Assembly (NCBI GenBank): GCA_964569655.1
Contig: CAZMTN010000001.1
Coordinates: forward strand, 139,395-203,394
Length of the DNA: 64,000 bases
Reading direction: 5' to 3'
From: an uncultured Candidatus Saccharibacteria bacterium
Lineage (GTDB): Bacteria > Patescibacteriota > Minisyncoccia > Phycocordibacterales > Phycocordibacteraceae
In this document: positions 1 to 64,000 of the stretch, one piece after another
Position numbering within the stretch: position 1 is the first letter of the stretch
How the letters are laid out: every line of letters begins with the position of its first letter
Translations under genes and position numbers: made by a program
Notes under the pieces: generated by a model
Database searches by the model: none
The model's input: only the letters and a program-made list of their open reading frames with translations
What the model was told of the DNA's origin: nothing

Positions 1-1459
1 ATGAGCATGTCGCCGCCAGCGATCTCGCACTTCGCCTCGATCTGGAGGCCGAACTCGCCTTCGGCCTTCACCTCGTTCACGTCGACGCGCGCCTGCTGAA
101 GGTTCACGATCTTGCCGCGCCCGAGCTCCTCATCCCGGCGCACGATCTTCACCTGGGCATCGAGCGCGATGGTGCCGCTCACGTGGCGGGCGCCGAGCGT
201 CTTCACCTTCCCGGTCTCGCTGAAGACTTTCAATACCTTCGCTTCGCCGAGGATCTCCTCCTTATCGACGATAGGCGCGCGCTCCTTGAGCACCTCCTCC
301 ACGCGCTCCTTGAGCTCGTAGATGATGGTGAAGGTCTCGATCGGGATGCCTGCGCGATCCGCTGATTCGCGCGCATTGGAGTCGGTGCCTACCGAGAAGG
401 CGATCACCATGCCGCCGCCCACCTGGGCGGTCTTCACGTCACCCTCGGATACGGCGCCGACGCCGGTCTCGATGATGCGGATAGAGGCATGCTCATGGGT
501 GATCTTCGCGAGCTCGTGCTTGATGGCCTCGATGGACCCCGTGACGTCCGCCTTGATGACGAGCGGCAGCACGGTCTCGCCGTCTACGGCCTCGTGCTTC
601 TCGCGGAGCTTCGCGCCTTCGAGCTCCTTAGCGGTCGCCACGAGCGCTTCTGCCTCCTTGCGTCCCTTAGCGGTCTCGAATGGGGTCCCGGCAGGCGGAA
701 GCTCGCTGAAGCCGGAGATGACGACCGGGGAAGACGGGTTTCCTTGCGGGATGCGCTTCCCGAGGAAGTTCTCGATGAAGCGCACCGGCGCCGACGCCTT
801 TCCGGCAACGACGTACGAACCTGTCTGCAGCGTGCCGTTCTTCACGATGAGCGTTGCCGAGTTGCCTCGCTTCGGATCCTGGGTGGATTCGAGGATGAAT
901 CCGCTCGCTTCGGCATCCGGGTCTGCCGTGAGCTCCGCGAGGTCCGCCGTGAGGAGCACGAGGTCGAGGAGCTCGGGCACGCCTTCGCCGGACTTCGAGG
1001 ATACCGGCGTGAACGCGATATCGCCGCCGAGCCCTTCGAGGTACACGCCCGCCTCAAGGAGCGAGATCTTCGCCTTCTCTACGTCTGCGCCGTTCTTATC
1101 CATCTTCGTGAACGCGACAACGAACGGCACCTTCGCCTCCTGGATCGCGGAGAGCGCCTCGAGGGTCTGCGGCTTTACGCCCTCATCCGCCGCGACGACG
1201 AGGATGGCGACGTCTGCCGCAGTGGCGCCGCGGGTGCGGAGCGCGCGGAAGGCTTCGTGGCCGGGGGTATCGAGGAAGGTGATCTGGCGCTCCTTGCCTT
1301 CGTGCTCGTGCACCGCCTCGTATGCGGAGACGTGCTGGGTGATGCCGCCGGCTTCGCCTGCGGTGACGTTGGCCTTACGGATGAAATCCAGGAGGGAAGA
1401 CTTGCCGTGATCGATGTGGCCCATGACGGCAACGATGGGCGGGCGGGGAGTGAGAGCCA
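1..1459 (-). CDS. infB: Translation initiation factor IF-2, short form beginning at the G-domain; partial, C-terminus lies beyond the window start
   Basis: Minus-strand reading frame from the ATG at 1459 to the window edge. Translation begins MALTPRPPIVAVMGHIDHGKSSLLD, then GxxxxGK[ST], DTPGH and NKMD GTPase motifs and the IF-2 C-terminal domains. There is no long N-terminal extension. Confidence 0.9.
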
Positions 1460-1509
1460 TGATACGTATGAGTTCATCACAAAAATCGCTTCATTGCAAT
1501 GCGCGCGTC

Positions 1510-1518
1510 TGGTAGGGT
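1510..1518 (+). promoter_or_regulatory. Extended -10 element TGgTAGGGT six nt upstream of the ATG at 1525; putative leaderless promoter
   Basis: Read directly; same TGGTAnnnT-N6-ATG layout as at rpmG and ddl. Confidence 0.3.
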
Positions 1519-1524
1519 GAGGCT

Positions 1525-2685
1525 ATGTTTGGAAAGAGACGCATCTATCTCGACTGGGCAGCCGGCGCTCCCGTGACCCGGAGCGCGGAGCGCGCGTACC
1601 TGCGCGCCTCCGCTTCGTTCGGCAATCCGTCCTCGCCGCACGCGGAAGGATTGGCGGCGAAAGCCGTTCTCGAGGACGCGCGCACCCGGATCGCGCGCGA
1701 GCTCTCCATGAAGCCGGACGATGTCATCTTCACCGCCGGCGCGACCGAAGCGAACAACCTCGCTATCCAAGGAACGGTGATCGCCAAGAAGAAGGCGGGT
1801 ATGAAGGATATCCATCTTCTCTATCTCCCGTCCGCGCACGCGTCCGTCGTCGAGGCCATGAAGTCGCTCGTCGGATACGGCGTCACCGCAGAGCCCCTCA
1901 AGATACGAGACGGGGCAGTGGACATACGCGCCCTCAACGAGCAATTGCGCCCGGAGACGGCGCTCGTGTCGGTCGACTTCGTCTGCGGCGAGACCGGGAC
2001 CATCTGGAACGTACGGGAGATCGGGCAGGCTCTGAAGCAGGCCGGGCACGGCACCCTGCTCCACGTGGATGCGAGCCAGGCGCCGCTCGGGGAATCCATC
2101 GAGCGTACCCGCCTCGCGGCCGATATGATCACGCTCGACGCGCAGAAGGTGGGCGGCATGCGCGGCCTCGGCGTGCTCGCGGCTCCGCGGACGCTGCGTA
2201 TGGAGCCGCTCCAGCATGGCGGCGGCCAGGAACGGGGCATGCGTCCCGGCACGCAGGCGCCAGCGCTGGCTGCCGCATTCGCGACCGCGCTCGAAGAGGC
2301 GCGTGTCTGTCGCGAATCGTTCAGGCATCGCGCAGGGCGTATGCGCGGCGGGCTTATTGCCTGCATACGGGATATCCCGGAACTCTATATAAATGAGGGG
2401 AAGGAGGGTGTGGCTCACATCCTCAACCTCTCGCTCCCCGGTCGGGATACGGACTACCTCGCCGCGCTTTTGAACGAGGCTGGCTTCGCGGTCTCCACAC
2501 GAAGCGCCTGCGAATCGGAATCAGAAGACGGCTCCCGCGCGGTGCTCTCGCTTACCGGCGACCCCGCCCGCGCTGCCTCCACGCTGCGCGTCTCCTGGGG
2601 CCCCGTAACGAGGGAGCGGGAGCTGCGTCAGCTCGGGAAGGCGCTTATCGCGGCTGCCGCCTTCCTTGACGGCAGTACGGCCTAG
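1525..2685 (+). CDS. Cysteine desulfurase / aminotransferase class V (IscS/NifS-like)
   Basis: 386-aa ORF with fold-type I PLP enzyme motifs (TAGATEANN, LHVDASQA, mature Lys region); typical NifS/IscS length. Confidence 0.8.
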   Translation: MFGKRRIYLDWAAGAPVTRSAERAYLRASASFGNPSSPHAEGLAAKAVLEDARTRIARELSMKPDDVIFTAGATEANNLAIQGTVIAKKKAGMKDIHLLYLPSAHASVVEAMKSLVGYGVTAEPLKIRDGAVDIRALNEQLRPETALVSVDFVCGETGTIWNVREIGQALKQAGHGTLLHVDASQAPLGESIERTRLAADMITLDAQKVGGMRGLGVLAAPRTLRMEPLQHGGGQERGMRPGTQAPALAAAFATALEEARVCRESFRHRAGRMRGGLIACIRDIPELYINEGKEGVAHILNLSLPGRDTDYLAALLNEAGFAVSTRSACESESEDGSRAVLSLTGDPARAASTLRVSWGPVTRERELRQLGKALIAAAAFLDGSTA

Positions 2686-2692
2686 TTGCTTA

Positions 2693-2720
2693 TTGCGAGC
2701 GCTTTTACCAGGTGTATACT
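2693..2720 (+). promoter_or_regulatory. Putative sigma70-like promoter TTGCGA-N16-TGtATACT; transcription start predicted at or near the ATG at 2727 (leaderless)
   Basis: Hexamers read from the sequence; the -10 ends 6 nt before the ATG. Confidence 0.3.
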
Positions 2721-2726
2721 ACGTCC

Positions 2727-3461
2727 ATGAATATCGACGACCTCTCGAAATCCCAACTCCTCCTCCTCACCCTGCTGGTGAACTTCGTCATGTCCATCGC
2801 GACCGGGATCGTCACCGTCTCGCTCCTCGACCAGGCGCCCGCAACCATCACGCAGACCGTGAACCGCATCGTCGAGCACACGGTGGAGACCGTCGCTCCG
2901 GCTTCGCAGGTCGCGGCAGTCGTAAGCTCTGACCCGCAGCCCACCGAAGAGGATCTGCTCGTCGCGGCCATCGCGTCGGACGCGGCACGCACGGTATTCA
3001 TTCATGCCGAGGAAGGGGAGACGCAGGTCCTCGCGCAAGGCGTCTACCTCCCGATCTCCCGCGTAGTGGTCGTCATCAAGGACTCGTCGCTTCCGAAGGA
3101 GGCGGCAGTCTCATTCCCGAATGGCACTGTCGCGCCGGTGTCGATCGCGCTCGAGAACGATAATCTCACCATCTACGGATTCGGCGACGGCGCTGCGCTC
3201 CCGAGCGCACCGGTAGCGCCGCTCCTCCCGCTCGAGAACCTGAAGCAGGGCCAGGCGGTCATCGCGCTCCTTGCGGACGGCAGCGCCGTCACGGGCATCG
3301 TCTCCAAGGTCGAGGGCATCAACGTCACCACCACCCTTCCGGCTACGCCGAAGGGCGCAGCGGCGCTCACGCTCCGCGGCGAGATCGCCGGCATCCAGAG
3401 CGGCTCCGGCGCTTTCATAAGCGCGAGCGAGATCAACGCGCTCCTCTCAACTCCTCAGTAA
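2727..3461 (+). CDS. Hypothetical membrane-anchored protein
   Basis: ORF track 2712..3461 begins on GTG; the in-frame ATG at 2727 (MNIDDLSK...) sits just after the promoter. One N-terminal TM helix (LLLLTLLVNFVMSIATGIVTVSLL); no recognisable catalytic motif. Confidence 0.5.
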   Translation: MNIDDLSKSQLLLLTLLVNFVMSIATGIVTVSLLDQAPATITQTVNRIVEHTVETVAPASQVAAVVSSDPQPTEEDLLVAAIASDAARTVFIHAEEGETQVLAQGVYLPISRVVVVIKDSSLPKEAAVSFPNGTVAPVSIALENDNLTIYGFGDGAALPSAPVAPLLPLENLKQGQAVIALLADGSAVTGIVSKVEGINVTTTLPATPKGAAALTLRGEIAGIQSGSGAFISASEINALLSTPQ

Positions 3462-3517
3462 GAGCAAAATGATATACTGGGCGAGTAGAGGGTATTACTA
3501 GGTAATGCTTCGTATCC

Positions 3518-6199
3518 ATGCCTCCATTCAAGAATTTCACTACCAAAGCGAAGGAAGCCATCCGGAAGGCGCATGAGCTCGCCATCGAGCGCGGGCAGAA
3601 CCATGTCTCGCCGCTGCACCTCCTCACCGCGCTCATCCACCAGGAAGAGAGCCTGGTCTTTTCCGTACTCGACCGCATGGACGTGGACACCATGCTGCTT
3701 GCCGACACGCTGCTTGAGACCCTCGAAGCTCCGGAGACCTCCTCGGTCCTCTCGCCTTCCTACCAGCTGTATCTGACCCCCGACCTCGCCCAGGCGCTTG
3801 AAGCGTCCGGCAAGATCGCTGCTCGCATGAACGACGCCTTCGTCGGCACCGAGCACCTCTTCGTCGCCATCGTAGAGCACCCGGGACCGGCCGGAGACAT
3901 CCTCGCGCGCTTCAAGATAGACGAAGAGACCATCCTTTCCGTACTCAAGGAGCTGAAGTCCATGAAGGAGGGGACCGCGGCTGAGCCGAAGCGCTTCCGC
4001 GCGCTCTCGAAGTACACGCGCAACCTCACCAAGCTCGCGAGCGAGAACGCGCTCGACCCGGTCATCGGACGTGATCTCGAGATCAGCCGCGTCATCCAGA
4101 TCCTCTCTCGCCGCACCAAGAACAACCCCGTGCTCATCGGCGAAGCGGGCGTCGGCAAGACCGCCATCGCGGAGGGTCTCGCGTCGCGCATCGCGACCGG
4201 AGACGTCCCGGAGTCGCTCAAGAACAAGGAGCTCCTTTCGCTCGATCTCGGTCTCCTCATCGCGGGCACCAAGTACCGCGGCGAGTTCGAGGAGCGCATG
4301 AAGAACGTGATGAAGGAGGTGGAGAAGGCGGACGGCAAGGTCATCCTCTTCGTGGACGAGCTCCACACCCTTGTCGGTGCCGGAGCAGCGGAGGGCGCGA
4401 TGGACGCCTCCAACATGCTGAAGCCCGCGCTCGCGCGAGGCGAGATCCGCGTCATCGGCGCGACCACGCTCAAGGAGTATCAAAAGTACATCGAGAAGGA
4501 CACTGCGCTCACGCGCCGCTTCCAGCCTGTCTTCGTGAACGAGCCTTCCGTAGAGGATGCGATCGCCATCCTCCGCGGACTCCGCGACAAGTACGAGCTC
4601 TTCCACGGCGTGCGCATCACGGACGGCGCGATCGTCTCCGCGGTCGAGCTGTCGTCCCGCTATATCAGCGAGCGCTTCCTCCCAGATAAGGCGATCGACC
4701 TCATCGACGAGGCTGCATCAGGGCTGCGCATCGCGCTCGAGAACAAGCCGCCGCTCCTTGAGGAGACCGATCGCCGGATCCGCCGCCTCGAGATCGAGCG
4801 CCAGGCGCTCCAGAAAGACGAGGACGCCGGAGGGACCGATATCGCCAAGAAGGATATCCGCGAGCGCATGAAGGCCATCGATGCTGAGGTCGCCGATCTG
4901 CGCGAGAAGACCGCGGAGCTCGAACTCAAGTGGAAGAACGAGAAGGAAGTGCTCGAGGGCATCCGAAAGTCTAAGACCGAACTCGAGAAGCTGAAGCAGC
5001 AGGCAGACGCGGCAGAAAGCCAGGCAGACCTCGGCACCGCCGCGGAGATCCGCTACGGCAAGATCCCGGCGTTCCAGAAGGACCTCGAGAACAAGATGAA
5101 GCGCCTGAAGACGCTCCAGAAGTCCCGCCGCGTGCTCCATGAGGAAGTGACTGAGCATGAGATCGCGGGCGTCGTGTCCCGCTGGACCGGCGTGCCGGTC
5201 GCGAAAATGCTCGAGGAGGAGGCGGCGAAGCTCGCGCGCATGGAAGCAGATCTGCGCGGAGCGGTCATCGGCCAGGACAAGGCGGTGCAGGCGGTTGCGG
5301 ACGCGGTGAAGCGTTCGCGCGTCGGTATCGCGGATCCGAACCGCCCCATCGGCTCCTTCCTCTTCATGGGACCGACGGGCGTGGGGAAGACGGAGCTTTC
5401 TCGTCGCCTCGCGGAGTTCATGTTCAATGATCCGGAGGCCCTGGTGCGCGTCGACATGTCCGAGTTCATGGAGAAGCATTCCATCGCGAAGCTCATCGGC
5501 GCGCCGCCGGGCTACGTCGGCTACGAGGAATCAGGGTCGCTCACCGAGCGCATCCGCCATCGCCCGTATGCCGTCGTCCTCTTCGATGAAATCGAGAAGG
5601 CGCATCCGGAAGTATTTAATATTTTGCTCCAGGTACTCGACTCCGGGCACCTCACCGACGGCAAGGGCCGCAAGGTGAACTTCAAGAACACGATCATCGT
5701 GCTCACGAGCAACATCGGCGCTGAGTTCATCGACCGCATGGCCAATATCGGCTTCGGCCACGGCGCTAAGGACGAGGCGGTGCAGTACGAAGCGGTGAAG
5801 GAGCGCGTCATGGGCGCGCTCAAGGACCATTTCCGTCCGGAGTTCCTGAACCGCCTCGACGATATCGTCATCTTCGACGTGCTCGCGAAGACCGCGCTCG
5901 GAGACATCGTCGAGAAGCAGGTGGAAGAGGTGGTCGCGCGCCTTGCCGCTAAGCGCATCACGCTCACGCTCTCGCCTGAGGTGAAGAGCTGGCTCGCGGA
6001 GAAGGGGTACAACCCGCAGTACGGCGCCCGTCCCCTGAAGCGCGTCATCCAGGATAAGATCCTCACGCCCATCGCCACCCTCATGGTGGGCCAGGGCATC
6101 ATGGAGGGGGGGTCGGTCTCGGTGAGCCTCAAGAACGGGGAGCCTGCCTTCGAGGTCCGGAAGACCGTCCGGGCCCGCAGGCAGGAGAAGGTTGCCTAG
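3518..6199 (+). CDS. clpB: ATP-dependent chaperone ClpB (two AAA+ nucleotide-binding domains with a long coiled-coil M-domain)
   Basis: 893 aa. N-terminal Clp_N repeats, Walker A GEAGVGKT and GPTGVGKT, a coiled coil of ~120 aa between the NBDs, and the C-terminal D2-small domain. Confidence 0.9.
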
Positions 6200-6211
6200 G
6201 GGAGCGCTCCA

Positions 6212-6240
6212 TTGCGGAATACGGCCTTATTTGGTAGATT
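6212..6240 (+). promoter_or_regulatory. Putative promoter TTGCGG-N17-TGgTAGATT; leaderless start 6 nt downstream at rpmG
   Basis: Hexamers read from the sequence. Confidence 0.35.
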
Positions 6241-6246
6241 TGATGC

Positions 6247-6402
6247 ATGTCACAGGACCACCTGATCAAGCTCAAGTCGACCAAGTCGGCCCACGTCTAT
6301 TTCACGCGCAAGAACCGCAAGAAGGTTGAGCGCAAGATCGAGCTCATGAAGTTCGATCCGACGCTCAGGAAGCGCGTCGCCTACAAGGAAGCGAAGAAAT
6401 AA
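6247..6402 (+). CDS. rpmG: 50S ribosomal protein L33
   Basis: 51-aa ORF MSQDHLIKLKSTKSAHVYFTRKNRKKVERKIELMKFDPTLRKRVAYKEAKK, matching the L33 pattern (...TKNKR..P.KLELKKFDP..RKHV.YKE.K). Below the ORF-track length cutoff. Confidence 0.85.
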   Translation: MSQDHLIKLKSTKSAHVYFTRKNRKKVERKIELMKFDPTLRKRVAYKEAKK

Positions 6403-6407
6403 GCACG

Positions 6408-6437
6408 AGCCGCCCCCAAGGGCGGCTTTCGCTTTTC
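6408..6437 (+). terminator. Rho-independent terminator: stem AGCCGCCC, loop CCAA, stem GGGCGGCT, then TTCGCTTTTCC
   Basis: Perfect 8-bp GC stem plus T-tract directly after rpmG. Confidence 0.5.
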
Positions 6438-6489
6438 CACTATCCTCATGGTGCGCCCACGCGGGCGCGCTATACTTGAGAAACCAATT

Positions 6490-7722
6490 ATGAATAGCTT
6501 GAACCTTATGAATACTTCATCACTTGCGCGCATCCTCGCCCTCGGCGTACTCGCCCTCGGCATGGCGCCGTTCGCATCCGCCCAGACGGCCTGCGATTTT
6601 ACCCGGGACCTCGAAATCGGCGTGGATGGCGAAGACGTCCGCTGCCTCCAGAAGTTCCTCAACGGCTCCGGATTCACCATCGCCGCAGAGGGCGTCGGCT
6701 CTCCGGGCAACGAGACCAGCCTCTTCCGCGAGAAGACCAAGGAGGCCGTGATGAAGTGGCAGGCCGCTAACGGCCTTCCGTCGACCGGATACTTCGGACC
6801 GGCGTCGCGCGCGAAGTATGGTGGCGGCGCAAGCACGGCAACGCCGGGCATTACCGGCAATACCGGTGCCGTGGGCGGCAGCTCTACCGTCCAGGCACAG
6901 GTAGATGCGCTCCTCCAGAAGGTGAAGGATCTCCAGGCGCAGAAGTCCAATACCACGACGACCGTTACCGGCTCCCAGAAGGACGCGCAGAAGGCGATCA
7001 TCGAGGCTATCGATGCGATCGAGGAGGCAGATGAGGAAATCGAGGACGCCGTCGACGACGCGCTCCCGATCGGGAACGCCGAGGATGAGATGGACGATGC
7101 GCGCCAAGACCTTTTCGAAGCTGTTAAGGCCTACTTCGTCGGCAACTACACCAAGGCCATCAGCGCGGCCGACGATGCCTATGACAACGCCGAGGACGCG
7201 TTCGAGAAGGCGGGCGGGGAGTCCCGCGAAGACAAGGTCGAGGACTTCATCGACGACGTCGAGGAGCAGATCGAAAATGCTTGGGAGAAAATCGAGGAAG
7301 CAGATGATGACGGTGACGACGTCGATGAGTCTGAGGAACTGCTCGAGGAGGCAGAGGATACGCTCGATGAGGCAAAAGATGCTCTCGATGACGATGACCT
7401 TGATACCGCAGAAGAGCTTGCCGAGGAGGCTGAGGAGCTCGTGGACGATGCGCTCGACGCGATCGGCAACGGCGGAGACGAGGAGGAAGATGCGGAGAAC
7501 GCCCTCGAGGACGCCGAGGATGCGATTAACGACGCATGGGATGCCGTTGAGGAGGCTGAGGACGACGGCGACGATACCGGCGATGCCGAGGACCTTCTCG
7601 AAGAAGCGGAGGACCTGCTCGCAGATGCCGAAGATGCGTTCGATGACGAAGACTGGGACGAGGTGATGGATCTCGCGGACGAGATTGAGGACCTCGTAGA
7701 CGACGCTCTCGACGAGTTCTAG
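6490..7722 (+). CDS. Secreted protein: signal peptide, PG_binding_1-like peptidoglycan-binding domain, and a ~250-aa D/E-rich tandem-repeat tail
   Basis: Signal peptide MNSLNLMNTSSLARILALGVLALGMAPFASAQ. PG-binding motif LEIGVDGEDVRCLQKFLNG...KWQAANGLPSTGYFGP. The tail is almost pure Asp/Glu/Ala with ~62-aa repeats (ENAWEKIEEADDDGDD...LVDDALDAI and NDAWDAVEEAEDDGDD...LVDDALDEF). Start 6490 preferred over the ORF-track 6448. Confidence 0.7.
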   Translation: MNSLNLMNTSSLARILALGVLALGMAPFASAQTACDFTRDLEIGVDGEDVRCLQKFLNGSGFTIAAEGVGSPGNETSLFREKTKEAVMKWQAANGLPSTGYFGPASRAKYGGGASTATPGITGNTGAVGGSSTVQAQVDALLQKVKDLQAQKSNTTTTVTGSQKDAQKAIIEAIDAIEEADEEIEDAVDDALPIGNAEDEMDDARQDLFEAVKAYFVGNYTKAISAADDAYDNAEDAFEKAGGESREDKVEDFIDDVEEQIENAWEKIEEADDDGDDVDESEELLEEAEDTLDEAKDALDDDDLDTAEELAEEAEELVDDALDAIGNGGDEEEDAENALEDAEDAINDAWDAVEEAEDDGDDTGDAEDLLEEAEDLLADAEDAFDDEDWDEVMDLADEIEDLVDDALDEF

Positions 7723-7730
7723 AGGAAGCG

Positions 7731-7762
7731 AAAACCGCCCGGAAGGGCGGTTTTCATTTTGG
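7731..7762 (+). terminator. Rho-independent terminator: AAAACCGCCC, loop GGAA, GGGCGGTTTT, then CATTTTGGGTT
   Basis: Perfect 10-bp stem and U-tract right after the stop at 7722. Confidence 0.55.
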
Positions 7763-7847
7763 GTTGCCGCGGTGAGCGTGAGCATATATAGTCCACTCGG
7801 ATGTGCGGCCTGGATGATCCAGACCGATAACAGAGAAAGGTACGATT

Positions 7848-8483
7848 ATGGAGAGTTTTCCGACACCGTTCGAGTTATTCGGACAATACCGCCCTCGCTT
7901 CGAGGTCATCAGTCTCTTCGCGGTCGGATGGGGAGGATACTCCTCTCAGGACAAGGGCAAATCTCAGCAGCGCATGTACCTGAGGATGCGGCGAAACGGC
8001 CACGAACTCCGCGGCTACACCAGCTACGGTCTCCCGTATGTCGACTATGCCGAATCCGGGCTGCCGTTTGAGTTCACCTACGACCGGTCCCAGGAGAAGA
8101 CGATACATGAACAGCTCGACGAGAAGGCGATGAGCATGGTAGACGAGCATCTGCGGGGACGCACCGTGCTGATCTCGCCGGCGCAACCGTTCACTGAAGC
8201 GTCCTTCCAGCAGCCCGACTTCGATTGCAACAGGGCTAGGCGGGACGTGCTGTTCGAGTTGCAAGGCGACCCTATCCCGGGCCTCAGTCTTCCTAAGCCC
8301 GGCATGTTCACAGGGATCTATGCGCCATGGCAATTCTTCGTTCCCGGCGATTCGCCCGAGGGGAAGGCAATTGTTGCGGCGTACAAGCATCACGCGGCTG
8401 ACAGCCAGGATGTCAGTAAGATCTCTGATTCGAAGGAAGCTGCAAGATCCTCACTCGTGCAGGCCCTTGCTGCAGTCCAGTAG
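7848..8483 (+). CDS. Hypothetical protein (211 aa)
   Basis: Clean ORF between two terminators; no recognised motifs. Confidence 0.45.
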   Translation: MESFPTPFELFGQYRPRFEVISLFAVGWGGYSSQDKGKSQQRMYLRMRRNGHELRGYTSYGLPYVDYAESGLPFEFTYDRSQEKTIHEQLDEKAMSMVDEHLRGRTVLISPAQPFTEASFQQPDFDCNRARRDVLFELQGDPIPGLSLPKPGMFTGIYAPWQFFVPGDSPEGKAIVAAYKHHAADSQDVSKISDSKEAARSSLVQALAAVQ

Positions 8484-8503
8484 TTACTATGTGCGTGTAG
8501 AAA

Positions 8504-8534
8504 GGGGTTGCGAAAGCAGCCTCTTTTTATTTTA
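8504..8534 (+). terminator. Terminator hairpin GGTTGC, loop GAAA, GCAGCC (one G-U pair), then TCTTTTTATTTT
   Basis: GNRA-loop hairpin plus T-tract downstream of the 7848..8483 ORF. Confidence 0.4.
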
Positions 8535-8536
8535 TG

Positions 8537-8607
8537 CGGGCCCACGAGGAATCGAACCTCGACCGACGGTTTTGGAGACCGACGTTCTACCATTAAACTA
8601 TGGACCC
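8537..8607 (-). tRNA. tRNA-Trp (anticodon CCA)
   Basis: Hand-folded cloverleaf on the minus strand: acceptor GGGTCCA/TGGGCCC with one G-U, D-arm GTTT/GAAC, anticodon loop CTCCAAA, T-arm CGAGG-TTCGATT-CCTCG. CCA is not encoded; one mismatch at the top of the anticodon stem. Confidence 0.75.
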
Positions 8608-8680
8608 GTATGCGCAGGGTATCAGATAGGGCGCTGTGGGAAAAGGCTTCCCTCAGGGTTTCGTAGGCTAGAATGGACCC

Positions 8681-9649
8681 ATGACCCGATTCCGTACCCC
8701 GCTGCTTATCATCGCCATCTCCTGCATAGCGGCGCTCCCGCTGCTTGCGTCTGCGCAGATCGGGGACATGCCGACGACCATCGTCCCTCCGGATATCCAG
8801 GATTGCCCGGCTAACTGGAACGGCCTCGTATCCGGTTTCAATAACCTCATCAAGTTCGTGCTTTCCTTCGCGGTGATCATCGCCATCCTCGTGATCGCGT
8901 ACGCCGGCTTCCTCCTCGTCCTCACTCCGGCCAATCCGGAGAATCGCGGCACAGCTCGCGGCCTGCTGCTTAATGCCGCTATCGGCCTCGTGCTGGCGCT
9001 TTCCGCATGGCTCATCGTGAACACCATCCTCACGGCGGTCACTGGGAAGGACATAGGCACGTTCACCGGATTCATCAGCAGCGGCACGGGCGGAGATTGC
9101 ATATTGCCGAAGGGAGGGACTGCGCCTACCGGAGGCGGAGGGGGGATAAGTACCGGGGGAGGCACCGGCACCTGCGCCAACTGCGTCTCGCTTGCGACCG
9201 CAGGAATCGAGAATAAGGGAGTGGGCGTTGCCTGCAACGTCTCAGGTGGCCGTGATGGCGTTCCGGTGCAGAACCCACCGCTTGATGACTGCGTGGTAGA
9301 TAAAGATCTCGCCGCGAAGCTCAAGACCTCCATGAAAAGCGGCATGTGGGTGACCGAGGCGTGGCCGCCAACCCGTAATCACCACAACCCGTGCCATGCG
9401 AACGGCACCTGCGTCGATGTTGATTACAAGAATAATCGTTCCGACGCAGCTTCCATCAATGCATTCATAAGCTCGGCGAGTTCAGCCGGACTCGGCGTCG
9501 TGTATGAGCTTTCAAGCGCATCCTCCTGCAAGGTATTACTTGACGCTGGCGTGCCGGCAAAGAATCTCGATGTGGTACCGGGCATCACCGGCCCACACTT
9601 CTCGGTCTACAGCGGCCCGGTCAACAACGCCAATGGCGGCTGCAATTAG
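8681..9649 (+). CDS. Secreted/membrane protein: N-terminal TrbC/VirB2-like two-helix pilin region, Gly/Thr-rich linker, C-terminal Cys/His-rich domain with a possible LAS/M15-like metal site
   Basis: Signal peptide MTRFRTPLLIIAISCIAALPLLASAQ. Two TM helices separated by PANPENRG, a VirB2/TrbC-like layout. GGGGGISTGGGTGT linker. C-terminal HHNPCHANGTCVDVD, resembling the HxxGxAxD motif of M15/VanY-type zinc hydrolases. Both domain assignments are tentative. Confidence 0.5.
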   Translation: MTRFRTPLLIIAISCIAALPLLASAQIGDMPTTIVPPDIQDCPANWNGLVSGFNNLIKFVLSFAVIIAILVIAYAGFLLVLTPANPENRGTARGLLLNAAIGLVLALSAWLIVNTILTAVTGKDIGTFTGFISSGTGGDCILPKGGTAPTGGGGGISTGGGTGTCANCVSLATAGIENKGVGVACNVSGGRDGVPVQNPPLDDCVVDKDLAAKLKTSMKSGMWVTEAWPPTRNHHNPCHANGTCVDVDYKNNRSDAASINAFISSASSAGLGVVYELSSASSCKVLLDAGVPAKNLDVVPGITGPHFSVYSGPVNNANGGCN

Positions 9650-10488
9650 GCAAGTAGCTTCCGCATCCACGCCTTCTGTCTGCGCGCGTAGTGCCAGAGC
9701 TTCGAGGATAAGGCCGGGAACAGGGAAGCCTCATCCCGCTCTCCGCGCAGGTACTCCCCGACGATTTTATACTCAAGCCCGAACTCGCTGAGGCGCGCAT
9801 CGCCGACGTAGTTGCGGACGCGCTCCACTTCCTTGATGAGTCCGCGCTCAAGTGCTTGTGCGAGGCGCCTGTCGAGGCGCTCGCGAAGGTCCTCCCTCGG
9901 CAGGTCTATGACGATCCATTCAGGCTTGTATTTCGATACCGCATCCCGCTTCGGCACGCGGCCGTGCTGCTCGATGATCTCGAGCGCACGGACGAGCCGG
10001 CGCCTATTCTTCGGATCGAGCTCCGCGGCCCGCTCTGCATCCTTCTCTTCGATCAGGGCGTAGAGCTCCTCATCAGGGAGATTTTCAAGCTTTGCGCGGA
10101 GCTCATCGTTCATCGGCGTATTGCCCGGGATGCCGTTCAGCAACGCGTCAAAGTAGTAGTGGGTGCCGCCGGCGAGTATCGGAATCTTGCCGCGCTTGTA
10201 GATCTCCAGGATGAGCTTCTCGGCGTCCGCCACGAAATCCCCGGCGCTGTACGCGTCCTTCGGGTCCCGAATATCGATGAGATGGTGGGGGACGCCTTGC
10301 ATCTCCTCGGGGGAGATCTTCTCCGTGCCGATATCGAGCATCCGGTACACCTGGCGGGAGTCCACCGATATGACCTCTCCGCCCTGTTCGAGGGCCTCGG
10401 CGACGGCTCTGGCGGACTTTCCGGAGGCGGTCGGCCCGATGATGCAGATAAGCGGTATTTGCTGCCCCATTTGCCGGAATGCTATCAT
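9646..10488 (-). CDS. miaA: tRNA dimethylallyltransferase MiaA
   Basis: P-loop IGPTASGKS near the N-terminus and MiaA-conserved regions (VISVDSRQVYR, LIDI, ILAGGTHYYF). A minus-strand TATTTA -10 lies 5 nt upstream of the ATG. Confidence 0.85.
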   Translation of the reverse strand: MIAFRQMGQQIPLICIIGPTASGKSARAVAEALEQGGEVISVDSRQVYRMLDIGTEKISPEEMQGVPHHLIDIRDPKDAYSAGDFVADAEKLILEIYKRGKIPILAGGTHYYFDALLNGIPGNTPMNDELRAKLENLPDEELYALIEEKDAERAAELDPKNRRRLVRALEIIEQHGRVPKRDAVSKYKPEWIVIDLPREDLRERLDRRLAQALERGLIKEVERVRNYVGDARLSEFGLEYKIVGEYLRGERDEASLFPALSSKLWHYARRQKAWMRKLLA

Positions 10489-10511
10489 GGGGATAAATAA
10501 CGTACAGACCT

Positions 10512-11177
10512 ATGCCTAAAGAAACCAAGAGCAACTATTGCGAGAACTGCGGCGACTTCCATGAAGCGGAGCCGAGGGAGCATCACTCCTTCGTCCGTAT
10601 CGGGGAGCCGGTTCCAGACTACGAGTTCGAGTATTTCCAGAAGGACGAGATCAAGAAGGCCAAATTCTCCGACTTCCGCGGCAAGTGGCTCGCGGTGGTG
10701 TTCTACCCGGCGGACTTCACCTTCGTCTGCCCGACCGAGCTCGAGGACCTCGCGAAGCTCTATCCGAAGTTCAAGGAGGTAGGCGCAGAGATCCTCTCGT
10801 TCTCGACCGACACCGCCTTCGCGCACAAGGCATGGCACGACACCTCACCGGCCATCAAGCAGATCGAGTATCCGATGGGATCGGATCCGTCCGGCAAGAT
10901 CTCATACGCGTTCGGCACCCTTATCGAAGGAGGCGACATGCCGCTCACGGCGGACGAGGGCCTCTCGCTCCGCGGCAGCTTCCTCATCGATCCGACTGGG
11001 AATCTCCGCACTATCGAGATCCATGATAATTCCATCGGCCGTTCCGCGAAGGAGACCTTCCGCAAGCTCCAGGCCGCGCAGTTCGTGGAAACCCATCCGG
11101 GCAACGTCTGCCCCGCATCCTGGGAACCGGGAGACGATACACTCGAGCCGGGCGTGGGCCTCATCGGGAAGATATAA
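10512..11177 (+). CDS. Peroxiredoxin (AhpC/Tsa 2-Cys family) with a ~30-aa N-terminal extension
   Basis: FVCPTE peroxidatic-Cys motif, resolving Cys in GNVCPASW, Prx fold order throughout. The extension carries CENCGDFHEAEPREHH. Confidence 0.85.
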   Translation: MPKETKSNYCENCGDFHEAEPREHHSFVRIGEPVPDYEFEYFQKDEIKKAKFSDFRGKWLAVVFYPADFTFVCPTELEDLAKLYPKFKEVGAEILSFSTDTAFAHKAWHDTSPAIKQIEYPMGSDPSGKISYAFGTLIEGGDMPLTADEGLSLRGSFLIDPTGNLRTIEIHDNSIGRSAKETFRKLQAAQFVETHPGNVCPASWEPGDDTLEPGVGLIGKI

Positions 11178-11185
11178 AGAATGAA

Positions 11186-11217
11186 CCGGCGGAAATGAAT
11201 CCGCCGGTTTTAGTTTA
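11186..11217. terminator. Bidirectional terminator hairpin (ACCGGCGGA / TCCGCCGGT) between convergent genes
   Basis: Perfect 9-bp stem; TTTAGTTT follows on + and a T-rich run on -. Confidence 0.55.
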
Positions 11218-11877
11218 CGCAGTCAATTTCGCCCAATTCTCGCCCTTAGGCCGCAAGGGTATAGAACCTTGCTTGCAGAGCGGGCAGTCGGCCGGCAACC
11301 ACATGGGCATATGCCGGTCGATGAGCGCGACCAGCCTCCTCCTGTGGAGTTCACTCTTACTCGAGCGATTTACCAGGCAGGCGAAGTAGAGGATCGCCGT
11401 GGCGTGCGCCAGCTCGACGAGCGCCTCGACGAGGGTGATGCTCCCGCCCGTGGTGATGACGTCCTCGCACAGAAGGACCTTCTCGCCAGGCTTCGGGCGG
11501 CTGTCCTTCCACTCGAATCGGACGGTGATGCCATTCTCGACGATTTTCACCGGCGATGACCATTCGCACTTGCGTCCCCGTAAGTCCGTGATGATGTCAG
11601 CGAGGAATTCCGCGAGCTTGGTAGCACCGGTCTCAGGTCCCACCACCCGGTCTACCTCGAGCACGGTCGGATCAAGGGCGATGAGCTTGGTGATGAGGTC
11701 CGAAGCTGCCTCTCTGAGGAGCGCCTCGTCTGGAATCACGTTGCGGCTGTTGAAGAAGCCGTTCGAATGCCTTCCCGAAGTAAGTTCCGCATGTGGCTTC
11801 CTGGGGTCGCCGCCATGCATCCATAGGGCATCCTTGTCCTTGTAGGCCTGGATCCAGCCCTTCTCGCTTCTGTACAT
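11215..11877 (-). CDS. Phosphoribosyltransferase (orotate-PRTase-like, PyrE family)
   Basis: PRPP-binding motif VLLCEDVITTGGS, Rossmann-like surroundings, 220 aa. Confidence 0.7.
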   Translation of the reverse strand: MYRSEKGWIQAYKDKDALWMHGGDPRKPHAELTSGRHSNGFFNSRNVIPDEALLREAASDLITKLIALDPTVLEVDRVVGPETGATKLAEFLADIITDLRGRKCEWSSPVKIVENGITVRFEWKDSRPKPGEKVLLCEDVITTGGSITLVEALVELAHATAILYFACLVNRSSKSELHRRRLVALIDRHMPMWLPADCPLCKQGSIPLRPKGENWAKLTA

Positions 11878-11934
11878 CTATTTCTCCTGTGTACGCCTGC
11901 CGGAACCCTAGCAAGGGAGGCAGTACACCGCAAC

Positions 11935-12018
11935 TGGTGCCGGGGGTGAGACTTGAACTCACAAGACTCGCGTCGGAGGGTTTTGAATCCTCTGCGTTTA
12001 CCATTTCGCCACCCCGGC
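11935..12018 (-). tRNA. tRNA-Leu (anticodon CAA), class II with long variable arm; CCA encoded
   Basis: Reverse complement GCCGGGGTGGCGAAATGGTAAACGCAGAGGATTCAAAACCCTCCGACGCGAGTCTTGTGAGTTCAAGTCTCACCCCCGGCACCA folds with a 7-bp acceptor, anticodon loop TTCAAAA, 13-nt variable arm, and T-arm GTGAG-TTCAAGT-CTCAC. Confidence 0.85.
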
Positions 12019-12082
12019 GTGCCCATTATCCTACGTACCAATTGTCCTTCTGGCAATGCGCGCGTGATACAATGCATCCAAT

Positions 12083-13027
12083 ATGACGGCAGGAAATTTC
12101 CAGGAGCCGACCCGCTATGACTCGGTCTATTGGGTGGAGACGGAGCGCGTGAAGCCGAATCCGTATCAGCCGCGCAAGGAATTCGACGAGGAGCGCCTCA
12201 AGTCCCTCGCCGAATCCATCCGCCAGTACGGCATCCTCCAGCCGCTCACCGTGACGCGCACCGAGACCGTGAAGCCGGACGGCGGCATCCAGAGCGGATA
12301 TGAGCTCATCGCCGGGGAGCGCCGCCTGCGCGCTGCGATGCTCATCGGCCTCAGGGAAGTGCCGGTGGTAATCCGCGTCGGGGAGGAATCGAGCAAGATG
12401 AAGCTCGAGCTCGCCATCATCGAGAATCTCCAGCGCGAGGACCTCAATGCCATCGACCGCGCGAAGGCGCTCTCGCAGCTCGCCAAGGAGTTCGGCCTCT
12501 CGCACGCGGAGATCGGCACGCGCGTGGGCCGCAGCCGCGAGTTCGTGAGCAACAGCATCCGTCTCCTCCAGCTGCCTGAGGAGATCCAGCAGGCCGTCAC
12601 CGACAAGAAGATCTCCGAGGGGCACGCCCGCGCGCTCCTCATGCTCTGCGACCGCCCGGAGGAGCAGATGACTCTCTTCAAGGACATGGTGCTCAAGAAG
12701 ACTTCGGTACGTGTCGCGGAGCAGCTCGCCCGCCGCATCGCGACCGACAAGATCCGCAAGCACGATAAGACGCCGGAGATGATGGAGATCGAGAAGTCCC
12801 TCACCGAGACGCTCGGCACCCGCGTCCTCATCGAGAACCGACCGCAGGGCGGCCGCGTCCTCATCGAGTTCTTCTCCCCGGAGGATCTGAATACCATCCT
12901 TGCTGCGATCGCGCCTAAGGAGCCGGACATGGCGGAAGTGGCCGTCGAGGCGCCTATCGTCGAGGCTACCGACCCTGAGCCGAAGGAAGAGGAGGATATC
13001 TACTCCATCAAGAATTTCGTAGTCTAG
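12083..13027 (+). CDS. parB: Chromosome partitioning protein ParB/Spo0J
   Basis: ParB box (LIAGERRLRAA), HTH region and ParB N-terminal domain; 314 aa. An upstream TGaTACAAT -10 lies 9 nt before the ATG. Confidence 0.85.
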   Translation: MTAGNFQEPTRYDSVYWVETERVKPNPYQPRKEFDEERLKSLAESIRQYGILQPLTVTRTETVKPDGGIQSGYELIAGERRLRAAMLIGLREVPVVIRVGEESSKMKLELAIIENLQREDLNAIDRAKALSQLAKEFGLSHAEIGTRVGRSREFVSNSIRLLQLPEEIQQAVTDKKISEGHARALLMLCDRPEEQMTLFKDMVLKKTSVRVAEQLARRIATDKIRKHDKTPEMMEIEKSLTETLGTRVLIENRPQGGRVLIEFFSPEDLNTILAAIAPKEPDMAEVAVEAPIVEATDPEPKEEEDIYSIKNFVV

Positions 13028-14637
13028 TGCTTCTTCCCCTTCTTCTCCTTTGATTTCTTCGTAGGCGCGAGGGTCGCTTCGCGTTCCGCTTCTGCCGCTC
13101 CCGTTGCGATCCTGATATGGCGGCGCGCCATGGAGGTCTTCGCGTACTCGAGCCATTTTGCGGTGGGGTGGGCAGAATCGCGGGTCATGATCTCCACCTG
13201 GTCGCCGTTCCTGAGCTTCGTATCCAGGGACACCAGCTTCCCGTTCACCTTGGCGCCGTTCATATGATTCCCGAGCGCGCTGTGTATCGCGTAGGCGAAA
13301 TCCACGGGCGTGGATTCGTACGGGAGGTCGATCGCGTCGCCGTCCGGCGTGAATACGAACACGCGGTGCGAGAAGAAATCCTCCTTGAGGCCCGAGATGA
13401 ATTCATCGGAGCCCGTCACCTCTGCATGGGCATCCCGCAGGTCGGTGAGCCAGGCAGGGATATCGCCCGGCATCGGCACCTGGGAGACGCCCGTAGCTGG
13501 CCCTGCGGGCTTCCTCGAGAAGTTGAGGAGCGAAGGGATGAGGTCGCGCACCCAGGAGAAGGAAAGGCGGCTGTACGCGCTCTTGGCGGCGTTCCCGAGG
13601 GCCTTGTATGACATATGCGACGCGATGCCGAACTGCGCGTGGCGGTGCATCTCCTCGGTGCGCACCTGCACTTCCACGATGCCGGCCTCGGCCGTGAGGA
13701 GGGTTGTATGGAGGGACTTGTAGCCGTTGGGCTTCGGGAAGGCGATGTAGTCCTTGAACTCGCCTGGCAGCGGCTTCCAGAGCGCATGGATGAAGCCGAG
13801 CACGGTATAGCACTCGCCGATGTCCTTTACGATGACGCGGAGCGCGGCGATGTCATGGATGACCGAGATGTCATCTCGCTTGCGCTTCAGCTTCTGGTGG
13901 AGGCTCCACAGGCCCTTCATGCGGATCTCCGTGCGGAAGTTCGTTATCCGGTTGCGGCCGAGCGTGTTCTGGAGCGCCTTCTGGATCTTCGCGAGGCCTG
14001 CCTCGTTCTCTTTGACTTTCAGCTTGCGGACTTCGACCACATGCGCGTATGCATCCGGATCGATGAAGGGGAACGCCATGTCCTCGAACTCCTTCTTGAT
14101 GCGTCCCATGCCGAGGCGGTCCGCTATGGGCGCGTAGATCTCGATGGTCTCGAGCGCGATGCGGTGGCGCTTCTCCTCCGGCACGTGATGGAGGGTGGTC
14201 ATGTTGTGATAGCGGTCGATGAGCTTGATGATGAGCACGCGGATGTCCGCCGAGGTGGCGACGAGGAGGCGGCGCAATGACTCCGCGTGCCGCTCGGTGC
14301 CGCGGTACTTGTGATGCCCGAGCTTAGTCACGCCCTCGACGAGGAAGAGAACGTCCTCGCCGAATTCCTTCTGGACATCGACGGAGCTAGTCTTCGTATC
14401 CTCGATGGTGTCGTGGAGGAGCCCCGCGATGACCGTATGCGCGTCCATGCCGAGCGCCGCGAGGTGCTTGGCTACCGCTGCCGGGTGGATGAAGTACGGC
14501 TCCCCGGAGAACCGGGTGTGGCCTTCATGGGCCTTCAGGCCGAAGGCATATGCCTTCTCGATCAGCGCGAGGTCCTCGGCGCTGGCTCCCTGCATCTCCG
14601 CCTGGATTTCCTTGACGGTGGTCATTGACCTGAGCAT
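13024..14637 (-). CDS. rel: Bifunctional (p)ppGpp synthetase/hydrolase, short RelA/SpoT homolog (HD hydrolase, synthetase and TGS domains; no ACT domain)
   Basis: HD motif (HDTIEDT), synthetase region (RVIVKD...GYKSLHTT) and TGS (VFVFTPDGDAIDLP); Lys-rich C-terminal tail. Its stop overlaps the parB stop by 4 nt (convergent). Confidence 0.85.
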   Translation of the reverse strand: MLRSMTTVKEIQAEMQGASAEDLALIEKAYAFGLKAHEGHTRFSGEPYFIHPAAVAKHLAALGMDAHTVIAGLLHDTIEDTKTSSVDVQKEFGEDVLFLVEGVTKLGHHKYRGTERHAESLRRLLVATSADIRVLIIKLIDRYHNMTTLHHVPEEKRHRIALETIEIYAPIADRLGMGRIKKEFEDMAFPFIDPDAYAHVVEVRKLKVKENEAGLAKIQKALQNTLGRNRITNFRTEIRMKGLWSLHQKLKRKRDDISVIHDIAALRVIVKDIGECYTVLGFIHALWKPLPGEFKDYIAFPKPNGYKSLHTTLLTAEAGIVEVQVRTEEMHRHAQFGIASHMSYKALGNAAKSAYSRLSFSWVRDLIPSLLNFSRKPAGPATGVSQVPMPGDIPAWLTDLRDAHAEVTGSDEFISGLKEDFFSHRVFVFTPDGDAIDLPYESTPVDFAYAIHSALGNHMNGAKVNGKLVSLDTKLRNGDQVEIMTRDSAHPTAKWLEYAKTSMARRHIRIATGAAEAEREATLAPTKKSKEKKGKKH

Positions 14638-14673
14638 ACTGCGATTGAAGTTCCTTGGGAAGGGAAACAGATC

Positions 14674-14841
14674 ATGGCAGTACTCGGGAGAGAGATACCC
14701 GGAACCTTGTCCGATGAAGACGTGGAGCGCCTCGGCATAGCGCCGTGGACATTAAGCCCCGAGGCCGTCGCGCGTATCGAGGAACTCGAGGCAAGCATGC
14801 GACTTTCGGCATCCATGTCGCGTTATATCTATAGCGATTAG
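14674..14841 (+). CDS. Small hypothetical protein (55 aa)
   Basis: ATG ORF MAVLGREIPGTLSDEDVERLGIAPWTLSPEAVARIEELEASMRLSASMSRYIYSD preceded by GGGAAGGGAAA; below the ORF-track cutoff; sits between rel and topA. Confidence 0.25.
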   Translation: MAVLGREIPGTLSDEDVERLGIAPWTLSPEAVARIEELEASMRLSASMSRYIYSD

Positions 14842-14861
14842 CGCATCAAAAGAGAGAAGCA

Positions 14862-14999
14862 ATGACCAAGAGAGAAGACGATCTTTATGAAAGCCTCTCA
14901 GGCGGGAAGCCGCCGAAGAAGGGTATCTCAAATCAGCAGCCTGCCGAGCAGAAGCCCAGGCAAGTTCGACGGGAAGATATCCGGGCAAAGTACGATTGA
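14862..14999 (+). CDS. Small hypothetical basic protein (45 aa)
   Basis: ORF MTKREDDLYESLSGGKPPKKGISNQQPAEQKPRQVRREDIRAKYD preceded by a purine-rich AGAGAGAAG; followed by a terminator hairpin shared with topA. Confidence 0.25.
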   Translation: MTKREDDLYESLSGGKPPKKGISNQQPAEQKPRQVRREDIRAKYD

Positions 15000-15007
15000 C
15001 CAATGAG

Positions 15008-15036
15008 AAAACAGCGCCTCCCGGGGCGCTGTTTCT
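15008..15036. terminator. Bidirectional terminator hairpin (AACAGCGCC / GGCGCTGTT) between the small + ORF and convergent topA
   Basis: 9-bp perfect stem abutting the topA stop. Confidence 0.5.
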
Positions 15037-17428
15037 ACTTGAGGTATTCGGCTGCCTCCTCCGGAGAGAGCTTCTCTATATCCGCGCTCTCAGGGAGATA
15101 GATGCGGCGGAGCCCCTTCTTGAAGAAATGCCCCTGCTTCGATTTGTAGAGTACCAGCGACTTGCCGGTCTTCGGGTGCTTGCCGACCTCCTTCACGATC
15201 TCCACGCCGCGCGGCGGGCGCTTCGGCTCGTTGATAAGCTCTACGGCGCGCTCGAGCGAGACCGTGTACGGCTCATCCGCGCCCTTGAGCGAGCGGAACT
15301 CGCCGTCATGCACGACGAAAGGACCGAAACGGCCGACGCTCGCCGAGACAGGCTTGCCGCTCGTCGGGTGATCGCCAAGCACGCGAGGAAGGGAAAGATA
15401 CTTCACCGCATCCTCGAGCGAGACCTTCGAGATGTCGGTCCCTGGAGGGATGCTTGCGCGCTTGGCGTTAATCTTCGGCTTCTTCGGCTTGCGCGGCTTC
15501 TTCGCCCCCTTTTTCGGAGGAACTGGCTCATCTTTCGCTTCTTCGACAGGCGCGTCGTCTATCGGCATCTCGACGTAGGGGCCGAAGCGGCCAGTACGGA
15601 TGTAGATCGGCTTCCCGGTCTCCGGGTGGTTGCCGATCGGTTCGTCCGGCTTCAGCTCCGCGCCGCTCTCCGTGCGTGCGCCGAGGCAATCCGGATACTT
15701 GTCGCAGCTCATGAATATGCCGCCACGGCCGAGCTTGAACTCCATTTGGCTCTTGCAGAGCGGGCAATGGAACTCCGCAGGCGCCTTGCCGAGCGAGGTC
15801 GCCTTGGGAAGATCCGCCTTCGAGGCTACCTCCTTCGCGAACGGCGCATAGAAATCAGAAAGGGTAGCTTCGTAGCCGCGTTCGCCGCGGGCGATCTCGT
15901 CGAGCTCCTCTTCCATCTCCGCGGTATAGGAATCACTGATGTAATTCGCGAAATGCTCCTCGAGCCAGCCGGACACCACCATGCCGGTTGCGGTAGGCAC
16001 CAGCGTGCGGCCCTGCTTCTCGACATAGCCGCGGTCCGCGATGGTCTTCATGATGGACGCGTAGGTCGACGGGCGCCCGATGCCGCGCTTCTCGAGCTCC
16101 TTCACGAGGCCGGCCTCGGTGTACCGGTTGGGCGGCTGCGTCTGCTTCTCTTCGCCGATGAGCGATTCGAGCGTCACCGCCTCGCCCTCGGCGAGCTTCG
16201 GGAGCTCGGTGTCCTCGCCGCGCGCGCGGGTGTCGCAGAGGAGCCAGCCTGGGAAGGTGATGCGGGAGCCGTTCGCAGAGAAGAGCGGGATGTCGGCGTC
16301 AGCCATGACTTTCACGGCAGTACGGAGCGCCTTCGCGCTCGCCATCTGCGACGCGAGCGTGCGGATGCGGATAAGCTCGTAGAGCGCATGCTCGTCGGCG
16401 GTGCTCCCGGCGGACTTCTTGCCCGGATCGGTCGGGCGGACCGCTTCGTGCGCCTCCTGCGCGTTTTTGCTCTTCGTCTTATATGCGCGCACCTGCACCA
16501 GTTCCTTGCCGTACTCGCTCTCGACGGCAGCGGCAAGCGCAGCGACCGCCTCTTTGCCGAGGTTCACTGAGTCGGTACGCATGTACGTGATGTGACCAGC
16601 TTCGTAGAGCTTCTGGGCGGCCCGCATAGTGCGGCTCGGCGAGAAACCGAGGCGCGTGCTCGCGACCTGCTGCAAGGAGGATGTGGTGAACGGCGGACGA
16701 GGCGCGCGCTCTTCGTCGCGCTCCGTAACCTCCTTGATGCTCCACTTCGCCTTTTCCCCGAGCGAGACGATGCGGTCCGCCTCCTCCTTGGTCTTCGGCT
16801 CCTCGGAGCAGGCAGCGGGGAATGAGCCGCCCTTCGACTTGAAATTCGCGCCGATGACGAAGTACGTCTCCGGCACGAACGCTTGGATCTCGCGCTCCCG
16901 CTCCGCGAGGATGCGGAGTGCCGGAGACTGCACGCGTCCGGCAGAAAGGCCGTAGCGGACTTTCTTCCAGATGAGGCCCGATAGGTTGTATCCCACGATG
17001 CGGTCGAGCACGCGGCGCGCTTCCTGAGCCGCGCGCAGATGCTCGTCGATGGGGCGCGGATGGCCGATAGCCTCCTCGATCGCGGTTTTCGTGATCTCGT
17101 GGAAGACCACGCGCTGCGGCTTCTTGAGGCCTACGGCTTCCTTGATGTGCCAGGCGATGGCCTCGCCCTCGCGGTCGGGGTCGGTCGCGAGGTAGACCTG
17201 GTCAGCTTTCGCTGCAGCCTTCTTGATGCGCTCGATCACCTCGCGCTTCTCGGCGGGGACGATGTAGTTCGGCTTGAAGCCGTTCTCGATGTCGATAGCG
17301 TCCTTCTCGGACTTCGGGAGGTCGCGGACGTGGCCCACGGAGGCAAGCACCTCGTATGCTTTGCCGAGGTAGCCCTGCACCGTGCGCGCTTTCGCCGGCG
17401 ACTCTACTATTAATAGTGTCTTGCCCAT
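15035..17428 (-). CDS. topA: DNA topoisomerase I
   Basis: 797 aa. TOPRIM N-terminus (LLIVESPAKARTV), active-site Tyr region (ITYMRTDS), C-terminal Zn-ribbon CPLCKSQMEFKLGRGGIFMSCDKYPDC and Lys-rich tail. Confidence 0.9.
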   Translation of the reverse strand: MGKTLLIVESPAKARTVQGYLGKAYEVLASVGHVRDLPKSEKDAIDIENGFKPNYIVPAEKREVIERIKKAAAKADQVYLATDPDREGEAIAWHIKEAVGLKKPQRVVFHEITKTAIEEAIGHPRPIDEHLRAAQEARRVLDRIVGYNLSGLIWKKVRYGLSAGRVQSPALRILAEREREIQAFVPETYFVIGANFKSKGGSFPAACSEEPKTKEEADRIVSLGEKAKWSIKEVTERDEERAPRPPFTTSSLQQVASTRLGFSPSRTMRAAQKLYEAGHITYMRTDSVNLGKEAVAALAAAVESEYGKELVQVRAYKTKSKNAQEAHEAVRPTDPGKKSAGSTADEHALYELIRIRTLASQMASAKALRTAVKVMADADIPLFSANGSRITFPGWLLCDTRARGEDTELPKLAEGEAVTLESLIGEEKQTQPPNRYTEAGLVKELEKRGIGRPSTYASIMKTIADRGYVEKQGRTLVPTATGMVVSGWLEEHFANYISDSYTAEMEEELDEIARGERGYEATLSDFYAPFAKEVASKADLPKATSLGKAPAEFHCPLCKSQMEFKLGRGGIFMSCDKYPDCLGARTESGAELKPDEPIGNHPETGKPIYIRTGRFGPYVEMPIDDAPVEEAKDEPVPPKKGAKKPRKPKKPKINAKRASIPPGTDISKVSLEDAVKYLSLPRVLGDHPTSGKPVSASVGRFGPFVVHDGEFRSLKGADEPYTVSLERAVELINEPKRPPRGVEIVKEVGKHPKTGKSLVLYKSKQGHFFKKGLRRIYLPESADIEKLSPEEAAEYLK

Positions 17429-17538
17429 TGAGCTTTACTCATACCGCACTATATATAGAGCGGTCAAGGAATGCTGAGTGCGTGAATAAGAAAAAGCGCC
17501 CGGCAAGCGAGCGCTTTTGTTAGAGGAATGAAGGTAGC

Positions 17539-17655
17539 TCAGTTTCCGATCACCGGCTCATCGGCCATGCGCCGGAAGGTGCCGCGGAAGATCAAAAGGA
17601 CCAAGAGTATCGCGCCCAATCCCAGTCCGCCGACAGCGTACAGCAACGTTTCCAT
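17539..17655 (-). CDS. Small hydrophobic protein (38 aa), possible operon member between dprA and topA
   Basis: METLLYAVGGLGLGAILLVLLIFRGTFRRMADEPVIGN; AAGGGG Shine-Dalgarno 7 nt upstream; same strand as dprA and topA. Confidence 0.25.
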   Translation of the reverse strand: METLLYAVGGLGLGAILLVLLIFRGTFRRMADEPVIGN

Positions 17656-17715
17656 CAATAGCCCCTTACGACAATTTGCTTCGGGATTTGTTATACCACA
17701 GGTCCCGGCTCGCGT

Positions 17716-18396
17716 CTAAAGCATCGATGGAGTATCTGAATCGAGTCCGAGCGCCTCGAGGATGTGCGCAGGCTCTGTTATCAATGTAGCGCCAAGGCGG
17801 ATGAACTGATGCGGACCCACCCCATGCGCATCGGTGATGCGGTGGGGAACGCAGAGCAGGTCACGATTATATTCGGCGGCAAGGCGCGCGGTGATGAGCG
17901 TTCCCGATTGCTCCGATGCTTCTATGACGAGCACTGCGTCCGCCATCCCTACCATGAGGCGATTCCGGGAGGGGAAGTCGCGCGGCTTCGGCACGTGCAT
18001 CGGCTCGTTCTCAGAGATGAGCGCTCCTCCTGCCGCAAGGATATCCTGCGCGAGCGTGAGGTTAGTCCGGGGACCGACCACGCTGTCGTCGAGGCCGGAG
18101 CCGGGCACGGCGATGGTGTGGAGTCCTGCATCGAGCGCGGCTTGATGCGCGCACGCGTCCGCGCCGAGCGCGAGCCCGGAGACGATGGAGATCGGGTAAC
18201 CCCTGAGTCCGCTGATAAGGAGCTCGCACGCTTCCTTCCCGTATGCGGAAAGTTCTCTCGAGCCCACCACGGCGAGATACTTATGCCCGCTGGGCGGGAA
18301 TGAGCCGCGCATCCAGAGCTTCACGGGCGGCTCCGGGATATGCGCGAGCCCCTGCGGATATGCTGACGATTCAAGTTGTCGTATAGGCTCCTGCAT
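17716..18396 (-). CDS. dprA: DNA processing protein DprA (Smf)
   Basis: DprA Rossmann-fold motifs (AVVGSR...SGLALGADAAAHQAAL...GSG, LISE). Start taken at MQEPIRQ (18396); the ORF-track start at 18654 lies in a low-complexity stretch antisense to serS. Confidence 0.75.
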   Translation of the reverse strand: MQEPIRQLESSAYPQGLAHIPEPPVKLWMRGSFPPSGHKYLAVVGSRELSAYGKEACELLISGLRGYPISIVSGLALGADACAHQAALDAGLHTIAVPGSGLDDSVVGPRTNLTLAQDILAAGGALISENEPMHVPKPRDFPSRNRLMVGMADAVLVIEASEQSGTLITARLAAEYNRDLLCVPHRITDAHGVGPHQFIRLGATLITEPAHILEALGLDSDTPSML

Positions 18397-18415
18397 ACTA
18401 TGCTTGGGATTATAT

Positions 18416-19684
18416 ATGCTCGATATCCACTTCATCCGGGAGAATCCGGACCTGATAAAGGATGGCGCCCGTAAGAAGCACCTTGCGGTCGACGTCGATG
18501 CGCTCGTGAAGCTCGACGAGGAACGCATCACGCTCCGCCAGGAGCTCGATGAGAAGCGCGCCGAGCAGAATCGCGCGAGCGCCCGCATCTCGCTTGCGAA
18601 GGACGAAGAGCGCGCCAAGCTCATCGAGTCCATGCAGCATCTTAAGCAAGGCATGACCGATACTGAAGAAACCTACAAGAAAGTAGTAGAAGACTGGCAG
18701 AAGCTCATGCTCGAGGTGCCGAATCTCCCTGACATCTCCGTGCCTGAGGGGGCTAGCGACGCGGAGAACCAGGAGATCAGGAAGTGGGGAGATATCCCCG
18801 CCTTCGATTTCGATCCGAAGGACCATGTCGAGCTCATGACCAATAACGGCATGGCCGACTTCGATCGCGGCACGAAGGTTGCTGGCTTCCGCGGCTACTT
18901 CCTCAAAGGGGATGGCGTGCTGCTTGCGAACGCGGTGTCCCAGCTCGCGCTCGCGCACTTCGTGCCGAAGGGGTTCGAGCCGCTCATCGCGCCGTCTCTT
19001 GTCCGTCGCGAGCCGTTCATGGGCACCGGCTACCTGCCGCAAAGCGAGGAGGATCTCTATAAGACGCAGGACAGCGAGTACCTCGCGGGCACGGGAGAAG
19101 TCTCCACCATGGGCTACTACATGGACGAGACCATCGACGTGGCGAAGTTCCCGATAAAGTTCCTCGCGTATTCTCCTTGCTTCCGCCGCGAGGCGGGGAG
19201 TCACAGCAAGGACATCAAAGGCCTCATTCGCGTGCACGAGTTCTTCAAGTGGGAGCAGGTGGTGCTCTGCGAAGCCTCGCACGAGGAAAGCGTGCGCCTC
19301 CATGAGGAGCTCACCGCGAATGCGGAGGAGTTCCTCCAGAAGCTCGGCCTCGCGTACCACGTGGTCGTGAACTGCGGCGGAGACTTGGGTCTCGGGCAGG
19401 TGAAGAAGTACGACATCGAGGCGTGGATGCCGGCGCAGAAGCTCTACCGCGAGACGCATTCCTCCTCCTATTTCCATGACTTCCAGACGAGGCGCCTCAA
19501 CATCCGCTACCGCGACGCGGAAGGCAAGCTCCGCTTCGCGCACTCCCTCAACAATACCGCTGCCGCCCTGCCGCGCCTCCTCGCGGTCATCGTAGAGAAC
19601 TATCAGCAAGCGGACGGGACCGTCCGCGTTCCAGAGGCGCTCATACCGTATGTCGGCAAACAGATCCTGGGACATACGTCCTAA
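18416..19684 (+). CDS. serS: Seryl-tRNA synthetase
   Basis: Class II aaRS motifs (FRRE, GLIRVHEF, GLGQ...), N-terminal coiled-coil arm. Start MLDIHFIREN preferred over the ORF-track MGLYM at 18404. Confidence 0.9.
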   Translation: MLDIHFIRENPDLIKDGARKKHLAVDVDALVKLDEERITLRQELDEKRAEQNRASARISLAKDEERAKLIESMQHLKQGMTDTEETYKKVVEDWQKLMLEVPNLPDISVPEGASDAENQEIRKWGDIPAFDFDPKDHVELMTNNGMADFDRGTKVAGFRGYFLKGDGVLLANAVSQLALAHFVPKGFEPLIAPSLVRREPFMGTGYLPQSEEDLYKTQDSEYLAGTGEVSTMGYYMDETIDVAKFPIKFLAYSPCFRREAGSHSKDIKGLIRVHEFFKWEQVVLCEASHEESVRLHEELTANAEEFLQKLGLAYHVVVNCGGDLGLGQVKKYDIEAWMPAQKLYRETHSSSYFHDFQTRRLNIRYRDAEGKLRFAHSLNNTAAALPRLLAVIVENYQQADGTVRVPEALIPYVGKQILGHTS

Positions 19685-20579
19685 TACGAAGAAGCAGGTG
19701 CGGCTGCATGCAGACCCGGCGCTCGTGCGCGGGGGGAAGAAGACCGTGCCTTCAGTGCCGCTTAAGACGCGCCGCCGGAAGTACCGCCGCTTCGTGCTCG
19801 CGATCATGCTGGTGCTCCTCGCCATGCTCCTCTGTGCCGGGGGGTGGGCCATGTGGCAGCCGGCGCTGCGGGTGCAGAGCGTCTCCGCGGGCGGCATACA
19901 CGCGGAGGAGATGAAGACGCTCGCGGCAGAGGCGCTTTCCGGTACGTACTATTTCATTATTCCGAAGGATTCCATCCTATTTCTCCCGAAGGAGGAGATC
20001 CGCGAGAGAATCCTCGACGCGCATCCGGATGTGAGCGCGGTTTCGGTGAAGCGCTCCGGATTTGATTCGATCACTGTTTCTTCGGTAGCCCGCACGCCGG
20101 CATTCGTCTGGTGCGGCGTCTCCATCGAGAGCGAGGCATCGGGCACCGGACTCTGCTATGAGGCGGATGCTCTTGGGTTGCTCTTCGCGCCGGTGCATCC
20201 AACCGAGCCTGCGATCGCCTCCAGTACGCCTTCAGTATCTGGGCGGCTCAGCGTCTACGCGCCGCTCACTGAGGCGACGCCGCTCCGAGCTCATGTAGCG
20301 AATGCAGCGATCATCCCGGATGTGCTGCGCCTCCAGCGAGGACTTGCGTCCCTGGGGGCAAGCATAGAGAAGATCCAGATCCGGGGAGACGAAGCGGATT
20401 TCTATACGGTAGGCGGGACGCGGATCACGTACGTGATCGGAGACGAGATTAACGCCGGCGCGCTTGCGGCTTCGGCATTTCCATCCTTGAATCTCAATGA
20501 TGGCTCAATCCAGTACGTGGATCTGCGCTTCAGCGGGAAGGTGTACTTGAAGCGGGAGGGAGAGGCAGAAACCGAGTAG
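19650..20579 (+). CDS. Cell division protein FtsQ/DivIB-like (N-terminal TM helix plus POTRA-like domain)
   Basis: Basic N-terminus, TM FVLAIMLVLLAMLLCAGGWAM, then POTRA-like VQSVSAGGIHAEEMKTL...FIIPKDSILFL. Start uncertain: the ATG at 19650 overlaps serS by 35 nt, and the in-frame GTG at 19698 follows a TAATAC -10. Confidence 0.5.
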   Translation: MSANRSWDIRPNTKKQVRLHADPALVRGGKKTVPSVPLKTRRRKYRRFVLAIMLVLLAMLLCAGGWAMWQPALRVQSVSAGGIHAEEMKTLAAEALSGTYYFIIPKDSILFLPKEEIRERILDAHPDVSAVSVKRSGFDSITVSSVARTPAFVWCGVSIESEASGTGLCYEADALGLLFAPVHPTEPAIASSTPSVSGRLSVYAPLTEATPLRAHVANAAIIPDVLRLQRGLASLGASIEKIQIRGDEADFYTVGGTRITYVIGDEINAGALAASAFPSLNLNDGSIQYVDLRFSGKVYLKREGEAETE

Positions 20580-20582
20580 TGC

Positions 20583-20591
20583 GGGTATGAT
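20583..20591 (+). promoter_or_regulatory. TATGAT -10-like element 7 nt upstream of the dus ATG (leaderless pattern)
   Basis: Read directly from the sequence. Confidence 0.3.
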
Positions 20592-20598
20592 GGGCTGA

Positions 20599-21567
20599 AT
20601 GGAAACGTTCTGGAGCCAGCTCAAGAAGCCCTTTTTCGTGATCGCGCCTATGGCGGACGTTACCGACCCTGCCTATCGTTCCCTCATCGCAGAGAAGGGC
20701 GCGCCAGACGTCATGTGGACCGAATTCGTATCCGCGGACGGCATCTACCACACCCGCGAGACGAAGAAGATGCCGGATGCGGAGAATCCGCTGCTCCGGG
20801 ACCTCCAGTTCTCTCCGGGAGAGCACCCGATTGTCGCGCAGCTCTTCACGAGCAACCCCGAGACCATGGCGTATGCGGCAAAGCTCTGCGCCGGGATGGG
20901 CTTCGACGGCATAGACATCAACATGGGATGCCCGGACCGTTCTATCGAGAAGCAGGGAGCGGGCGCGGGGATGATCAAGTCTCCGGAGAAGGCGATTGCC
21001 GTCACCGAAGCGGCGAAGACCGCAGGGCTCCCGGTCTCGGTGAAGACGCGTATCGGATACAACAAGGAATCCATCGACGAGTGGATCCCGCAGGTGCTCT
21101 CGACGAAGCCGGCCGCGCTCACCGTGCACCTGCGGACCCGCAAGGAGATGTCCTTGGTGCCCGCGCACTGGGATCTCCTTCCGCGCGTAGTAAAGCTGCG
21201 CGACGAGCTCTCTCCCGGAACGCTCATTCTCGGGAACGGCGACGTGAAGGATCTCGATGACGCCCGCGCGAAAGCGGAAGCAGCCGGAGCGGACGGCATC
21301 ATGCTCGGGCGCGCGATCTTCGGAAACCCTTGGCTCTTCACCGGCAAGAAGCCGGAAGACATCCCGATGCAGGAACGGCTCGAGGCGCTGGTGGAGCTCG
21401 CGCGGCGGTTCGAGAGCCTGAAGCCCGGGAAGTCCTTCCATATCCTCAAGAAGCATGTGAAGGCCTTCGTTTCCGGATTCGATGGCGCCGCAGAACTGCG
21501 CGCGCAGCTCATGGAGGCGGAGTCTGCAGAGGTCATGGCGGGCGCTATCAGCGGGCATCCGCTATAA
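20599..21567 (+). CDS. tRNA-dihydrouridine synthase (Dus family, TIM barrel)
   Basis: VIAPMADVTD, DINMGCP, catalytic Cys/Lys region and C-terminal helical domain; 322 aa. Confidence 0.85.
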   Translation: METFWSQLKKPFFVIAPMADVTDPAYRSLIAEKGAPDVMWTEFVSADGIYHTRETKKMPDAENPLLRDLQFSPGEHPIVAQLFTSNPETMAYAAKLCAGMGFDGIDINMGCPDRSIEKQGAGAGMIKSPEKAIAVTEAAKTAGLPVSVKTRIGYNKESIDEWIPQVLSTKPAALTVHLRTRKEMSLVPAHWDLLPRVVKLRDELSPGTLILGNGDVKDLDDARAKAEAAGADGIMLGRAIFGNPWLFTGKKPEDIPMQERLEALVELARRFESLKPGKSFHILKKHVKAFVSGFDGAAELRAQLMEAESAEVMAGAISGHPL

Positions 21568-21576
21568 TCGGCATAT

Positions 21577-22608
21577 ATGGCGCACCAGTCTTTCTACCGC
21601 ACGCACCGCCCCCACTCGTTCAAGGAGGTCTCCGGCCAGCCCCAGGTCACTGAAGCGCTTTCGGAGCAGGTGAAGAACAAGAAGGTGGGGCATGCCTACC
21701 TTTTCGCCGGCTCCCGCGGCCTCGGGAAGACGTCGGTCGCGCGCATCTTCGCCGCGGATCTTGGCACGACCGAGCGCGACCTCTACGAGATCGATGCCGC
21801 GAGCAATAACAGCGTAGACGACATCCGCAGCCTTTCAGAGAACGTCTATACGCTCCCGTTCGAGTCCCCGTATAAGGTCTATATTCTCGACGAGGCGCAC
21901 ATGCTCTCGAAGAGCGCTTGGAACGCCTTCCTGAAGACGCTTGAGGAGCCGCCAGCGCACGCAATCTTCATCCTCGCCACGACCGAGCTCTCGAAGGTCC
22001 CGGAGACGGTCCAGTCCCGCTGCCAGGTATTCGTGTTCAAGAAGCCTGGGCGTTCGGAGCTCGCTAAGGTGGTTGCTGGCGTGGGGAAGAAGGAGGGGTA
22101 TGCGGTAGAACCCGCTGCGGCCGATCTCATCGCCCTCCTTGCAGAGGGCTCATACCGTGATGCGCTTTCCGTGCTCGAGCGCGTCTGTGCGGCATCTTCG
22201 GATAACAAGATTACGCGCGAGGAAGCGGAGAAGGCTACCGGAGCGCCCAAGCATGAGCTGGTCTCGAAGCTTGCTGCAGCGCTCTCGGAAGGGAATGCGG
22301 AGGCTGCACTCGTCGTTATCCGGAGGGCGGCTGATTCGAGCGTCGATATGCCGCTCTTTCTCTCGCTCATCCTCGACCATATCCGAGCGGTGTTGCTTGT
22401 TCGCCATGCGCCTGAACTCAGGGCGGAATTCAAGGAGGAGCTCGGCGAGATGTATGCGGATGTAGAGAAAGTGGCGGGAGACAAGGCGTCGAAGCTGAAC
22501 CATCGCATACTCCAATCCTTCCTCGAAGCTTCCGCGCGCATGCGCTACGCATCGGTCCCGTCCCTCCCGCTCGAGCTTGCCGTACTCTCGCTTTTCGGAC
22601 AGGATTAA
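21577..22608 (+). CDS. dnaX: DNA polymerase III gamma/tau subunit, short form (343 aa)
   Basis: Walker A GSRGLGKTS, DEAH-like YILDEAHML, sensor/SRC region TVQSRCQVFVF; lacks the long tau C-terminus. TATAAT lies 8 nt upstream of the ATG. Confidence 0.85.
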   Translation: MAHQSFYRTHRPHSFKEVSGQPQVTEALSEQVKNKKVGHAYLFAGSRGLGKTSVARIFAADLGTTERDLYEIDAASNNSVDDIRSLSENVYTLPFESPYKVYILDEAHMLSKSAWNAFLKTLEEPPAHAIFILATTELSKVPETVQSRCQVFVFKKPGRSELAKVVAGVGKKEGYAVEPAAADLIALLAEGSYRDALSVLERVCAASSDNKITREEAEKATGAPKHELVSKLAAALSEGNAEAALVVIRRAADSSVDMPLFLSLILDHIRAVLLVRHAPELRAEFKEELGEMYADVEKVAGDKASKLNHRILQSFLEASARMRYASVPSLPLELAVLSLFGQD

Positions 22609-22621
22609 CCCGTGCGCCCCT

Positions 22622-22695
22622 TGGGGGGTCGTCTAATGGTAGGACAGCGGCCTTTGAAGCCGTGAATCTTGGTTCGATCCCAAGCCCCCCAGCCA
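22622..22695 (+). tRNA. tRNA-Gln (anticodon TTG), U1-A72 acceptor pair, CCA encoded
   Basis: TGGGGGGTCGTCTAATGGTAGGACAGCGGCCTTTGAAGCCGTGAATCTTGGTTCGATCCCAAGCCCCCCAGCCA: anticodon loop CTTTGAA, T-arm CTTGG-TTCGATC-CCAAG, discriminator G; resembles the E. coli tRNA-Gln architecture. Confidence 0.85.
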
Positions 22696-22711
22696 GTGTT
22701 ATTGTTTCTAT

Positions 22712-23485
22712 ATGGAAATTGAGAGGCATAAAAAACAGTTTGGCAATCAGGCTGCAAACTATACAAAATATAGACGACCGTATACTCAAAAGCTTTATGA
22801 GCTGCTGTTTTCATTTTCTCCAACTGCAAAAAAGAAAATACTCGACATTGCCTGCGGCACAGGGAAATCTACTGAGCCGCTCTTTCTGGAGGGTGCAGAG
22901 GTTATAGGAATCGATCATGATCCATTAATGATTGAAGAGGCGCAGAAACAAGCATCTCTTAAATCTCTGCCAATTACATACCTTGTGGCTGACGTCGAGC
23001 ATCTTCCATTCGAAGATAAAAGTTTTGATATTGCTACTGTTGGCACTGCCTTTCATTGGTTCGTTAACGAGCCGTCTATAACTGAAATAAAGAGAGTGTT
23101 GAAAGGGAATGGTCTACTATTCGTGTTCTGGACTCTGACTACCAAAGATGTACCGGAAGAGGATTCCATCCCTGGAGATTTCCTACGATCCTTCAATTGG
23201 GACAAGGTACCTTCTGAACTTCGCAATCTCGAACACATCTCGTCTTTCCTAATAGATAATGGTTTTAAGAATGTATCTACAGCAAGGATTCCGTTTACTC
23301 ATAACGATACAGTTGAGGATCAGGTTGGGCTCATGAAAACTGCATCGTGCTACGAACTGCTCACGAAGGAAGATCAAGATCGCTTTGATAGGGAATTGTC
23401 TGTGATTCTGACCACTAAACTAGGAGATCGGCCTTACTTTACCTATGAGGAGGAAATCCAGGTCTGCTATGGGTTTAAGGGATAG
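22712..23485 (+). CDS. Class I SAM-dependent methyltransferase
   Basis: Motif I ILDIACGTGKST, later acidic motifs (IGIDHD, VADVEHLPFEDKSFD); AT-rich codon usage; TGtTATTGT -10 lies 6 nt before the ATG. Confidence 0.75.
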   Translation: MEIERHKKQFGNQAANYTKYRRPYTQKLYELLFSFSPTAKKKILDIACGTGKSTEPLFLEGAEVIGIDHDPLMIEEAQKQASLKSLPITYLVADVEHLPFEDKSFDIATVGTAFHWFVNEPSITEIKRVLKGNGLLFVFWTLTTKDVPEEDSIPGDFLRSFNWDKVPSELRNLEHISSFLIDNGFKNVSTARIPFTHNDTVEDQVGLMKTASCYELLTKEDQDRFDRELSVILTTKLGDRPYFTYEEEIQVCYGFKG

Positions 23486-23632
23486 AAAAGTTCTAACGTC
23501 GTTCAATACCCGCAGCCCGATAATGTAGAATGCGCTTATGCAACTCGAGTACGTATACGATCGAGAAAAAGATATTGAATGCCTTCTAACAAAAGGTAAG
23601 AGTTCCCCCACGGTTCATTTGTGAGGGCGGTG

Positions 23633-23941
23633 TTAGCTTCCAGCTTGCATGCCAGCAAGGAACGCAGAGGTGAGCAGGCGCTCCAACTCGGTACGGCTGG
23701 CCGGCGTCATTGAGTTGGAAAAGTCCATCATAGCAACAAGCATGGCCAACTCCTTATTGCCGCGATCGCTTTTGGCATTGTCACGACTGAAGCGACTCAG
23801 CTTCTTTGGCTCATGCGAGAAAATTTGGACGACTTTCTGCCCATCCAATTTGTCGCCGACTTTCACATCATCACCCACCCTTCGAATGCGAGGCGGGGAA
23901 CTGATTTTTCCACTTTTCGTTACTGCGAAATTGAGCTTCAT
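23633..23941 (-). CDS. Hypothetical protein (102 aa) in the AT-rich islet
   Basis: ORF of ordinary composition; the opposite-strand ORF 23649..23960 is the alternative; the strand call is weak. Confidence 0.2.
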   Translation of the reverse strand: MKLNFAVTKSGKISSPPRIRRVGDDVKVGDKLDGQKVVQIFSHEPKKLSRFSRDNAKSDRGNKELAMLVAMMDFSNSMTPASRTELERLLTSAFLAGMQAGS

Positions 23942-24189
23942 CTTCTTCCACTCGCTATAATTTCTGAAAATAGAATACTATATAAATATATCTATGTCAA
24001 TATCAAAGTTCCAACTTCGTCCCAGATGCCCAGCAAATTGACAATAATGCCTATATTAGGTATTGTTTTTTCGGAAGATTCTTAACTTCTTAATTCGCCG
24101 TAGCAAAAACATGCTCATGTTTGGGCGCATTTTTGCTACGGCGAAACGCATATCGCGCAAGCTTTGTTAGCACAGAGGAGAAAACTGCA

Positions 24190-25002
24190 ATGTCGAGCGA
24201 CAAGCAGAAGACCTTTGACGGCCAGACCGCCCAGTTTTTGGGAATCGTCGGGCAAAACATGCCACGTCTTACCAGTGAGGTAATGCAGAGATGGGTTGAA
24301 AATCCTAAAGCGCTTCAAAAGGTGCTCAGTTGGGGTCTTCAATCGGACCCCAAGGCTGCAACATCAATGGTGCAATACGAGATTGGCAACTGCATCGAGC
24401 GCAGCACGACGAAAGTCAGCGATCCGGATGGTGGGAATGTGCTCTACGACATCAACACCGAAAGTCTACCGCTGCCATACAAGCAGGCAATCTATCTGGG
24501 ACAAGGCGTTAACCCATTCAAGGCCATGCGTGTCGAAGACCTTGATTTCCGGCTTGGCGTTGAATATGCGCCAGGCAAAGTGAATCGCGCACGATGCTTG
24601 GCCCTTCGTCCGTATCTCGTGATCGAGGCGATGGATGGTGTCGGCGAAGGTTGTCACATACCGATCCGTTCTATTGACTACTGGGCCGACCACGCCAAGG
24701 CACCAATCGTACCGAAGAGCGGTGGTGCGCTGACCATATTGGAAGCGGACAAAATCAACATGTCCGAACACTTGTGGGACCTTGAGATCGGGTATGTAAA
24801 TGGGGCATTGGAATATATCTCCGATCGCTTTACTTTTGGCTTGTCGATTGAGGACCAGCAATACGGATGGTTGGTTCATCTTCATTGGCTCACAGATGGC
24901 GGCGCGGCCCTTAATACTTTCCGTTTCCAGTTGCGGAAAGAGTTCCTAGTCAACGAATACAGGGAGGCGAAATTGGAGCCTCCAACTGAATTGCTGAAGT
25001 AG
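24190..25002 (+). CDS. Hypothetical protein (270 aa)
   Basis: Start taken at MSSDKQKTF, which has a GGAGAAAA Shine-Dalgarno; the ORF-track start at 24121 lacks one. A terminator follows. Confidence 0.5.
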   Translation: MSSDKQKTFDGQTAQFLGIVGQNMPRLTSEVMQRWVENPKALQKVLSWGLQSDPKAATSMVQYEIGNCIERSTTKVSDPDGGNVLYDINTESLPLPYKQAIYLGQGVNPFKAMRVEDLDFRLGVEYAPGKVNRARCLALRPYLVIEAMDGVGEGCHIPIRSIDYWADHAKAPIVPKSGGALTILEADKINMSEHLWDLEIGYVNGALEYISDRFTFGLSIEDQQYGWLVHLHWLTDGGAALNTFRFQLRKEFLVNEYREAKLEPPTELLK

Positions 25003-25009
25003 ACAATCT

Positions 25010-25046
25010 GGGCGGTCACCTTAACGGGTGGCCGCCTATTTTTTTG
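25010..25046 (+). terminator. Rho-independent terminator (GGCGGTCACC ... GGTGGCCGCC, then TATTTTTTT)
   Basis: 10-bp stem with one mismatch, then a 7-T run. Confidence 0.5.
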
Positions 25047-25095
25047 CTCGAAAAGGTTCCAACTTCATACCAGACACCCAGCCAGCAGGTATACT

Positions 25096-25431
25096 TTGCA
25101 TATGCTAGACAAGGCACGACAGATTACTTTGAACGCACTTCCTGTTGCGCTCATGATTGGTCTGATACCGCTGGTCCTGAATGATTACTACCTGGCGGGG
25201 ATATACATCCTGATCGCAATCGCTGCCCTCGCCATTAGGCGGGAGCGGAATGATCTTGTCGCGTACCTGTTCGGACTCATCATCATTACCATCTCGGAGT
25301 ATTTCTTCATCAGCACGGGAGTCGAGACGTTTGCCCGCAACAGCCTCTTCGGCGTCATGCCGCTATGGCTCCCGTTCCTCTGGGCCTATGCTTTCGTAGT
25401 CATAAAGCGATCGCTCCGCATCCTCAGCTAG
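25096..25431 (+). CDS. Hypothetical integral membrane protein (3-4 TM helices)
   Basis: Hydrophobic segments LNALPVALMIGLIPLVL, AGIYILIAIAALAI, LVAYLFGLIIITI, LFGVMPLWLPFLWAYAFVVI. Confidence 0.45.
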   Translation: MHMLDKARQITLNALPVALMIGLIPLVLNDYYLAGIYILIAIAALAIRRERNDLVAYLFGLIIITISEYFFISTGVETFARNSLFGVMPLWLPFLWAYAFVVIKRSLRILS

Positions 25432-25468
25432 AGAGGTTCGAACCCCACGCGATGCTAAGCTACTTACT

Positions 25469-26044
25469 ATGAAATGGATACTGATCACCGCAGCCGCTGC
25501 TATCGCTGTCATCGCAGGCTTCTTCGCCTTGAATGCGTACATATACGAGGAGAAGCAGGCCACAGCAGTCAAGGATTATAAGGATGCAGAGTATCTGATC
25601 GAGGGGCAGCGCATACGCCTTTCGGACGGGATAAGCGAGAGCGAGCCGGTGCCAGGATCTGCCGCAAGGATCGTGACCCGCTATTTCGGCAATGAGCTCA
25701 CGGCCGATATCAACAGCGATGGAAGGGAGGACGTGGTGTTCCTCCTGACTCAGGAGCAGGGAGGCACGGGCGTTTTCTACTACGTAGTCGCGGCACTCAA
25801 TACAGAGCGAGGATATATCGGATCGGACGGGTACTTCCTTGGCGATCGCATAGCGCCCCAGTCTATCGACCTAAGCCAGAACCCGCGGCACGTAGACGTG
25901 ATCGTGGTGAATTACGCTGACCGCAACGCTGATGAACCGATGACCGCAGCCCCATCCGTAGGAAAGAGCGTATACCTGAAGATCGACCCCGCATTCATGC
26001 AGTGGGCGATAGTCGAGCCTGATTTCGAGGGAGAATCAAGGTAG
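25469..26044 (+). CDS. Hypothetical secreted/membrane-anchored protein
   Basis: N-terminal signal-anchor MKWILITAAAAIAVIAGFFAL; no recognised motifs. Confidence 0.45.
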   Translation: MKWILITAAAAIAVIAGFFALNAYIYEEKQATAVKDYKDAEYLIEGQRIRLSDGISESEPVPGSAARIVTRYFGNELTADINSDGREDVVFLLTQEQGGTGVFYYVVAALNTERGYIGSDGYFLGDRIAPQSIDLSQNPRHVDVIVVNYADRNADEPMTAAPSVGKSVYLKIDPAFMQWAIVEPDFEGESR

Positions 26045-26082
26045 TTCAGTAATTCTACATAGAGGTTTGCTATCATGGTTGC

Positions 26083-26232
26083 GTGAAGGGTTTGCCACAA
26101 GGATCAGGAATCGCTCTCGGGATCGCTCTCGGAGTCGCGCTAGGCGCGGCGATGGACAATATCGCTATTGGGATAGCGATCGGGGTCGCGATGGGAGTCG
26201 CTTTCGACGCTGGCCGCATCTCAAAAAGATAG
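26083..26232 (+). CDS. Possible small glycine-zipper membrane peptide (49 aa, GTG start)
   Basis: GIALGIALGVALGAAMDNIAIGIAIGVAMGVAF with repeated GxxxG/AxxxG; weak start context. Confidence 0.2.
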   Translation: MKGLPQGSGIALGIALGVALGAAMDNIAIGIAIGVAMGVAFDAGRISKR

Positions 26233-26288
26233 CGTCAGCGCTATACTGGGCGCTCTATAAGGGGCAAAGATTATGAAATGATTTCCCT

Positions 26289-26777
26289 ATGAACACCATA
26301 CCTAAAAACACCGTTTGTCTCTGGTACGACAAGGACGCAGAAGCCGCAGCCAATTTCTACGCAGCCACCTTCCCGGACAGCATGGTGGGCAATGTCTTCC
26401 ATGCGCCGAGCGATTTTCCGGATGGGAAGGCGGGGGACGTGCTCACGGTCGAATTCACTGTCTGCGGCGTCCCGTGCGTAGGCCTCAATGGAGGCACGGC
26501 CTTCAAGCAGAGCGAGGCCTTCTCCTTCCAGATCTCGACCGAGGACCAGGAGGAGACGGACCGGTACTGGAACGCCATCGTCGGGAACGGCGGACAGGAA
26601 AGCGCCTGCGGGTGGTGCAAGGATCGCTGGGGCGTATCCTGGCAGATCACGCCGCGGACGCTCATCGAGGCGCTCGCGGCCGGCGGGGATGAGGCGAAAC
26701 GCGCTTTCGAGGCGATGATGACCATGCAGAAGATCGATGTCGCGCAGATAGACGCGGCCAGGCACCCTGGGTCCTAA
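26289..26777 (+). CDS. VOC/glyoxalase-superfamily protein (PhnB / 3-demethylubiquinone-9 methyltransferase-like domain)
   Basis: Resembles the PhnB-like family (VCLWYDKDAEAAANFYAATFPDS...GWCKDRWGVSWQI). Confidence 0.65.
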   Translation: MNTIPKNTVCLWYDKDAEAAANFYAATFPDSMVGNVFHAPSDFPDGKAGDVLTVEFTVCGVPCVGLNGGTAFKQSEAFSFQISTEDQEETDRYWNAIVGNGGQESACGWCKDRWGVSWQITPRTLIEALAAGGDEAKRAFEAMMTMQKIDVAQIDAARHPGS

Positions 26778-26796
26778 CGAGTGCTATCATTGGGAC

Positions 26797-27276
26797 ATGG
26801 AAAAGGACCCCGCGATGACCCGAGAAGAAGCGCTCGCATTCCTCGTACACCATGAGTCTGGCGTCCTCTCGACCGTCTCGAAGGAGGGGAAGCCCCGCTC
26901 TCGGCAGGTCTACTACACCTGCGATAACGCCTTCAATATCTACTTCCTCACGCTCGCGAACACTCGAAAGGTAGCTGACCTCGCTGCGAACCCGAGCGCC
27001 GCATTCGTCGTCTCCGAGCTCGAGCTGCCGAGGACGCTCCAGATAGAAGGCAGCGCCGCGAATCTCACGGACACCGCAGCTCTCGATCCGCTGCTCTCGA
27101 GCTTCATCAAGACCCTCATGTCCCATGCGCAGTTCGGCATCCCGCTCGAACGACTGGATGCTGCGGCCGTCCAGTTCTACCGCCTCACGCCCGACTGGGT
27201 GCGCTGGGGCGATTTCACGTTCGGACGAGGGACGGATGACGTGCTGACTATCATTAACCCAACAGAGACCGTATGA
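26797..27276 (+). CDS. Pyridoxamine 5'-phosphate oxidase-like FMN-binding protein (general stress protein 26-like)
   Basis: Split-barrel pattern (GVLSTVSKEGKPRSRQVYY ... NPSAAFVV). Confidence 0.6.
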   Translation: MEKDPAMTREEALAFLVHHESGVLSTVSKEGKPRSRQVYYTCDNAFNIYFLTLANTRKVADLAANPSAAFVVSELELPRTLQIEGSAANLTDTAALDPLLSSFIKTLMSHAQFGIPLERLDAAAVQFYRLTPDWVRWGDFTFGRGTDDVLTIINPTETV

Positions 27277-27677
27277 AAGGCTACGTGACCAACATCGACG
27301 TGCTCGCCCTCGAGAACGAGGATTTCCGCAGGGTGCTCTACACCGCGGAGCGATCCCAGCTCGTGCTCATGGCTATACCCGTCGGGCAGGATATAGGCGA
27401 GGAGGTCCACGAGGACGTGGATCAGTTCATCCGCGTGGAGAAAGGGAAGGCGCAGAGCGTCCTCGACGGCGTGGAGCGAGACCTGTGCGACGGCTCTGTC
27501 GTCGTGATCCCTGCAGGCGTTCGGCACAACATCATCAACACGTCTCCGACCGAGCCGCTCAAGCTTTACACCTTGTACTCGCCTCCGCACCACGAGGACG
27601 GGGTAGTGCACAAGACGAAGACGGAGGCCCTCAAGGATGACGAGCACTTCGAAGGAGAGACCACTGATGACGTATAA
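27273..27677 (+). CDS. Cupin-domain protein
   Basis: Cupin motifs G(x)5HxH-like (QDIGEEVHEDVDQFIRVEKG) and GxxxxxPxGxxH (VVVIPAGVRHNIIN). Confidence 0.6.
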   Translation: MKGYVTNIDVLALENEDFRRVLYTAERSQLVLMAIPVGQDIGEEVHEDVDQFIRVEKGKAQSVLDGVERDLCDGSVVVIPAGVRHNIINTSPTEPLKLYTLYSPPHHEDGVVHKTKTEALKDDEHFEGETTDDV

Positions 27678-28164
27678 TCACCCCATGAGAAGCGACACTC
27701 TCTTTGCGAACTACTTCATCGCATACGTCACGACGCTCATGTTTTTCGGCGTCGGCGCTATCACTACGCTCGGCATCAGCTGGTATCAGACGCTCATCCT
27801 TCCGGCATGGATGCCGCCGACCCTGCTCGTCGCAATCGTCTGGGCGCTCCTGTTCCTCCTTACGGCGTTTTCTTCGAGTATCGTATGGAGCCGCGAGCCG
27901 CATGATTCCCGGGTGCGTAGGGCTATCGCGCTCTACTCCCTGAACGCGCTCCTCGTCCTCCTCTGGAACTACCTCTTCTTCGGGCTCCACCTCCTCATGA
28001 TCGCGGGCGTAGTGGCCCTGGCTGTCGGCCTATCGGTCGTTGCCCTCATGATCCAGGTCGCCCGCATATCGAAGAAGGCGACCTGGCTGCTCGCTCCCTA
28101 CCTGGCCTGGATGGGCCTCGCCCTCTACCTGAATCACGTGATCTGGGCGCTTAACCCGTACTAA
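27667..28164 (+). CDS. TspO/MBR (tryptophan-rich sensory protein) family membrane protein, copy 1
   Basis: Five TM helices rich in Trp/Tyr and the conserved LLAPYLAWxxFA motif (WLLAPYLAWMGLALYLN). Start taken at the Met at 27667 rather than the ORF-track 27637. Confidence 0.65.
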   Translation: MTYNHPMRSDTLFANYFIAYVTTLMFFGVGAITTLGISWYQTLILPAWMPPTLLVAIVWALLFLLTAFSSSIVWSREPHDSRVRRAIALYSLNALLVLLWNYLFFGLHLLMIAGVVALAVGLSVVALMIQVARISKKATWLLAPYLAWMGLALYLNHVIWALNPY

Positions 28165-28173
28165 ATTCTTTGC

Positions 28174-28569
28174 ATGAGGACCTATCCGGAGTTCTATCAG
28201 ACCATCGACAAGCCGTTCTTCGCTCCTCCCGAGTGGGTCTTCGGCATCGCCTGGGGCGGCATCTACCCGCTTATCGCGATCGCCCTCTTCTATCTCGCCT
28301 ACCTTACGTTCAAGCGGCGAGTGCCGCGCGCCCTCATCCTCGTGTTCCTGGTAAACCTTGCCGCCAACTTCCTCTTCACGCCGCTCCAGCTCGGCCTCGA
28401 GTCGTTGTGGCCAGCCACCATCGACATACTGCTCATACTCGGGACGCTCCTCTATCTCGAATACAGGGTATTCCGCTATTCGAAGCTCGTCTTTGTCCTG
28501 CTGCTTCCATATCTCCTATGGGGCGCCTTCGCTACCGTGCTCCAGGTAACGATCACGCTCACCAACTAG
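28174..28569 (+). CDS. TspO/MBR family membrane protein, copy 2 (shorter tandem paralog)
   Basis: Same motifs (FFAPPEWVFGIAWGGIYPLIAIALF ... LLLPYLLWGAFATVL). Confidence 0.6.
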   Translation: MRTYPEFYQTIDKPFFAPPEWVFGIAWGGIYPLIAIALFYLAYLTFKRRVPRALILVFLVNLAANFLFTPLQLGLESLWPATIDILLILGTLLYLEYRVFRYSKLVFVLLLPYLLWGAFATVLQVTITLTN

Positions 28570-28671
28570 GGACGGCATCGCCATCGAGCGGCAGCGGAGG
28601 GCACTCCCCAGCCCCCGTTTGACCCCCTCTCAGGGCGTGCTTACATGAGGGGGTAATCACCTAATGTACGT

Positions 28672-29400
28672 ATGCAATCCAACCAAACTCTTATCGCCAT
28701 CCTGGCCGTCATCGTGGTCGGCGGCGGCATCTTCTGGTACACCCAGGAGAATCAGCCGGCAGGGGAGCCGCTCTTTGCTGTATCCATGATCTGCGCAGAC
28801 GACGCGCACTTCATCGCTGAATTCAGGACAGACCGCGAAGTGGATATCGTCGTCAACGGCGAGATCGTACGCACGGTCGCCCGCACCGCGGATGCGCCGC
28901 AGACGTTCGAGGACGCCGCGTTCACGTACGTGTTCGCCGGCGAGGAGGCCGTCGTGACCGACAAAGCTTCGGGCGCAAGCACCACCTGCAGCCAGCCGAT
29001 GGATCCGAACAATGCGCCGATGAACTTCGGCGATGCCGGAGAAGGAGCGGGCGTACAGCCCGCAGGCTCGCAGCCGAGCGCTACGCAGGTGGTCTCGGAA
29101 AGCATCGTCGGCAGGTGGATGAGCACCACGGACGAGAAGTTCGTCCGCGAGTTCAAGGAAGGCTCGGTCATCGACTGGTACGAGAACGAGGCGGTCTCCA
29201 CTGGCACGTGGAGGGCGTTCACGCAGGAGTCCGCCCCTGAGGTGTCGTTCCCGCTAGAGAGTAATACGGTCTATCTCGAGCTCACCATGGCCGGCACTCA
29301 GGAGGACAAGCTCTACTTCAAGCTGGTGAAGCTCACGCCGGAGAGCCTGCAGCTGATCTACATGGATCGCGGAGGCATGCTCGAGTTCGTCGCTATCTAG
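28672..29400 (+). CDS. Hypothetical membrane-anchored protein (242 aa)
   Basis: N-terminal TM LIAILAVIVVGGGIFWY; two Cys; no family recognised. Confidence 0.45.
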   Translation: MQSNQTLIAILAVIVVGGGIFWYTQENQPAGEPLFAVSMICADDAHFIAEFRTDREVDIVVNGEIVRTVARTADAPQTFEDAAFTYVFAGEEAVVTDKASGASTTCSQPMDPNNAPMNFGDAGEGAGVQPAGSQPSATQVVSESIVGRWMSTTDEKFVREFKEGSVIDWYENEAVSTGTWRAFTQESAPEVSFPLESNTVYLELTMAGTQEDKLYFKLVKLTPESLQLIYMDRGGMLEFVAI

Positions 29401-29470
29401 CGCTCTTCATCACGGCGTCATGGCTTACCTGCGATAACGAAGGTGTGCTTACCAGTAAACATCCGTCCCT

Positions 29471-29623
29471 ATGCTGTATACGATAGCGGTGCTGCTCGTG
29501 ATCCTGTGGCTCCTCGGCCTGGTCACCAACTACACGCTCGGGGGATTCATCTACATCCTCCTCGTACTCGCCATCATCATGGTCCTTGTCAGACTGATCC
29601 GCGGGGAGAATCCCATCCGATAG
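29471..29623 (+). CDS. lmo0937-family small membrane protein (50 aa)
   Basis: MLYTIAVLLVILWLLGLVTNYTLGGFIYILLVLAIIMVLVRLIRGENPIR matches the characteristic lmo0937 two-helix pattern. Confidence 0.5.
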   Translation: MLYTIAVLLVILWLLGLVTNYTLGGFIYILLVLAIIMVLVRLIRGENPIR

Positions 29624-29663
29624 CGTATAGTGGTTCCGTACCACGCGTACAGACACACCGATT

Positions 29664-29933
29664 ATGGATGCATTCCTCAAGATGGATATCTTCTTCCTCG
29701 TCACGACGCTCGCCGTCGTGGCCCTCACTGTGCTTTCCGCTATCACCCTGTTCCGCCTCAATCGCATCCTCAGGAGCGTAGAGCACATCACGGAGCAGGT
29801 GGCTGCGGAGAGCGATGCGGTGCGGCTCGACCTCGCCGAGATGCGGGGCGATATCCGCCGAGGCAAGGGGAAGATCAAATCGCTGCTCGGGTTCCTCGAC
29901 AAGACCGCCAAGCGGGCGAACGAAGACCAATAA
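29664..29933 (+). CDS. Small membrane protein (DUF948-like: N-terminal TM plus C-terminal amphipathic helix)
   Basis: MDAFLKMDIFFLVTTLAVVALTVLSAITLF then a charged helix. Confidence 0.4.
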   Translation: MDAFLKMDIFFLVTTLAVVALTVLSAITLFRLNRILRSVEHITEQVAAESDAVRLDLAEMRGDIRRGKGKIKSLLGFLDKTAKRANEDQ

Positions 29934-29947
29934 CTTTACCTTTCACC

Positions 29948-30364
29948 ATGAAAAAGAATACGAGAGTAGCAGCAGAAGTCGGCGCGGGCATCGCCGTCGC
30001 CGCTGCAGCAGCCGCAGCCGGCTACTACTTCTACGGAAGCAAAGACGCCAAGAAGCACCGCAAGATCGCCGCGAAGTGGGCTGGCGACATGAAGAAGGAC
30101 GTCGTCCGCGAGGCGAAAAAGCTCAAGAACGTTGAGGCGAAAGATATCGCCGCTATCGTGGATAGCGCCGCGGCGACGTACTACGGCGTGCAGAACATCG
30201 ACCGTAAGGACCTCGCTCGCGCCGCTAAGGAGCTCAAGGCAAATTGGGAGATGGTGCGCAAGGAAGCGGGCCATACGGCCAAGCGGAGCGTGAGCGCCGC
30301 CAAGAAGACGGCGAAGAAGGCCGTCGCTAAGGCAGCGAAGAAGTCCGCGAAGAAGCGCAAGTAA
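29948..30364 (+). CDS. Hypothetical Lys/Ala-rich basic protein (138 aa)
   Basis: Internal Met MKKNTRVAAEVG... chosen over the ORF-track start 29630, which overlaps the previous gene in another frame. C-terminus KKTAKKAVAKAAKKSAKKRK. Confidence 0.4.
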   Translation: MKKNTRVAAEVGAGIAVAAAAAAAGYYFYGSKDAKKHRKIAAKWAGDMKKDVVREAKKLKNVEAKDIAAIVDSAAATYYGVQNIDRKDLARAAKELKANWEMVRKEAGHTAKRSVSAAKKTAKKAVAKAAKKSAKKRK

Positions 30365-30431
30365 GAGGGCGCCGAAGGAGAAGTGAACAAGGGCCGCGCA
30401 AGCGGCCTTTGGCGTCTGGTACACTTATCCC

Positions 30432-30770
30432 ATGAACCTGCTCATCCACTGGCTTACCGCGACCGCTGCCATCCTCGTCGCCGCATATCTCATTCCTGGG
30501 GTGGCGGTGACGCTCGTGGGCGCGCTCGTCTTCGCGGTGGTGCTGGGCCTCGTGAACGTATTCGTGCGTCCGGTCCTCTTCCTGCTCACGCTCCCGGTCA
30601 CCATCCTCACGCTCGGCCTGTTCTCTCTGGTGCTGAACGCACTCCTCGTCTGGCTCGCGGGATCCGTCGTGCCGGGCGTCTCTATCGAAGGCTTCTGGAC
30701 CGCTTTCATCTTCTCAATACTCCTCGCGCTCGTGAACGCGCTCTTCAATCTCCTGCGCAAGGACGACTAG
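30432..30770 (+). CDS. Phage holin family 4-like (PF04020-type) membrane protein
   Basis: 112 aa, four TM segments with the typical LIHWLxxAxAILVAAYLIPGVxV N-terminus. Confidence 0.5.
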   Translation: MNLLIHWLTATAAILVAAYLIPGVAVTLVGALVFAVVLGLVNVFVRPVLFLLTLPVTILTLGLFSLVLNALLVWLAGSVVPGVSIEGFWTAFIFSILLALVNALFNLLRKDD

Positions 30771-30771
30771 C

Positions 30772-31272
30772 ATGAGCGAGCGCAGCAAGGTGGCGATGTA
30801 CCTCCGGAACCTGGTGTTCGGGATAGAGGACAGCCTCGTCTCCACCGTCGGGCTCCTTGCGGGCATCGCTGCAGGGGGCGCTCCGCGCGAGACGCTCATC
30901 CTCACCGGCATCGTGCTCATCTCGGTGGAGGCGCTCTCCATGGCGGCCGGCAGCTTCCTGTCCGAGGAGTCCGCGCGGGAGTACGAGAGCAGGCACGCCA
31001 TCTCATACCGCTATGCGCTTGTGGGCGCATGCATCATGTTCGTTTCGTACATCGTCGCGGGGCTTTTCCCGCTCCTGCCATACCTCCTCCTTTCCGGGAG
31101 CGAGGCGCTGGTCGCATCAGTGGGCCTCTCGCTCGTCCTGCTTGCTGCGCTCGGCACCTATCACGCGAAGATCGCAGCGGTATCCGCATGGCGTTCCGCG
31201 CTTCGCATGGTGCTCATCGGAGGGGCAGCCATCGCGCTCGGGGTGTTCATAGGGCAGCTGTTCGGGGTGTAG
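30772..31272 (+). CDS. VIT1/CCC1-family (vacuolar iron transporter-like) membrane protein
   Basis: FGIEDSLVSTVGLLAGIAAG and ALSMAAGSFLSEESARE are hallmarks of the VIT family. Confidence 0.6.
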   Translation: MSERSKVAMYLRNLVFGIEDSLVSTVGLLAGIAAGGAPRETLILTGIVLISVEALSMAAGSFLSEESAREYESRHAISYRYALVGACIMFVSYIVAGLFPLLPYLLLSGSEALVASVGLSLVLLAALGTYHAKIAAVSAWRSALRMVLIGGAAIALGVFIGQLFGV

Positions 31273-31278
31273 AAATAA

Positions 31279-31303
31279 AACAGGCGCCCGTGGGGCGCCT
31301 GTT
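31279..31303. terminator. Hairpin AACAGGCGCCC-GTG-GGGCGCCTGTT; the T-tract lies on the minus strand, so it mainly terminates 31310..31642
   Basis: 11-bp stem. Confidence 0.5.
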
Positions 31304-31309
31304 CTTACA

Positions 31310-31642
31310 TTAAGGAATCGTCGCCCGCATCGACCTCGCCCCTGCGCGCTCGGCCTCATACTGGAGATGCTCCTTGATCTCAGCCAGCTCGCGACGTCGG
31401 TAGAGATTGCGGAAGTACCGGTCTCGAAGCCAGGGCGGGAAGTACATGCCCGCGCCCATATCGATCTGGAGGGAATGATGATTCCCATCCTCGGGAATGT
31501 GATTCCAATACCATGCCGCACGGACATAGGTGAGCGGCACGACGATGATGCTCAGATACGCGATGGTGAGCGAGAGCTTGATGCGCTCGAGCTTGCGGCG
31601 CTTGAAGCGCCTTATGCGGGCCAGTAATCTAAGGAACTTCAT
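31310..31642 (-). CDS. Hypothetical membrane protein (110 aa)
   Basis: Basic N-terminus then TM IAYLSIIVVPL; terminator downstream. Confidence 0.4.
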   Translation of the reverse strand: MKFLRLLARIRRFKRRKLERIKLSLTIAYLSIIVVPLTYVRAAWYWNHIPEDGNHHSLQIDMGAGMYFPPWLRDRYFRNLYRRRELAEIKEHLQYEAERAGARSMRATIP

Positions 31643-31739
31643 GTACGTCTCCCTCGTTGGACTGCCGCCAGCATGTTCCCGCTGCGTTCGAGTGTCAAGT
31701 TATCCGCTCCGCGAGCGCCCTCCTTCACGTCCTCTGACG

Positions 31740-31745
31740 TATACT
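31740..31745 (+). promoter_or_regulatory. TATACT -10-like hexamer 7 nt upstream of the ATG at 31753 (leaderless pattern)
   Basis: Read directly; no Shine-Dalgarno sequence present. Confidence 0.3.
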
Positions 31746-31752
31746 TACTCGT

Positions 31753-34485
31753 ATGGAGGGACTAGAGCGACCGCTTCAGACGCCTGAAGAGGAACTGCAG
31801 TATCTGCGCGCCCAAGTGGAAGCGAAAGAGCGCGAGCTTTTAGCTATGAAGCAGGAACAGCCGCGGGAAGCGGTGGTGCATGAGCGTATCCTGCATCACC
31901 GGGAGAACGCGCCGCTGGCTCCCGAGTACAAGATCCCGGAGGCCGAAGCGAACACGCTCGCCTTGAACCTCGATCCCGACGATAACGACGAGACCATCAA
32001 CGAGCTCCGCTCCATCATGGAGGAGAAAGGCATCAAGAACGCGTTCCTGGTGCTCGAGAAGCTCAAGAACCCGCACATGGAGGACGATTTCCACCGCTTC
32101 CTCGTGCAGTACATAAAGAACGGCATGCAGGTACCGGGCTATGAGAAGCAGCCGGCCTGGAAGGCGCTTCACATGACCCTCTACGAAATCTCCCTGCCCG
32201 AGGCGAAGAATCAGGAGGAGCGGGCGAAGTCGCTGAAGGAGCTCATCTCCGCTATGGAGCAGTTCTACTCAGGCATGCTCTCAGTGGGGAGCGCGGATCG
32301 GAACGAACCGACATACTTCTCCATGGAGCTCGCGGTGCCGGTGAATTCGGCCCAGCTTTCGTTCTTCGTCGCCGTGCCGAACCAGAAGAAGGACCTCTTC
32401 GAGAAGCAGCTCCTCGGGGTGTTCCCGAATGCCGAGCTCACGCCCCAGCCGAACGATTACAACGTCTTCGTCGAGGACGGCATGGCGAGCGCTGCAGTAG
32501 CTACCCTTGAGAGGCGCCCTGCGCTCCCGCTCAAGGACTACCAGGATTTCGACTACGATCCGCTGAATTCCATCCTGAACGCCTTCGCGAAGATCGAGCA
32601 CGAAGGGGAGGGCGCCGCGCTCCAGATCATCCTCGAACCTGCCGGCAACCGCTACACCGAGCATTACCGCACGATCCTCGAAGCGCTCCGGAAGGGCGAG
32701 CGCCGCGATCAGGCGCTCTCGACGCCGGAGACGCTGCTCGGCTTTGCCGCGCGGGACATCAGCCGCACCTTCTTCGGCGGTACCCAGCAGAAGCGCGACG
32801 AGCATGAGGACTTCCAGCGCCGCATCGAGGCGAACAAGACGGACATCGAGCAGGTGGAGAAGAAGGTGTCTACGCCGATCGTGAACGCCACGATCCGCCT
32901 TGTCGTCTCCTCCGCGGACGCGTATCGCGCGCAGGCCGGACTCTCGGACCTCGAAGCGTCCTTCAATCAATTCGATAACACGGCAGGCAACAGGCTCAAG
33001 TTCGAGCACCCGGCGCCGCACCGCGCTGCCGGCGTCTTCCGCGATTTCACTTTCCGCGTGCCGGACACGAAGCCCGTACCGCTCTCGCTTCGCGAAGTGA
33101 CCACGCTCTACCACTTCCCGCCGAACGGCATCGAATCGGCGCCGCAGCTCAAGCAATCCCGCTTCACGGGCGCTCCCGCTCCGCTTGGGCTCCCGGCATC
33201 GGGCACGTTCCTCGGGACCAACAATTTCCGCGGCAAGAGCACGCAGGCGTATCTGGCGCTTGAGGACCGCATGCGCCATCTCTATATCATCGGACAGACT
33301 GGCACCGGTAAGTCCGTGTTCATGCGCAACCTGGCCATTCAGGACATCAAGGACGGCAAGGGCGTCTGCTTCATCGATCCGCACGGCAACGACATCCTCG
33401 ACATCCTCGCGGCTGTCCCGCCGGAGCGCTATGAGGACGTCATCTACTTCGACCCGGCTGAGGTGACCCGCCCGTTCGGATTGAACCTTCTCGAATACGA
33501 TGCGTCGAAGCCGGAGCAGAAGACGTTCATCGTGAACGAGATCCTCGCCATCTTCCGCCGCCTCTACGGCGACGTTCCGGAGAGCATGGGACCGATGTTC
33601 GAGCAGTACTTCCGTAACTCGACGCAGCTCGTCATGGAGGATCCGGACTCCGGCTCCACCATCCTCGATATCCCGCGCGTGCTCGCGAACAAGGCATTCC
33701 GCGATATGAAGCTCAGCAAATGCAAGAATCCGGTGGTCACCCAGTTCTGGCGGGAGATCGCGACGCAGGCGGGCGGGGAGGCGTCTCTTGAGAACATCGT
33801 CCCGTACATCACGAACAAGTTCGACGACTTCACCGCGAACGACTTCATGCGTCCGATCGTCGGGCAGCAGCATTCTTCCTTCAATTTCCGCGACGTCATC
33901 GACGGCAACAAGATCCTGCTCGTGAACCTCTCGAAAGGCCGACTCGGGGAACGGAACGCGAACCTCCTCGGCCTCATCCTGGTCGGGAAGCTCTTCATGG
34001 CCGCGCTCTCCCGCGCGGACAACCCGCGCGCCGAGTACCCGCCGTTCTTCCTCTATATCGACGAGTTCCAGAACATAACCACCGACTCCATCCCGGGCAT
34101 CCTGTCTGAGGCTCGCAAGTACAAGCTCTCGCTCACCATCGCGCATCAGTTCCTGTCCCAGGTGGATGAGAAAATCCGGAACGCCGTGTTCGGCAACGTC
34201 GGCAGCATGGCGGTGTTCCGCGTCGGCGAGGAGGACGGCGAATACTTCGCGAAGCAGTTCGCGCCGGTATTCTCCGCGCTCGACTTCGTGAACATCGAGA
34301 ACTACAACGCGTACCTCCGCATCCTCTCGAAGGGCGTGCCGCAGAAGCCGTTCAACGTGAAGACCCCGCCGCCGATAGCGGGGAATCCGAATCAGGTCGA
34401 TGACCTCCGCCAGCTCTCGTACCTCACGTACGGCAGGGACCGTCAACAGGTGGAGGATATGATTCGCGCGCGGTACCTGTCATAA
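31753..34485 (+). CDS. FtsK/HerA/VirD4-superfamily P-loop ATPase (type IV coupling-protein-like C-terminal half) with a ~480-aa N-terminal domain of unknown function
   Basis: 910 aa. Walker A HLYIIGQTGTGKSVF, Walker B FFLYIDEFQNI, then LSLTIAHQFLSQV, which resembles the IxQSxSQL region of TraG/VirD4/TrwB coupling proteins. No N-terminal TM helices; N-terminal coiled coil. Confidence 0.7.
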   Translation: MEGLERPLQTPEEELQYLRAQVEAKERELLAMKQEQPREAVVHERILHHRENAPLAPEYKIPEAEANTLALNLDPDDNDETINELRSIMEEKGIKNAFLVLEKLKNPHMEDDFHRFLVQYIKNGMQVPGYEKQPAWKALHMTLYEISLPEAKNQEERAKSLKELISAMEQFYSGMLSVGSADRNEPTYFSMELAVPVNSAQLSFFVAVPNQKKDLFEKQLLGVFPNAELTPQPNDYNVFVEDGMASAAVATLERRPALPLKDYQDFDYDPLNSILNAFAKIEHEGEGAALQIILEPAGNRYTEHYRTILEALRKGERRDQALSTPETLLGFAARDISRTFFGGTQQKRDEHEDFQRRIEANKTDIEQVEKKVSTPIVNATIRLVVSSADAYRAQAGLSDLEASFNQFDNTAGNRLKFEHPAPHRAAGVFRDFTFRVPDTKPVPLSLREVTTLYHFPPNGIESAPQLKQSRFTGAPAPLGLPASGTFLGTNNFRGKSTQAYLALEDRMRHLYIIGQTGTGKSVFMRNLAIQDIKDGKGVCFIDPHGNDILDILAAVPPERYEDVIYFDPAEVTRPFGLNLLEYDASKPEQKTFIVNEILAIFRRLYGDVPESMGPMFEQYFRNSTQLVMEDPDSGSTILDIPRVLANKAFRDMKLSKCKNPVVTQFWREIATQAGGEASLENIVPYITNKFDDFTANDFMRPIVGQQHSSFNFRDVIDGNKILLVNLSKGRLGERNANLLGLILVGKLFMAALSRADNPRAEYPPFFLYIDEFQNITTDSIPGILSEARKYKLSLTIAHQFLSQVDEKIRNAVFGNVGSMAVFRVGEEDGEYFAKQFAPVFSALDFVNIENYNAYLRILSKGVPQKPFNVKTPPPIAGNPNQVDDLRQLSYLTYGRDRQQVEDMIRARYLS

Positions 34486-34486
34486 T
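34478..34486 (+). promoter_or_regulatory. TGtCATAAT extended -10, 8 nt upstream of the ATG at 34495
   Basis: Read directly; overlaps the stop of the upstream ATPase gene. Confidence 0.3.
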
Positions 34487-34494
34487 TCGTCTAT

Positions 34495-36441
34495 ATGCAA
34501 GAAGACCCTCCGCGCATAGTCCCGCCAGCATCAGAAGAGAAGCGTCCAAAGACGTTCGAGGAAGTGTGGGGCGAGGCATCCCCGACCCATCGCGAGCCTA
34601 CGTTCTCGACGGGCGCAGCGACAACATTCAACGATTCCTTCCGTTCACTCGGCGAGGTACTGCAGCCCGTGGAAGGCGAGGACAGCGTAGGTGTCTCCCG
34701 CGTAGAGACACCGGAGTGGAAGCAGAAGCTGAAGGGCGCTGTCGAGTCGCTGCAGGCGATCTCAAGCGCAGCGATAGAAGGGACGAAGAAGGGCGCAAAG
34801 GAGGCATACCGCTACGTGTCAGAGCGAGGCGCAGCGCTTACCGAGAAGCTCAAGAGCTACATTCCGGGATTCAAGGCAGAAGAAGATGCGCCAGAGAGCG
34901 CAGAACCCAAGGAGGGAAGTCCGAGATTCGAGAAGCTGAAGGCGTTCCTTAAGAGCAGCGGCGAAGGATACGCGGCAAAGCTCAAGGAGCTCGGCATTAA
35001 GGCGGGCTCAGGCGTCTTGGAGCTGGGTAAGAGGTATAACGCACTTCCGTTCAAGGTGAAGCTCGGGATTGGAGCTGCGCTGCTCAGCGGATCGGCTGCG
35101 GTCATCTTCACCGGAGGAGCCGCTTCGGCGCTCGCTGGCCCGCTGTCAGCATTGGCTCTTACGCGGCGCATCGCTGCCGCAGCCGGCGGCGCAGTGACGG
35201 CCGATGCATTCCTCGAGAAAAAGGGCGTCACATCGAAAAAGGCTCGCTGGCTCATCATCGGCGCCGGAGCGGTCGGCGGCGTTACGCTCATGGAGAGCCT
35301 GCAATACCTCAACTATTCCGGAAGCACGAGCGACGGAAGCGCTCCGGAGGCGGCCAAGCCGAGCGCAACGGACGCCAAATTCAATCCGAAGGTATCGGAT
35401 GCGATGTCTTTCCCGGGAGACGCTCCGAAGCCGGCTGCTTACTCATTCGGCGCCGAGAAGTCGTTCGGTGTCGGCGACATTAGCGCTAAGGACGTCTCGG
35501 TAGCAGATAGCTACCCTGATGCTCCCCATTTCAATGAGAGCGGCTTCCCTAAGGAGCCGGTAACGGCAAGCATCCATGAGCCCGGGCAGGGCGCGAATCA
35601 GATGTTCCTCGAGCTCAAGGTGCAGCTGCGCGAGCTCTACAAGAATGACATTGCGACCGCGCCTCCTGAGATTCAGGAAATTGTAAAGTCACGGGTGCAC
35701 GATCTTTCTGCAAAGTACGGATTCCTCGAGAACGGGAAGTTCCCGATCATGCATGACGGAGATCAGATCCAGGTGAACGGGAAGGGAGAGCTAGTATTTA
35801 CCCGCGCAGGAGGCACGCCGGAGATTCTGAAGCCATTTCAGGCACCGTCTCCTCAGATGCAGGCGCCCGTCTTCGAAGGCCCGATGCAGGAAGCGCAGGT
35901 TCCGATTCCGGCGGAAGCGGAGGCAGCAGTACCTGCGGATCCATACACCACTTATATCCCCGAGGGGGGTGCGACTGAATTAACTTCGCAGCCTCAGGCA
36001 ATCGCTCCGGGGGATTCGCTGCCTGCATATCAGCCATCCGGAGCGGTTTCAGAACCTGGACCGGCACAGAGCTACCCGCCTTCGGACACGCTTCCGGCAT
36101 ACGAGGGTGGAGCTGGTGCGGCGGCACCTGCTGCCTCCACCATTGAGGCATTCAAGCTCAGCGATGGCACTGTCGTTGATCCTGCCACGCCGCATCTCTA
36201 CGAGACGAAGGAGGGCAGTTTCCTCTATGGCGGAGAAGACGGAAGTGCGGATCAGGTAGCGCAGCGCGAAGCCGTACGTACCGGGAAGCCGGTCTTCGTG
36301 AATCATTCCTATAACAACGCGCTCGGCGAGCGCGTGGTCATGGTGCATGAGTTCGCACCGGGTAATACGTTACCGTCCTTGCACAATGACCCGTCGTTCG
36401 ACCTTGAACCGAAGCGCGGATTTATCAAGCTGAAGCCGTAG
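34495..36441 (+). CDS. Large hypothetical protein (648 aa): Pro/Ala-rich, with a central hydrophobic Gly/Ala-rich segment
   Basis: Hydrophobic stretch LGIGAALLSGSAAVIFTGGAASALAGPLSALAL...WLIIGAGAVGGVTLM; Pro-rich low-complexity runs; conserved-looking C-terminal ~100 aa; no known motifs. Confidence 0.5.
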   Translation: MQEDPPRIVPPASEEKRPKTFEEVWGEASPTHREPTFSTGAATTFNDSFRSLGEVLQPVEGEDSVGVSRVETPEWKQKLKGAVESLQAISSAAIEGTKKGAKEAYRYVSERGAALTEKLKSYIPGFKAEEDAPESAEPKEGSPRFEKLKAFLKSSGEGYAAKLKELGIKAGSGVLELGKRYNALPFKVKLGIGAALLSGSAAVIFTGGAASALAGPLSALALTRRIAAAAGGAVTADAFLEKKGVTSKKARWLIIGAGAVGGVTLMESLQYLNYSGSTSDGSAPEAAKPSATDAKFNPKVSDAMSFPGDAPKPAAYSFGAEKSFGVGDISAKDVSVADSYPDAPHFNESGFPKEPVTASIHEPGQGANQMFLELKVQLRELYKNDIATAPPEIQEIVKSRVHDLSAKYGFLENGKFPIMHDGDQIQVNGKGELVFTRAGGTPEILKPFQAPSPQMQAPVFEGPMQEAQVPIPAEAEAAVPADPYTTYIPEGGATELTSQPQAIAPGDSLPAYQPSGAVSEPGPAQSYPPSDTLPAYEGGAGAAAPAASTIEAFKLSDGTVVDPATPHLYETKEGSFLYGGEDGSADQVAQREAVRTGKPVFVNHSYNNALGERVVMVHEFAPGNTLPSLHNDPSFDLEPKRGFIKLKP

Positions 36442-36455
36442 TACACTAATCACAT

Positions 36456-36758
36456 ATGAATCCAGACGAAATCCAGAAGAAGGTAGCGGACGACCTCGGC
36501 ATCGGCGACCTTTCTGACGAGGAGCAGAAAAAGATAATCGCCGACTTCGGCGGCGTGGCGCTCCAGGCCTCCACGGTAGCCGTCATCGAGGCGCTCCCAG
36601 CGGAAAGGCGCAACGAATTCGCGCAGCTCCTCCAGGCGGGGGACGAGGAGGCCGTCGCTACCTTCCTCGGCGCGAATTTGCCGGACCACGAGAACGTGGC
36701 GCGTCAAGCGGTCGCAGCCGAGATCCAGCGCTTCAAGGACTTCCAGAAGACGGTATAA
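36456..36758 (+). CDS. Hypothetical small acidic protein (100 aa)
   Basis: TACACT -10-like hexamer 7 nt upstream of the ATG. Confidence 0.4.
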   Translation: MNPDEIQKKVADDLGIGDLSDEEQKKIIADFGGVALQASTVAVIEALPAERRNEFAQLLQAGDEEAVATFLGANLPDHENVARQAVAAEIQRFKDFQKTV

Positions 36759-36768
36759 TACTTTCCGT

Positions 36769-37266
36769 ATGACAATCACCAACACCGGTATCGCCGTCGC
36801 GCTCGCTGTAGCGGTCGCGCTCGGGTTCCTGTTCTTCGGTCCGTCACTGTTCGCGCCGCTAAGCAATGCAGCTATCCCTAATGAAATGATCATGCCAGAG
36901 AACAACGCAAACCCGGTCGCTACCATCCCTGATGCTACCGAGCTTCAGATCAATGACGTGCAGCCAGGCACCGGCGCTACCGCCGAGGCCGGAGACACGG
37001 TAACGGTGGAGTACGTGGGCGCGCTCACCAACGGCAGCGTCTTCGACGCTTCGGAGAATCACGGCCAGCCGTTCACCTTTACGCTCGGCGCGGGAAGTGT
37101 CATCCAGGGATGGGAGCAGGGTATTGTCGGCATGAAGGAGGGAGGCCAGCGCGTCCTCATCATCCCCCCGCAGCTCGGCTATGGTCCTACCGGCAATGGT
37201 CCGATCCCGGGGAACGCTACGCTTCTCTTCCAGGTGCAGCTCGTGAGCGTGCAGAAAGGGAACTAG
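36769..37266 (+). CDS. FKBP-type peptidyl-prolyl cis-trans isomerase with N-terminal membrane anchor
   Basis: FKBP core (GDTVTVEYVGALTNGSVFDAS ... GAGSVIQGWEQGIVGMKEGGQRVLIIPPQLGYG). TATAAT lies 9 nt upstream of the ATG. Confidence 0.8.
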   Translation: MTITNTGIAVALAVAVALGFLFFGPSLFAPLSNAAIPNEMIMPENNANPVATIPDATELQINDVQPGTGATAEAGDTVTVEYVGALTNGSVFDASENHGQPFTFTLGAGSVIQGWEQGIVGMKEGGQRVLIIPPQLGYGPTGNGPIPGNATLLFQVQLVSVQKGN

Positions 37267-37285
37267 GTCTCAAAAGTATAAAAAT

Positions 37286-37318
37286 ACGACCCGCCTGAGC
37301 ATTGCTCGGGCGGGTCGT
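37286..37318. terminator. Hairpin ACGACCCGCC ... GGCGGGTCGT between convergent genes; the T-tract lies on the minus strand
   Basis: 10-bp perfect stem. Confidence 0.5.
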
Positions 37319-37342
37319 GTAGTTTGGGATCGAAGTAGTGGA

Positions 37343-38188
37343 TTACCGTTGGTTACGGCGCGGAGCACCAATGACCGGCGGCGGGTCAACCTTCCTCGGT
37401 CCACGCGAGATTGCATTCGGACCGCTGTAGGCGGACGAAGCAGCTGGCGAGGACTGACTGGGCGTGCCGTAGATGTTGGGCAAGTTGTCGTGCGTCTGCA
37501 CGAACTTGCCGTTCACCTGGGTCACGAAGTTGCCGAACCGGCCGCAATAGTCGCCGACCAGGTCGTACCAGTCGTCGCGGGCGTCGACATCCAGTTCCAC
37601 CAGCGTCATGAACATGTCGGTTGCACGATCAGACATGCTGATCTGCTGCATCCACATGTTGTTGCTGTTGCCGGACTGAAAGGCCGAGAGCAGGCTCATG
37701 ATGCCGTAAGGGGCACCATAACCCGATGTGACTCCCACGATGCCGCTAGCGATAGCGGCGCCGTAGTTCAGACCGCCCTGGATCTCAAGTCTATCCCGGG
37801 TCTTCTTGTTGGTCCTCTTCGTCCATGCGGCCTGTTCACGTGCCCGCTGGATTGCCCACTTGCGCATGGCGATGCGAGTGCAGACGCGTGCGGTGTTGCC
37901 GACGCTCCTGCGAACCTGCGCTTCGCCGTGCTTGGCGATCAGCTTGCCCGTGTCAATCATAACCGGGTTGCCGAGCTCATTCAGGCGTTCGCCAGGATTG
38001 AGGCTCGGCAGGTAGGCGGGGAGAGTACCCTGATAGTCATAGTAGCTCTCCCTTTGGACCATTTGCGGCGGCGGCGGGCCACCGAGGTCCGGAGGCATAT
38101 CCTCCATCATCGGCTCCGGATTGCACGCAGCCATGCTGGTGGACAGAAGAATTGCGAGGAGTCCTCCCCGCAAACGTTTCGTTTCCAT
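37343..38188 (-). CDS. Hypothetical lipoprotein
   Basis: Signal peptide with lipobox LSTSMAAC; no recognised domain. Confidence 0.5.
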   Translation of the reverse strand: METKRLRGGLLAILLSTSMAACNPEPMMEDMPPDLGGPPPPQMVQRESYYDYQGTLPAYLPSLNPGERLNELGNPVMIDTGKLIAKHGEAQVRRSVGNTARVCTRIAMRKWAIQRAREQAAWTKRTNKKTRDRLEIQGGLNYGAAIASGIVGVTSGYGAPYGIMSLLSAFQSGNSNNMWMQQISMSDRATDMFMTLVELDVDARDDWYDLVGDYCGRFGNFVTQVNGKFVQTHDNLPNIYGTPSQSSPAASSAYSGPNAISRGPRKVDPPPVIGAPRRNQR

Positions 38189-38355
38189 GGGTATTCTCCT
38201 TGCAAGACATTGATGGGGTTGAATCCAATTCCTTCGATCTCGAAAGACCTTCGAAACAGCTAGGATGGAATATACTCTATATACAGTATGTTGTCAATAC
38301 CCCTCCTTGCTTGTATTTCCTTGCCCAAATGGCCCCCTGCAGCTAGGGTGAGAAG

Positions 38356-39573
38356 GTGAATCCCATCTCTTTCTCCATAGACAAGAAGGACCCAGCGAGC
38401 CGGGCGCGCGCCGGCACGCTTACCACGCCGCACGGCGTCATCAAGACGCCTGCCTTCGTACCGGTCGGCACCAAAGCGAACGTGAAGGGAGTGCTTCCGG
38501 AGACGCTGGTGAAGCTCGGCGCGCAAGTCGTGCTTGCAAACACGTACCATCTGTATCTCTCTCCCGGAGAGAAGATCGTGAACCAGGGCGGCAAGCTCGG
38601 GACATTCATGGGATGGAATGGACCAACCATGACCGACTCGGGCGGATTCCAAGTGTTCTCGCTCGGTGCAGCGTTCGGCAAGACCATCACCAAGTTCGTG
38701 AAGGAGGATGCGCCGCAGGAAGAGGGCGTCTCGGTCTACGACGAGAGCGTCGCGAGCCAGCACGGCCAGCTCGCCGTCATCGATGAGGAAGGCGTCTCCT
38801 TCACCTCGCATCTCGATGGCTCGCTCCACCGCTTCACGCCGGAGCGCTCCATCGAGATACAGCAGGCGCTCGGCGCGGACATGTTCTTCGCCTTCGACGA
38901 GTGCACGTCTCCGAATGCGCCGTACGAGTACCAGCGCGAGGCTATGGAGCGCACGCACCGCTGGGCACAGCGGAGCCTTAAGGCGCACCGCCAGAACATC
39001 GACGCCAACAAGGTGCAGGGCATCTTCGGTATCGTGCAGGGAGGACGTCATGAGGATCTCCGGAGGGAATCCGCGAAGGAGATCGCGAGCATGGGCTTCG
39101 ACGGCATCGGCATCGGCGGATCCTTCAGCAAGGAGGACATGCGTGGCGCGCTCCAGGCTGCGGTGGGCGAATTGCCCGACGAGCTCCCGAAGCACTTCCT
39201 CGGCATCGGGGAGCCGGGAGACATCCTTGAGGGCATCGCGAACGGCATGGACCTCTTCGACTGCGTCGCAGCGACGCGCATCGGCCGCCACGGCTCTATC
39301 TATACGAAGCGAGGCATCATCCATCTCACTGGGGAGCGCTACAAGGATGAATTCGTCCCGCTTGACCCCGAGACCGTGATCCCGGGCACGGAGACATTCA
39401 CGCGCGCGTACGTCGCCCACCTCATCCGCTCCAAGGAGCTTCTCGGCTCGGTGATCTGCTCCATGCACAACGTCGGATTCATCCTGAAGCTGGTAGACGA
39501 GGCGCGCGAGGCCATCGAGCAGGGGAGGTTCGCTGCCTTCACTGAGGAGTTCAGGAGCTCGTACTACGCTTGA
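38356..39573 (+). CDS. tgt: Queuine tRNA-ribosyltransferase
   Basis: Tgt TIM-barrel motifs (TPHGVIKTPAFVPVGTKA, DSGGFQV, FDEC, GIGIGG); 405 aa; GTG start with AGGGTGA Shine-Dalgarno. Confidence 0.85.
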   Translation: MNPISFSIDKKDPASRARAGTLTTPHGVIKTPAFVPVGTKANVKGVLPETLVKLGAQVVLANTYHLYLSPGEKIVNQGGKLGTFMGWNGPTMTDSGGFQVFSLGAAFGKTITKFVKEDAPQEEGVSVYDESVASQHGQLAVIDEEGVSFTSHLDGSLHRFTPERSIEIQQALGADMFFAFDECTSPNAPYEYQREAMERTHRWAQRSLKAHRQNIDANKVQGIFGIVQGGRHEDLRRESAKEIASMGFDGIGIGGSFSKEDMRGALQAAVGELPDELPKHFLGIGEPGDILEGIANGMDLFDCVAATRIGRHGSIYTKRGIIHLTGERYKDEFVPLDPETVIPGTETFTRAYVAHLIRSKELLGSVICSMHNVGFILKLVDEAREAIEQGRFAAFTEEFRSSYYA

Positions 39574-39650
39574 CATCCCTGCTGATGGGCGTATGACTAG
39601 GGAAGCTGTCGAACCACGCCTCGGAAGAGGCCAACCAGGAGGTCCTTCTT

Positions 39651-39926
39651 ATGCGCATGTCGCTCACCGCTCTTGCCTTCGCAATCATGCTCGCTTCGCC
39701 CGCTGCGGCTAATCAGGACGGCAGAGTCCTTCCGCCCTGCTGTGTCGTCGCGAGTCCGTCGCCGACCAAGCTCGTGATGAAATGCACGGACTGGGTCATT
39801 CGGAAGAACTCGCTTCGTTCGACGGCTTTCGAGGATGAGCCCACGCTCGCCCAGATACCGGGTATCGGAGGACGCCGGGACGCATGCGTCAGGCATAACG
39901 AAGCACGGTATCGAGCCGCTAGCTGA
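39651..39926 (+). CDS. Small secreted Cys-containing protein (91 aa)
   Basis: Signal peptide MRMSLTALAFAIMLASPAAA; 5 Cys. Confidence 0.35.
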   Translation: MRMSLTALAFAIMLASPAAANQDGRVLPPCCVVASPSPTKLVMKCTDWVIRKNSLRSTAFEDEPTLAQIPGIGGRRDACVRHNEARYRAAS

Positions 39927-40035
39927 AGAGAGCAAGCACACCGCCGGGTCAACAGACCCGGCGGCTTTCTTATATCTTTGACGGATACCCGGATAGGGAG
40001 TTTAATGCCTGGGAAACAGTACCCGGGAGAGTGTA

Positions 40036-40389
40036 ATGAAGCATATATTCTTGTGTGCGTTCGTGCTTTTTGGCGTCGTGCCTGTCGCTGCTCAAGATCT
40101 GCCTTCTGCTTCCCAAGGCTTGGGGCCGAAACCGTTGATCGATGCTCCGCCCACAGCGCGCAATTACGTCGTGAGCATCGGCATCCGCGGAGAGTCGTCG
40201 CAAGAACAGAAGATGGTCATCGGCTTCTTTGCTATGCGCATCGGACAAGCCTGCAAGGATGTCGAAGCCGAGGCAAAGCTCAGCTGCCGTGCGCATCTCG
40301 CTGTCGCTCTTCTTGAGGGCGGCAGCCTCGGACCGAATACCTTCCTGATGGTCCATGATCCCGCCGAATCCAGAAGCCTCCAGGAGTAG
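40036..40389 (+). CDS. Small secreted protein (117 aa)
   Basis: Signal peptide MKHIFLCAFVLFGVVPVAAQ; terminator-like hairpin downstream (40401..40440). Confidence 0.4.
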   Translation: MKHIFLCAFVLFGVVPVAAQDLPSASQGLGPKPLIDAPPTARNYVVSIGIRGESSQEQKMVIGFFAMRIGQACKDVEAEAKLSCRAHLAVALLEGGSLGPNTFLMVHDPAESRSLQE

Positions 40390-40468
40390 CAGCTCCTGAA
40401 AGAAGCCGACCCGTCCCGGGCTCCGGCTTCTTTTTTCGTATAACCCCAAAATGGTAAGATAGGGGGTC

Positions 40469-42565
40469 ATGTCACTCTTTCAGCTCCATACCCCATTCCC
40501 GCCGGCCGGAGATCAGCCGAACGCTATCAAGGAGCTCACGAAGGGCCTTGAGAAGGGGCTGCGCCATCAGACGCTGCTCGGCGTCACCGGCTCAGGCAAG
40601 ACCTACACCTGCGCGAACGTGATCGCGAATCACGGCAAGCCGACGCTGGTGCTCGCGCACAACAAGACGCTCGCAGCGCAGCTCGCCCAGGAGTATCGCG
40701 AGTTCTTCCCAGAGAACCAGGTGCACTTCTTCGTTTCATACTACGACTACTATCAGCCGGAGGCGTACATAGCTCACTCGGATACGTACATCGAGAAAGA
40801 AGCGATGATTAACGCGGAGATAGACCGCCTCCGCCATGCGGCTACGCAGTCCCTCCTCACCCGGAAGGACGTCATCATCGTCGCTTCGGTGTCCGCCATC
40901 TACGGCCTCGGTTCCCCCGAGCAGTACGAGAAGGTGCACGTCCGGCTCGTGAAGGGCGAGGAGGTGGAGGGCGGCCGCGCCGGCCTTATCCGGAAGCTCA
41001 TCCGCATCTTCTTCGAGCGCACCAATGCCGACCTCGATCCGGGCAAGCTCCGCGCGGTCGGGAACGCAGTGGAGTTCATGCCGGTGAACGAGCGTTCCAT
41101 CTACCGCGTCCGCTTCGACGGCAACGTTATCGCCGGCATCGAGTGCCTCGATCCCGTATCCCGCGCAAAGACCGGCGAGGTGGATTCGACCTTCATCTTC
41201 CCGGCGAAGCACTTCGTCACGAGCGAGGACGAGCGGGACCGGGCGCTCGCGGATATCAAGAGCGAGCTCGAGGACCAGCTCGCGAAGCTGAAGCGCGAAG
41301 AGAAGCCGCTCGAGGCCGAGCGCCTGAAGCGCCGCACGCTCCACGACATCGCGCTCATCCGCGAGATGGGATACACGAGCGGCATCGAGAACTATTCCCG
41401 CCATTTCGACGGCCGGAAGCCCGGCGAACCGCCGCACACCCTGCTCTCATACTTCCCGCACCATAAGGACGGCAGCCCCGATTTTCTTACCGTCATAGAC
41501 GAATCCCACGTTACCGTCACCCAGATCGGCGGCATGTACGCTGGAGACCGCTCCAGGAAGGACGTGCTCATCGAGCACGGCTTCCGGCTGCCGTCCGCGC
41601 GCGACAACCGCCCCCTCATGTTCGAGGAGTTCGAGAAGCGCATCGGGCAGGTGATCTATACTTCTGCGACCCCTGGCGTCTACGAGCGGGAGCATTCGGA
41701 GCAGGTGGTGGAGCAGATCATCCGTCCGACGGGGCTCATCGACCCCGAGCTCGTCATCCGTCCGATCACTGAGGGCGTTGCAGCACCGGTGCTCGCTGGC
41801 ACGGAGATCATCCCTGAGCCGGACCCTGAGTACCGAGGGCAGATATCCGATTTCATACGGGAAGCGGAGATAGTCATTGCGCGCGGCGGTCGCGCGCTCG
41901 CGACCACGCTCACCAAGCAGATGGCCGAGGACCTTGCGTCCTTCCTGCTTGAGAAGAAGATCAAGGCCCAGTACCTCCATGCGGACGTGAAGACCATCGA
42001 CCGCATCCAGATCCTGTCCGAGTTCCGCAAGGGGACGTTCGACATTCTGGTCGGCGTGAACCTGCTGCGCGAAGGCCTCGACCTTCCTGAGGTTGAGCTG
42101 GTCGGCATACTCGACGCGGACAAGGAAGGCTTCCTCCGGTCAGAGACCTCGCTCATCCAGACCATCGGGCGCGCTGCCCGCAACGTGCTCGGGCGCGTCA
42201 TCCTCTACGCCGACCAGATGACGGGCTCAATGGAGCGCGCCATCGGGGAGACGAATCGCCGTCGTGCGGTACAGATCGCGTACAACACGAAGCACGGCAT
42301 CACCCCGGCAAGCATCAAGAAGGAGATCCGGGATATCGCTGAGTCTATCCGCAGCGAGCACGACAAGACCGTGGACTCGCTCCTCTCCATCGATGCCCGC
42401 ATCTACCGAGAGGATCCGGCGGAGTTCATCAAGGAGAAACGCCGCCAGATGGAGGAGGCGGTGGAGGCGCTCGACTTCGAGACGGCCGCCATCATCCGCG
42501 ACGAGATCTATGCGCTCGAGGGGAACGGGCCGAAGAAATCCAGGCCGAGAGGGAAGCGCCGCTGA
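40469..42565 (+). CDS. uvrB: Excinuclease ABC subunit B
   Basis: 698 aa. Helicase motifs (GVTGSGKT, DESH), beta-hairpin region, C-terminal UVR domain (ETAAIIRDEIYALEG). Confidence 0.9.
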   Translation: MSLFQLHTPFPPAGDQPNAIKELTKGLEKGLRHQTLLGVTGSGKTYTCANVIANHGKPTLVLAHNKTLAAQLAQEYREFFPENQVHFFVSYYDYYQPEAYIAHSDTYIEKEAMINAEIDRLRHAATQSLLTRKDVIIVASVSAIYGLGSPEQYEKVHVRLVKGEEVEGGRAGLIRKLIRIFFERTNADLDPGKLRAVGNAVEFMPVNERSIYRVRFDGNVIAGIECLDPVSRAKTGEVDSTFIFPAKHFVTSEDERDRALADIKSELEDQLAKLKREEKPLEAERLKRRTLHDIALIREMGYTSGIENYSRHFDGRKPGEPPHTLLSYFPHHKDGSPDFLTVIDESHVTVTQIGGMYAGDRSRKDVLIEHGFRLPSARDNRPLMFEEFEKRIGQVIYTSATPGVYEREHSEQVVEQIIRPTGLIDPELVIRPITEGVAAPVLAGTEIIPEPDPEYRGQISDFIREAEIVIARGGRALATTLTKQMAEDLASFLLEKKIKAQYLHADVKTIDRIQILSEFRKGTFDILVGVNLLREGLDLPEVELVGILDADKEGFLRSETSLIQTIGRAARNVLGRVILYADQMTGSMERAIGETNRRRAVQIAYNTKHGITPASIKKEIRDIAESIRSEHDKTVDSLLSIDARIYREDPAEFIKEKRRQMEEAVEALDFETAAIIRDEIYALEGNGPKKSRPRGKRR

Positions 42566-42586
42566 TAATCCTGCTATCATGATGGG

Positions 42587-43657
42587 ATGCCGCTGTGGCT
42601 TCTCTTCACGTGCGCATTCCTCGCGCTTGCGGTAGGCGCCGTCGCTACCGTGGGCTATTTCACGACGATCGTGCTCAAGGCGCTGGTGTCCGGCACCGCC
42701 TATATCGACGCCGCCTTTCAGTCCGGCATCATCGCCATCTTCCTTCTCCTTGTCATTGGAGCGCTCTTCTTCGTGCTCGAGCGCATCGTGGTGAAGCCGA
42801 TCAGGCACCTCACCCGGGCCGTGCAGGCGTTCGCGGAGCAGGGACAGCAGCTCCAGATGCCCTCATTCAAGTACACGCCGCTCGAGATCGAGCAGCTCAT
42901 GAGCTCGTTCGCGACGCTGGTAGGCAGCGTCGAGGCGTCGCACCGCCGCGACGTCGAAGTCTCGCGCGTGAAGTCCGACTTCATCTCTACCGCAGCGCAT
43001 CAGCTGCGCACGCCTCTTACCGGGATCCGCTGGTCCCTCGAGGCGCTCCAGAAGGGCCAGCTCACCCAGGAGCAGGTCCCGCTCGTGAATAGCGCGAACG
43101 ATAAGATCAAGGACCTGGTCGCCATCGTGAGCACGCTCCTCGACATCTCGTCTATCGAATCGGGGAAGTACCGCTACCATTTCGAGCCGGTGGACGTTGC
43201 GGTTCTCCTCGCCGAGATCGCGAATGACTTCATGCCGGTCGCGTCGGAGCGCAAGGTCTCCATCAGCGTGGATCCCATGAGCACGCTGCCGCCGATACGC
43301 GCGGACCGCGAGCGCATCAAGTGGGTGCTCAATAATCTCGTGGACAACGCCATCAATTACACGCCTGCGGGCGGTACGGTGCGCCTCCTCGCGGAAGCCG
43401 GCGCGGGACGCGTCATCATCCGCGTCCGGGACACGGGCATCGGCATCTCGGAACAGGACCGCGGCAACATCTTCGAGCGCTTCTACCGCGCGCCGAACGC
43501 GGTAGCGAAGGAGAATGCCGGCAACGGGCTCGGCCTCTACATCGCCCGCACCATCGCGAACGATCATGGTGGGGATCTGAACTTCGCCGCGAACGATCAC
43601 GGACCCGGAACCACGTTTGCGCTTTCCATACCGGTGGAGAACGGGAGAAGGCTGTAA
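42587..43657 (+). CDS. Sensor histidine kinase (two TM helices, HisKA, HATPase_c)
   Basis: H-box SDFISTAAHQLRTPLT; N, G1, G2 boxes (NLVDNAINYT, DTGIGI, GNGLGL). Confidence 0.8.
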   Translation: MPLWLLFTCAFLALAVGAVATVGYFTTIVLKALVSGTAYIDAAFQSGIIAIFLLLVIGALFFVLERIVVKPIRHLTRAVQAFAEQGQQLQMPSFKYTPLEIEQLMSSFATLVGSVEASHRRDVEVSRVKSDFISTAAHQLRTPLTGIRWSLEALQKGQLTQEQVPLVNSANDKIKDLVAIVSTLLDISSIESGKYRYHFEPVDVAVLLAEIANDFMPVASERKVSISVDPMSTLPPIRADRERIKWVLNNLVDNAINYTPAGGTVRLLAEAGAGRVIIRVRDTGIGISEQDRGNIFERFYRAPNAVAKENAGNGLGLYIARTIANDHGGDLNFAANDHGPGTTFALSIPVENGRRL

Positions 43658-43705
43658 TCCCATGAGGCGCCTTCCCAATTGTTCCTGTCTGGCTATACTG
43701 GCCCT

Positions 43706-44089
43706 ATGACCGCAACCAATTTCATACTCGTCGTCGAAGACGATCCGGTGCTCAAGAACCTCCTCGGGCATACGTTCGCGGGGAAGTACCAGACGCTATA
43801 CGCGTCAGACGGGGAACAGGCCCTCGCGTTCTTCGAGCAATACAAGCCGGCCGTCGTGCTGCTCGACCTCATGCTTCCCGGGATGAGCGGCTTCGATATC
43901 CTCCAGAAGATCCGCGCGCGCACGGACGAGCTCAAGGATACGCCCGTGGTCATCGTCTCGAACCTCGGCCAGTCCTCAGATAAGGAGAAGGCGCAATCCC
44001 TCGGTGCGAACGACTACCTCGTGAAGGCGGAGGTCTCTATCGAGGAGATCGTCGCCAAGATAGAAGGCATGGTGGCGAAGGCGGCATAG
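43706..44089 (+). CDS. Stand-alone response-regulator receiver domain (CheY-like)
   Basis: ILVVEDD, phospho-acceptor Asp in LLDLMLP, conserved T and K (VVIVSNLG ... DYLVKA); no output domain. Start at MTATNF. Confidence 0.75.
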   Translation: MTATNFILVVEDDPVLKNLLGHTFAGKYQTLYASDGEQALAFFEQYKPAVVLLDLMLPGMSGFDILQKIRARTDELKDTPVVIVSNLGQSSDKEKAQSLGANDYLVKAEVSIEEIVAKIEGMVAKAA

Positions 44090-44149
44090 ACAGTCTTTAG
44101 AAAATGTAGTATGGTTTGGGTTGAAACAGACCCTTCAAAGGAAGCGCGG

Positions 44150-44608
44150 ATGCGTACACTGTCTATCATCGTCATCACTGCAATCGTCTCGTCCGCCCTC
44201 ACTGCCATAGCATTTGCTCGGGGAATGCCGGTCGCGGCAACGATCAGCTTGCAGGTCGTCACCAATGCCGCGGTCAGCCAGGCCGAGGAGCTGGTCTCCG
44301 ATGCCGAAAGCCGTGGCCTCTGGAATGAGTGGCATCAGCCCCACCAATCCACTGGTTTCATCGCGCAGCTATACCGCCATGACAGAGAGGACAGCAGTAC
44401 TATCACGGTGGTCAAGGACGGGAACGGCACTCGCAAGGTGCATCTGTTCGTTCCGGAGTTCCGGGCTGGCCTCTTCCCGGTAATCATCAACGGGAAGTGT
44501 GAGCAAGGGCAGTGGTACGAGATACCCTGCAGCGCTCTCAAGCCAGAGAGGTGGAAAAGCCTCTACGACAAGTCGCTTACGCTCACCCGTACCGTCGCAG
44601 GCCTCTAG
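44150..44608 (+). CDS. Small secreted protein with C-terminal Cys pair (paralog A)
   Basis: Signal peptide MRTLSIIVITAIVSSALTAIAFA; C-terminus CEQGQWYEIPCSALKPERWKSLYD. Start taken at MRTLS, which has an AAGGAAG Shine-Dalgarno. Confidence 0.45.
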   Translation: MRTLSIIVITAIVSSALTAIAFARGMPVAATISLQVVTNAAVSQAEELVSDAESRGLWNEWHQPHQSTGFIAQLYRHDREDSSTITVVKDGNGTRKVHLFVPEFRAGLFPVIINGKCEQGQWYEIPCSALKPERWKSLYDKSLTLTRTVAGL

Positions 44609-44630
44609 CTAGGCCCTTCATGGAAGCGAC

Positions 44631-44668
44631 ATCACCCCTTTAGGAAACTAAAGGGGTGATTTTCATTG
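44631..44668 (+). terminator. Terminator hairpin ATCACCCCTTTAG-GAAA-CTAAAGGGGTGAT plus TTTCATTG; copy 1 of a duplicated ~50-bp element
   Basis: 13-bp perfect stem; an identical sequence recurs at 45214..45251. Confidence 0.6.
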
Positions 44669-44694
44669 CCCTTCAGATCGGTGGACATACTAGG

Positions 44695-44729
44695 AATTGA
44701 CAAGAATGACTAAATGTGATATTGTAGTA
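44695..44729 (+). promoter_or_regulatory. Putative promoter TTGACA-N17-TATTGT followed by the AGAAGGAGA Shine-Dalgarno for the gene at 44759
   Basis: Consensus -35 read directly. Confidence 0.35.
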
Positions 44730-44758
44730 TTAAACACGCATATCAGAAGGAGATACTC

Positions 44759-45184
44759 ATGCGTATGTTCATTGCAATCATTTTCGCTTCGGCAATGGCC
44801 TCATCTGCCTTGGCGGCTCCGATCAGCGCCGATCAGGAAAAGCTGGCAAAGCAGGTCACCAGCACAGTGCATTCTCTCCAAATCAAACAGGATTGGAGTG
44901 TGCAGGTGGTCAAGCCCGGTGTCTATACCAGGAATGGCCACATGGTGTCCTTGTACAACGGCTCGGTGAACGTGCGAGTCGGCAAAGGCCACTACGGCGA
45001 GCGGCTCGTCATCGTCATCATCCCGAGAAGCGGCCGGTACGATGCCGATGCGTGGACAATCAAAGATGGCGCCTGTCAGGCCGACAAAAGCCTGTCGTGG
45101 TGCGGGACGACGAGTCCCCAGGTCTGGGAAGACCTGTATTCGCGGGCGTTCAGCATGGCTCGTCACTACGACAGCGACCTGTAG
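44759..45184 (+). CDS. Small secreted protein with C-terminal Cys pair (paralog B)
   Basis: Signal peptide MRMFIAIIFASAMASSALAA; C-terminus CQADKSLSWCGTTSPQVWEDLYS, parallel to paralog A (C-x8-C...W..LY). Confidence 0.45.
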   Translation: MRMFIAIIFASAMASSALAAPISADQEKLAKQVTSTVHSLQIKQDWSVQVVKPGVYTRNGHMVSLYNGSVNVRVGKGHYGERLVIVIIPRSGRYDADAWTIKDGACQADKSLSWCGTTSPQVWEDLYSRAFSMARHYDSDL

Positions 45185-45213
45185 CCCATACCGAGGAGCT
45201 TCATCCTCAAAAC

Positions 45214-45251
45214 ATCACCCCTTTAGGAAACTAAAGGGGTGATTTTCATTG
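45214..45251 (+). terminator. Terminator hairpin, copy 2 of the duplicated element (identical 13-bp stem and GAAA loop)
   Basis: Exact repeat of 44631..44668; flanks are also similar (TTCATGG/TTCATCC upstream). Confidence 0.6.
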
Positions 45252-45310
45252 TCAGACAGACATTGCTATAATCCATACCGTACCTGCCCCGCCACGGGCA
45301 GGAATCCCTC

Positions 45311-47950
45311 ATGAAATCCAAACGAGACCATCACCAAGCACACGGCGCCGACTGGATAACGGTTAAAGGCGCGCGTACCCATAACCTCAAGAACATCTCG
45401 GTAGAGATGCCTCGCGGCACCATGACGGTCATCACGGGCCTCTCGGGCTCCGGGAAGTCTTCGCTCGCCTTCGACACCATCTTCGCCGAGGGGCAGCGCC
45501 GCTACGTGGAGTCCCTCTCCGCATATGCCCGCCAGTTCTTGAACCAGATGTCCAAACCCGACGTGGACGAGATCACCGGCCTGTCGCCAGCCATTTCCAT
45601 AGACCAGAAGAGCCGTTCCAATAACCCCCGCTCCACTGTGGCGACCATCACGGAGATCTACGACTATCTCCGCGTGCTCTACGCGCGCGCCGGCCAACCG
45701 TACTGCGTCAACCACGACATCCCGATCTCCAAGCTTTCCAAGGAGGAGATGCTGAAGCTCATCATGATGCGCATGGATGCGCGCGGGGATGTCCCGAACG
45801 AGGGCGTCATGGGGGTGGCGGTAGACAAGCGTGCAATCGGCATCTACGCGCCGGTGGTGGTGGGTAGGAAGGGCGAGTACTATCAGATGCTCTACGACCT
45901 CCTCGGGAAGGGATACGAGAAGGTGCTCGTGGACGGGAAGCTGCAGTCGCTCAGAGAGAAGATCATGCTCGACCGCAACAAGCGCCATGACATCGACGCG
46001 CTCGTGGACTCCATCTATCTCTCCGAGTTCGCAAAGAGCACCGCGTCCGCGCGCGAGCGGCTCTCGGAAGCGCTCGAGCTCGCTCTCAAGGAGGCGGATG
46101 GCCTGGTGAAGATCAAGCACGCTGATGGCACCTTCGAGACGCTCTCCTCGAAGTTCATCTGCCCGGAAGACGGCGCCTCCTTCCCGGAAGTGGAGCCGCG
46201 TCTCTTCTCCTTCAACAGCCCGTACGGCGCTTGCCCGGCCTGCAACGGTCTCGGTACGGAATCCCTCTTCTCGGAGGAGGTCTGTCCCGTCTGTAACGGC
46301 AACCGCCTGCGCCCGGAGGCGCTGCGCGTCTATATAAAGGCGAAGGGGGACAAGTCGAACAATGGCCTCGGCATGAGCATCGTCGAGTTCTCCTCGCTCT
46401 CCATCCGGGATGCGAAGGCATACATCGATAAGATAGAGCTTTCCGAGCTCAAGGAGGAGATCGCCGCGCCTATCGTGCGAGAGATCGACGGCCGCCTTCA
46501 GTTCATGCTGAACGTCGGTCTCGACTACCTGACCCTGAACCGCACCGCAGCGACCCTCTCCGGCGGCGAAGCGCAGCGCATCCGGCTTGCGAGCCAGCTC
46601 GGTACGGGTCTCGTCGGCGCGCTCTACGTGCTCGACGAGCCAACCATCGGCCTCCACCAGCGCGACAACGACCGCCTCATCAAGACGCTGCTTTCGCTGA
46701 AAGAGCTCGGCAATACCATCATCGTGGTCGAGCACGACGAGGACACCATCTACGCGGCGGATTATCTCATCGACATCGGCCCCGGAGCCGGCACCCATGG
46801 CGGAGAGGTGGTGGTGTCCGGCTGGCTCGACGAGCTGCTTACCGCGAAGACGAACGCGAGCGGCTCGCTCACCCTTTCATACCTGCGCGAAGAGAAGGAG
46901 ATCGAAGTGCCGGAGAAGCGCCGCACGAGCGACAAAGGCTCCATCAAGGTACGCGGAGCGACGCTCCATAACATCAAGAACCAGAACGTGGATGTCCCGC
47001 TCGGGAAGCTCGTCGCCATCACCGGCGTCTCGGGATCCGGGAAGTCTACCTTCCTCTACGACATCCTCCATAAGAACGTGGCGGCTCGCTTCTCGAAACG
47101 CGAGGTGAAGCCGGTGCATGTCGCGTCCATCACCGGCACCGAGTACGTCGGGCGCGTGGTGATGATCGACCAGTCGCCGATCGGCCGCACTCCGCGCTCC
47201 AATCCTGCGACGTACACGGGTGCCTTCACCCACATCCGCGACCTCTTCGCCTCCACCTCCGAGGCCCGCGCGCGCGGCTGGAAGCCCGGACGCTTCTCGT
47301 TCAACGTGCCTGGAGGGCGCTGCGAGGCCTGCCAGGGCAACGGCATGATCGCCGTGGAGATGCACTTCCTCCCGACCGTCTACGTGACCTGTGACGTCTG
47401 CAACGGCACCCGGTTCATGAAGGAGACGCTGGAGGTCACCTTCAAGGGGAAGAACATCTTCGAGGTGCTCAGCATGACGGTGGAGGAGGGCGTGGCGTTC
47501 TTCAAGGACATCCCGGCGATCTCCGACCGCATGGAGACGCTCCATTCGACCGGGCTCGGCTATCTCACGCTCGGCCAGTCCGCGACGACCTTGTCCGGCG
47601 GCGAAGCGCAGCGCGTGAAGATCGCGAGCGAGTTCTACCGCCCGATCACCATGAAGACGCTCTACCTCCTCGACGAGCCGACGGTGGGCCTCCACTACGA
47701 GGACGTGCGCAAGCTTCTCGAGATCCTCCAGGAGCTCGTGAACCGCGGGAATACGGTGGTGGTGATCGAGCACAGCCTCGACGTCATCAAGTCCGCGGAC
47801 TATCTCATCGATTTCGGTCCTGAAGGAGGCGCGGGAGGAGGGAAGATCGTCGCGAAGGGGACGCCGGAGGAAGTAGCGGACGTTGAGGAGTCCCATACGG
47901 GCCAATACCTCAAGAAGGCGCTCCGGAAGCGCGTGAAGAAGGGGAAATAG
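45311..47950 (+). CDS. uvrA: Excinuclease ABC subunit A
   Basis: 879 aa. Two ABC ATPase modules ([25 protein letters not shown]), signature LSGGEAQR twice, Zn-finger Cys clusters (CPEDGASF...[14 protein letters not shown]...CDVCNG). Confidence 0.9.
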
Positions 47951-47997
47951 AAAAACCGACGCCAGACGGGAAGAACCATATGGTTCTTCCCCGTACG

Positions 47998-48297
47998 TCA
48001 GTTTAAGACTGAGCATCTTTCGCAAAGCTTTTGAAGGTACCAGGCGAGATAGGTTTCCCAAGCCGAGTCGAATTTCTCGGTGAGCGTGATATCGAGGATG
48101 AGTTCATCCCCATAGAATCGGCCCTCGTGCATGACGCGGCTCGCGAGATTGATATCGCCGGCCTCCATGCCGACAAGCCCCATTTCAGCGAGCCTCAGGA
48201 GGCGATTAAGGCTCCGTACCTCGCTATTCCGCAGAAACAGCCGCACCGAACGATTGCCGGTCATGGCTGCGTTGATTATCTCAAGTTGCTGTTCCAA
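47998..48297 (-). CDS. Hypothetical protein (99 aa), TTG start with strong Shine-Dalgarno
   Basis: GGAAAGGAGG 7 nt upstream of TTG on the minus strand; sits between uvrA and uvrC. The overlapping + ORF 48031..48351 has no ATG or Shine-Dalgarno. Confidence 0.3.
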   Translation of the reverse strand: MEQQLEIINAAMTGNRSVRLFLRNSEVRSLNRLLRLAEMGLVGMEAGDINLASRVMHEGRFYGDELILDITLTEKFDSAWETYLAWYLQKLCERCSVLN

Positions 48298-48365
48298 GCC
48301 TGGCCTCCTTTCCGGTCAGAGCCCAGCCACATGGCTGTGGCGCAATCCTAATCTGAACCGGCCTT

Positions 48366-48394
48366 TTGTCAACAGACGCCAAAAACGGCATACT
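48366..48394 (+). promoter_or_regulatory. Putative uvrC promoter TTGTCA-N17-CATACT; ATG 6 nt downstream (leaderless)
   Basis: Read directly. Confidence 0.35.
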
Positions 48395-48400
48395 TTGCAT

Positions 48401-49669
48401 ATGGAACGCGCTGAGCTCAAAAAGTTCGACCTCCCGGACAGTCCGGGCGTATACCTCTTCAAGAAGGGGAGGAAGGTCCTGTATGTCGGGAAGGCGACCA
48501 GCCTGCGCGATCGCGTGCGCTCGTACTTCGATGACGACCTCATCGCTACCCGCGGGCCGCGACTGGTCGACATGATCACGAATGCCGATTCGGTCGCGTT
48601 CGAGGCGTCTCCGACGGTGCTCGAGGCCCTGGTGCGCGAATCCGCATTCATCCGGAAGTACGATCCCCCGGCGAACGCCATGGGAAAGGATGATAAGTCC
48701 TTCTTGTATGCCGTCATCACGGACGAGGCGATCCCGCGCGTGCTCGCGTTCCGCGGCACCGACATCGATTTCGAAGCGAAGCGCATGGGTGGCATCCCGC
48801 TCCGGGACATCTACGGCCCGTTCCCATCCGGCTATCAGCTGCGCGAAGGCCTGCGCCTCATCCGGCGCATCTTCCCGTTCTACGACACGGACCGCCCGCT
48901 CGAGGTGGATGCGGAGACCGGCCGCGTGGTGCGCGCGAAGAACAAGCACCACCAGGCCAAGGTGGAGTTCAACCGCCAGATCGGGCAGTACCCGCGCGAG
49001 TTCGATCGCAAGCAGTATCAGCGCTCTATCAGGAACGTCTCTCTCTTCCTTTCAGGACGCACCAAGGCGCTGCGTGAGACCCTGAACAAGGATATGAAGA
49101 CGGCCGCCAAGGAAGAGCGCTTCGAGGACGCCGCGGAGATCCGCCGGCAGCTGTTCTCGCTCGATCACATCCAGGACGTATCGCTCATCAAGGAGGATCG
49201 CTCCGAGGACAAGGAATCCCCGCGCATCGAGGCGTACGATACTGCCCACATCGGCGGCACCAACGCCATCGGAGTCATGACGGTGCTCGACGCGGGCGTC
49301 CCCGTGAAGAAGGATTACCGCACTTTCCGCATCCGCGGATACGGCGGGAAGAGCCTGAACGACGATATCTCGTCCCTCAAGGAGATCCTCGGGCGCAGGC
49401 TTACGCATGCCGAATGGCCGTACCCGAAGGCGATCGTCGTGGACGGCGGGAAGACGCATAAGAAGGCTGCCGAGGAGGTGCTCAAGGAAGCAGGAGTTGC
49501 TATTCCGGTTATCGCCGTCGTGAAGGACGAGAAGCACCGCCCGAGGGAGGTGCTCGGGTCACTCCGTTCCGGCGTGAAGGATGCGGACGCGGTTATGGCG
49601 AACAGCGAAGCGCACCGCTTCGCACTCAACAGGCATCGCCAGGCGCGCGCGAAGCGCATGCGCATGTAG
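48401..49669 (+). CDS. uvrC: Excinuclease ABC subunit C, short form (GIY-YIG, UvrBC-interaction and endonuclease domains; no C-terminal HhH)
   Basis: GIY-YIG PGVYLFKKGRKVLYVGKATSLRDRVRSYF starts at the Met at 48401; the ORF-track start 48131 adds 90 aa of low-complexity read-through. C-terminal IVVDGGK...IPVIAVVKDEKHR endonuclease region. 422 aa. Confidence 0.85.
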   Translation: MERAELKKFDLPDSPGVYLFKKGRKVLYVGKATSLRDRVRSYFDDDLIATRGPRLVDMITNADSVAFEASPTVLEALVRESAFIRKYDPPANAMGKDDKSFLYAVITDEAIPRVLAFRGTDIDFEAKRMGGIPLRDIYGPFPSGYQLREGLRLIRRIFPFYDTDRPLEVDAETGRVVRAKNKHHQAKVEFNRQIGQYPREFDRKQYQRSIRNVSLFLSGRTKALRETLNKDMKTAAKEERFEDAAEIRRQLFSLDHIQDVSLIKEDRSEDKESPRIEAYDTAHIGGTNAIGVMTVLDAGVPVKKDYRTFRIRGYGGKSLNDDISSLKEILGRRLTHAEWPYPKAIVVDGGKTHKKAAEEVLKEAGVAIPVIAVVKDEKHRPREVLGSLRSGVKDADAVMANSEAHRFALNRHRQARAKRMRM

Positions 49670-49670
49670 C

Positions 49671-49679
49671 TGGTATACT
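49671..49679 (+). promoter_or_regulatory. Extended -10 TGgTATACT, 6 nt upstream of the ddl ATG (leaderless)
   Basis: Read directly. Confidence 0.35.
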
Positions 49680-49685
49680 TTCCGC

Positions 49686-50651
49686 ATGAAAGGAACGGTC
49701 GTCGGCGTGCTTCGAGGGGGCCCTTCGCGCGAGCATGACGTATCGCTCAAGACCGGAGCGGCGATGGCGAAGAACCTATCTTCGGACCACTACCATATCC
49801 GCGACATCTATATCGACCGGAACGGCGTCTGGCATGAGCGCGGACGCGCCACCACGCCTTCCCGAGCACTTTCCTCGGTGGACGTGGTGCTTATCGGCCT
49901 GCATGGGGAATACGGGGAAGACGGCGAGGTACAGAAGGTGCTCGAGCGCCACGGCATCCCGTACGCGGGCTCGGATTCCCTCGGTTCCTTCCTCGCGATG
50001 CATAAGTTCCTCGCGAAGCAGCGCGCACGGGAGGCGGGACTCAAGGTAGCCCGCGACGTGTTCATCGAGCGGGCAGAAGATGCCGAGGTACGCGTCCAGG
50101 AGGCGGTGCGTTCCTTCCTCCAACCGGTGGTGGTGAAGCCGGTGCGCTGGGGTTCGTCGGTCGGCGTGTCGCTTCTGTCCGGATTCGCTCCGGTTAATGC
50201 GGCAGTGCAGAAGCTGTTTGCCGAAGGGGCGGAGGGCGTCCTCATCGAAGAGTTCATCCGCGGTACGGAGGCCACGGCGGGCGTCGTGGAGCACCTCAGG
50301 AACGAGGAGCTCTACGGGCTCCCGGTAGTGGAGATCATCCCGCCAGAGACCGATTTCTTCTCGTATGACGCCAAGTACTCCGGCGCGACCCAGGAGATCG
50401 TGCCGGGCAGGTTCCATCGGGACATCGCCCGGGAACTGTCCGAGGCGGCTAAGGTGATGCATCGGGAATTGGGTCTCCGGCACTACTCTCGCTCAGACTT
50501 CATCGTGTCTCCGCGCGGGATCTATTACCTCGAGACCAATACGCTCCCCGGCATGACGGAGCAGTCCCTCCTTCCGAAGTCCCTCGAATCCATAGGCGTA
50601 TCCTTCAAGGATTTCCTCTCGCACCTTATCCACCTAGCTACCAAGAAATGA
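49686..50651 (+). CDS. ddl: D-alanine--D-alanine ligase
   Basis: ATP-grasp: N-terminal GGPSREHDVSL, HGEYGEDG, C-terminal ETNTLPGMT. Start at MKGTVVGVLRGG; the ORF-track start 49581 is upstream read-through. Confidence 0.85.
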   Translation: MKGTVVGVLRGGPSREHDVSLKTGAAMAKNLSSDHYHIRDIYIDRNGVWHERGRATTPSRALSSVDVVLIGLHGEYGEDGEVQKVLERHGIPYAGSDSLGSFLAMHKFLAKQRAREAGLKVARDVFIERAEDAEVRVQEAVRSFLQPVVVKPVRWGSSVGVSLLSGFAPVNAAVQKLFAEGAEGVLIEEFIRGTEATAGVVEHLRNEELYGLPVVEIIPPETDFFSYDAKYSGATQEIVPGRFHRDIARELSEAAKVMHRELGLRHYSRSDFIVSPRGIYYLETNTLPGMTEQSLLPKSLESIGVSFKDFLSHLIHLATKK

Positions 50652-50980
50652 CCGACCTCGCCGAGCAGAAGTGCGTCCCGTGCGAGGGTGGCTTCCCGCC
50701 GCTCAACCGCGGGGAGGCGGAAGACATGCTGGATAAGCTGTCCGGCTGGTCCCTGGCCCGCCAGGGCAAGGGGATCTATAAGGAGTACGCCTTCAAGGAC
50801 TTCAAGGAGGCGCTCGCGTTCGTGAATAAGGTTGGGGAGGTCGCTGAGGGAGAAGGGCATCACCCGGACGTGAGCCTGTCCTGGGGCAAGGTGGGGGTGT
50901 CCCTCACTACCCACGCCATGCAGGGCCTCTCCGTGAATGACTTCATCGTAGCCGCCAAGATAGATGCGCTTGAAAAATAA
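50648..50980 (+). CDS. Pterin-4a-carbinolamine dehydratase
   Basis: PCD motif EGHHPD and the [KR]-x-[YF]-x-F-x-[DN]-[FY] region (YAFKDFKEALAFV); 110 aa. Confidence 0.75.
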   Translation: MTDLAEQKCVPCEGGFPPLNRGEAEDMLDKLSGWSLARQGKGIYKEYAFKDFKEALAFVNKVGEVAEGEGHHPDVSLSWGKVGVSLTTHAMQGLSVNDFIVAAKIDALEK

Positions 50981-51001
50981 ATAGTGTATATTGTTCCGCA
51001 C

Positions 51002-51074
51002 GGGCCGTTAGCTCAGTTGGTAGAGCATCTCATTTGCAATGAGAGGGTCGCAGGTTCGAATCCTGTACGGTCCA
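51002..51074 (+). tRNA. tRNA-Ala (anticodon TGC)
   Basis: GGGCCGTTAGCTCAGTTGGTAGAGCATCTCATTTGCAATGAGAGGGTCGCAGGTTCGAATCCTGTACGGTCCA folds with the G3-U70-type acceptor, anticodon loop TTTGCAA and T-loop TTCGAAT. Confidence 0.85.
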
Positions 51075-52551
51075 CCCCGGTAGACAGTTCAGTCGAAAAT
51101 ACTGATTCCGTCGCAAAGATAAAGGAAGTTTCAGAAGTTTTAAATTCTTTCCCGTCAAAGACGACGCCAGAAGGAAATTGGAACTTTTGAAGCTTAGTCT
51201 TCGTTTCGTGCCTAGCCTGCAGCCAGACCTTCCCTGGCGCAGAAATATAGTCACGTGCAAGCGTGAGGGCTCCTGCAACGTCTACTCGCCCATGCTTCAA
51301 GGAGACCTGCTTTTCATACAGGGCAAAGGTTTCTTTCTCCATACGAGCAAGCTGGCTCTTAAGAACGTCATCGCTGACTACACCACTGAGGTTCTTGTCG
51401 ATAAGAACGGCCTGACGGTCCTGAAGCCCAGTAAGGCGAACCTCAATTTCTTCTAGGGCTTTCTGCTGGCCTTTAGTAGCTTCAGCAAACTTCTTACGCA
51501 CCAAACTCTCAAGCTTGTTCAGATGTTCCTTGCTGGGTGCAAAGCGGTTCATAAAGTCCGCAAAGTCCTGGTGCACGATCTCGCTACGCATATCGCTTTT
51601 CTTGACTCCTACGAAGCGATAGTAGGGATACTTACCTTTAGCGAAACTACCGGTAAGCTTCTTTCCTTCAGAGTTTTCAATGAAACGACGCAAAGGGAAG
51701 TCCGGATTATCACGCTTATAAACTGAACTCTTCTTACCCTTCTTGAGAAGTACGCACTGTACCTGATTAAACAACTCCACAGAGACGATCGGTTCAAAGC
51801 TGCCCTTATTTGTCTCACCAAATTTCTCGATAACCCCCATATATACCTTGTTCGTCAGCATCTTGTAGAAGTACGATCGTGCCGGGGACTTCCCATTTTT
51901 AAGACACAGTCCGCGATCGCTCATCATCTTCCAAACGCCGTCAATTGGGTGCAGTGAGGTAGCTACAGTCTCAAAAGACTGAAGAACTAGGGCACTCATA
52001 TCTCCGAGCTCAAGGTTCGGCTTCCCACCTACTACGCCATTCCTAAAGCCAACAGGTGCAGGCCAGACATAACGACCTTCCCGCACTGCATCCTTCATAC
52101 CGCCTCCACAGCGTTCACTACGCATGTCGTTATCAAACTGCGCTACGTTAGCGAGAGTGTTCTCAATAAACTTACCTGCAGCTGTATCGTCAAATTGCTC
52201 CGTTGCAGAAAGAAGTTCAATCTTATACCGCTTAAGCAATGCCCGGATTGTTGCGTGATCTTCTGTACTACGTGCAAGGCGATCAACCTTGTACACAAGC
52301 ACAGCACTGATATTGTTTTTCCTGATCGTGCAGAACTTGAGCATCTCTTGCAATTGAGTCCGGTTGGCGGTCTTTGCGCTCTCACCGGCTTCTACGAATA
52401 CGTGAATCACATCAAAGCCCTTTCGTACCGCAAACTCACGACAAATGCGCTCTTGAGAAACCAGACTATTTCCCTCATCAGCCTGGGCACTGGTTGAGAC
52501 ACGGACGTAAACTACGGCACGCGGCTTACTACTCCCATGAACATTGTTCAT
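51013..52551 (-). CDS. Large serine recombinase (resolvase-type catalytic domain, recombinase domain and Zn-ribbon/coiled-coil region)
   Basis: N-terminal AVVYVRVSTSAQ (catalytic Ser), VLVYKVDRLARS, recombinase-domain and C-terminal features; 512 aa. The last ~20 codons are read from the antisense of tRNA-Ala. Confidence 0.8.
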   Translation of the reverse strand: MNNVHGSSKPRAVVYVRVSTSAQADEGNSLVSQERICREFAVRKGFDVIHVFVEAGESAKTANRTQLQEMLKFCTIRKNNISAVLVYKVDRLARSTEDHATIRALLKRYKIELLSATEQFDDTAAGKFIENTLANVAQFDNDMRSERCGGGMKDAVREGRYVWPAPVGFRNGVVGGKPNLELGDMSALVLQSFETVATSLHPIDGVWKMMSDRGLCLKNGKSPARSYFYKMLTNKVYMGVIEKFGETNKGSFEPIVSVELFNQVQCVLLKKGKKSSVYKRDNPDFPLRRFIENSEGKKLTGSFAKGKYPYYRFVGVKKSDMRSEIVHQDFADFMNRFAPSKEHLNKLESLVRKKFAEATKGQQKALEEIEVRLTGLQDRQAVLIDKNLSGVVSDDVLKSQLARMEKETFALYEKQVSLKHGRVDVAGALTLARDYISAPGKVWLQARHETKTKLQKFQFPSGVVFDGKEFKTSETSFIFATESVFSTELSTGVDRTGFEPATLSLQMRCSTN

Positions 52552-53211
52552 AAGTATTTCCTTTATTCTTGTACATCCTAACTAGTTGTCCCGCGTAGCG
52601 GGCTCCTGGGGCTTATTTAGCTTCCCTCAAGTATGCCTCCACAAGGATTTCGGCGAGATATGTCAGCGCGGCATCTGCAGGGCGCTCCAAATTATTACTG
52701 CTCACGAGAGTTCGTGTGTCTGATCCAACCTTCGTATTAAGCGTAGCGGACCCTTCTTTCTGTCAGGTTCCTATCCGTAACGGTAGTAGGAAAACCAAAC
52801 AACGGTACGCTGCGGCCAAAGCAAATATGGAATACGGCGGCGAGAGGTGAGACACCTTAGCTGGTAAGCAGGGGGAATAAAACGCCACCCTGGTTACCTG
52901 CCGGTGCTTATTACAGCTGACAATAGCATAAAAAGTTGTGAAATTCAATCCGATTATGTGGAAGCATTTTGTGTCGACCTTGGGAAGGACTATACTGAGA
53001 TTGTTCTACAACTGAATAAAAGGCCCGCGAGGGTCAGGACCTAACCCGCCAGCTTCGGCTATCGGTATGGTCTAAAAAAGTCCTGCAAAGACACAATGAA
53101 CCCGTCATGGGGGAGTCTTTGCAGGCCTAGAGGGAAACTTCTAGCCGGCCCGTCCGGGACCCGTGGCGGGTTCATTGTGCGCCCGTCCGGATTACTCGTC
53201 ATGAGAGTCCT
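52552..53211. ncRNA. 660-bp non-coding, highly structured region (candidate large ncRNA or recombination/regulatory region); unclassified
   Basis: No ORF over 60 aa in a gene-dense genome. Hairpin CTGGTAAGCAGGG...CCCTGGTTACC at ~52880..52920. Interleaved inverted repeats at 53080..53195: GTCCTGCAAAGAC/GTCTTTGCAGGCC and CACAATGAACCCG/CGGGTTCATTGTG, a pseudoknot-type topology; direct repeats GCCCGTCCGG occur twice. Confidence 0.25.
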
Positions 53212-53505
53212 ATGACTAAGGCACTCCGTATTTCGGTTATCGTACTCGCTATTGTTCTTGCTGCGTTCGTTGCTCTCGTTCTTGCGTACATGGTTACGCC
53301 ACCGTTCTTTATTTCATTCGGGCAGCACTACATTGGTGCACCAGATATATTCTCCGTATCTGATTTCTATCGTTGTGACCCTAACGGTGCAGACGACTGC
53401 GTACTCACAAGAGAATCTCTCTTTGCGGCGGTTGCGAACGACCCGCACATCGCAAACTGGTGGCCAGTTAACGGATCATTCATCCTGCCGGAGGAATATG
53501 ACTAA
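53212..53505 (+). CDS. Hypothetical membrane-anchored protein (97 aa)
   Basis: TM ISVIVLAIVLAAFVALVLAYMV; overlaps the next gene as ATGACTAA (translational coupling). Confidence 0.4.
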   Translation: MTKALRISVIVLAIVLAAFVALVLAYMVTPPFFISFGQHYIGAPDIFSVSDFYRCDPNGADDCVLTRESLFAAVANDPHIANWWPVNGSFILPEEYD

Positions 53506-53875
53506 GCGCATTGGGGATGAAGGGTGGCTGGATGAGCCACTAGCTAATCTCGACCTAAGCGAGCAAGTATCGCCTACGAATCCCGATGAAGAGCGCTATG
53601 GGGCAGTAATGGATGGCTTCGAACTGCCTAACATCACCCACGACAAGGAAGTCAGTCCACTCGGCACGTTCGTAATCCGTGCACTTATCGCAGTAGTTAC
53701 AGTCTTCTCCTTGTGGGCAGTGTTCGTCGGCCTCACTACATCCGATGGTGAAGGGTACACACCCACCGGTGCCGGATGCTGTGTGTACTGCTCAGTCGGT
53801 AAAGCATGCGGTAACACCTGCATCGAGCGAAGTGACGCGTGTCATGTTGGGTCAGGCTGCGCCTGCGACCAATGA
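53498..53875 (+). CDS. Hypothetical single-pass membrane protein with C-terminal Cys-rich knot (9 Cys in 33 aa)
   Basis: TM FVIRALIAVVTVFSLWAVFVGL, then GAGCCVYCSVGKACGNTCIERSDACHVGSGCACDQ. Start at the internal Met at 53498; the ORF-track start 53252 overlaps the previous gene. Confidence 0.4.
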   Translation: MTKRIGDEGWLDEPLANLDLSEQVSPTNPDEERYGAVMDGFELPNITHDKEVSPLGTFVIRALIAVVTVFSLWAVFVGLTTSDGEGYTPTGAGCCVYCSVGKACGNTCIERSDACHVGSGCACDQ

Positions 53876-54169
53876 CGAGCTTCCTCACCCATACGGGGGT
53901 GGTTTCCTTGGGTCCTCCGCAAACCGAATAGGAGGCTCGGGGAGAAAGGCCATGAAGTGAAATCACCAGGAAATGGCTTATTTCCTTATTCTTTAGTATC
54001 GCCTAGAGAGAAAGGCTTGACCTCGCCAACGGGAGGCATATACTTCAACTACATTTCGTACGGTTTCGGTTCGAAGGTATCAAAATACCTTGAAAGTACA
54101 GGCCATTTCACGAAGTGAGCAAACGGCGGAAGTGAAGCTGAATTATTTACTAAGTAGCATACGACATAT

Positions 54170-54736
54170 ATGAATCCAGATGAATTGAAAGAGCGCATTC
54201 GTCTTGCAGAAGAAGCGGTTGCCGGCATGACCGATGAGAACTTGAAACGAATCGCCTTTGAAACGTTACTCACACATTCTCTCGGGGGAGAGCAGTCATC
54301 GAACACCAAAAAGAGCAGCACCCGTTCTTCTAAGAAAAAGTCGGGTGCAGCACGACCGAAGTCCGCTAAACCGACAACGGAAAAGAAAGTTAGCTCAATC
54401 GAACTTGATGTTGAGCAGTTGAAGAGCCTGAAGAGCTACTACGATGATCATGCTCCTTCCGGTACTGAAGAATCGGTATTCACTCTCGCCTTCTTCATCC
54501 ATGAGGTGCTCAAGCAGAAGGTCTTCCACGAAGCGGATGTATTTGGTCTCTACACCAGCTTGATGCCTCTTAAGCCTACGCAGAAGCCCCCAGTATTAAC
54601 TCTCGATACAGTAAAGAGGGCAATGACATGGCTTGTTGCACCTAGTCGCCGTAAGCAGTGGCTCAAGTTCGTTGACGGTGGTTACGAGATTAGCTCGCAC
54701 GGTATCCACCACATGACTTATAAGGATGAAGTGTAA
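54170..54736 (+). CDS. Hypothetical protein, paralog 1: N-terminal helix, Ser/Lys-rich disordered linker, C-terminal winged-helix-like domain
   Basis: C-terminal FTLAFFIHEVLKQ...LTLDTVKRAMTWLV...KFVDGGYEISSHG has the helix-helix-helix-wing pattern (K.GWI ... GGY.IS..G) of wHTH domains. Confidence 0.45.
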   Translation: MNPDELKERIRLAEEAVAGMTDENLKRIAFETLLTHSLGGEQSSNTKKSSTRSSKKKSGAARPKSAKPTTEKKVSSIELDVEQLKSLKSYYDDHAPSGTEESVFTLAFFIHEVLKQKVFHEADVFGLYTSLMPLKPTQKPPVLTLDTVKRAMTWLVAPSRRKQWLKFVDGGYEISSHGIHHMTYKDEV

Positions 54737-54753
54737 CTCTAAGCTCAACAACC

Positions 54754-55338
54754 ATGGCGAAACTTACGGTTGATCTAAAGAACGGTTTGCTCGAAGTGGA
54801 AGGAGACGAATCCTTCGTAAAGGAGGTCTACGACGACTACAAGGAAGCTCTCGCAATGCTTACGGCACAGGTCCTCACGGCAAAGGAGGTGCACACACCT
54901 GAACTTGGAACAGGTTCATCAAAGAAAACTGGCTCAACTAATCCAAAGCCTACCGGCGCACAGACACACTCAAAAGGTGTAACACGTGAGGAGCCTACAT
55001 TTGTTCCCGACCTGAATCTTAATCCGGGAACCAAGCCTTCTCTCAAAGAAATCTACGCAAAGCTTTTGCCTGGAAAATCTACTGCAATGGAGAAGAACGT
55101 TGTGTTCGTTCACTATCTTCAGCGCACACTTGGGATTACTGGTATCGGTCTCAACCATATCTACACCTGCTACAAGGAAGTGGGAGAGAAGGTTCCTGTC
55201 GCGTTGGCGCAGAGCTTGAGGGATACTGTAAAAAAGGGTGCATGGATCGACATCACCGATGTGACGAACATCCATATGACGGTTCGAGGCGATAACTTCG
55301 TCGAGCACGAGTTGCCTCATGGATCCGAGGATAAATAA
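54754..55338 (+). CDS. Hypothetical protein, paralog 2 of 54170..54736 (same architecture)
   Basis: Linker GSSKKTGSTNPKPTG; C-terminal VFVHYLQRTLG...LAQSLRDTVKKGAWIDITDV...VRGDNF parallels paralog 1. Confidence 0.45.
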   Translation: MAKLTVDLKNGLLEVEGDESFVKEVYDDYKEALAMLTAQVLTAKEVHTPELGTGSSKKTGSTNPKPTGAQTHSKGVTREEPTFVPDLNLNPGTKPSLKEIYAKLLPGKSTAMEKNVVFVHYLQRTLGITGIGLNHIYTCYKEVGEKVPVALAQSLRDTVKKGAWIDITDVTNIHMTVRGDNFVEHELPHGSEDK

Positions 55339-55352
55339 GACTCGCAATTCAT

Positions 55353-56108
55353 ATGACACGTGAAGAACTGGACCTATTCGCTAGCCGCTTTGACGGTTTC
55401 GCTGCACTCTCGGCAGTGAAGCAAATCGACTACTTGGCCTACTACTTACTTGCTCAAAAGGGGAAGGAAAGCATTACCGCAGGCGATCTCGAAGAGTGCT
55501 TTAAACTTCTCGACCTGCGACCGTATGCGCGCATGTCGGTACACCTTTCGGAATCTGCCTCAAAGAAGGATGGTCGATTCATTAAGCACTCTAAGGGGTA
55601 CAGGTTGGAGCGCGCCGCGCTAGAAGAGATTCGTGCAATCGTTGACGCGGAGCCAGAGCGAGAGAAGGTATCTGTTCATCTCACTGACCTTGTACCGAAG
55701 ATCAGTGAGGCGCAGGAACGGGTTTTTCTTGAAGAGGCTATTCGCAGTTTCCGCGTAAAGGCATTTCGTGCAGCAGTCGTTATGACTTGGATTCTCACAA
55801 TGGAGCACCTGCAGAGGTTCACTTACGGGAATAAGCTGAGCGAGTTCAATGCGGCCATCGCTGCGCACCCAGATAACAAGCGCATGAAAGCAATCACTGC
55901 GTATGATGACTTCGCTGACCTAAAGGAATCAAGGGTCATTGAGCTCATGCGGAGCGCTGGCGTTATCTCTCCCGACGTAAGAAGGATTCTCGATGAGAAA
56001 CTCGGTATTCGAAACAGTGCGGGCCATCCATCCGGAGTTATTCTGTCTCCCCATAAGGCCACGGAGTTCATCCTCGACCTTGTTGAGAACGTTATCCTGA
56101 AGTACTAG
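55353..56108 (+). CDS. Hypothetical protein: N-terminal winged-helix-like domain related to the two upstream paralogs, plus a C-terminal helical domain with an Rx4H (HEPN-like) motif
   Basis: N-terminal DYLAYYLLAQKGKESITAGDLEECFKLL...KKDGRFIKHSKGYRLERAA (wing K.GRFI...GY.L). C-terminal EKLGIRNSAGHPSGV carries R-x4-H inside a predicted all-helical domain, as in HEPN RNases. Terminator hairpin follows. Confidence 0.4.
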   Translation: MTREELDLFASRFDGFAALSAVKQIDYLAYYLLAQKGKESITAGDLEECFKLLDLRPYARMSVHLSESASKKDGRFIKHSKGYRLERAALEEIRAIVDAEPEREKVSVHLTDLVPKISEAQERVFLEEAIRSFRVKAFRAAVVMTWILTMEHLQRFTYGNKLSEFNAAIAAHPDNKRMKAITAYDDFADLKESRVIELMRSAGVISPDVRRILDEKLGIRNSAGHPSGVILSPHKATEFILDLVENVILKY

Positions 56109-56200
56109 TTGGCTGAACACGCAGAATTGTCTCCAACGACTGAATCTCCTTGCAAAAGGAGTTCCAAAACTCCATCCCAAGGTCCACATTCGTTCACTTG

Positions 56201-56226
56201 AAGGCACGAAAGTGCCTTTTTGTGTA
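56201..56226 (+). terminator. Terminator hairpin AAGGCAC-GAAA-GTGCCTT plus TTTGTGTAT
   Basis: 7-bp stem with GNRA loop and T-rich tail after the 55353..56108 gene. Confidence 0.45.
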
Positions 56227-56481
56227 TAGTTTCCAACGCTTTTCGCAGGTTCTAATATTTCTGGTGGACAGTTTAGCGAATCTACCCCGTCTCGTAGGAT
56301 TTCTATAGGCTTCTCGACTAGGAACGAGAGGTGGCCCTGGTCGAATATGTGCTCGGTACCGAGGGCTGCAAGGATGGCACGTCTCTTTTCCAGGTCGGGT
56401 ATTAAGGCCAGTGGCCTCCAGCCGATAGTATCAAAATATCTAAAGTTTGGATATTGACTTCTTAGATAGACCATTTAGTAT

Positions 56482-56703
56482 ATGAAGAAGTCAATCCATA
56501 CAAAGGAGTACGCGGTCTTTGTCGAGAGATTGAAGACAGCGCGCCTTGAAGCGGGTCTGACGCAGGTGCAGGTGGCCAAGAAATTGAAACGGCCACAGTC
56601 CCATGTTTCAAATGTAGAGTCAGGGCAACAGAGGCTAGATGTTATTGAACTCCAACGTTTTGCGAAGATTTACAGGAAGGACATCAACTATTTTCTAAAA
56701 TAA
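56482..56703 (+). CDS. XRE-family (Cro/C1-type) helix-turn-helix transcriptional regulator
   Basis: 73 aa; LTQVQVAKKLKRPQSHVSNVESGQQ is a canonical HTH_3; first gene of a tightly packed 9-gene + strand run. Confidence 0.7.
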   Translation: MKKSIHTKEYAVFVERLKTARLEAGLTQVQVAKKLKRPQSHVSNVESGQQRLDVIELQRFAKIYRKDINYFLK

Positions 56704-56707
56704 TTCC

Positions 56708-57229
56708 ATGGTTGAGAACTTGAAAAATGTTGGCTGGACTATTCTGGGAATAGGTTTTTTCTTGCTTCTCATTTTGATAGCAGCTTTGATGCTTAACGGC
56801 GCAGTTTGGGTTGGTGAGCACGTAATTGGCTGGCTTTTTAGTGCCGCATGGATAGTATTCGCCATCAACCTTTTTATCCTTCTACCTCTCGGGCTGTTTA
56901 GGAAAACTGGCGTGTTTGGCGGAATTGCCATGTACTACTCATCGTTTGTATTCGGCTTAACGCTCTGGTTCCTAGGACTCTTGCTTACTTATTTTGCATG
57001 GGGATTTCTTGGAGTCATCGCTGGTCTTATCCTTGGCGGAGTTGGGGTTGTTCCAGTAGCAATGCTGGCCATGCTGTTCGACGGAGAATTCTTTACACTC
57101 GTTGTTCTTCTAGTCCTGACTGCTCTTACGTTCGGCACTAAATTCCTAGGTGTCGTTTTAGCGATGAGAGCAGAGGAAAAAACGAATCAGCTCCACACAG
57201 AAAGGCTGACAACTGAGACTCAGATATGA
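56708..57229 (+). CDS. Hypothetical polytopic membrane protein (173 aa, ~5 TM)
   Basis: Hydrophobic helices throughout; 4 nt after the XRE stop. Confidence 0.45.
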   Translation: MVENLKNVGWTILGIGFFLLLILIAALMLNGAVWVGEHVIGWLFSAAWIVFAINLFILLPLGLFRKTGVFGGIAMYYSSFVFGLTLWFLGLLLTYFAWGFLGVIAGLILGGVGVVPVAMLAMLFDGEFFTLVVLLVLTALTFGTKFLGVVLAMRAEEKTNQLHTERLTTETQI

Positions 57230-57531
57230 CCTACCTCAAACCACTCCTGATTGTCGCGGGAATCATGCTTCTCCTCGCTATCCCTCCCATGTGGCCGTAT
57301 GTCTACTACCAACTCATGCGTATAGTCGTATGTATTGCGGCGGCGTATGGAGCATACACAGCTTTTCAAACAGAGCGTACTGGTTGGGTATGGGTACTTG
57401 GCGCAGTAGCCATCCTTTTTAACCCAATCGCTCCTATCCATCTCGATAAGGAGACGTGGGTTGTGCCCGACATCATTGGGGCAATCATCATGTTCGTGGC
57501 AGCGGTAAAATTGAAGCATCATGGAAAATAA
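57226..57531 (+). CDS. Hypothetical membrane protein (101 aa, 3 TM)
   Basis: Overlaps the upstream stop by 4 nt. Confidence 0.45.
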   Translation: MTYLKPLLIVAGIMLLLAIPPMWPYVYYQLMRIVVCIAAAYGAYTAFQTERTGWVWVLGAVAILFNPIAPIHLDKETWVVPDIIGAIIMFVAAVKLKHHGK

Positions 57532-58114
57532 AGGAAGCATCATTTGGTGGGTCATCATTCTGGCGGTACTTGCGGCTATCGTGTACTTCAACTTCTTTGA
57601 CAAAGATTCGAAAGAACAAGATTCATCGGAAGCGGTTACGGAAGAAGTCTCTGAAGGTAGCTTGATAGCCGACTCTCTAGCAGAAAAATATGGCGCTACG
57701 GTAATAGGCAGAGAAAGTCTCTCGTTTACCATTCAGGCGCAAGATCAGTTGTTGAGCGGTAAGCCAGTGGTGTTCGATGCTTATCTTGATGACGTATACC
57801 GTCGTGATGATAAGACCTACGTGCGCTTCCAGTCATATGACGAAACTGACTATATCCTCGAACTAGAATGCGACCCACAAATGGTCGAGGATAAAGTGCT
57901 CTCGCAGACGGATACCACGGACGATTGGCTTTTCTGGCTCTATAACGAGTATGTCGTTGTTGCAAACATAACCGAGGTATCGAAGCCAGTTATTGCACTT
58001 AATGCAGTAGCGGGCTACGACGAAGGAGATGCAGAAATAGAAGTTGAAACCAGCTCAGTCTTCAGCGCAAAAGGAACGTGCGTTGATATGGAGCATGTGG
58101 TTATAGGCGATTAA
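57521..58114 (+). CDS. Hypothetical single-pass membrane protein with acidic extracytoplasmic domain (197 aa)
   Basis: TM IIWWVIILAVLAAIVYF; overlaps the upstream gene by 11 nt. Confidence 0.45.
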   Translation: MENKGSIIWWVIILAVLAAIVYFNFFDKDSKEQDSSEAVTEEVSEGSLIADSLAEKYGATVIGRESLSFTIQAQDQLLSGKPVVFDAYLDDVYRRDDKTYVRFQSYDETDYILELECDPQMVEDKVLSQTDTTDDWLFWLYNEYVVVANITEVSKPVIALNAVAGYDEGDAEIEVETSSVFSAKGTCVDMEHVVIGD

Positions 58115-58116
58115 CC

Positions 58117-58320
58117 ATGAATACCAAATTCACAAAAATCTTGGTCATAGTTGCGGTTGCGGCTCTTGCGCTTGGTTCTTTAACCTACTTCACTCGGACG
58201 GTATTCGACATCGGCTGTGCGAATACAGAATTGGTGCAGGGCAACAAATGGAAACGCCATTTCCTCGGCATGAATTGCTGGTACTGGGAGGGCAATATCG
58301 ATCTCCAAGCGGAACTATAG
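58117..58320 (+). CDS. Small membrane-anchored protein (67 aa) with two Cys and a Trp-rich tail
   Basis: TM ILVIVAVAALALGSLTYF; ...CANTELVQGNKWKRHFLGMNCWYWEG. Confidence 0.35.
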   Translation: MNTKFTKILVIVAVAALALGSLTYFTRTVFDIGCANTELVQGNKWKRHFLGMNCWYWEGNIDLQAEL

Positions 58321-58324
58321 AGAT

Positions 58325-58843
58325 ATGAATAAAACAACTGCAACAACCAAAGTGCTCGTAGCCGCTGTCGTTATTCTGGCCGTAGTAGCACTTTGGCAGT
58401 TCATGGAGAAGAAAGGTCTTGAGTACGAACTCGTGCTACAACAGTCAATTCCTCACGTTGACCTAACCAATACTCAGTTCGTAGACGGAGGACGTTTCTA
58501 TGCATATATAACAGGTTTCGTAGTCTTCAAAAATGAGGAAGACCAGCCGAAAGATATGCGCCAGTTCTATATGATTGAGCCGACAGCAAGTCCTAATGTT
58601 TATACCCTCAAGGAGATTTTTGAGATGAACTTGCTACCGCCCAAAGTATTTGACCCTGTCATGCTTGATGTCGCACAAGAAACAAGTAGCATGCTCGTAC
58701 TCGTGGATGAGAGTGGAAATACATGGACAATAAACAAACTCACGAAAGAGGTGCAAATGCTAGACTCAACTGGCGACGCAACCTACCTCATCACAAGCAA
58801 CATAGAGTACCAGGACTTTATGCAAAACTTCCTTACTAGGTAA
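58325..58843 (+). CDS. Hypothetical membrane-anchored protein (172 aa)
   Basis: Signal-anchor VLVAAVVILAVVALWQF. Confidence 0.45.
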   Translation: MNKTTATTKVLVAAVVILAVVALWQFMEKKGLEYELVLQQSIPHVDLTNTQFVDGGRFYAYITGFVVFKNEEDQPKDMRQFYMIEPTASPNVYTLKEIFEMNLLPPKVFDPVMLDVAQETSSMLVLVDESGNTWTINKLTKEVQMLDSTGDATYLITSNIEYQDFMQNFLTR

Positions 58844-58848
58844 CGAAA

Positions 58849-59391
58849 GTGCGTATGAGGCTATATAGATTCAGTCCAGTCAAAAATCAAGCGACCCTCA
58901 TTGAAGCCATTCAACACATTCATGCTGAGTGCTTCAGACTCTGTAAGGAATCTGTGGGCGAATATCTACCTGTAGCAGGAAATGTAGGTTTCTTCTGTCA
59001 TTACAATGATGAGTACGACGTTCTTACTGCGCTTCGTGGGCAATTGACTGAATCGTCTGACAATATCAATCAAAAATACTTTCGTCTCTATGAGCCCATC
59101 GTCATTCCTGCTATAGACGATATTCCTGAGACAATCTATACCCATCTTTACATTCGTAAGCCCGATATTTATCGAGCACAGGTAGGCGATATCGATTTTG
59201 TAATGGAGCCAGAGCGGTATGCGGAAATGAAGAAGCGTTTAGAGAGCGGCGAAGTCATCTCTGGTGCTCGTATTTTCCCACGAGGCGATTTGGATATGAT
59301 TGAACTCTATAATCCTGATGTTGATGCACTAGGTTATATCAGCGTGAATGAGATGACTGAGAAAGTCCGGATTAAGACCAATTTTCAATAA
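58849..59391 (+). CDS. Hypothetical soluble protein (180 aa)
   Basis: No recognised motifs; part of the operon. Confidence 0.45.
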   Translation: MRMRLYRFSPVKNQATLIEAIQHIHAECFRLCKESVGEYLPVAGNVGFFCHYNDEYDVLTALRGQLTESSDNINQKYFRLYEPIVIPAIDDIPETIYTHLYIRKPDIYRAQVGDIDFVMEPERYAEMKKRLESGEVISGARIFPRGDLDMIELYNPDVDALGYISVNEMTEKVRIKTNFQ

Positions 59392-59392
59392 C

Positions 59393-59839
59393 ATGGACTA
59401 CCTGAAACGAGCAGTCGAGTTAGCAAAAATTTCACTTGAAGCTGGTGAGTTTCCTGCCGGCGCAGTGCTTGTTAGTAAGAGCGGAAAAGTCTATGAGAGC
59501 AAACCATCAGTGCCTTATAACCACGGCGAAACGATGGTCATAGATATGGCTATCGAATCAGAAGGGGAGCCACTCGTCGTTGGGGCAACTATATATGCTT
59601 CCATGCAGCCTTGCCTCATGTGTTCCTCAAAGATGTACTGGGCTGGTATTGAAAATGCCCACTTTGTGATTCCGAAGAAGAATGTTCGAGCGGATTACGC
59701 TTATGAAAATGAGTTGGATACGACGGCAGTGGCATCAAATTTCTTCAAACCAATTACAATGACCCACCATTCTGAACTACTAGATGAGGCGATGAGTGCA
59801 TATGTAGCATGGGTAAATAAGATTGAAGACCATGGATAG
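59393..59839 (+). CDS. CDA-fold nucleoside/nucleotide deaminase (TadA/guanine-deaminase-like)
   Basis: Zn-binding H(G)E ... PCxxC: NHGETMVIDMA and MQPCLMCSSKM; N-terminal AGEFPAGAVLV typical of the family. Confidence 0.65.
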   Translation: MDYLKRAVELAKISLEAGEFPAGAVLVSKSGKVYESKPSVPYNHGETMVIDMAIESEGEPLVVGATIYASMQPCLMCSSKMYWAGIENAHFVIPKKNVRADYAYENELDTTAVASNFFKPITMTHHSELLDEAMSAYVAWVNKIEDHG

Positions 59840-60581
59840 TGTTTCAATCCCTAATTCCAGGGGTCGCAAGATAGCAGCGGTCATTCATTATTCACAGGGA
59901 AATAAAAGGCTCGCTATTCTTTGTCCTGGCTATTTAGATACTAAGGACTACGCTCATCTTGTAGACCTTGCGAACAAATTTGCAGAGCGTGGATACACCA
60001 CTGTACGCTTCGACCCTTCTGGAACCTGGGAAAGTGAAGGTCCGATATCTGAGTATCTAACTTCTCAGTATCTTGATGATATTAAGAGTGTTTTGGAATA
60101 TATGCTTGCTAAGGATTCATATACTCAAGTCCTACTTGGTGGTCACAGTCGAGGTGGTCAGGTTTCGCTACTGTATGCTGCTCGCGACCCACGTATCACG
60201 GAAGTAGTAGGTATCATGCCTTCGCATGGGCCAGTAGAAGGTTCTCGTCGTACTGAATGGGAGGCTACGGGAGTAAAGGAGTCTGATAGAGATATTCCTG
60301 GGAGTGAAGAGCGACGACAGTTTGCTGTTCCATTTCAGCATGTGCTTGATCGCGACCAATTTGATGCACTGGGAGATATGCCGAACATTCACGTGCCAGT
60401 ATATTTATTTGCTGGAGAATTAGATGATTTGGTGCCTCCTGAAGAAGTCCAAGAACTTTTTGATGCTGCTAACGAACCTAAGAAGTATCTTGTGCTCAAG
60501 GGCATAGACCATGACTATCGCTTAAATCCTCTACAAGTGGAGGAGGTGAACAATCGTATTATTCAAACGATTGAACGTTAA
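59823..60581 (+). CDS. Alpha/beta-hydrolase fold protein
   Basis: Nucleophile elbow GGHSRGG, later acid/His region (DDLVPPEE ... IDHDY); overlaps the deaminase stop by ~17 nt. Confidence 0.65.
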   Translation: MKTMDSVSIPNSRGRKIAAVIHYSQGNKRLAILCPGYLDTKDYAHLVDLANKFAERGYTTVRFDPSGTWESEGPISEYLTSQYLDDIKSVLEYMLAKDSYTQVLLGGHSRGGQVSLLYAARDPRITEVVGIMPSHGPVEGSRRTEWEATGVKESDRDIPGSEERRQFAVPFQHVLDRDQFDALGDMPNIHVPVYLFAGELDDLVPPEEVQELFDAANEPKKYLVLKGIDHDYRLNPLQVEEVNNRIIQTIER

Positions 60582-60609
60582 TCATATACATATTGTGCAG
60601 GTAGTCGTA

Positions 60610-60860
60610 CGCATTCGTTAACTTGTTTAACATTGTTAACGTTTATTAACCGCAGTGCAAAGGAGGGTGGTTCTAATCTCGTATGAGGAGTGGCGCACGA
60701 GTGGTGAAAGTGGGTCTATTTCTTAGTCCAAGAATCAATACAGGGTAAAAAACGTATTGGCTTGCGTTCACTTATGGAAGTTCTAATATGATGAATGAGA
60801 CACCACATCAGAAGAGTTAACAGCCGCAAAGTCCTCAAAAAGCTTTGCGGCTGTTGCTAT
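60610..60860. promoter_or_regulatory. AT-rich segment with clustered GTTAAC/TTAAC repeats (60612..60650) and a perfect 13-bp palindrome AACAGCCGCAAAG-N11-CTTTGCGGCTGTT (60818..60856); candidate protein-binding or recombination site near the island's right end
   Basis: Repeats read directly (cattcGTTAACttGTTTAACattGTTAACgtttatTAAC). The palindrome has no T-tract on either strand, so it is not a classic terminator. Confidence 0.3.
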
Positions 60861-61160
60861 ATTGGCGGTTTGAAATCCCTCTTTAGGGTGGTAGGCCAAT
60901 TTTGCCTCAAAAAGGAAGTAGTACAGTCTCTGCTCATACGTGGCGTGGCGGGTAAGACCGAACTTGAGATGGTCGTACATACCGATGCTATTGAGCTGTT
61001 AAAGGGCGCGCCCAGGGACATGGTCTCAGATGCCTTCGGGATGCGTTAAGGCCCAGAACTAGGGACCTCTCAGGAAGTCTTCTTCGGCTGCTTTCAATAG
61101 TGCTTCGAATAGATTCTCGACCGAAAGTCCCAGTCGTGCCACGAGTCGATCCACCCGCTA

Positions 61161-61190
61161 TTGACAAGTGTGCTACTTCATAGGTATAAT
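61161..61190 (+). promoter_or_regulatory. Strong sigma70-like promoter TTGACA-N18-TATAAT upstream of 61222
   Basis: Consensus -35 and -10 hexamers, 18-nt spacer. Confidence 0.5.
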
Positions 61191-61221
61191 CCATTCAGGA
61201 TAGAAACTAGAGAGGTTTGAA

Positions 61222-61569
61222 ATGCCGCACATACGTGCACTCTTCATCGAAGACCAAGGCACCATAACTCTTCTTCTCGCGAAGAAGACGGAAATCCGAG
61301 AATCGGTGGCACGCCGTACCGGCTACACCATCGAAAAAGTCGCCTTCATTCCTGACATGGTGCCAGATTTTCTAGCGAATCTTTCGGACAACATGCTCCC
61401 GCTGGAATTCGTCATCGACGCGGGAACCCGGTGCCTGACTCCGGATACGCACTTCATGTGCGACGCTATCAAGGCTGATCTCGCCCAGATCGGCTTCGGA
61501 AGTCTCAACTTCGGTGTATGGCTTCGTGGCATGGCTGACAACAGCTATCACGAGCACAAACCTGGGTAA
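61222..61569 (+). CDS. Hypothetical protein (115 aa)
   Basis: ORF directly downstream of the consensus promoter. Confidence 0.45.
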   Translation: MPHIRALFIEDQGTITLLLAKKTEIRESVARRTGYTIEKVAFIPDMVPDFLANLSDNMLPLEFVIDAGTRCLTPDTHFMCDAIKADLAQIGFGSLNFGVWLRGMADNSYHEHKPG

Positions 61570-61713
61570 CGAAACGCCTCATTGGAGACGCCACATCGGC
61601 TCTCCGGTGGGGCGCTCTTTTTTATAGGCTGGCACTTTCCACACGAAGTCTTCATCATCGATAGTGCACACTGCCCGGACTCCCTAAGGGAGCCCTTCGC
61701 TTTAACTTCCCAT

Positions 61714-62028
61714 ATGAAAACTATCCCTGTCATCCTGCTCGGCCTGGTGCTCCTCGCGCCTATCCCGAGTTTCGCCTACTCGTCTTACGGATACTCGTAC
61801 AGTTACGGCTGGTCCGCTGACGATATCGAAGACCAGATCGAGGACATCGAGGACGAGATCGAAGAGCTCGAGGAACAGCTCCGTGAGCTCCGCGACCAGC
61901 TACGCGAGGCGGAGTCCCGCGACCGCCGCAGCCGAGGCCGCGACTACCGCGAGATCCGCTACGACTGCGTCTACGGCTGGCAGGCGAACTGCAGCAACCA
62001 TCAGTCCCGTACGAATTACTACTACTAG
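61714..62028 (+). CDS. Small secreted protein (104 aa) with Tyr/Ser/Gly repeat, highly acidic coiled-coil segment and C-terminal Cys pair
   Basis: Signal peptide MKTIPVILLGLVLLAPIPSFA; YSSYGYSYSYGWS; DDIEDQIEDIEDEIEELEEQLRELRDQLREAE; ...CVYGWQANC. Start at the internal Met; the ORF-track start is 61582. Confidence 0.4.
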   Translation: MKTIPVILLGLVLLAPIPSFAYSSYGYSYSYGWSADDIEDQIEDIEDEIEELEEQLRELRDQLREAESRDRRSRGRDYREIRYDCVYGWQANCSNHQSRTNYYY

Positions 62029-62101
62029 CCAGCTATTTGCTCCGCCTGGCGGCATGCTATACGCTTAGCCCAGAAATTGATCCCTTGAAAGGAGGGCAGT
62101 C

Positions 62102-62656
62102 ATGACAATGTTCCCGAAGCGGGATGCGTATTCATCTTGGAGGAATCCCGAACCCTTCACTGACATCCATATGGCGCTCGAGCTCCTTGCCGGGGACTCG
62201 ACGACCACGGAGCCTGTCTACCTCCAGCGATGCCAGGGTGAAGACTACGAATGGCAGATCGTCTTACCGTGGTATACCCACGGCAGCAGCGGCGGTGACC
62301 AGAGCGGATACGATTACTTCCAGATCGACCCGGTGCTGGCCAAGCAGCTGGTTGATGAACGTCTGGTCGCCATCCGGCGGATCCTGCACTTGGGATACAC
62401 CGAGGAGCGCAAGGACCAGTTCGTCATCGATCGCCTGGGAAAGAGGAAGGTAGAGGATTTCAAGAGGGAGATGCTGGCCAAGGCCGAAAGCATGCTGACT
62501 CCTGGCGTCCATACCAATCTCACCGCTGAGCCTGAACGTAGGGGCTCCTCGCGCGACCAGTGGCGCTATGGAGCCCTCCATTTCGACTTCAAAATGCCCC
62601 TGGGCGGCATCTGCCGCGTCTACCCCGAAGAAGGGAGACTCATCGTCCCCGAATAG
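62102..62656 (+). CDS. Hypothetical protein (184 aa)
   Basis: Good AAGGAGGG Shine-Dalgarno upstream; GC typical of the host. Confidence 0.5.
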   Translation: MTMFPKRDAYSSWRNPEPFTDIHMALELLAGDSTTTEPVYLQRCQGEDYEWQIVLPWYTHGSSGGDQSGYDYFQIDPVLAKQLVDERLVAIRRILHLGYTEERKDQFVIDRLGKRKVEDFKREMLAKAESMLTPGVHTNLTAEPERRGSSRDQWRYGALHFDFKMPLGGICRVYPEEGRLIVPE

Positions 62657-62753
62657 GACGATAAAGCAGCCTGAATCCCGTGTAGAGCCTCGCGCTCGCG
62701 CGGGGTTCTTCATACTCGTAGCTCTTGGACGCATGGTATCCTGTTCTGAATCC

Positions 62754-64000
62754 ATGCGAACCCCCATCGTCCACCCCGGAGCAGAGAACCTGCGCTACGA
62801 GATCCGCCGAATCGTCGAGGTGGGGAAGCAGATAGAGAAGCTCGGCACCCCGATCATCTGGGAGAATATCGGCGACCCCGTAGCGAAAGGCGAGCAGGTC
62901 CCGGACTGGATCAAGGGATACGTACGCGATGCGGTGAGCGAGAACGCGAGCTTCGGCTACTCGCCGACCAAGGGCCTCGACGCAGCCCGCGCGTACATCG
63001 CGAAGGAGCGGAACCTCGAAGGCGGCATCCAGATAACGCCGGACGATATCCTGTTCTTCAACGGCCTGGGGGACGCTATCTCCACTCTCTACGACCGCCT
63101 CCACCCCGGAGCGCGCGTCATCGGGCCGAACCCGGCTTATCCCACGCATTCCTCTGCGGAGTCCGCCCACTCCGACGCTCCGCATCTCACCTACAAGCTC
63201 GACCCGGAGAAGGGCTGGGAGCCGGATCTCGAGGACCTCGAAGAGAAAGTGAAGGCGCACCCGGAGATCGCGGGCATCATCGTCATCAATCCCGATAACC
63301 CGACCGGTTTCGTCTATCCTCAGGAGACCATCAGGAAGGTGGTGGATATCGCTCGCAGGTATAACCTTTTCGTCATCTCCGACGAGATCTATTCGAACCT
63401 CGCGTACGAGGGAAGCGGCATGAAGAAGCTCGCTTCTGTGATCGACGGCGTTCCCGGCATCGCCATGCGCGGCATCTCGAAGGAATTCCCGTGGCCCGGC
63501 GCCCGCTGCGGCTGGATCGAGTTCTATAACCGCGACAAGGATCCGGAATTCGATCGCTATGCTACCTCGCTTCTGAACGCCAAGATGCTCGAGGTCTGCT
63601 CGACGACGCTCCCACAGTTCGTGCTCCCGAAGATCATGAGCGACGAGCGCTATTTCCCGTATCTTGCCGAGCGCACCAGTACCTACGCGAAGAAATCAGC
63701 CAGGGCAGTAGAGGTGCTCTCAAAGATCCCGGCGATCACCATCCACCCGGCCAAGGGAGCGTTCTACATGACCGCCGTATTCAAGGAAGGCTCGCTCACG
63801 GACACGCAGTCCCTGCCGCTCTCGTCTGAAGCCGCTGCCGTCATCGCTCCGGTGCTCGTGGACGCGACGCTGGACCAGCGGTTTGTATACAACCTCCTCG
63901 CCGCGACCGGCATCTGCGTGGTTCCGCTCTCTATCGGCTTCAATTCTGACCTCCAAGGCTTCCGCTTCACGCTGCTCGAACCAGATGAGGTGAAGTTCGA
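62754..64000 (+). CDS. Class I/II PLP-dependent aminotransferase (alanine/aspartate aminotransferase-like); partial, continues past the window end
   Basis: Fold-type I motifs (NPDNPTG, SDEIY, PLP-Lys region ISKEFPWPGARCGW); no stop before 64000. Confidence 0.8.
   Translation, partial: MRTPIVHPGAENLRYEIRRIVEVGKQIEKLGTPIIWENIGDPVAKGEQVPDWIKGYVRDAVSENASFGYSPTKGLDAARAYIAKERNLEGGIQITPDDILFFNGLGDAISTLYDRLHPGARVIGPNPAYPTHSSAESAHSDAPHLTYKLDPEKGWEPDLEDLEEKVKAHPEIAGIIVINPDNPTGFVYPQETIRKVVDIARRYNLFVISDEIYSNLAYEGSGMKKLASVIDGVPGIAMRGISKEFPWPGARCGWIEFYNRDKDPEFDRYATSLLNAKMLEVCSTTLPQFVLPKIMSDERYFPYLAERTSTYAKKSARAVEVLSKIPAITIHPAKGAFYMTAVFKEGSLTDTQSLPLSSEAAAVIAPVLVDATLDQRFVYNLLAATGICVVPLSIGFNSDLQGFRFTLLEPDEVKF

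Follow-up and report, generated by a model that had tools for sequence, protein, structure and literature searches.

The tRNA-Ala locus

The window, that is, the whole stretch of DNA that was analysed, is 64,000 nucleotides long. It contains an intact tRNA-Ala(UGC) gene followed by a block of low GC content, in which three elements, designated E1, E2 and E3, lie in tandem:

51002-51074, plus strand: intact tRNA-Ala(UGC) gene, discriminator A at 51074 (called by ARAGORN as tRNA-Ala(tgc), 51002-51076)
51076-56187: E1 (5.1 kb), with an intact large serine recombinase (LSR)
56188-60806: E2, retaining only the last ~70 codons of an LSR of a second family
60807-61154: E3, a stub
61161-61569, plus strand: beginning of the DNA beyond the array, presumably of the host or older, with a promoter (61161-61190) and an ORF (61222-61569); GC content 0.563

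The G3:U70 pair of tRNA-Ala can be read from the sequence. The T-arm and the 3' strand of the acceptor constitute the B arm of attB. The gene order ddl-(PCD)-tRNA-Ala(tgc) is found in most of 80 related Patescibacteria loci, and the site looks like a general hotspot. One such locus, L082, also carries defence genes with Shedu- and Thoeris-like domains.

The three parts of the block have GC contents of 0.493, 0.448 and 0.506, as against 0.608 in the left flank (40000-51001), 0.563 in 61155-62753 and 0.609 after 62754; E1, E2 and the flanks are unlike one another. The initial annotation had described a block of lower GC content that extends from the tRNA to about 61.2 kb with no long direct repeat at its right boundary. 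The block is present (0.45-0.50 versus 0.61, up to about 61.15 kb), and no long direct repeat bounding it was found. The analysis also supports the view that a large serine recombinase brought foreign DNA in at tRNA-Ala. The interpretation as a single element of about 10 kb calls for revision; two older elements with truncated recombinases lie beyond 56187.

Cargo genes

53212-56108, plus strand: E1 cargo, four to five ORFs (53212-53505 or 53252-53875, 54170-54736, 54754-55338 and 55353-56108)
56482-60581, plus strand: E2 cargo, consisting, according to Pfam, of an XRE HTH protein (56482-56703), membrane proteins including DUF6804 (57226-57531), unknown ORFs, a cytidine/dCMP-deaminase-like protein (59393-59839) and an alpha/beta hydrolase (59823-60581)

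The cargo had been described as almost entirely unknown, and Pfam, PHROGs and PADLOC indeed recognised only the XRE-type HTH, DUF6804, cytidine-deaminase-like and alpha/beta hydrolase proteins, all PADLOC matches in the E2 cargo being generic HTH matches. The E1 cargo has no Pfam matches. Its ORF 55353-56108 matches phrog_27609 (3.4e-6), and its translation ends with a C-terminal Rx4H (HEPN-like) motif, IRNSAGH. A homologue of ORF 54170 is carried by L046. The replicase known from circular relatives is absent from E1. No structural PHROG matches, which would represent virion or packaging genes, were found for the 12 cargo ORFs of the window that were searched. The same was true for the 8 ORFs of the circular relatives that were searched, where only a primase-helicase was recognised, and a single-protein scan of IMG/VR gave no match.

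The intact recombinase

51013-52551, minus strand: LSR of family 1, integrated form, 512 aa (Pfam Resolvase and Recombinase)
52628-52760, minus strand: shortened homologue of the small ORF found immediately before family-1 LSR genes, reading ...TLVSSNNLERPADAALTYLAEILVEAYLREAK and a stop

The Resolvase domain (PF00239, E 1.3e-30) spans residues 12-161 of the LSR and contains the motif YVRVSTSAQ. The Recombinase domain (PF07508) spans residues 189-267 with 23.3 bits against a cut-off of 21.1, and is precomputed for most family-1 homologues. The closest matches in the PDB are the catalytic domains of the resolvase family and of TP901-1 integrase. The zinc ribbon (PF13408), which is present in family-2 LSRs, has no Pfam match in family 1, and its usual cysteines are absent. 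The AlphaFold2 model of a free-form homologue, P0073, has β-hairpins (292-325) and a long helical hairpin (344-423), where a zinc ribbon and a coiled coil are expected.

The sequence agrees with the initial annotation that the last ~20 codons of this minus-strand gene come from the antisense strand of the tRNA. These 20 codons, VDRTGFEPATLSLQMRCSTN, together with the stop codon, correspond to the reverse complement of tRNA positions ~12-74, an overlap of 62 nt with the tRNA gene, and the stop, TGA, is the antisense of TCA in the D-loop. Residues 1-492 are encoded by the element and the tRNA antisense is read from Val493-Asp494 onwards. In tblastn, residues 1-498 of P0073 align to 52551-51070 and the alignment ends at VD. 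AlphaFold2 places VD in a low-confidence linker that is followed by a predicted helix, 499-523.

The start of the LSR gene is overlapped by a conserved ORF of 64-88 aa (...LCSN.VP.C...A.dYLA.IL...) in L083, L085, L086 and L087. The small ORF of the window, a candidate for an accessory or directionality factor, has no ATG and its similarity is weak (tblastn E 0.67).

Junctions of the array

51069-51075: attL core GGTCCAC (tRNA positions 68-74), identical to 56181-56187
56092-56187, minus strand: attR of E1, consisting of the core GGTCCAC (56181-56187, junction J1) and the P arm, identified by a tail HMM and the restored ORF
56184-56396, minus strand: left end of E2, carrying the final ~70 codons of an LSR of family 2 (zinc-ribbon), which reads ...SSERMW up to the junction
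56200-56219, plus strand: hairpin resembling a terminator (8 bp stem, GAAA loop, T tail), located 13 nt past J1 in the tRNA sense
60716-60808, minus strand: attR of E2 (junction J2, CCACAT at 60803-60808), with the native tail W, then CLIHHIRTSISERKPIRFLPCIDSWTKK, and a stop at 60716-60718
60804-60992, minus strand: left end of E3, the remnant of a third LSR type (...FEDFAAVNSSDV, by tblastn)
61059-61156, minus strand: putative attR of E3 and outer edge of the array (junction J3, TCCACCC at 61150-61156), reading VD-RLVARLGLSVENLFEALLKAAEEDFLRGP and a stop

All three junctions retain part of the tRNA 3' end GGTCCAC. The 7-bp core at 51069-51075 bears out the earlier expectation that attL is inside or adjoining the tRNA. 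On the plus strand of 51.0-62.8 kb, GGTCCAC occurs only there and at J1. The P arm at J1 encodes a native LSR tail, VDLGMEFWNSFCKEIQSLETILRVQPTSTSG, with the stop at 56092-56094, and attL joined to J1 gives a restored LSR ORF of 523 aa. An HMM of the tail, built from other proteins only, with no sequence from the window, matches 56187-56119 (E 1e-3). This match is the best in the window and ranks second among all loci in the ~1.2 Mb searched in six frames. The HMM also matches L082 (E 3e-6), 7.9 kb from the gene of the closest homologue. The related element in L082 has the same 7-bp core common to its attL and attR, and both tail matches adjoin this core.

The two ends of E2 fit together in a similar way. 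One C-terminus, that of the full-length family-2 LSR P0126, maps to both, split at Trp541: residues 471-541 match 56396-56184 (62% identity, E 1e-19) and residues 541-569 match 60805-60719 (55% identity, E 3.5e-5; both tblastn). When joined, the C-terminus of E2 aligns to P0126 472-569 without gaps at 59% identity (E 2e-34). Both halves of the split gene end are kept; the catalytic part is missing, and the remnant is devoid of the N-terminal ~470 codons. The remnant is related to the intact LSR of L032, which enters tRNA-Ala in another frame. In E3, residues 120-176 of P0242 match 60992-60804 (tblastn E 4e-11), and the J3 reading is in frame with this remnant. A search for a free-form relative of the E3 LSR type, with which the J3 tail could be compared, found none.

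The hairpin at 56200-56219 is dual-coded with the LSR remnant of E2, has a fold z of -2.8 and is at the top of the list of terminator-like structures for 50.9-61.4 kb. The E3 remnant holds a hairpin with a 12-bp stem at ~60820-60854 (fold z = -5.0), and the same type of remnant with its hairpin directly adjoins tRNA-Ala in L009, L011 and L063. In E1 and L082 such a terminator-like structure is weak (z ~0). The hairpins in the recombinase 3' end may replace the terminator of the tRNA, which would be the reason why decayed elements keep this end of the LSR gene.

The motif TCCACCC, proposed earlier as the attR core, exists at 61150-61156 rather than 61152-61159 and is plausible as the outer boundary of the array. 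The attR of the intact recombinase is a different site, that at 56181-56187 with the family-1 native tail on the minus strand. TCCACCC does coincide with the recovery of GC content, as had been noted, and furthermore with the in-frame reading of VD and 29 aa and a perfect sigma-70 promoter of the next gene beyond it, TTGACA-18-TATAAT, the sole 12/12 match in 50.9-61.4 kb. The 7-mer alone is near chance expectation (~0.7 per 11.8 kb), since a second copy is present at 62770, within a host aminotransferase gene.

These findings make it very unlikely that a single element of ~10 kb, from the tRNA to TCCACCC at ~61.15 kb, is moved as a unit by the 512-aa recombinase, or, in a softer version, that the array also excises as a composite (accretion-mobilisation). 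The block of low GC content is unbroken up to the recovery at TCCACCC, and attL joined to J3 also yields an open frame of 523 aa. However, J1 and J2 hold matched halves of split recombinase genes, three different types being present, the J3 tail has no match to the family-1 tail HMM, and the P arm of J3 belongs to another LSR type.

Integrated and circular forms of the family

Family 1 has more than 1,141 homologues, of which the C-termini of the best 120 were scored. The ending is tRNA antisense in 97-98 of these 120 (~80%), 95 having the signature of the UGC anticodon (VD and antisense tRNA-Ala(UGC)). In at least 9 of the 120 (~8%), the same Val-Asp codons are followed by a conserved non-tRNA helix, EFWNQF.KE.EYL..ILK. 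Three LSRs with this native tail, P0073, P0061 and P0095, are on contigs of 10.3, 10.4 and 8.4 kb with exact terminal repeats of 24, 30 and 30 nt, respectively. These contigs are circular (8-10 kb) and have no tRNA or tRNA-like sequence; one of them encodes a Prim-Pol/AAA_25 replicase. A fourth native-tail LSR that was traced is located within a tandem array. In L083, two intact LSRs are arranged in a tandem array, and the outer one overlaps tRNA-Ala. Family 1 is thus found in both circular and integrated forms. Family 2 shares only the common LSR fold with family 1, yet it has the same layout and a conserved tail of its own. The overlap with the tRNA is not a quirk of this locus; it follows from the position of attP within the recombinase frame throughout the family.

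The hexamer GTGGAC is invariant across six attP or reconstructed attP sequences, and the circular forms part from the tRNA sequence immediately after it. The crossover dinucleotide is somewhere within GGTCCAC, with two symmetry arguments pointing to positions 1 bp apart. In serine integrases the recognition motif is 5 bp nearer to the centre in attB than in attP. TTCGAAC is found at +10 to +16 of the tRNA (B) arm and TTGGAAC at +15 to +21 of the P arm, a shift of 5 bp, from which we infer that these are the recognition motifs.

A crossover deeper in the tRNA, with the element bringing a replacement for the tRNA 3' segment as in classical tyrosine-integrase islands, would account for the 62-nt overlap, and tRNA-Ala is too conserved among relatives for a chimera to show. 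Such islands have a direct repeat of the tRNA 3' segment, typically of at least 15 bp. None was found, the junctions share only 4-7 bp, and no longer tRNA fragment is present at J1, J2 or J3. As the circular forms have no tRNA-like sequence and differ from the tRNA right after GTGGAC, this explanation is highly improbable.

Proposed mechanism of accretion and the tail swap

Region 51076-61154 is most probably a tandem array of three integrative elements at tRNA-Ala(UGC), in which attP is inside the recombinase frame and integration swaps the tail. The elements would have entered serially at one site, the last bases of the tRNA-Ala(UGC) gene of a Patescibacteria (Kaiserbacteria/Paceibacterota-like) chromosome. 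Each newcomer would recombine within GGTCCAC (tRNA positions 68-74), and would thus leave the tRNA intact and push the older elements outward. E1, with its intact LSR, would be the youngest; E2 and E3 would have lost most of their recombinase sequence and kept both end sequences. The attP lies ~30 codons from the end of the frame, at the conserved Val-Asp (GTGGAC) in family 1 and at Trp (TGG, the antisense of CCA) in family 2. In the circular form the enzyme ends in the conserved helix. Since attP is inside the LSR frame and the tails are split, integration would swap this helix: the piece encoding it would be left at the far end (attR), and the gene would continue into the tRNA antisense until the D-loop stop.

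It is doubtful whether the array is entirely a fossil, with E1 fixed and immobile and its recombinase kept or decaying. E1 has no replicase, its small upstream ORF is shortened and has no ATG, and searches found no exact or close copy of the recombinase, or the attP pattern, elsewhere. Nevertheless, the 512-codon frame is open, the catalytic RVSTSAQ is present, and attL, attR and the tail frame are intact. We searched, as the initial annotation had proposed, for an empty-site genome lacking the insert and for reads or contigs that span the E1 attP as predicted or the attB junction as restored; none was found.

The tail swap may alter the behaviour of the recombinase between the free and integrated states, in activity, stability or directionality. 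More specifically, and tentatively, it may be a built-in sensor of the integration state: the free enzyme with its native helix would be integration-competent or regulated, the tRNA-tailed enzyme would differ in directionality, activity or stability, and the device would have evolved independently in two Patescibacteria LSR families. Control of directionality would then be set by the position of attP, beyond a separate directionality factor alone. The integrated form of the LSR gene would be transcribed head-on against an essential tRNA.

The chances are somewhat better, though still short of even, that the anatomy is as described and the swap is neutral, arising only because a compact layout puts attP in the last codons, with both forms alike and the distal helix dispensable. 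Short att sites near int suffice for serine integrases, the P arm shares its sequence with the first 8 codons of the tail, tRNA-derived tails are set by the tRNA sequence and not by the needs of the protein, and many integrated copies appear intact. Furthermore, the EFWN part of the tail conservation overlaps the P-arm DNA motif and could reflect constraint at the DNA level. On the other hand, the tail is conserved for ~24 codons, past the ~25-bp half-site, and in some pairs the amino-acid identity of the distal tail exceeds the identity at third codon positions, most clearly in L082 versus L085 (0.56 versus 0.31). The tail is also a predicted helix after a flexible linker, and the second family has the same layout with its own tail in spite of sharing only the fold.

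Serine integrases are valued for their simple and strict directionality, which is attributed to the coiled coil together with a separate directionality factor. If the proposed mechanism is true, the recombinases described here would be a large natural family in which integration rewrites the C-terminus of the enzyme, offering a new route to the control of directionality or dosage, and a source of tRNA-targeting integrases with a highly conserved, predictable attB. It would also show for the first time, in mechanistic terms, how small self-replicating elements get into the tiny Patescibacteria genomes and accumulate there. For annotation, a 'recombinase family protein' that ends ...VD[PR][TS]G[FL]EP... 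would mark attL, and the matching tail would mark attR.

Comparison with known systems

The family-1 enzyme resembles serine integrases (phiC31, Bxb1, A118, TP901-1, SPbeta) in its Resolvase and Recombinase domains and predicted long coiled coil, in the short att sites with few identical bases at the crossover, and in the attB motif being 5 bp nearer to the centre than that of attP. It differs from phiC31-type integrases in that attP is inside the recombinase frame, so that the C-terminus is not the same in the free and integrated forms, in that integration is directed at a tRNA gene 3' end, in the lack of a Pfam match to the zinc ribbon in family 1, and in having only a candidate for the directionality factor. 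Mageeney et al. 2020 (PMC7192596) note that serine integrases were not known to target tRNA genes.

SSV-type ('suicidal') integrases of archaeal viruses and plasmids likewise have the site within the integrase frame, a tRNA target and an integrase gene that is altered, but these are tyrosine recombinases and their gene is split into two inactive parts (PMC7253208, PMC8371274). Here, only serine domains are present, the gene loses its last ~30 codons and gains ~20 codons of tRNA antisense, and the catalytic and DNA-binding domains remain in one frame. In the integration-dependent immunity of the mycobacteriophages BPs and Brujita, attP is also within a coding sequence and the C-terminus differs between the viral and prophage forms. 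The difference acts as a switch there; the gene is that of the repressor, the removed tail is a degradation tag and the integrase is of the tyrosine type (PMC3694055). In the present case, by contrast, the protein that changes is the recombinase, and it shows no evident tag-like sequence.

Tandem accretion with cis-mobilisable elements is a feature of the ICE/CIME arrays in Streptococcus. Arrays at tRNA sites are known from tycheposons (10.1101/2020.12.28.424599). The present array is similar in that serial insertion at one tRNA site would have combined an autonomous element with att-flanked relics that have no working recombinase, E2 being a candidate for such a cis-mobilisable relic. It differs from both in the type of the recombinase, in the junction identity of 4-7 bp and in that its relics keep the recombinase 3' end.

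The tRNA-Ala gene and the adjoining recombinase

Two overlapping features mark the site of insertion:

51002-51076, tRNA-Ala(UGC) gene identified by ARAGORN, carrying the G3:U70 identity pair for Ala and, at 51074, the discriminator A
51013..52551, minus strand, open reading frame of 512 amino acids, matching PF00239 Resolvase (1.3e-30) and PF07508 Recombinase above cut-off

The two domains identify the product as a large serine recombinase (LSR). Its final 20 codons, VDRTGFEPATLSLQMRCSTN, come from the tRNA gene read in reverse complement, and its TGA stop is the D-loop TCA in antisense. The GC content, 0.61 in the left flank, drops to 0.45-0.50 in the block that follows and rises again past ~61.15 kb. 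No long direct repeat was found around this low-GC block. ARAGORN, Pfam, the GC profile and the repeat search are thus in agreement with the initial annotation as to the tRNA, the antisense end of the LSR, the low-GC block and the lack of a long repeat. The annotation had also described a single ~10-kb element (51002-61160) inserted by the LSR at tRNA-Ala. Insertion by an LSR still holds, but the block comprises three stacked elements, E1, E2 and E3, counted outwards from the tRNA, and the attR cognate to the intact LSR is at 56181-56187.

The start of the recombinase gene in this family (family 1) is overlapped by a conserved open reading frame of 64-88 amino acids with the motifs LCSN.VP.C and A.dYLA.ILvd.yL, found at L083 9805-10032, L085 2667-2861, L086 302-568 and L087 1989-2201. 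A shortened copy lacking an ATG is present in the window at ~52628-52760 on the minus strand. The product is a candidate directionality factor or regulator of the family-1 recombinase.

Two kinds of recombinase C terminus

A homologue search with the LSR gave more than 1,141 matches, nearly all of 505-520 amino acids. Of the 120 best, 95 have at their end VD and then tRNA antisense with the UGC anticodon signature ([LV]Q, from T-TGC-A in antisense), a few terminate in a different tRNA read in antisense, and at least nine have the same VD followed by a conserved tail that is not derived from a tRNA, for example VDPSIEFWNQFVKEAEYLKMILKEDKGR (the native tail). Reverse-complemented, tRNA positions 69-74 give GTGGAC, the VD codons. 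Four native-tail proteins were traced to contigs. Three of them, P0073, P0061 and P0095, are encoded on contigs of 10.3, 10.4 and 8.4 kb, which have a GC content of 0.37-0.40, carry no tRNA gene and end in exact direct repeats of 24, 30 and 30 nt, respectively, which is what assembly at k = 31 should give for a circular molecule. A Prim-Pol/AAA_25 replicase is encoded on one of the three (L085). The fourth protein, P0063, was rejected as a free form, being part of a chromosomal tandem array (L083).

These sequences are most simply read as placing the family-1 attP at the VD codons, within the LSR reading frame. The native tail would be that of the circular form, and integration at the tRNA end would replace it with codons read from the tRNA antisense. 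This design, with attP in the reading frame and an exchange of the C-terminal helix, is family-wide and occurs in two LSR families of Patescibacteria.

The right end of E1

This reading predicts a native tail on the minus strand at the right end of the element, beside a copy of the core. A profile of eight native tails, none of them from the window, was searched against the window and 85 loci translated in all six frames. Setting aside the sequences from which the profile was built, the two best matches were L082 3568-3636 (E 3e-6) and window 56187-56119 (E 1e-3). L082 (CAYHOH010000002.1), from another genome, holds the closest homologue of the LSR, P0002 (68% identity), at the same ddl-tRNA-Ala site. 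GGTCCAC is common to its attL and attR, and the tail, VDRDVEFWNQFCKEMERLQYILTPE before the stop, is 7.9 kb away. The match in the window adjoins GGTCCAC at 56181-56187, the sole other plus-strand copy within 51.0-62.8 kb. Joining 51076... to ...56187 restores a frame of 523 amino acids ending in VDLGMEFWNSFCKEIQSLETILRVQPTSTSG, the stop codon of which (56092-56094) overlaps the 3' end of a convergent gene (55353-56108) by 17 nt. The native tail and the core at 56187 therefore delimit E1 as 51076-56187, 5,112 bp.

Three other candidate sites were rejected. The 11-mer GTCCACCCCGG at 62769-62779, which repeats the tRNA end plus four bases, falls within the coding sequence of an aminotransferase, syntenic in L037 and L067, and is thus a chance match. 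A crossover ~100 codons inside the LSR gene, exchanging the C-terminal domain with that of a resident remnant, was rejected because homology to the versions beside a tRNA is lost precisely where the tRNA ends, and P0002 is similar up to VD. A weak inverted sequence resembling the tRNA 5' half (52996-53027), considered as an inversion site, scores at chance level and has nothing in its support.

PADLOC and PHROGs assigned no function to the cargo. A C-terminal Rx4H motif, IRNSAGH, hints at a HEPN domain in the last E1 cargo protein (55353-56108). In the circular relatives the corresponding place, convergent with the recombinase gene, is taken by HEPN_AbiV, Hypoth_Ymh and SocA_Panacea genes. The closest relative of E1, L082 3568-11479, has genes with Shedu (SduA_C) and ThsB_TIR domains between its att sites, and a second, truncated resolvase gene at 9477-9959.

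Recombination at the end of the tRNA

On the evidence of the junction sequences, recombination falls within GGTCCAC, the extreme 3' end of the tRNA gene, and so leaves the tRNA untouched. The junctions have only 4-7 bp in common, as expected for serine recombinases, and the crossover dinucleotide can be placed no finer than within the 7-bp core. The tRNA T-loop, TTCGAAC at +10..16 from the core, may serve as the recognition motif. Six P arms have T[GC]GAAC at +15..21, which we liken to it, and in L082 TTCGAAT is found at the mirror position in the arm downstream of the tRNA, as read from the sequence. The offset between the two motifs probably matches the 5-bp displacement of attB relative to attP reported for a Listeria integrase (PMC3783163).

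The sequence also shows that later elements insert beside the tRNA and push the older ones outward. The same is seen in L083, where P0063, the inner LSR, runs on into the native tail of the outer element, whose own LSR overlaps tRNA-Ala c[18015,18088]. The two family-1 elements of this locus (JGI 3300045333 Ga0490007_000537, 10001-18088) are both intact.

Possible function of the tail exchange

That the exchange is a functional switch between two forms of the protein is a tentative proposal, between doubtful and evenly balanced. Several observations favor a function. The native tail is conserved over ~24 codons, past the extent of a ~25-bp half-site, and the design recurs in a second LSR family that has its own tail. 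Over the distal 16 codons some pairs are more alike in amino acids than in third codon positions, most clearly L082 versus L085 (identities of 0.56 versus 0.31). In an AlphaFold2 model of P0073 (mean pLDDT 84), a typical LSR body with its long coiled coil is followed by a disordered linker at 486-499, within which VD falls, and then by a helix at the C terminus (499-523). Alternatively, the layout is neutral and the exchange has no function, a reading to which we give somewhat less than an even chance; the first native-tail codons overlap the P-arm motif, which favors it.

The older elements E2 and E3

To the right of the E1 junction (J1), the minus strand encodes ~70 C-terminal residues of another LSR family, with a zinc ribbon and ~1,500 homologues (family 2). 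An intact member in L032 runs into tRNA-Ala in a different frame (...SERMWTVQDSNLRPSHCK before the stop), and the family shows the same split between tRNA-antisense tails and native tails, the latter with ..[VI]RT... A tblastn search of the whole window with P0126, a full-length protein with a native tail, gave two matches in all: residues 471-541 at 56396-56184 (62% identity, E 1e-19) and residues 541-569 at 60805-60719 (55% identity, E 3.5e-5). These are the halves of one contiguous C terminus, split at Trp541 and permuted 4.6 kb apart. When joined, they align to P0126 without gaps (59% identity, E 2e-34). E2 is accordingly 56188-60806, its recombinase reduced to the 3' end.

The two outer junctions are:

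60803-60808, CCACAT, junction J2 between E2 and E3
61150-61156, TCCACCC, junction J3, 350 bp beyond J2

A remnant of a third LSR type (...FEDFAAVNSSDV) is to the right of J2, with E 4e-11 to P0242. It also directly adjoins tRNA-Ala in L009, L011 and L063, where ordinary genes follow. At TCCACCC the minus strand reads VD-RLVARLGLSVENLFEALLKAAEEDFLRGP before a stop, in frame with this remnant, and directly past it are the region's only perfect sigma-70 promoter and an open reading frame (61222-61569). We assign TCCACCC as the outer edge of the array, and E3 as 60807-61154, with moderate confidence. The initial annotation had proposed this motif as attR, at 61152-61159. The motif is present, at 61150-61156, and is plausible as the outer edge, but it is not the attR cognate to the intact LSR. 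The same 7-mer recurs by chance at 62770. A search for free forms of the E3-type LSR found none, giving two fragments only, both with tRNA tails.

Frames resembling family-2 native tails (E 0.003-0.04) occur at L018 13170-13313, L067 13659-13760, L027 12609-12671 and L024 13646-13696 and 16829-16879, a few kb downstream of tRNA-Ala in genomes that lack a recombinase at this site, and could be what is left of the attR of lost elements. LSR C-terminal matches in L016 and L032 from the first tblastn search were discarded as artefacts of neighboring tRNAs or of the 20-aa tRNA tail. Behind its intact family-2 recombinase, L032 has a fragment of a second recombinase catalytic domain (5082-5402) and a 606-aa open reading frame (5747-7567), likened by size alone to the L085 replicase, which is about as long.

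Hairpins past the crossover

Most elements have, within the first 15-50 nt past the tRNA-side crossover, a hairpin followed by T residues, read in the sense of the tRNA and antisense to the recombinase coding sequence. Those of the older elements are:

56200-56219, E2 hairpin, GAAGGCAC-GAAA-GTGCCTTT followed by TTGTG, top of the region's list of terminator-like structures
60820-60854, E3 hairpin, 12-bp stem

The 12-bp stem of E3 is shared by its relatives in L009, L011 and L063 (z -5 to -8); the hairpins of L083, L085, L086, L087 and L032 have z of -3 to -5. In E1 and L082 the hairpin is weak (z about 0), and the one difference between their 5-bp stems is compensatory. By eye, a GC-rich inverted repeat of similar terminator-like appearance directly follows tRNA-Ala in several loci without a recognizable element beside the tRNA (e.g. 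L005, L020 and L023). The recombinase 3' end seems to double as a substitute terminator for the tRNA, carried in with the element. Were this terminator under selection, the retention of only the last 50-100 codons in decayed elements would be accounted for. Because the hairpin is weak in E1 and L082, we offer this as a hypothesis.

The locus in other genomes

The left flank codes for UvrB, UvrA, UvrC, D-Ala-D-Ala ligase (ddl) and pterin-4a-carbinolamine dehydratase (PCD); in the right flank the aminotransferase gene begins at 62754. The order ddl-(PCD)-tRNA-Ala(UGC) is kept in most of 80 ddl loci taken from GTDB species genomes, which are without exception Patescibacteria (Kaiserbacteria, Paceibacterota and similar). 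The DNA after the tRNA is strongly variable and frequently GC-poor, which makes the site a general hotspot. Neither these loci nor a search of JGI metagenomes with a right-flank protein gave a relative matching the right flank, precluding a direct empty-site comparison. Exact-protein look-ups of the LSR and of a hydrolase, a search for the predicted attP pattern and a comparison of the LSR with IMG/VR gave no matches. The PCD look-up returned one 3.2-kb contig (L001, Logan SRR15237806_154085), identical to the left flank and ending in the tRNA at window ~51025. A branch of the assembly graph at the conserved tRNA could give such an end, which has no bearing on excision.

Between the array and the aminotransferase gene (61155-62753) the GC content is intermediate (0.563). 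None of the three open reading frames there has a Pfam family, and only 62102-62656 has a relative (L059, 55%). The segment may have been acquired earlier still.

Comparison with known systems

The enzyme belongs to the large serine recombinases by its domains and att sites; as to the zinc ribbon, family 1 is ambiguous. According to Mageeney et al. 2020 (PMC7192596), serine integrases had not been known to target tRNA genes. A full-text literature search gave no description of attP within the reading frame of a serine recombinase; as its coverage was incomplete and a prior description is possible, we regard the layout as a variant of something known rather than as categorically new. It works like the SSV-type archaeal integrases, which have attP in the int reading frame (PMC7253208), and the integration-dependent immunity of mycobacteriophages, in which attP is in the repressor gene and a C-terminal tag is removed (PMC3694055). 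It belongs to neither, because those systems use tyrosine recombinases, whereas here a serine recombinase exchanges its terminal helix only. The array as a whole is similar to known accretions of integrative elements and att-flanked relics.

Follow-up and report, generated by a model that had tools for sequence, protein, structure and literature searches.

Results and discussion

An island at a tRNA-Ala gene and the gap behind its recombinase

The window (the whole stretch of 64,000 nucleotides that was analysed) carries an island whose left end is its integration site, a tRNA-Ala(UGC) gene at 51002..51076 on the + strand, called by both ARAGORN and Rfam. At 51.0 kb the GC content drops from approximately 0.61 to approximately 0.48, recovering at approximately 61 kb. 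A tRNA-derived direct repeat was not found at the right end of the island, and this end is set by GC content only. We considered the island as a prophage and rejected this, as Pfam and PHROGs show no structural or replication genes. The gene at the left end encodes a large serine recombinase of 512 residues (51013..52551, − strand; Pfam Resolvase and Recombinase, PHROG integrase family), the last ~63 nt of which overlap the tRNA-Ala on the opposite strand. Homologues with 45–68% identity to this protein are present in Patescibacteria and Bacteroidota. On the far side of a 660-bp gap (52552–53211) lies the first cargo ORF (53212..53505, + strand), which encodes 97 residues with a hydrophobic N-terminus and belongs to no Pfam or PHROG family.

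An earlier interpretation made from the letters of the DNA (the sequence-only reading) had found no plausible ORF in this gap. This does not hold, since a conserved ORF of 30 residues with a GTG start, VSSNNLERPADAALTYLAEILVEAYLREAK, lies upstream of the recombinase at 52613..52705 (− strand). Using tblastx and six-frame comparisons against 10 related loci, we found that every related locus examined has its motif ALxYLAxILVEAYL directly upstream of the recombinase homologue. Variation between the loci is mostly at the third codon position (alignment A7), indicating that the small ORF is coding. It has no Pfam family, and a stop codon seems to have removed its N-terminal part. The ~450 nt on the left side of the gap would be the recombinase's own upstream region, consisting of the 30-residue ORF and a decayed version of a leader found in relatives; as RNA, these ~450 nt show no conservation. 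Across the loci the upstream ORF has 30–80 residues, and the leader of the relatives contains a candidate pseudoknot, for example at L018:3792–3913.

To what extent the gap is structured was assessed by comparison with shuffled sequences. The + strand folds better than shuffles (z = −3.1, with 0 of 20 shuffles as good), whereas the − strand does not (z = −1.1), and for the stretch 53030–53215 the z-score is −3.7, none of 200 shuffles folding as well. Two smaller features reported previously do exist. The long imperfect hairpin (11 bp, 52862..52900, + strand) is modest against shuffles (z = −2.0, equalled by 8 of 200) and is not conserved, having no homologue in any fetched related locus. The direct repeat GCCCGTCCGG is indeed found twice, at 53148–53157 and 53181–53190, but is not significant on its own, approximately 0.3 such repeats being expected by chance (our own estimate for a 10-nt exact repeat within ~760 nt).

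The right third of the gap is a LOOT RNA

An Infernal/Rfam scan, which the sequence-only reading had proposed as a check, identifies the structured right third of the gap (~53008..53180, + strand) as a member of the LOOT RNA family (Rfam RF03000), and we regard this assignment as practically certain. The cmscan match at 53038..53161 (+) scores 53.3 bits versus a gathering score of 46.4 and is full length, covering model positions 1–121 of 121, with an E-value of 3.4e-7 for the whole window and 5.2e-9 for the region alone. The suggestion that the gap contains a structured non-coding RNA is thereby borne out. Other Rfam matches in the gap (CRISPR repeat, PrrB/RsmZ, and MEG3) are far under their own thresholds, so that only LOOT passes. 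Our own covariance model, R1, gives 51.9 bits on the window copy, with a match that ends at 53180, and the first cargo ORF starts 31 nt past this point. Compared to AT-rich relatives, which score 72–90 bits, the window LOOT is a weak-scoring, GC-rich copy.

The LOOT core (53038..53161, + strand) has four helices. P1 (53038–53072) carries the conserved internal loop, with CCUAAC at 53040–53045 and UAUGG at 53066–53070. The P2 outer stem pairs 53079–53092 with 53115–53128 (14 nt, 93% complementary) and is capped by an inner hairpin that in the window copy is CCC/GGG. P3 (53127–53144) has a GAAA loop at 53134–53137, and P4 (53145–53157) is short, with 4 bp and non-standard pairs flagged by cmscan. 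The window copy therefore shares with the Rfam family the four helices, the CCUAA/YAUGG internal loop and the GAAA loop, and differs from it by the short P4 and by an extra hairpin near the 5′ end (see below). The better-than-shuffle fold is confined to the + strand and the U·G pairs are strand-specific, which fits an RNA made from the + strand.

LOOT originates from the Weinberg/Breaker ZWD collection and is called a "metagenomic-based RNA" in Rfam 14 (PMC7779021). We found no discussion of its host, context, or function in the accessible literature. For comparison, we assembled 94 LOOT sequences (alignment A5) from 12 related recombinase loci, 10 IMG/VR contigs, and 72 metagenome contigs. 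Eighty-two of the 94 were fetched with a DNA pattern fixing CCTAAMCY, GGYATGGY, and GGAAAC, and the invariance of these elements within the set is partly by construction because the retrieval pattern fixed those positions. Outside 53008–53180, nothing in the gap except the small ORF has a homologue in any fetched locus.

The sequence-only reading had raised the possibility of a large ornate RNA such as ROOL or GOLLD. Neither family gives a match at 52400–53400 in the Rfam scan, even at E ≤ 10. We also rejected a single large RNA spanning the whole 660 nt, since blastn and tblastx searches of 52552–53037 against all fetched loci recovered only the small-ORF segment. The conserved structured unit is approximately 175 nt (53008..53180) and belongs to a small, already catalogued family, whereas ROOL and GOLLD are multi-domain RNAs of 500–800 nt. 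Both occur in mobile or prophage-like DNA and in some cases have tRNAs close by (PMC5737381); the window LOOT likewise resides in mobile DNA. Of the setting beside a tRNA and an integrase that had prompted the comparison, the tRNA is near only indirectly, as the integration site of the island.

A receptor-like loop in P1 and a transcript start upstream of the model

The classical 11-nt GAAA-tetraloop receptor, CCUAAG/UAUGG, occurs in group I and group II introns and in RNase P. The CCUAAC/UAUGG of the window P1 is nearly identical to this classical motif, being off the canonical sequence at one position, and P3 supplies a GAAA loop. At the position equivalent to the G·U of the receptor, non-canonical covariation is seen across the family, with A opposite C 69 times and C opposite U 18 times. 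We infer that the P3 tetraloop may dock into P1.

The Rfam model contains neither a conserved element at its 5′ side nor a 3′ tail that pairs with P2; it stops at P4. The 5′ motif in the window is ACAACTGAATA (53008..53018, + strand; family consensus ACAAYTNAATA), and 67 of 94 copies have a motif of this kind no more than 60 nt upstream of LOOT, versus 9 of 234 control windows. Calculation of mutual information versus all alignment columns gave no convincing covarying partner for it. Among the 67 family members that have the motif, 38 contain a TANNNT hexamer 6–7 nt upstream, and because of this family-wide spacing we propose a −10-like hexamer, TATACT (52991..52996, + strand), as the putative LOOT promoter of the window. 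Its distance to the 5′ motif is 11 nt, and a strict sigma-70 scan of the region yields no promoter. The transcript probably starts further 5′ than the Rfam model, with the 5′ motif as its first transcribed bases. Between this motif and P1, the window copy has an optional hairpin, P0 (GGCCC-GCGA-GGGTC, 53022..53035, + strand), with a GNRA loop. About a dozen members have a hairpin at this position; its stems differ between members but remain complementary, and its loop is of the GNRA or UNCG type.

A conserved 3′ helix outside the public model

The sequence-only reading had described two interleaved inverted repeats of 12–13 bp in the order A-B-A′-B′. They are present, and they constitute a conserved RNA feature that covaries across LOOT copies. 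A and A′ form the P2 outer stem. Segment B (53092..53111, + strand) is the apical part of P2 and can pair either locally, as the Rfam inner hairpin, or with B′ (53160..53179, + strand), the 3′ tail, which is located immediately 3′ of the Rfam model and has the U-rich end UUCAUUGU. The B/B′ repeat is longer than first described, extending over 20 nt with 90% complementarity, and as both mismatches are G·U on the + strand, the RNA can form 20 contiguous pairs with a duplex energy of −34.3 kcal/mol.

We consider it very likely that B:B′ is a real conserved helix. Across the family, the 3′ tail is complementary to the apical part of P2 over 18–20 nt. In the alignment of all 94 sequences, generated with a model in which B and B′ are unpaired, 83.7% of the B:B′ pairs are standard, compared to 74.3% in shuffles and 45–58% when the partner is slid along. 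Cells changed on both sides number 190, versus 63.8 ± 7.4 in shuffles, and none of 500 shuffles reaches 190. The duplex of B with its own tail has a mean energy of −22.9 kcal/mol, as opposed to −13.5 kcal/mol with the tails of other LOOT sequences and −9.1 kcal/mol with shuffled tails, and for 89 of the 93 sequences compared the own tail is the better partner. Many pairs are U·G, the U lying in B and the G in B′, and this again fits an RNA on the + strand. In the A/U-rich outer part of B:B′ there are few independent compensatory events, one column being AU in 44 and CG in 14 sequences, plus the variant of the window. The P2 outer stem is conserved as well, with 97% of its positions paired across the family and two-sided changes in 10 of 11 pairs. 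Compensatory changes in homologues, proposed earlier as a check, are thus seen for both helices. As an alternative partner for the U-run of the tail, the A-rich linker between P1 and P2 (from ViennaRNA, in the P2 state) was considered and rejected; the window tail UUCAUUGUG fits B CACAAUGAA and not the linker.

With two interleaved helices that each covary, LOOT has the topology of an H-type pseudoknot. By geometric reasoning, however, the full B:B′ helix and a closed P2 outer stem of 11–14 bp should not be able to coexist and would represent alternative states, because B:B′ takes up 18–19 of the ~21 loop nucleotides and so would exclude the Rfam fold. On the same grounds, only the ~11-bp GC-rich core of B:B′ could form alongside P2, which would give an H-type pseudoknot.

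The local pairing that competes for B has also been maintained. The apical P2 region on its own folds at −4.1 kcal/mol versus −1.2 kcal/mol for shuffles, 89% of the sequences are at −2 kcal/mol or lower, and the inner hairpin shows compensatory variants such as AACUC/GAGUU. Since this hairpin uses the same nucleotides as B:B′, it is a conserved alternative to the terminator-like helix and incompatible with it, although it might simply be an intermediate that forms transiently during folding. Across the family the two states are nearly isoenergetic, their energy difference having a median of +1.5 kcal/mol, with 34 of 85 sequences within 3 kcal/mol; the window copy favours B:B′ by 7.6 kcal/mol. 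Past the GC core, 80 of 94 sequences have 5–6 U in 8 nt. In the window this U-run is interrupted (UUCAUUGU), and a simple terminator scan of the region did not call B:B′ with its U-run. The two arms of the terminator-like helix are approximately 55 nt apart and enclose two hairpins, P3 and P4.

Genomic setting of LOOT

LOOT occurs on mobile islands, most of them in Patescibacteria; where a host is named, the copy sits in an integrative island of these bacteria. The commonest neighbour is a serine recombinase, present in 37 of 94 loci at a median of 503 nt upstream and oriented opposite to LOOT in 30 of 38 cases. Many loci are short, and a recombinase is found within 6 kb in only 39% of them. 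It is the immediate upstream gene in only 13 of 79 loci, and the upstream gene is divergent from LOOT in 51 of 79. LOOT also adjoins recombinases that are only 22–30% identical to that of the window, as well as unrelated genes. tRNAs are not enriched near LOOT, with 13 in 561 kb of LOOT loci.

The proximity to a recombinase could mean that the repeats are DNA sites, either a cruciform or sites bound by the recombinase, by a directionality factor, or by an excisionase, the last two having been suggested by the sequence-only reading. The element adjoins the recombinase gene in the window as it often does elsewhere, and inverted repeats are typical of recombinase sites. Yet the repeats keep their complementarity by two-sided change while the sequence drifts, and their U·G pairs on the + strand would be A/C mismatches on the other. 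The element moreover fits the covariance model of an RNA family and is found beside very different recombinases and beside unrelated genes, and this recombinase family has its att site 2 kb away, at the tRNA end. Taken together, this makes a DNA site very improbable.

Alternatively, LOOT could be an RNA partner or guide of the serine recombinase, similar to the bridge RNAs of IS110 or to HEARO/omega RNAs, given that a divergent serine recombinase is its most frequent neighbour across very divergent recombinases. The related recombinase loci with LOOT argue otherwise. A tRNA-Ala(UGC) is abutted in 8 of these 10 loci (a tRNA-Arg in one, and no tRNA called in one), as in the window, yet the LOOT helices vary freely by compensatory change, indicating that the variable parts of LOOT do not encode the target. 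In addition, no LOOT lies within 10 kb in the closest island (L081), which uses the same site and whose recombinase is 68% identical, the relatives of the recombinase in Bacteroidota are likewise without LOOT, and, with the reservation that many loci are short, most loci have no recombinase within 6 kb or immediately upstream. On account of the shared target with varying helices and the nearest island lacking LOOT, we rejected a guide function, the least probable of all the roles considered here.

A different regularity is seen downstream. In 73 of 86 loci (85%), a co-oriented ORF of at least 80 residues begins within 100 nt past the tail, compared to a baseline of 29% at random positions and approximately 49% for pairs of a gene and the next gene. 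With crude gene calls the co-orientation is 84% versus 66%, and a stricter criterion gives P = 0.05, i.e., a moderate enrichment over an operon-like baseline. In most loci the next ORF starts a median of ~33 nt past the tail. The downstream genes are not one family, which argues against a classical ligand-sensing riboswitch.

A possible leader with a terminator-like switch

Our best guess is that LOOT serves as a promoter-proximal leader containing a terminator-like switch. LOOT would be transcribed rightward from its own promoter, starting from the ACAAYUNAAUA motif, as the first element of the transcription unit of the island cargo and divergent from the recombinase. The GC-rich core of B:B′ and the U-rich run would constitute a long-range terminator-like helix in competition with the P2 hairpin, and the balance between the two would set the extent to which transcription reaches the cargo. 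The product of termination might in its own right be a stable small RNA. As in transcription attenuators and riboswitch platforms, one segment of LOOT has two conserved, mutually exclusive pairings, one of which, a GC-rich helix with a U-rich run behind it, resembles a terminator, and the position is probably promoter-proximal, upstream of an ORF. Unlike in those systems, the helix is long-range and encloses P3 and P4, and the downstream genes are mutually unrelated. A terminator with arms ~55 nt apart that enclose two hairpins is unusual and speaks against attenuation. We put the attenuator mechanism forward tentatively, and with somewhat less than even confidence, while the explanation as a whole, comprising the LOOT identity, the 3′ helix, and an attenuator leader, seems to us slightly more probable than its negation.

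The heterogeneity of the downstream genes is equally what one would expect if LOOT were a free-standing, trans-acting sRNA, for which B:B′ and the U-run would provide a constitutive intrinsic terminator and a pseudoknot protecting the 3′ end, the downstream ORF being an ordinary, tightly packed neighbour. The Rfam type of LOOT is "Gene; sRNA", a conserved promoter-like element and a terminator-like end flank the unit of ~150–175 nt, and the compact fold, with a tetraloop and its putative receptor, points to an RNA acting as a folded particle. However, the short distance from the tail to the next ORF (~33 nt) leaves no room for a promoter outside LOOT, so that some read-through seems required; the co-orientation exceeds the baseline; and a plain terminator has no need of the conserved competing hairpin. 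We regard a trans-acting sRNA as possible but doubtful.

Compact structured leaders located just downstream of the promoter are also known from the put RNAs of phage HK022 and from the EAR element, which act in mobile or accessory operons on any downstream gene. LOOT, likewise compact and promoter-proximal, heads the variable cargo of mobile elements whatever that cargo is, and might thus be a cis leader without attenuation, mediating processive antitermination or serving as a 5′ stabiliser or insulator for acquired cargo. The put and EAR elements, though, are not known to have a terminator-like element at their end, whereas LOOT does; the Rfam scan reveals no similarity to either in sequence or structure, and the terminator-like U-run of the tail would be left unexplained. 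This makes a non-attenuating leader unlikely.

Returning to the switch-like leader, its most far-reaching form, which we offer as speculation, would be a bistable promoter-proximal switch on the islands and phage-like elements that Patescibacteria (CPR) carry, in which invasion of P2 by the tail creates a long-range, pseudoknot-type terminator that gates transcription from the island promoter into any cargo.

Conclusions

For the annotation of this genome, the gap behind the recombinase contains a single known small RNA together with a short conserved ORF, and no new giant RNA. LOOT has been an orphan family catalogued from metagenomes; the locus described here and its 93 relatives supply a genomic setting, a likely transcript start, a putative tertiary motif, and an extra helix. 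This 3′ helix lies outside the public model and competes with the annotated LOOT fold. We suggest that the Rfam LOOT model be extended at both ends. The "unknown sRNA" thereby becomes accessible to concrete and cheap experiments. If the bistable-switch reading is true, LOOT would gate expression independently of the cargo, unlike ligand-specific riboswitches, and this would provide the first functional handle on the orphan LOOT family.

The gap contains a new copy of the LOOT RNA family

The gap at 52552..53211 is flanked by a 512-aa ORF on its left (51013..52551, - strand) and a 97-aa ORF on its right (53212..53505, + strand). The repeats described there in a sequence-only reading are all present, with B/B' longer than reported: inverted repeat A/A' (53079-53092 and 53115-53128; 14 nt, 93% complementary), inverted repeat B/B' (53092-53111 and 53160-53179; 20 nt), and the direct repeat GCCCGTCCGG, which starts at 53148 and 53181. 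Both mismatches in B/B' are T opposite G; as + strand RNA they become two G·U pairs in an unbroken run of 20. Compared with shuffled sequence, folding of the gap is better on its + strand (z = -3.1; right-hand 186 nt, z = -3.7) but not on its - strand (z = -1.1). The long hairpin noted in that reading exists (52862-52900), but its fold is only marginal (z = -2.0).

We ran the proposed Rfam covariance-model scan on the whole window at curated thresholds, together with a permissive scan of the gap region. The whole window contains four tRNAs and one LOOT RNA (RF03000), and nothing else at curated thresholds. LOOT lies at 53038..53161 on the + strand; the match is full-length, and its 53.3 bits exceed the gathering score of 46.4. 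No further credible match was obtained in the permissive scan of the region, including none to ROOL or GOLLD, the large RNAs that had been considered. The structured RNA in the gap is a new copy of a known small RNA family, and the original suggestion was right in kind but wrong in scale. According to its Rfam entry, LOOT is a metagenome-derived sRNA from the Weinberg/Breaker collection; in the accessible literature we found no discussion of its function.

In the model alignment, helix P2 takes in both A/A', as its outer stem, and B, near its apex, and B' falls just past the 3' end of the model. The apparent pseudoknot therefore links a known RNA to sequence that is absent from the public model. 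After the LOOT tail, the segment 53181..53207 (GCCCGTCCGG-ATT-ACTCGTCATGAG) copies the 5' part of P4 (53148-53157), is also similar to segment B (ACCCGTCATGGG, 53100-53111), and may be a local duplication. A small hairpin covering the likely ribosome-binding site of the 97-aa ORF could form here, though it folds no better than shuffles (z = -1.1).

The 3' helix B:B' is conserved across the family

Among 15 related recombinase loci scanned with Rfam, seven have LOOT at most 4 kb upstream of the recombinase. We built our own covariance model from one high-scoring LOOT copy plus 22 nt of 3' tail, with the P2 apex and tail left unpaired, so that later alignments are not fitted to the B:B' hypothesis. 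This model identified full-length LOOT in 12 recombinase loci, plus one copy ending at a contig edge (L014). All recombinase loci with LOOT and a named host belong to Patescibacteria, and those from Bacteroidota gave no credible match with our model. A degenerate DNA pattern was used to retrieve 14 IMG/VR contigs and 80 metagenome contigs; the model found LOOT in 10 and 72 of them, respectively. The pattern fixes CCTAAMCY, GGYATGGY and GGAAAC, so invariance at these positions is partly by construction; it is free at B, B', the P2 stem and the flanks. The final alignment (A5) holds 94 full-length copies.

Compensatory changes at B:B' are far above expectation in these homologues. The 18 B:B' pairs are standard in 83.7% of cases, compared to 74.3% for column shuffles and 45-58% when the partner is slid. 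Both sides have changed in 190 cells, versus 63.8 +/- 7.4 after shuffling, and none of 500 shuffles reaches 190. Clean swaps are seen in individual columns (GC 39/AU 26/CG 9; AU 57/GC 21; CG 70/UA 13). Independently of the alignment, the mean duplex energy of the P2 apex is -22.9 kcal/mol with its own tail, -13.5 with other LOOT tails and -9.1 with shuffled tails, the own tail giving the better value in 89 of 93 sequences. One A-opposite-C mismatch is kept in 73 of 93 sequences, and the window helix is the strongest of all (-34.3 kcal/mol). In three columns, U in B faces G in B' in 65, 79 and 53 sequences; such frequent U·G pairing fits a + strand RNA and not a duplex-DNA site. B:B' is a feature of the LOOT family, and its covariation across the 94 copies bears out the interleaved A-B-A'-B' repeat as an RNA feature.

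Competing folds and a terminator-like 3' end

The nucleotides of B also build the local inner hairpin annotated by Rfam. The P2 apex alone folds at -4.1 kcal/mol versus -1.2 for shuffled sequence, with 89% of sequences at -2 or below, and the hairpin is preserved in the variants AACUC/GAGUU and GCUCU/AGAGC; it is 66% paired in our own alignment, which is poor in that loop. The full B:B' helix takes 18-19 of the ~21 loop nucleotides. Since the three that are left would have to span about 50 Å, the full helix should not be able to form in a loop closed by an 11-14-bp P2, and from this geometry we infer that it is incompatible with a closed P2 outer stem. Either the P2 outer stem and an ~11-bp GC-rich B:B' core would coexist as an H-type pseudoknot, or the full B:B' helix would form at the expense of P2. 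In constrained folds, the two nested states differ by a median of +1.5 kcal/mol and are within 3 kcal/mol of each other in 34 of 85 sequences; in the window, the B:B' state is favoured by 7.6 kcal/mol.

In 80 of 94 sequences, B' continues from its GC core into a U-rich run (5-6 U per 8 nt). This run pairs with A-rich sequence on the 5' side of the core of B. LOOT thus ends with the anatomy of an intrinsic terminator, except that the loop is replaced by ~55 nt holding P3 and P4. The outer pairing of the family is AAAAGAA/CUUUUUG. The window differs from this at multiple positions (U-rich run UUCAUUGU, partner CACAAUGAA), which supports pairing of the outer part too.

A putative 5' start and tertiary contact

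The motif ACAAYTNAATA occurs at most 60 nt upstream of LOOT in 67 of 94 copies compared to 9 of 234 control windows, usually 0-10 nt before P1. In 38 of these 67 copies, it is preceded 6-7 nt upstream by a TANNNT hexamer, an arrangement suggesting a -10 box and, after it, a conserved start of the transcript. No covarying partner for the motif was found. The window has the motif at 53008-53018 and its best -10-like hexamer, TATACT, at 52991-52996, with a spacing of 11 nt; a strict promoter scan of this region called nothing. About a dozen copies have a tetraloop hairpin inserted between the motif and P1 (GGCCC-GCGA-GGGTC at 53022-53035 in the window), the stems of which differ but stay complementary, arguing for transcription of this region.

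P1 contains CCUAAC/UAUGG, a near match to the classical 11-nt GAAA-tetraloop receptor, and P3 is always capped by GAAA, GGAAAC being fixed in the retrieval pattern. Non-canonical covariation is seen at the position equivalent to the receptor G·U, where A is combined with C in 69 cases, C with U in 18, and other bases in 7.

The island and its recombinase

The ORF at 51013..52551 (-) codes for a large serine recombinase in which Pfam recognises Resolvase and Recombinase domains and which matches a PHROG integrase family. Its 3' end overlaps a tRNA-Ala(UGC) on the opposite strand (51002..51076), such that its last ~21 codons are the reverse complement of the tRNA 3' half (51013..51076), and the resulting C-terminus (...VDPTGxEPxTxSLQMRCST) is kept across the family. 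A tRNA overlaps the recombinase 3' end in all 15 related loci scanned with Rfam, and tRNA-Ala(UGC) adjoins it in 8 of 10 typed with ARAGORN. Given this overlap and the conserved C-terminus, the att region seems to lie within the 3' end of the recombinase gene.

GC content drops from ~0.61 to 0.44-0.53 across about 51.0-61.0 kb (flanks about 0.60), and this low-GC stretch marks an island of ~10 kb that is inserted next to uvrA, uvrC, ddl and the tRNA; these gene names were read from translations and are backed by Pfam labels on a syntenic locus, L081. The cargo comprises for the most part unknown membrane proteins, and includes DUF6804 (57226-57531), a cytidine/dCMP-type deaminase (59393-59839) and an alpha/beta hydrolase (59823-60581). 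Pfam and PHROG gave no phage structural genes in the island, and no tRNA-derived direct repeat was found at its right end. Mid-island, TCGCAGGTTCTAAT (56243..56256) is one base off the tRNA-Ala T-arm segment TCGCAGGTTCGAAT (51048-51061), which could be chance or an att-site relic.

Both Patescibacteria (CPR) and Bacteroidota have plentiful homologues of the recombinase. The island most closely related to this one is L081 (contig CAYHOH010000002.1, 1..11542), which occupies the same ddl/uvrC/uvrA site and has a 68% identical recombinase. Its cargo differs and includes an additional 160-aa ORF with a resolvase domain, as well as defence domains of the ThsB-like TIR and SduA_C (Shedu) types. LOOT might be imagined as a guide RNA for the recombinase, but this is unlikely: the tRNA-Ala(UGC) target is common to the window and those eight loci while the LOOT helices vary freely, and LOOT is absent within 10 kb in L081.

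The left part of the gap resembles a decayed recombinase leader

The gap had been considered ORF-free; it contains a conserved 30-aa ORF with a GTG start directly upstream of the recombinase (52613..52705, - strand), with the C-terminal end ALTYLAEILVEAYL (ALTYLAEILVEAYLREAK). Every related recombinase examined has this C-terminal motif encoded ahead of it, with variation at third codon positions. The ORFs of the relatives have 38-80 aa, and the counterpart of their N-terminus is cut by an in-frame stop in the window. The small ORF has no Pfam family and could be a regulator, a directionality factor or a recombinase leader ORF.

Further upstream, most relatives have an RNA-like element in the recombinase leader, its two interleaved helices forming a pseudoknot topology (GCUACACAA with UUGUGUAGC; CCCAAAGAGGGGCAACG with CGUUGUCCCUCUUUGGG) that covaries strongly (94% paired; both-side changes in 21 of 26 pairs; G·U on the sense strand only) and is preceded by TGnTATAAT. 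Using nhmmer we found it in 57 loci: one copy is at L018:3792-3913 (+), and the other 56 loci, L004, L006, L016, L029, L062 and L075 among them, have it at the equivalent place, about 80-210 nt before the recombinase ATG. It matches no Rfam family at gathering score or E <= 1, bar spurious miRNA hairpins, making it a candidate new RNA motif. No copy is detectable in the window by nhmmer, which together with the in-frame stop makes the left part of the gap look like a decayed recombinase leader. We rejected 52552-53007 as part of a large RNA: homologues exist for one segment only, the one directly preceding the recombinase on the - strand. Between LOOT and the small ORF lies a terminator-like hairpin with a T-run (52799..52813, - strand; GCAGCGTACCGTTGT TTGGTTTTCC); this putative terminator might insulate the recombinase from leftward transcription.

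Genomic setting and a model for LOOT

Serine recombinases are the commonest family immediately upstream of LOOT (13 of 79 loci), others being methylases, an Abi protein, a reverse transcriptase and more; the upstream gene is divergent in 51 of 79. Among all neighbours within 6 kb, they also make up the biggest cluster (found in 37 of 94 loci, at a median of 503 nt upstream; opposite orientation in 30 of 38), followed by a methylase-like family and then by putative terminase families. Several are only 22-30% identical to the window recombinase, and tRNAs are not specially close to LOOT. In one Patescibacteria island with an adjoining recombinase, a SAM riboswitch (RF00162, 61.4 bits; L008:3288-3394, - strand) lies ~540 nt from LOOT. 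Two protein clusters are found 1-2 kb downstream of LOOT on the opposite strand (for example at L134:2830-3555 (-) and L095:4933-6462 (-)), one in 12 loci and HTH- or terminase-small-subunit-like, one in 7 loci and terminase-large-subunit-like. From their N-terminal sequences these looked like candidate terminase subunits; taken with the ten IMG/VR copies, they suggest that some LOOT carriers may be phages or satellites and not plain islands.

LOOT is promoter-proximal and closely followed by an ORF. In 73 of 86 loci, the tail is followed within 100 nt by the start of a co-oriented ORF of 80 aa or more, compared to 29% at random positions, and co-orientation with crude gene calls is 84% against a 66% baseline. 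The downstream proteins belong to no single family, and many have hydrophobic N-termini. The main rival to a role in cargo expression is that LOOT is a plain trans-acting sRNA with B:B' as its terminator. Against this, a separate promoter would hardly fit into the ~33 nt before the next ORF, and the competing hairpin is conserved, although neither point is decisive.

New at the family level are the genomic setting of LOOT, the likely position of its 5' start, and a conserved 3' helix in competition with the annotated fold. We propose that LOOT would have a promoter of its own and be the leading element of the island cargo unit. The RNA would fold compactly, with a tetraloop-receptor contact holding the domain together. 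It would then either keep the P2 hairpin or have P2 invaded by the tail to give a terminator-like helix, and the choice between these two would set the ratio of short RNA to read-through into the cargo.

Follow-up and report, generated by a model that had tools for sequence, protein, structure and literature searches.

The integrative element

The window, by which we mean the whole 64,000-nucleotide stretch of DNA that was analysed, derives from an uncultured Candidatus Saccharibacteria bacterium and contains a low-GC island of approximately 10 kb: GC content at 51-61 kb is 0.44-0.50, compared with ~0.60 in the flanks. The left part of the island carries the following features.

51002-51076, plus strand: tRNA-Ala(TGC) gene (ARAGORN; Rfam tRNA, 72.9 bits), at the left edge of the island and overlapped by the 3′ end of the recombinase gene
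51013-52551, minus strand: large serine recombinase of 512 aa, the element integrase (Pfam Resolvase 1.3e-30, Recombinase 7.7e-5)
53038-53161, plus strand: LOOT RNA (Rfam RF03000; 53.3 bits against a gathering score of 46.4, E 6.5e-8), 50 nt 5′ of the first small membrane-protein gene
53212-53875, plus strand: two small membrane-protein genes (97 and 125 aa), one transmembrane segment (TM) each by hydropathy scan
54170-56108, plus strand: genes for three soluble unknowns (188, 194 and 251 aa), between the LOOT RNA and its adjacent genes and the XRE-led array
56200-56219, plus strand: terminator-like hairpin and T-run, dividing this upstream unit from the array

Resolvase and Recombinase domains in one protein, a position at the edge of an island of distinct composition and a tRNA gene alongside are the marks of a large-serine-recombinase element, and they bear out the claim of the first-pass annotation that the downstream array travels on an integrative element as cargo. 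A search for att repeats at the island found none; the right end, at ~61.0-61.2 kb, is placed by GC content only. Overlap or adjacency of tRNA and recombinase genes recurs in four of the loci with which we compared the window (L009, L022, L121 and L136), and this arrangement, together with a LOOT match that exceeds the gathering score, likens the window to tRNA-targeting large-serine-recombinase elements. The recombinases themselves are distant: that of the window shares 28% identity with the L008/L009 enzyme and 22% with that of L136.

The LOOT RNA is a recurrent feature. It lies 5′ of an operon containing DUF6804 (see below) in L008/L009/L014, L132/L133, L131 and L136, which, counting the window, makes five element lineages; positions 53008-53309 of the window are 80% identical to 2317-2613 of L136. 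The 97-aa product encoded beside it is 43% identical to a 131-aa protein that is the first gene product of the L136 membrane operon. Among the soluble proteins further downstream, that of 251 aa has a precomputed match to PF27235 (AF_1680).

The nine-gene array

Downstream of the terminator-like site lie nine genes, g1 to g9, all on the plus strand, preceded by a possible control region.

56454-56494, no strand assigned: 10-nt inverted repeat TTGACTTCTT/AAGAAGTCAA across the start codon of the XRE gene (read from the sequence), plus a promoter-like site, TTGACT-16-TAGTAT
56482-56703, plus strand: g1, XRE-family HTH regulator, 73 aa (Pfam HTH_3 1e-10, 41.9 bits against a cut-off of 23)
56708-57229, plus strand: g2, polytopic membrane protein with ~5 TM, from a large unnamed family; a module member whose position varies
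57226-57531, plus strand: g3, DUF6804 membrane protein, 101 aa, 3-4 TM (Pfam DUF6804 1.8e-25)
57521-58114, plus strand: g4, 197 aa, N-terminal TM anchor, acidic linker and predicted OB-fold ectodomain
58117-58320, plus strand: g5, 67 aa, N-terminal hydrophobic segment and two invariant Cys (alignment A5; dN/dS 0.03)
58325-58843, plus strand: g6, N-terminally anchored protein of 172 aa, final gene of the conserved module (dN/dS 0.05)
58855-59391, plus strand: g7, soluble YecM-like VOC-fold protein, 178 aa (alternative start GTG 58849), independent cargo
59393-59839, plus strand: g8, CDA-fold zinc deaminase, 148 aa, HGE...PCLMC (Pfam dCMP_cyt_deam_1 2.9e-13)
59832-60581, plus strand: g9, alpha/beta hydrolase with a GHSRGG nucleophile elbow, 249 aa (ATG 59832) or 252 aa (TTG 59823) (Pfam Hydrolase_4 1.1e-16)

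Much of what the first-pass annotation had read from this segment was upheld. All nine open reading frames are present at 56482-60581 with the starts it gave, separated by gaps of 1-5 nt or overlapping by 4-17 nt; the same nine genes were called independently in a public Logan contig bearing the same island, and a protein collection holds all nine products, with g7 beginning at ATG 58855 (not GTG 58849) and g9 at ATG 59832 (not TTG 59823). A hydropathy scan agrees with its division into two polytopic proteins (g2, ~5 TM; g3, 3), three with a single N-terminal TM (g4, g5 and g6) and three soluble ones (g7-g9, zero TM), and its two enzyme motifs were found in the translations, with matches to dCMP_cyt_deam_1 (2.9e-13) and to Hydrolase_4/Abhydrolase_1 (1e-16). 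Its statement that the first seven products lack any recognisable family did not survive: g1 belongs to HTH_3 and g3 to DUF6804, while g2 and g7 fall in large unnamed families. The membrane topology of the g2-g6 products, with TM counts from the hydropathy scan, is predicted, and so are the biochemical roles put forward below for all nine products.

No terminator-like site was found on the plus strand within 56482-60581. The shared strand, gaps of at most 5 nt and zero internal terminator-like sites suggest that g1-g9 are co-transcribed as an operon. The first gene matches PHROG repressor families (and, in PADLOC, generic HTH entries only), and the inverted repeat over its start codon is a candidate operator; g1, a repressor-type regulator, probably acts on its own promoter through this palindrome.

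The envelope module

The genes g2 to g6 encode what appears to be a rare envelope module built around DUF6804, with three N-terminally anchored proteins (g4, g5 and g6) whose remaining parts would be extracytoplasmic. Membership of g3 in DUF6804 (PF20619) is secure, at 89.4 bits against a cut-off of 27 over profile positions 6-90 of 91, and g3 is the most conserved gene of the module: 78-96% identity in L008, L010, L011, L014 and L136, with a dN/dS of 0.03. The g2 family is large (1172 representatives at E<=1e-3), some members being fused to Sel1, TPR, RDD or zinc-ribbon domains. The structure model of g4 is of moderate confidence (pLDDT 72.6, built on six sequences); OB folds bind many kinds of ligand. 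The two cysteines of g5 are located in the conserved motifs DIGCANT and KRHFLGxNCWxWE, and the gene follows g4 in L008, L010, L011 and L014. Homologs of g6 form 7 clusters and are syntenic in L008, L010, L014 and L136. Strong purifying selection is evident across the module (dN/dS 0.03-0.11), and g3-g6 are real genes because, compared with the L010 copy, dN/dS is low (0.03-0.08 at dS 0.7-0.9). PHROGs returned zero matches for g2-g7, and no relatives of g4 or g6 were found in IMG/VR.

About six further contigs have the module with its gene order kept, again on serine-recombinase elements linked to a tRNA. Its content varies: g2-g6 in L010, g3-g6 in L008/L014, g3-g5 plus a g2 homolog in L011, g3 and g6 in L136, and g3 and g4 in L013. 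In L010 g2 (86% identity) is contiguous with g3, whereas in L011 the g2 homolog (36%) comes after g5. The module is 64-96% identical across elements whose recombinases are merely 22-28% identical, a comparison indicating that it transfers between element backbones. In these sister elements it is the sole constant besides the recombinase (plus the LOOT RNA where the upstream region is covered). There the LOOT RNA directly heads the DUF6804 operon; in the window, by contrast, the two are separated by a terminator and by g2, the XRE gene and three further genes.

The slot 3′ of g6 is variable. It holds DUF2726 in L010 and, by PADLOC matches, a Ppl-like PHP-ATPase (1.5e-27) in L008 and a PDC-S06 ATPase (7e-69) in L136; where sister elements carry DUF2726 or anti-phage genes, the window has g7-g9. 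In sister elements, weak SH3_3 and fn3 matches come from the proteins found in place of g4 or ahead of DUF6804. DUF6804 itself ranges more widely: most members are without g4-g6 neighbours, and the family is found in ordinary prophage lysogeny modules, including between XRE repressor and integrase in the IMG/VR prophages L138-L145, and in many non-mobile contexts.

The soluble enzymes

CPR bacteria and DPANN archaea harbour numerous relatives of g7 (>800, at 60-80% identity). No Pfam family matches the g7 sequence, and no PDB sequence scored below E=1 in a profile search; the fold, however, has the paired beta-alpha-beta-beta-beta arrangement and is like that of E. coli YecM (PDB 1k4n) and the VOC superfamily (glyoxalase/extradiol dioxygenase), at 13% identity and with no sequence match. 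We know of no established activity for YecM. In several of 80 species genomes a serine recombinase gene is located a few kb or less from g7, and in six loci a tRNA gene is nearby; its neighbours in the recombinase-near loci include PNPOx_N, Flavin_Reduct, SDR, CDA deaminase, Hydrolase_4 and SRPBCC proteins. The LOOT RNA is absent from the g7 loci (zero across 142 kb).

The product of g8 is a CDA-fold member (dCMP_cyt_deam_1, 50 bits against 25), with both zinc motifs present. Its best PDB matches are TadA (7.8e-9) and guanine deaminase (1.5e-6), and it shares the zinc-binding H(A/G)E...PCxxC core with these and with CMP-dCMP deaminases, but its scores are far below those of the specific equivalogs: identification as TadA fails at 33.1 bits against an NCBIfam equivalog cut-off of 150, and as an anti-phage dCTP deaminase at 22.3 bits against 400 (NF041025; PADLOC dCTPase E 0.0096 over 33 residues). 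The g9 product is a Hydrolase_4 member (61.3 bits against 27, with a GHSRG nucleophile elbow) and resembles, in a full-length match that includes the elbow, the Hydrolase_4, cinnamoyl-esterase and dienelactone-hydrolase types; PDB matches to dienelactone hydrolase and cinnamoyl esterases range from 1e-13 to 1e-9, and no specific NCBIfam equivalog reaches its cut-off. On these profile scores g8 is a generic CDA-fold deaminase and g9 a generic alpha/beta hydrolase.

Discussion

A central issue is whether the nine genes constitute a single entity. The first-pass annotation took their tight coupling to imply one functional unit, and named homologs scattered and never syntenic as the outcome that would speak against it. 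Scatter is what we found for the nine-gene set, because blocks of homology end exactly at gene borders (57224-58835 with L008, 57056-58824 with L010 and 58854-59391 with the g7 loci, in DNA and protein), because the parts do not co-occur – g2-g6 are beside g7 in 0/80 g7 loci, and g7, g8 or g9 are present in 0/~50 DUF6804/g4/g6 loci – and because other genes follow g6 elsewhere. The g3-g6 core, on the other hand, is syntenic. It is highly probable that the array is a mosaic of two modules. The roles first suggested for it, membrane-associated defence or exclusion or small-molecule modification, stand in part: the last three genes encode small-molecule enzymes and g2/g3-g6 a syntenic, conserved membrane module. 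PADLOC 2.0 assigns none of the products to a known defence system (nothing significant for g2-g9).

We consider it fairly likely that the array is a composite cargo operon – regulator, envelope module and soluble enzymes – on a tRNA-Ala-adjacent serine-recombinase element, in a genome that is probably Patescibacteria/CPR-like. The array would have been assembled from three parts with separate histories: g1, g2-g6 and g7-g9. The g2-g6 products may form a membrane complex at the cell surface to the benefit of the element, their most likely role being exclusion of incoming DNA or phage in the style of lysogeny modules, or surface remodelling; such a role, suggested by position and topology, is put forward tentatively. 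The genes g7-g9 would fill a variable cargo slot in which sister elements have single-gene anti-phage systems, with g7 a frequent island passenger amid changing sets of small redox and hydrolytic enzymes. On the best reading these three genes are accessory cargo for salvage or detoxification, and their products do not act together with the membrane proteins.

Might the three enzymes nonetheless work together? A CDA deaminase gene lies directly 5′ of g7 in 3/80 loci (L029, L055 and L066) and a Hydrolase_4 gene directly 3′ of it in L045, and cooperation among g7-g9 may thus be greater than the term independent cargo suggests; g7 is, moreover, commonly part of an array alongside PNPOx_N, flavin reductase and SDR genes. 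A three-enzyme salvage or detoxification pathway acting on a nucleobase or antibiotic-like substrate, and merely sharing a transcript with the envelope module, is on balance doubtful, given that the associations are infrequent (5/80 and 1-2/80), that the genes are arranged differently, with neighbours that share only 27-36% identity with g8 or belong to another hydrolase subfamily, and that g7 also stands alone beside unrelated genes.

A different function for g2-g6 can be envisaged, namely as the transfer or attachment machinery of the element, effecting contact with the recipient or host cell or, through the predicted OB-fold ectodomain of g4, handling DNA at the membrane. That the module is the only constant part besides recombinase and LOOT RNA is consistent with this, as are the absence of capsid and conjugation genes from the examined stretches of these small elements, the predicted OB-fold ectodomain and the weak SH3_3 and fn3 matches of the replacement proteins. 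We think it improbable nevertheless: ATPase, relaxase, pilin signature and secretion component are all absent from the module, L008/L009 possess Prim-Pol/AAA_25 genes for replication and none for transfer, and DUF6804 is at home in prophage lysogeny modules and non-mobile contexts.

Less probable again, by some way, is a peptide toxin/immunity cassette in which g5 is a Sec-exported, disulfide-bonded peptide (cleaved near ALG/S) and DUF6804 and g2 are the immunity proteins. The signal-like N-terminus of g5 and its two invariant Cys in strongly conserved motifs fit such a peptide, and bacteriocin immunity proteins are typically small polytopic membrane proteins, as DUF6804 and g2 are; but searches for a bacteriocin family, leader motif, transporter or processing enzyme found none, the N-terminus of g5 is conserved equally with the rest, as expected of an anchor, and DUF6804 usually occurs without g5. 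Least credible is a single nine-gene system, whether one in which the VOC protein, deaminase and hydrolase modify a small molecule that the membrane proteins take up, export or sense, or a new membrane-associated defence: minimal spacing, the lack of an internal terminator and the defence genes that occupy the g7-g9 slot in sister elements favour it, but halves that are never together elsewhere, homology that stops at gene borders and the want of a PADLOC match suggest that homolog distribution has already largely refuted it.

Returning to exclusion as the preferred role of g2-g6, we found no paper that mentions DUF6804 in a literature search, and the family is without a described function. 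A bolder and unlikely proposition is that DUF6804, the OB-fold-anchored protein and the two-Cys mini-protein together give CPR bacteria a new system of exclusion or defence at the envelope, borne on small serine-recombinase elements that integrate at tRNA genes and form a family not described before, with the LOOT RNA as a cis-acting 5′ leader. If true, the orphan LOOT motif would gain its first biological context.

The known systems that invite comparison are the 'moron' or superinfection-exclusion genes in the lysogeny modules of temperate phages, such as Ltp of Streptococcus phage TP-J34 and Sie2009 of lactococcal phages. Membership of the Ltp/Sie family by sequence was rejected, there being no Pfam or PHROG match and weak fold matches only, those of g4 being to a phage 'host cell surface-exposed lipoprotein' and a 'tRNA_anti-like' OB protein (E 0.023, TM 0.42). 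The window also departs from Ltp and Sie in that its module comprises five genes instead of one and its element is without virion genes; the module is not known to confer exclusion. The parallels lie in architecture: in both cases small surface proteins, N-terminally or lipid-anchored, are encoded in the vicinity of an XRE-type repressor and an integrase and would be expressed from the integrated element, and in the IMG/VR prophages DUF6804 occupies just such a position between repressor and integrase.

Results

The array and its island

The nine plus-strand genes (g1–g9) start at 56482, 56708, 57226, 57521, 58117, 58325, 58849/58855, 59393 and 59823/59832, are separated by gaps of 1–5 nt or overlap by 4–17 nt, and end with the g9 stop at 60581. 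The tight packing described in the first-pass annotation is real: gene calling on a second, independent public contig with the island (L001, from Logan SRR15237806) gave the same nine genes. All nine products are on record in a public protein collection, also from an NCBI contig; for g7 the start on record is the ATG at 58855, and the GTG-start version has no exact match. A hydropathy scan placed about five transmembrane segments in g2, three in g3, a single N-terminal segment in each of g4, g5 and g6, and none in g7–g9, in agreement with the two polytopic and three single-pass membrane proteins originally proposed. Pfam likewise upheld the terminal deaminase and alpha/beta hydrolase (g8, dCMP_cyt_deam_1; g9, Hydrolase_4/Abhydrolase_1) and assigned g1 to HTH_3. 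The statement that the first seven products lack a recognisable family fails for g1 and for g3, which matches DUF6804 (1.8e-25). Scans of all nine products against PADLOC, PHROGs and NCBIfam returned only HTH, deaminase and hydrolase matches; in IMG/VR there were no relatives of g4, g6 or g8, and a single fragment related to g7.

Features of the island and of its regulatory regions

51002-51076: tRNA-Ala gene, at the start of the island
51013-52551, minus strand: large serine recombinase of 512 aa, its 3′ end overlapping the tRNA-Ala gene
53038-53161, plus strand: LOOT RNA (RF03000), 53.3 bits in an Rfam scan against a gathering score of 46.4
56200-56219: terminator-like hairpin upstream of the array
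across the XRE (g1) start codon: 10-nt inverted repeat TTGACTTCTT/AAGAAGTCAA

That the array is carried on an integrative element is supported: it lies in a low-GC island (GC 0.44–0.50 over 51–61 kb, flanks about 0.60) at a tRNA-Ala gene, with a large serine recombinase. On the opposite strand, the recombinase gene runs into tRNA-Ala with its final ~21 codons, an arrangement repeated in three comparison loci (L022, L009, L121). Just within the tRNA gene the Logan contig breaks off, as would be expected if the population were polymorphic for the island. A direct-repeat search for att sites gave short chance matches only, which is not unexpected for an element that uses a serine recombinase. The right end of the island is set by base composition only; a perfect sigma-70 consensus at 61161-61190 (TTGACA-18-TATAAT), ahead of a 115-aa gene at 61222, marks its approximate edge, where GC climbs back towards the host level. 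Directly past the g9 stop, at 60617-60651, is a cluster of GTTAAC/TTAAC repeats (gttaacttgtttaacattgttaacgtttattaac) that may serve protein binding or recombination close to the island's right part. No terminator-like sites were found on the plus strand inside the array.

Several further observations concern the surrounding sequence. A 181-aa minus-strand ORF (55929-56474), divergent from the XRE gene across a 7-nt gap and overlapping the 3′ end of a 251-aa gene, has no family match and survives in the public gene call only as its last 63 codons; it is unlikely to be a real gene, in which case 56109-56481 would be a regulatory spacer. At 53498-53875 is a 125-aa membrane protein with eight cysteines, whose Cys-rich tail (CCVYCSVGKACGNTCIERSDACHVGSGCAC) has the look of a metal- or disulfide-rich knot outside the cytoplasm. 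A second low-GC patch, unrelated to the island studied here, lies at 22700-26100 (GC 0.44–0.54) directly past a tRNA-Gln gene (22622-22695): it holds a methyltransferase-like 257-aa ORF, a 293-aa unknown and two small membrane proteins, and has no recombinase. A filamentous- or pleolipovirus-like element was considered and dropped, family scans having yielded no Zot-type ATPase or capsid-like gene. Searches with proteins of the host genome gave no relatives at 90% identity or above.

A conserved envelope module and a variable cargo slot

Homologs of g4 number only six among 5.8 billion proteins, and those of g6 form seven clusters; the two proteins are unrelated to each other. The predicted structure of g4 was built on six sequences. 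Where they occur, gene order is informative. Contig L010 carries g2 (C-terminus)-g3-g4-g5-g6 at 86–96% identity; L008 and L014 carry g3-g4-g5-g6 at 64–87%; L011 has g3-g4-g5, after which comes a g2 homolog of 36% identity; L013 has g3-g4; and in L136/L137 a 245-aa replacement protein stands between g3 and g6. Expected conservation of gene order in other elements therefore holds for the g3–g6 core and fails for the full nine-gene set. About seven independent instances of the module occur in the collections searched, its relatives lying on metagenome contigs, and the closest relatives of the cargo belong to Patescibacteria.

Homology at the DNA level sets in where g3 starts (57224), or within g2 (at 57056, the end of contig L010), and stops at the g6 stop (58824-58835); the homology block of g7 spans exactly 58854-59391. 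None of g7, g8 or g9 occurs at the DUF6804, g4 or g6 loci. What follows g6 differs: DUF2726 and DUF5677 in L010; in L008 (8953-11637) an 894-aa PHP/AAA_21 protein matching the PADLOC Ppl model (1.5e-27); in L136 (5381-7663) a 760-aa AAA_13 protein matching PDC-S06 (7e-69). The last two are candidate single-gene anti-phage systems, judged by model matches, in the slot where the window has g7–g9. The 65-aa minus-strand gene past g9 is unrelated to the small minus-strand gene past the module in L008 and L136. Block ends that coincide with gene borders, differing downstream genes and the absence of co-occurrence together identify the nine-gene array, with high probability, as a mosaic whose parts were inherited separately: g3–g6 are a conserved module, g2 is its mobile member, and the segment that follows is a variable cargo slot.

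Relative to the L010 copy (dS 0.7–0.9), dN/dS is 0.03 for g3, 0.08 for g4, 0.03 for g5 and 0.05 for g6. The module is 64–87% identical between the window and L008, against 28% for their recombinases; the window and L136 recombinases share 22%. The module is thus functional and has travelled from one element backbone to another. L008 and L009 are integrative elements with a Resolvase, a Prim-Pol/AAA_25 gene and an adjoining tRNA and TyrRS. The Prim-Pol/AAA_25 gene, intact in L009 (5838-7583, 581 aa), is split into two ORFs in L008 (1859-3605) by frameshift or decay, the elements being otherwise near-identical.

As to the proteins themselves, g5 has two invariant cysteines within conserved motifs, and g6 is conserved across its whole ectodomain. 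The g2 family comprises polytopic domains of ~155 aa (1172 representatives), some fused to Sel1, TPR, RDD or zinc-ribbon. Weak SH3_3 and fn3 matches were obtained for the L136 protein replacing g4/g5 and for a 260-aa protein upstream of DUF6804 in L008. These features of g2–g6 and their sister proteins indicate a set embedded in the membrane, with binding domains outside the cytoplasm. A pilin-like nature of g4–g6 was rejected, as their translations lack any prepilin motif of the G/F-T-L-I-E type. DUF6804 itself ranges more widely: 41 metagenome loci with relatives of 32–80% identity have no g4–g6 alongside, usually other small transmembrane proteins coming next, and in IMG/VR prophages (L138–L145) a 312-aa DUF6804 fusion (3e-15) has an HTH_3 repressor on one side and a tyrosine integrase on the other, placing it in the lysogeny module.

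LOOT RNA upstream of the module

In the window the LOOT RNA is flanked by the recombinase gene and by u97 (97 aa, at 53212), the first of the small membrane-protein genes. Rfam scans detected it also in sister elements: L008/L009/L014 (64.7 bits; 4404-4528 in L008), L132/L133 (96.6 bits; 9299-9423 in L132), L131 (58.2 bits; 274-378) and L136 (49.2 bits; 2347-2470), in all of which it keeps this position and strand, immediately 5′ of the operon that contains DUF6804. No LOOT RNA was present in 142 kb of g7 loci containing serine recombinases. This same-strand placement in five element lineages suggests, from genomic context, a cis-acting leader or element-specific RNA. Positions 53008-53309 of the window are 80% identical to the LOOT region of L136, and the gene that opens the L136 operon is a homolog of u97. 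Sister elements run from LOOT through small transmembrane proteins and DUF6804 to g4/g5/g6. In the window, LOOT/u97 and DUF6804 are kept apart by genes for three soluble unknowns (54170-56108), followed by a terminator, the XRE gene and g2, so that the XRE-led operon appears to be derived, by rearrangement, from the layout usual in this family.

The g7 family

g7 belongs to a family of ~178 aa with a YecM-like VOC fold, ~45 invariant residues and no Pfam domain. More than 845 homologs have 63–81% identity, and across all Patescibacteria classes and DPANN archaea the family is 60–80% identical. The GTDB species genomes with g7 represent every major Patescibacteria group and, within the DPANN archaea, Woesearchaeota and Nanoarchaeota. 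Its neighbours vary: TauE and a 407-aa protein in L002/L003, PNPOx_N and His_Phos_1 in L004–L006, Cdc6 in the archaeal locus L007. Across 80 species-genome loci (L015–L094), none had a g2–g6 homolog beside g7; seven had a serine recombinase within ~8 kb, six of these with a tRNA gene nearby. Near recombinases g7 sits amid soluble small enzymes, redox or hydrolytic, in arrays whose make-up changes (among them PNPOx_N, Flavin_Reduct, SDR and SRPBCC), from which we conclude that g7-g8-g9 is one example of an island cargo of small enzymes that recurs in loose form.

A CDA deaminase lies directly upstream of g7 in three of the loci (L029, L055, L066), and a Hydrolase_4 directly downstream in one (L045). 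The nearest PDB entries to g8 are TadA and guanine deaminase, and g8 falls far short of the equivalog cut-offs, that for the anti-phage dCTP deaminase among them. For g9 the similarity is to hydrolases of the dienelactone-hydrolase and cinnamoyl-esterase types. That g7–g9 cooperate in a pathway is conceivable, and would be compatible with the reading of the array as a composite operon.

Discussion

Our preferred reading, held with moderate confidence, is that the array is a composite cargo operon – an XRE regulator, an envelope module and a small-enzyme array – read as a putative single transcript. The nature of the module's function is a more tentative matter. It may serve the integrated element at the surface, most plausibly in phage/DNA exclusion or surface remodelling, although we regard this as somewhat doubtful. 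Four features point this way: the constancy of the module on these small elements, its place behind a repressor-type regulator or LOOT RNA, the occurrence of DUF6804 at the lysogeny-module position in prophages, and the anchored ectodomains. The rivals, for the same membrane-embedded set, are a role in transfer or attachment and a peptide toxin/immunity cassette. The idea that tight coupling denotes one functional unit is not borne out: g2–g6 and g7–g9 do not co-occur at the loci compared, and a single nine-gene system is largely refuted.

The composite-operon reading carries a general lesson: dense gene packing on a mobile element is, by itself, no proof of one functional system, and it was comparison across loci that divided the array into separately inherited blocks. 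The rare envelope module, which is subject to strong purifying selection, is the mark of a family of small integrative elements; LOOT RNA, until now an orphan, consistently lies a short way upstream of this module, on its strand; and g7 emerges as a highly conserved, unannotated YecM-like protein common to CPR bacteria and DPANN archaea, often on recombinase islands. The episymbiotic life of CPR organisms depends on the cell surface, and surface-modifying cargo could thus alter the range of hosts to which they attach, or how well they resist phage.

Beyond generic families, no described system matches the array. A literature search on DUF6804, YecM, LOOT or serine recombinases in Patescibacteria found nothing useful, and as far as the libraries searched extend, the module, its LOOT RNA link and the g7 family are undescribed. 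What is familiar is the general kind: accessory genes of an integrative element that combine a regulator, membrane proteins and enzymes.
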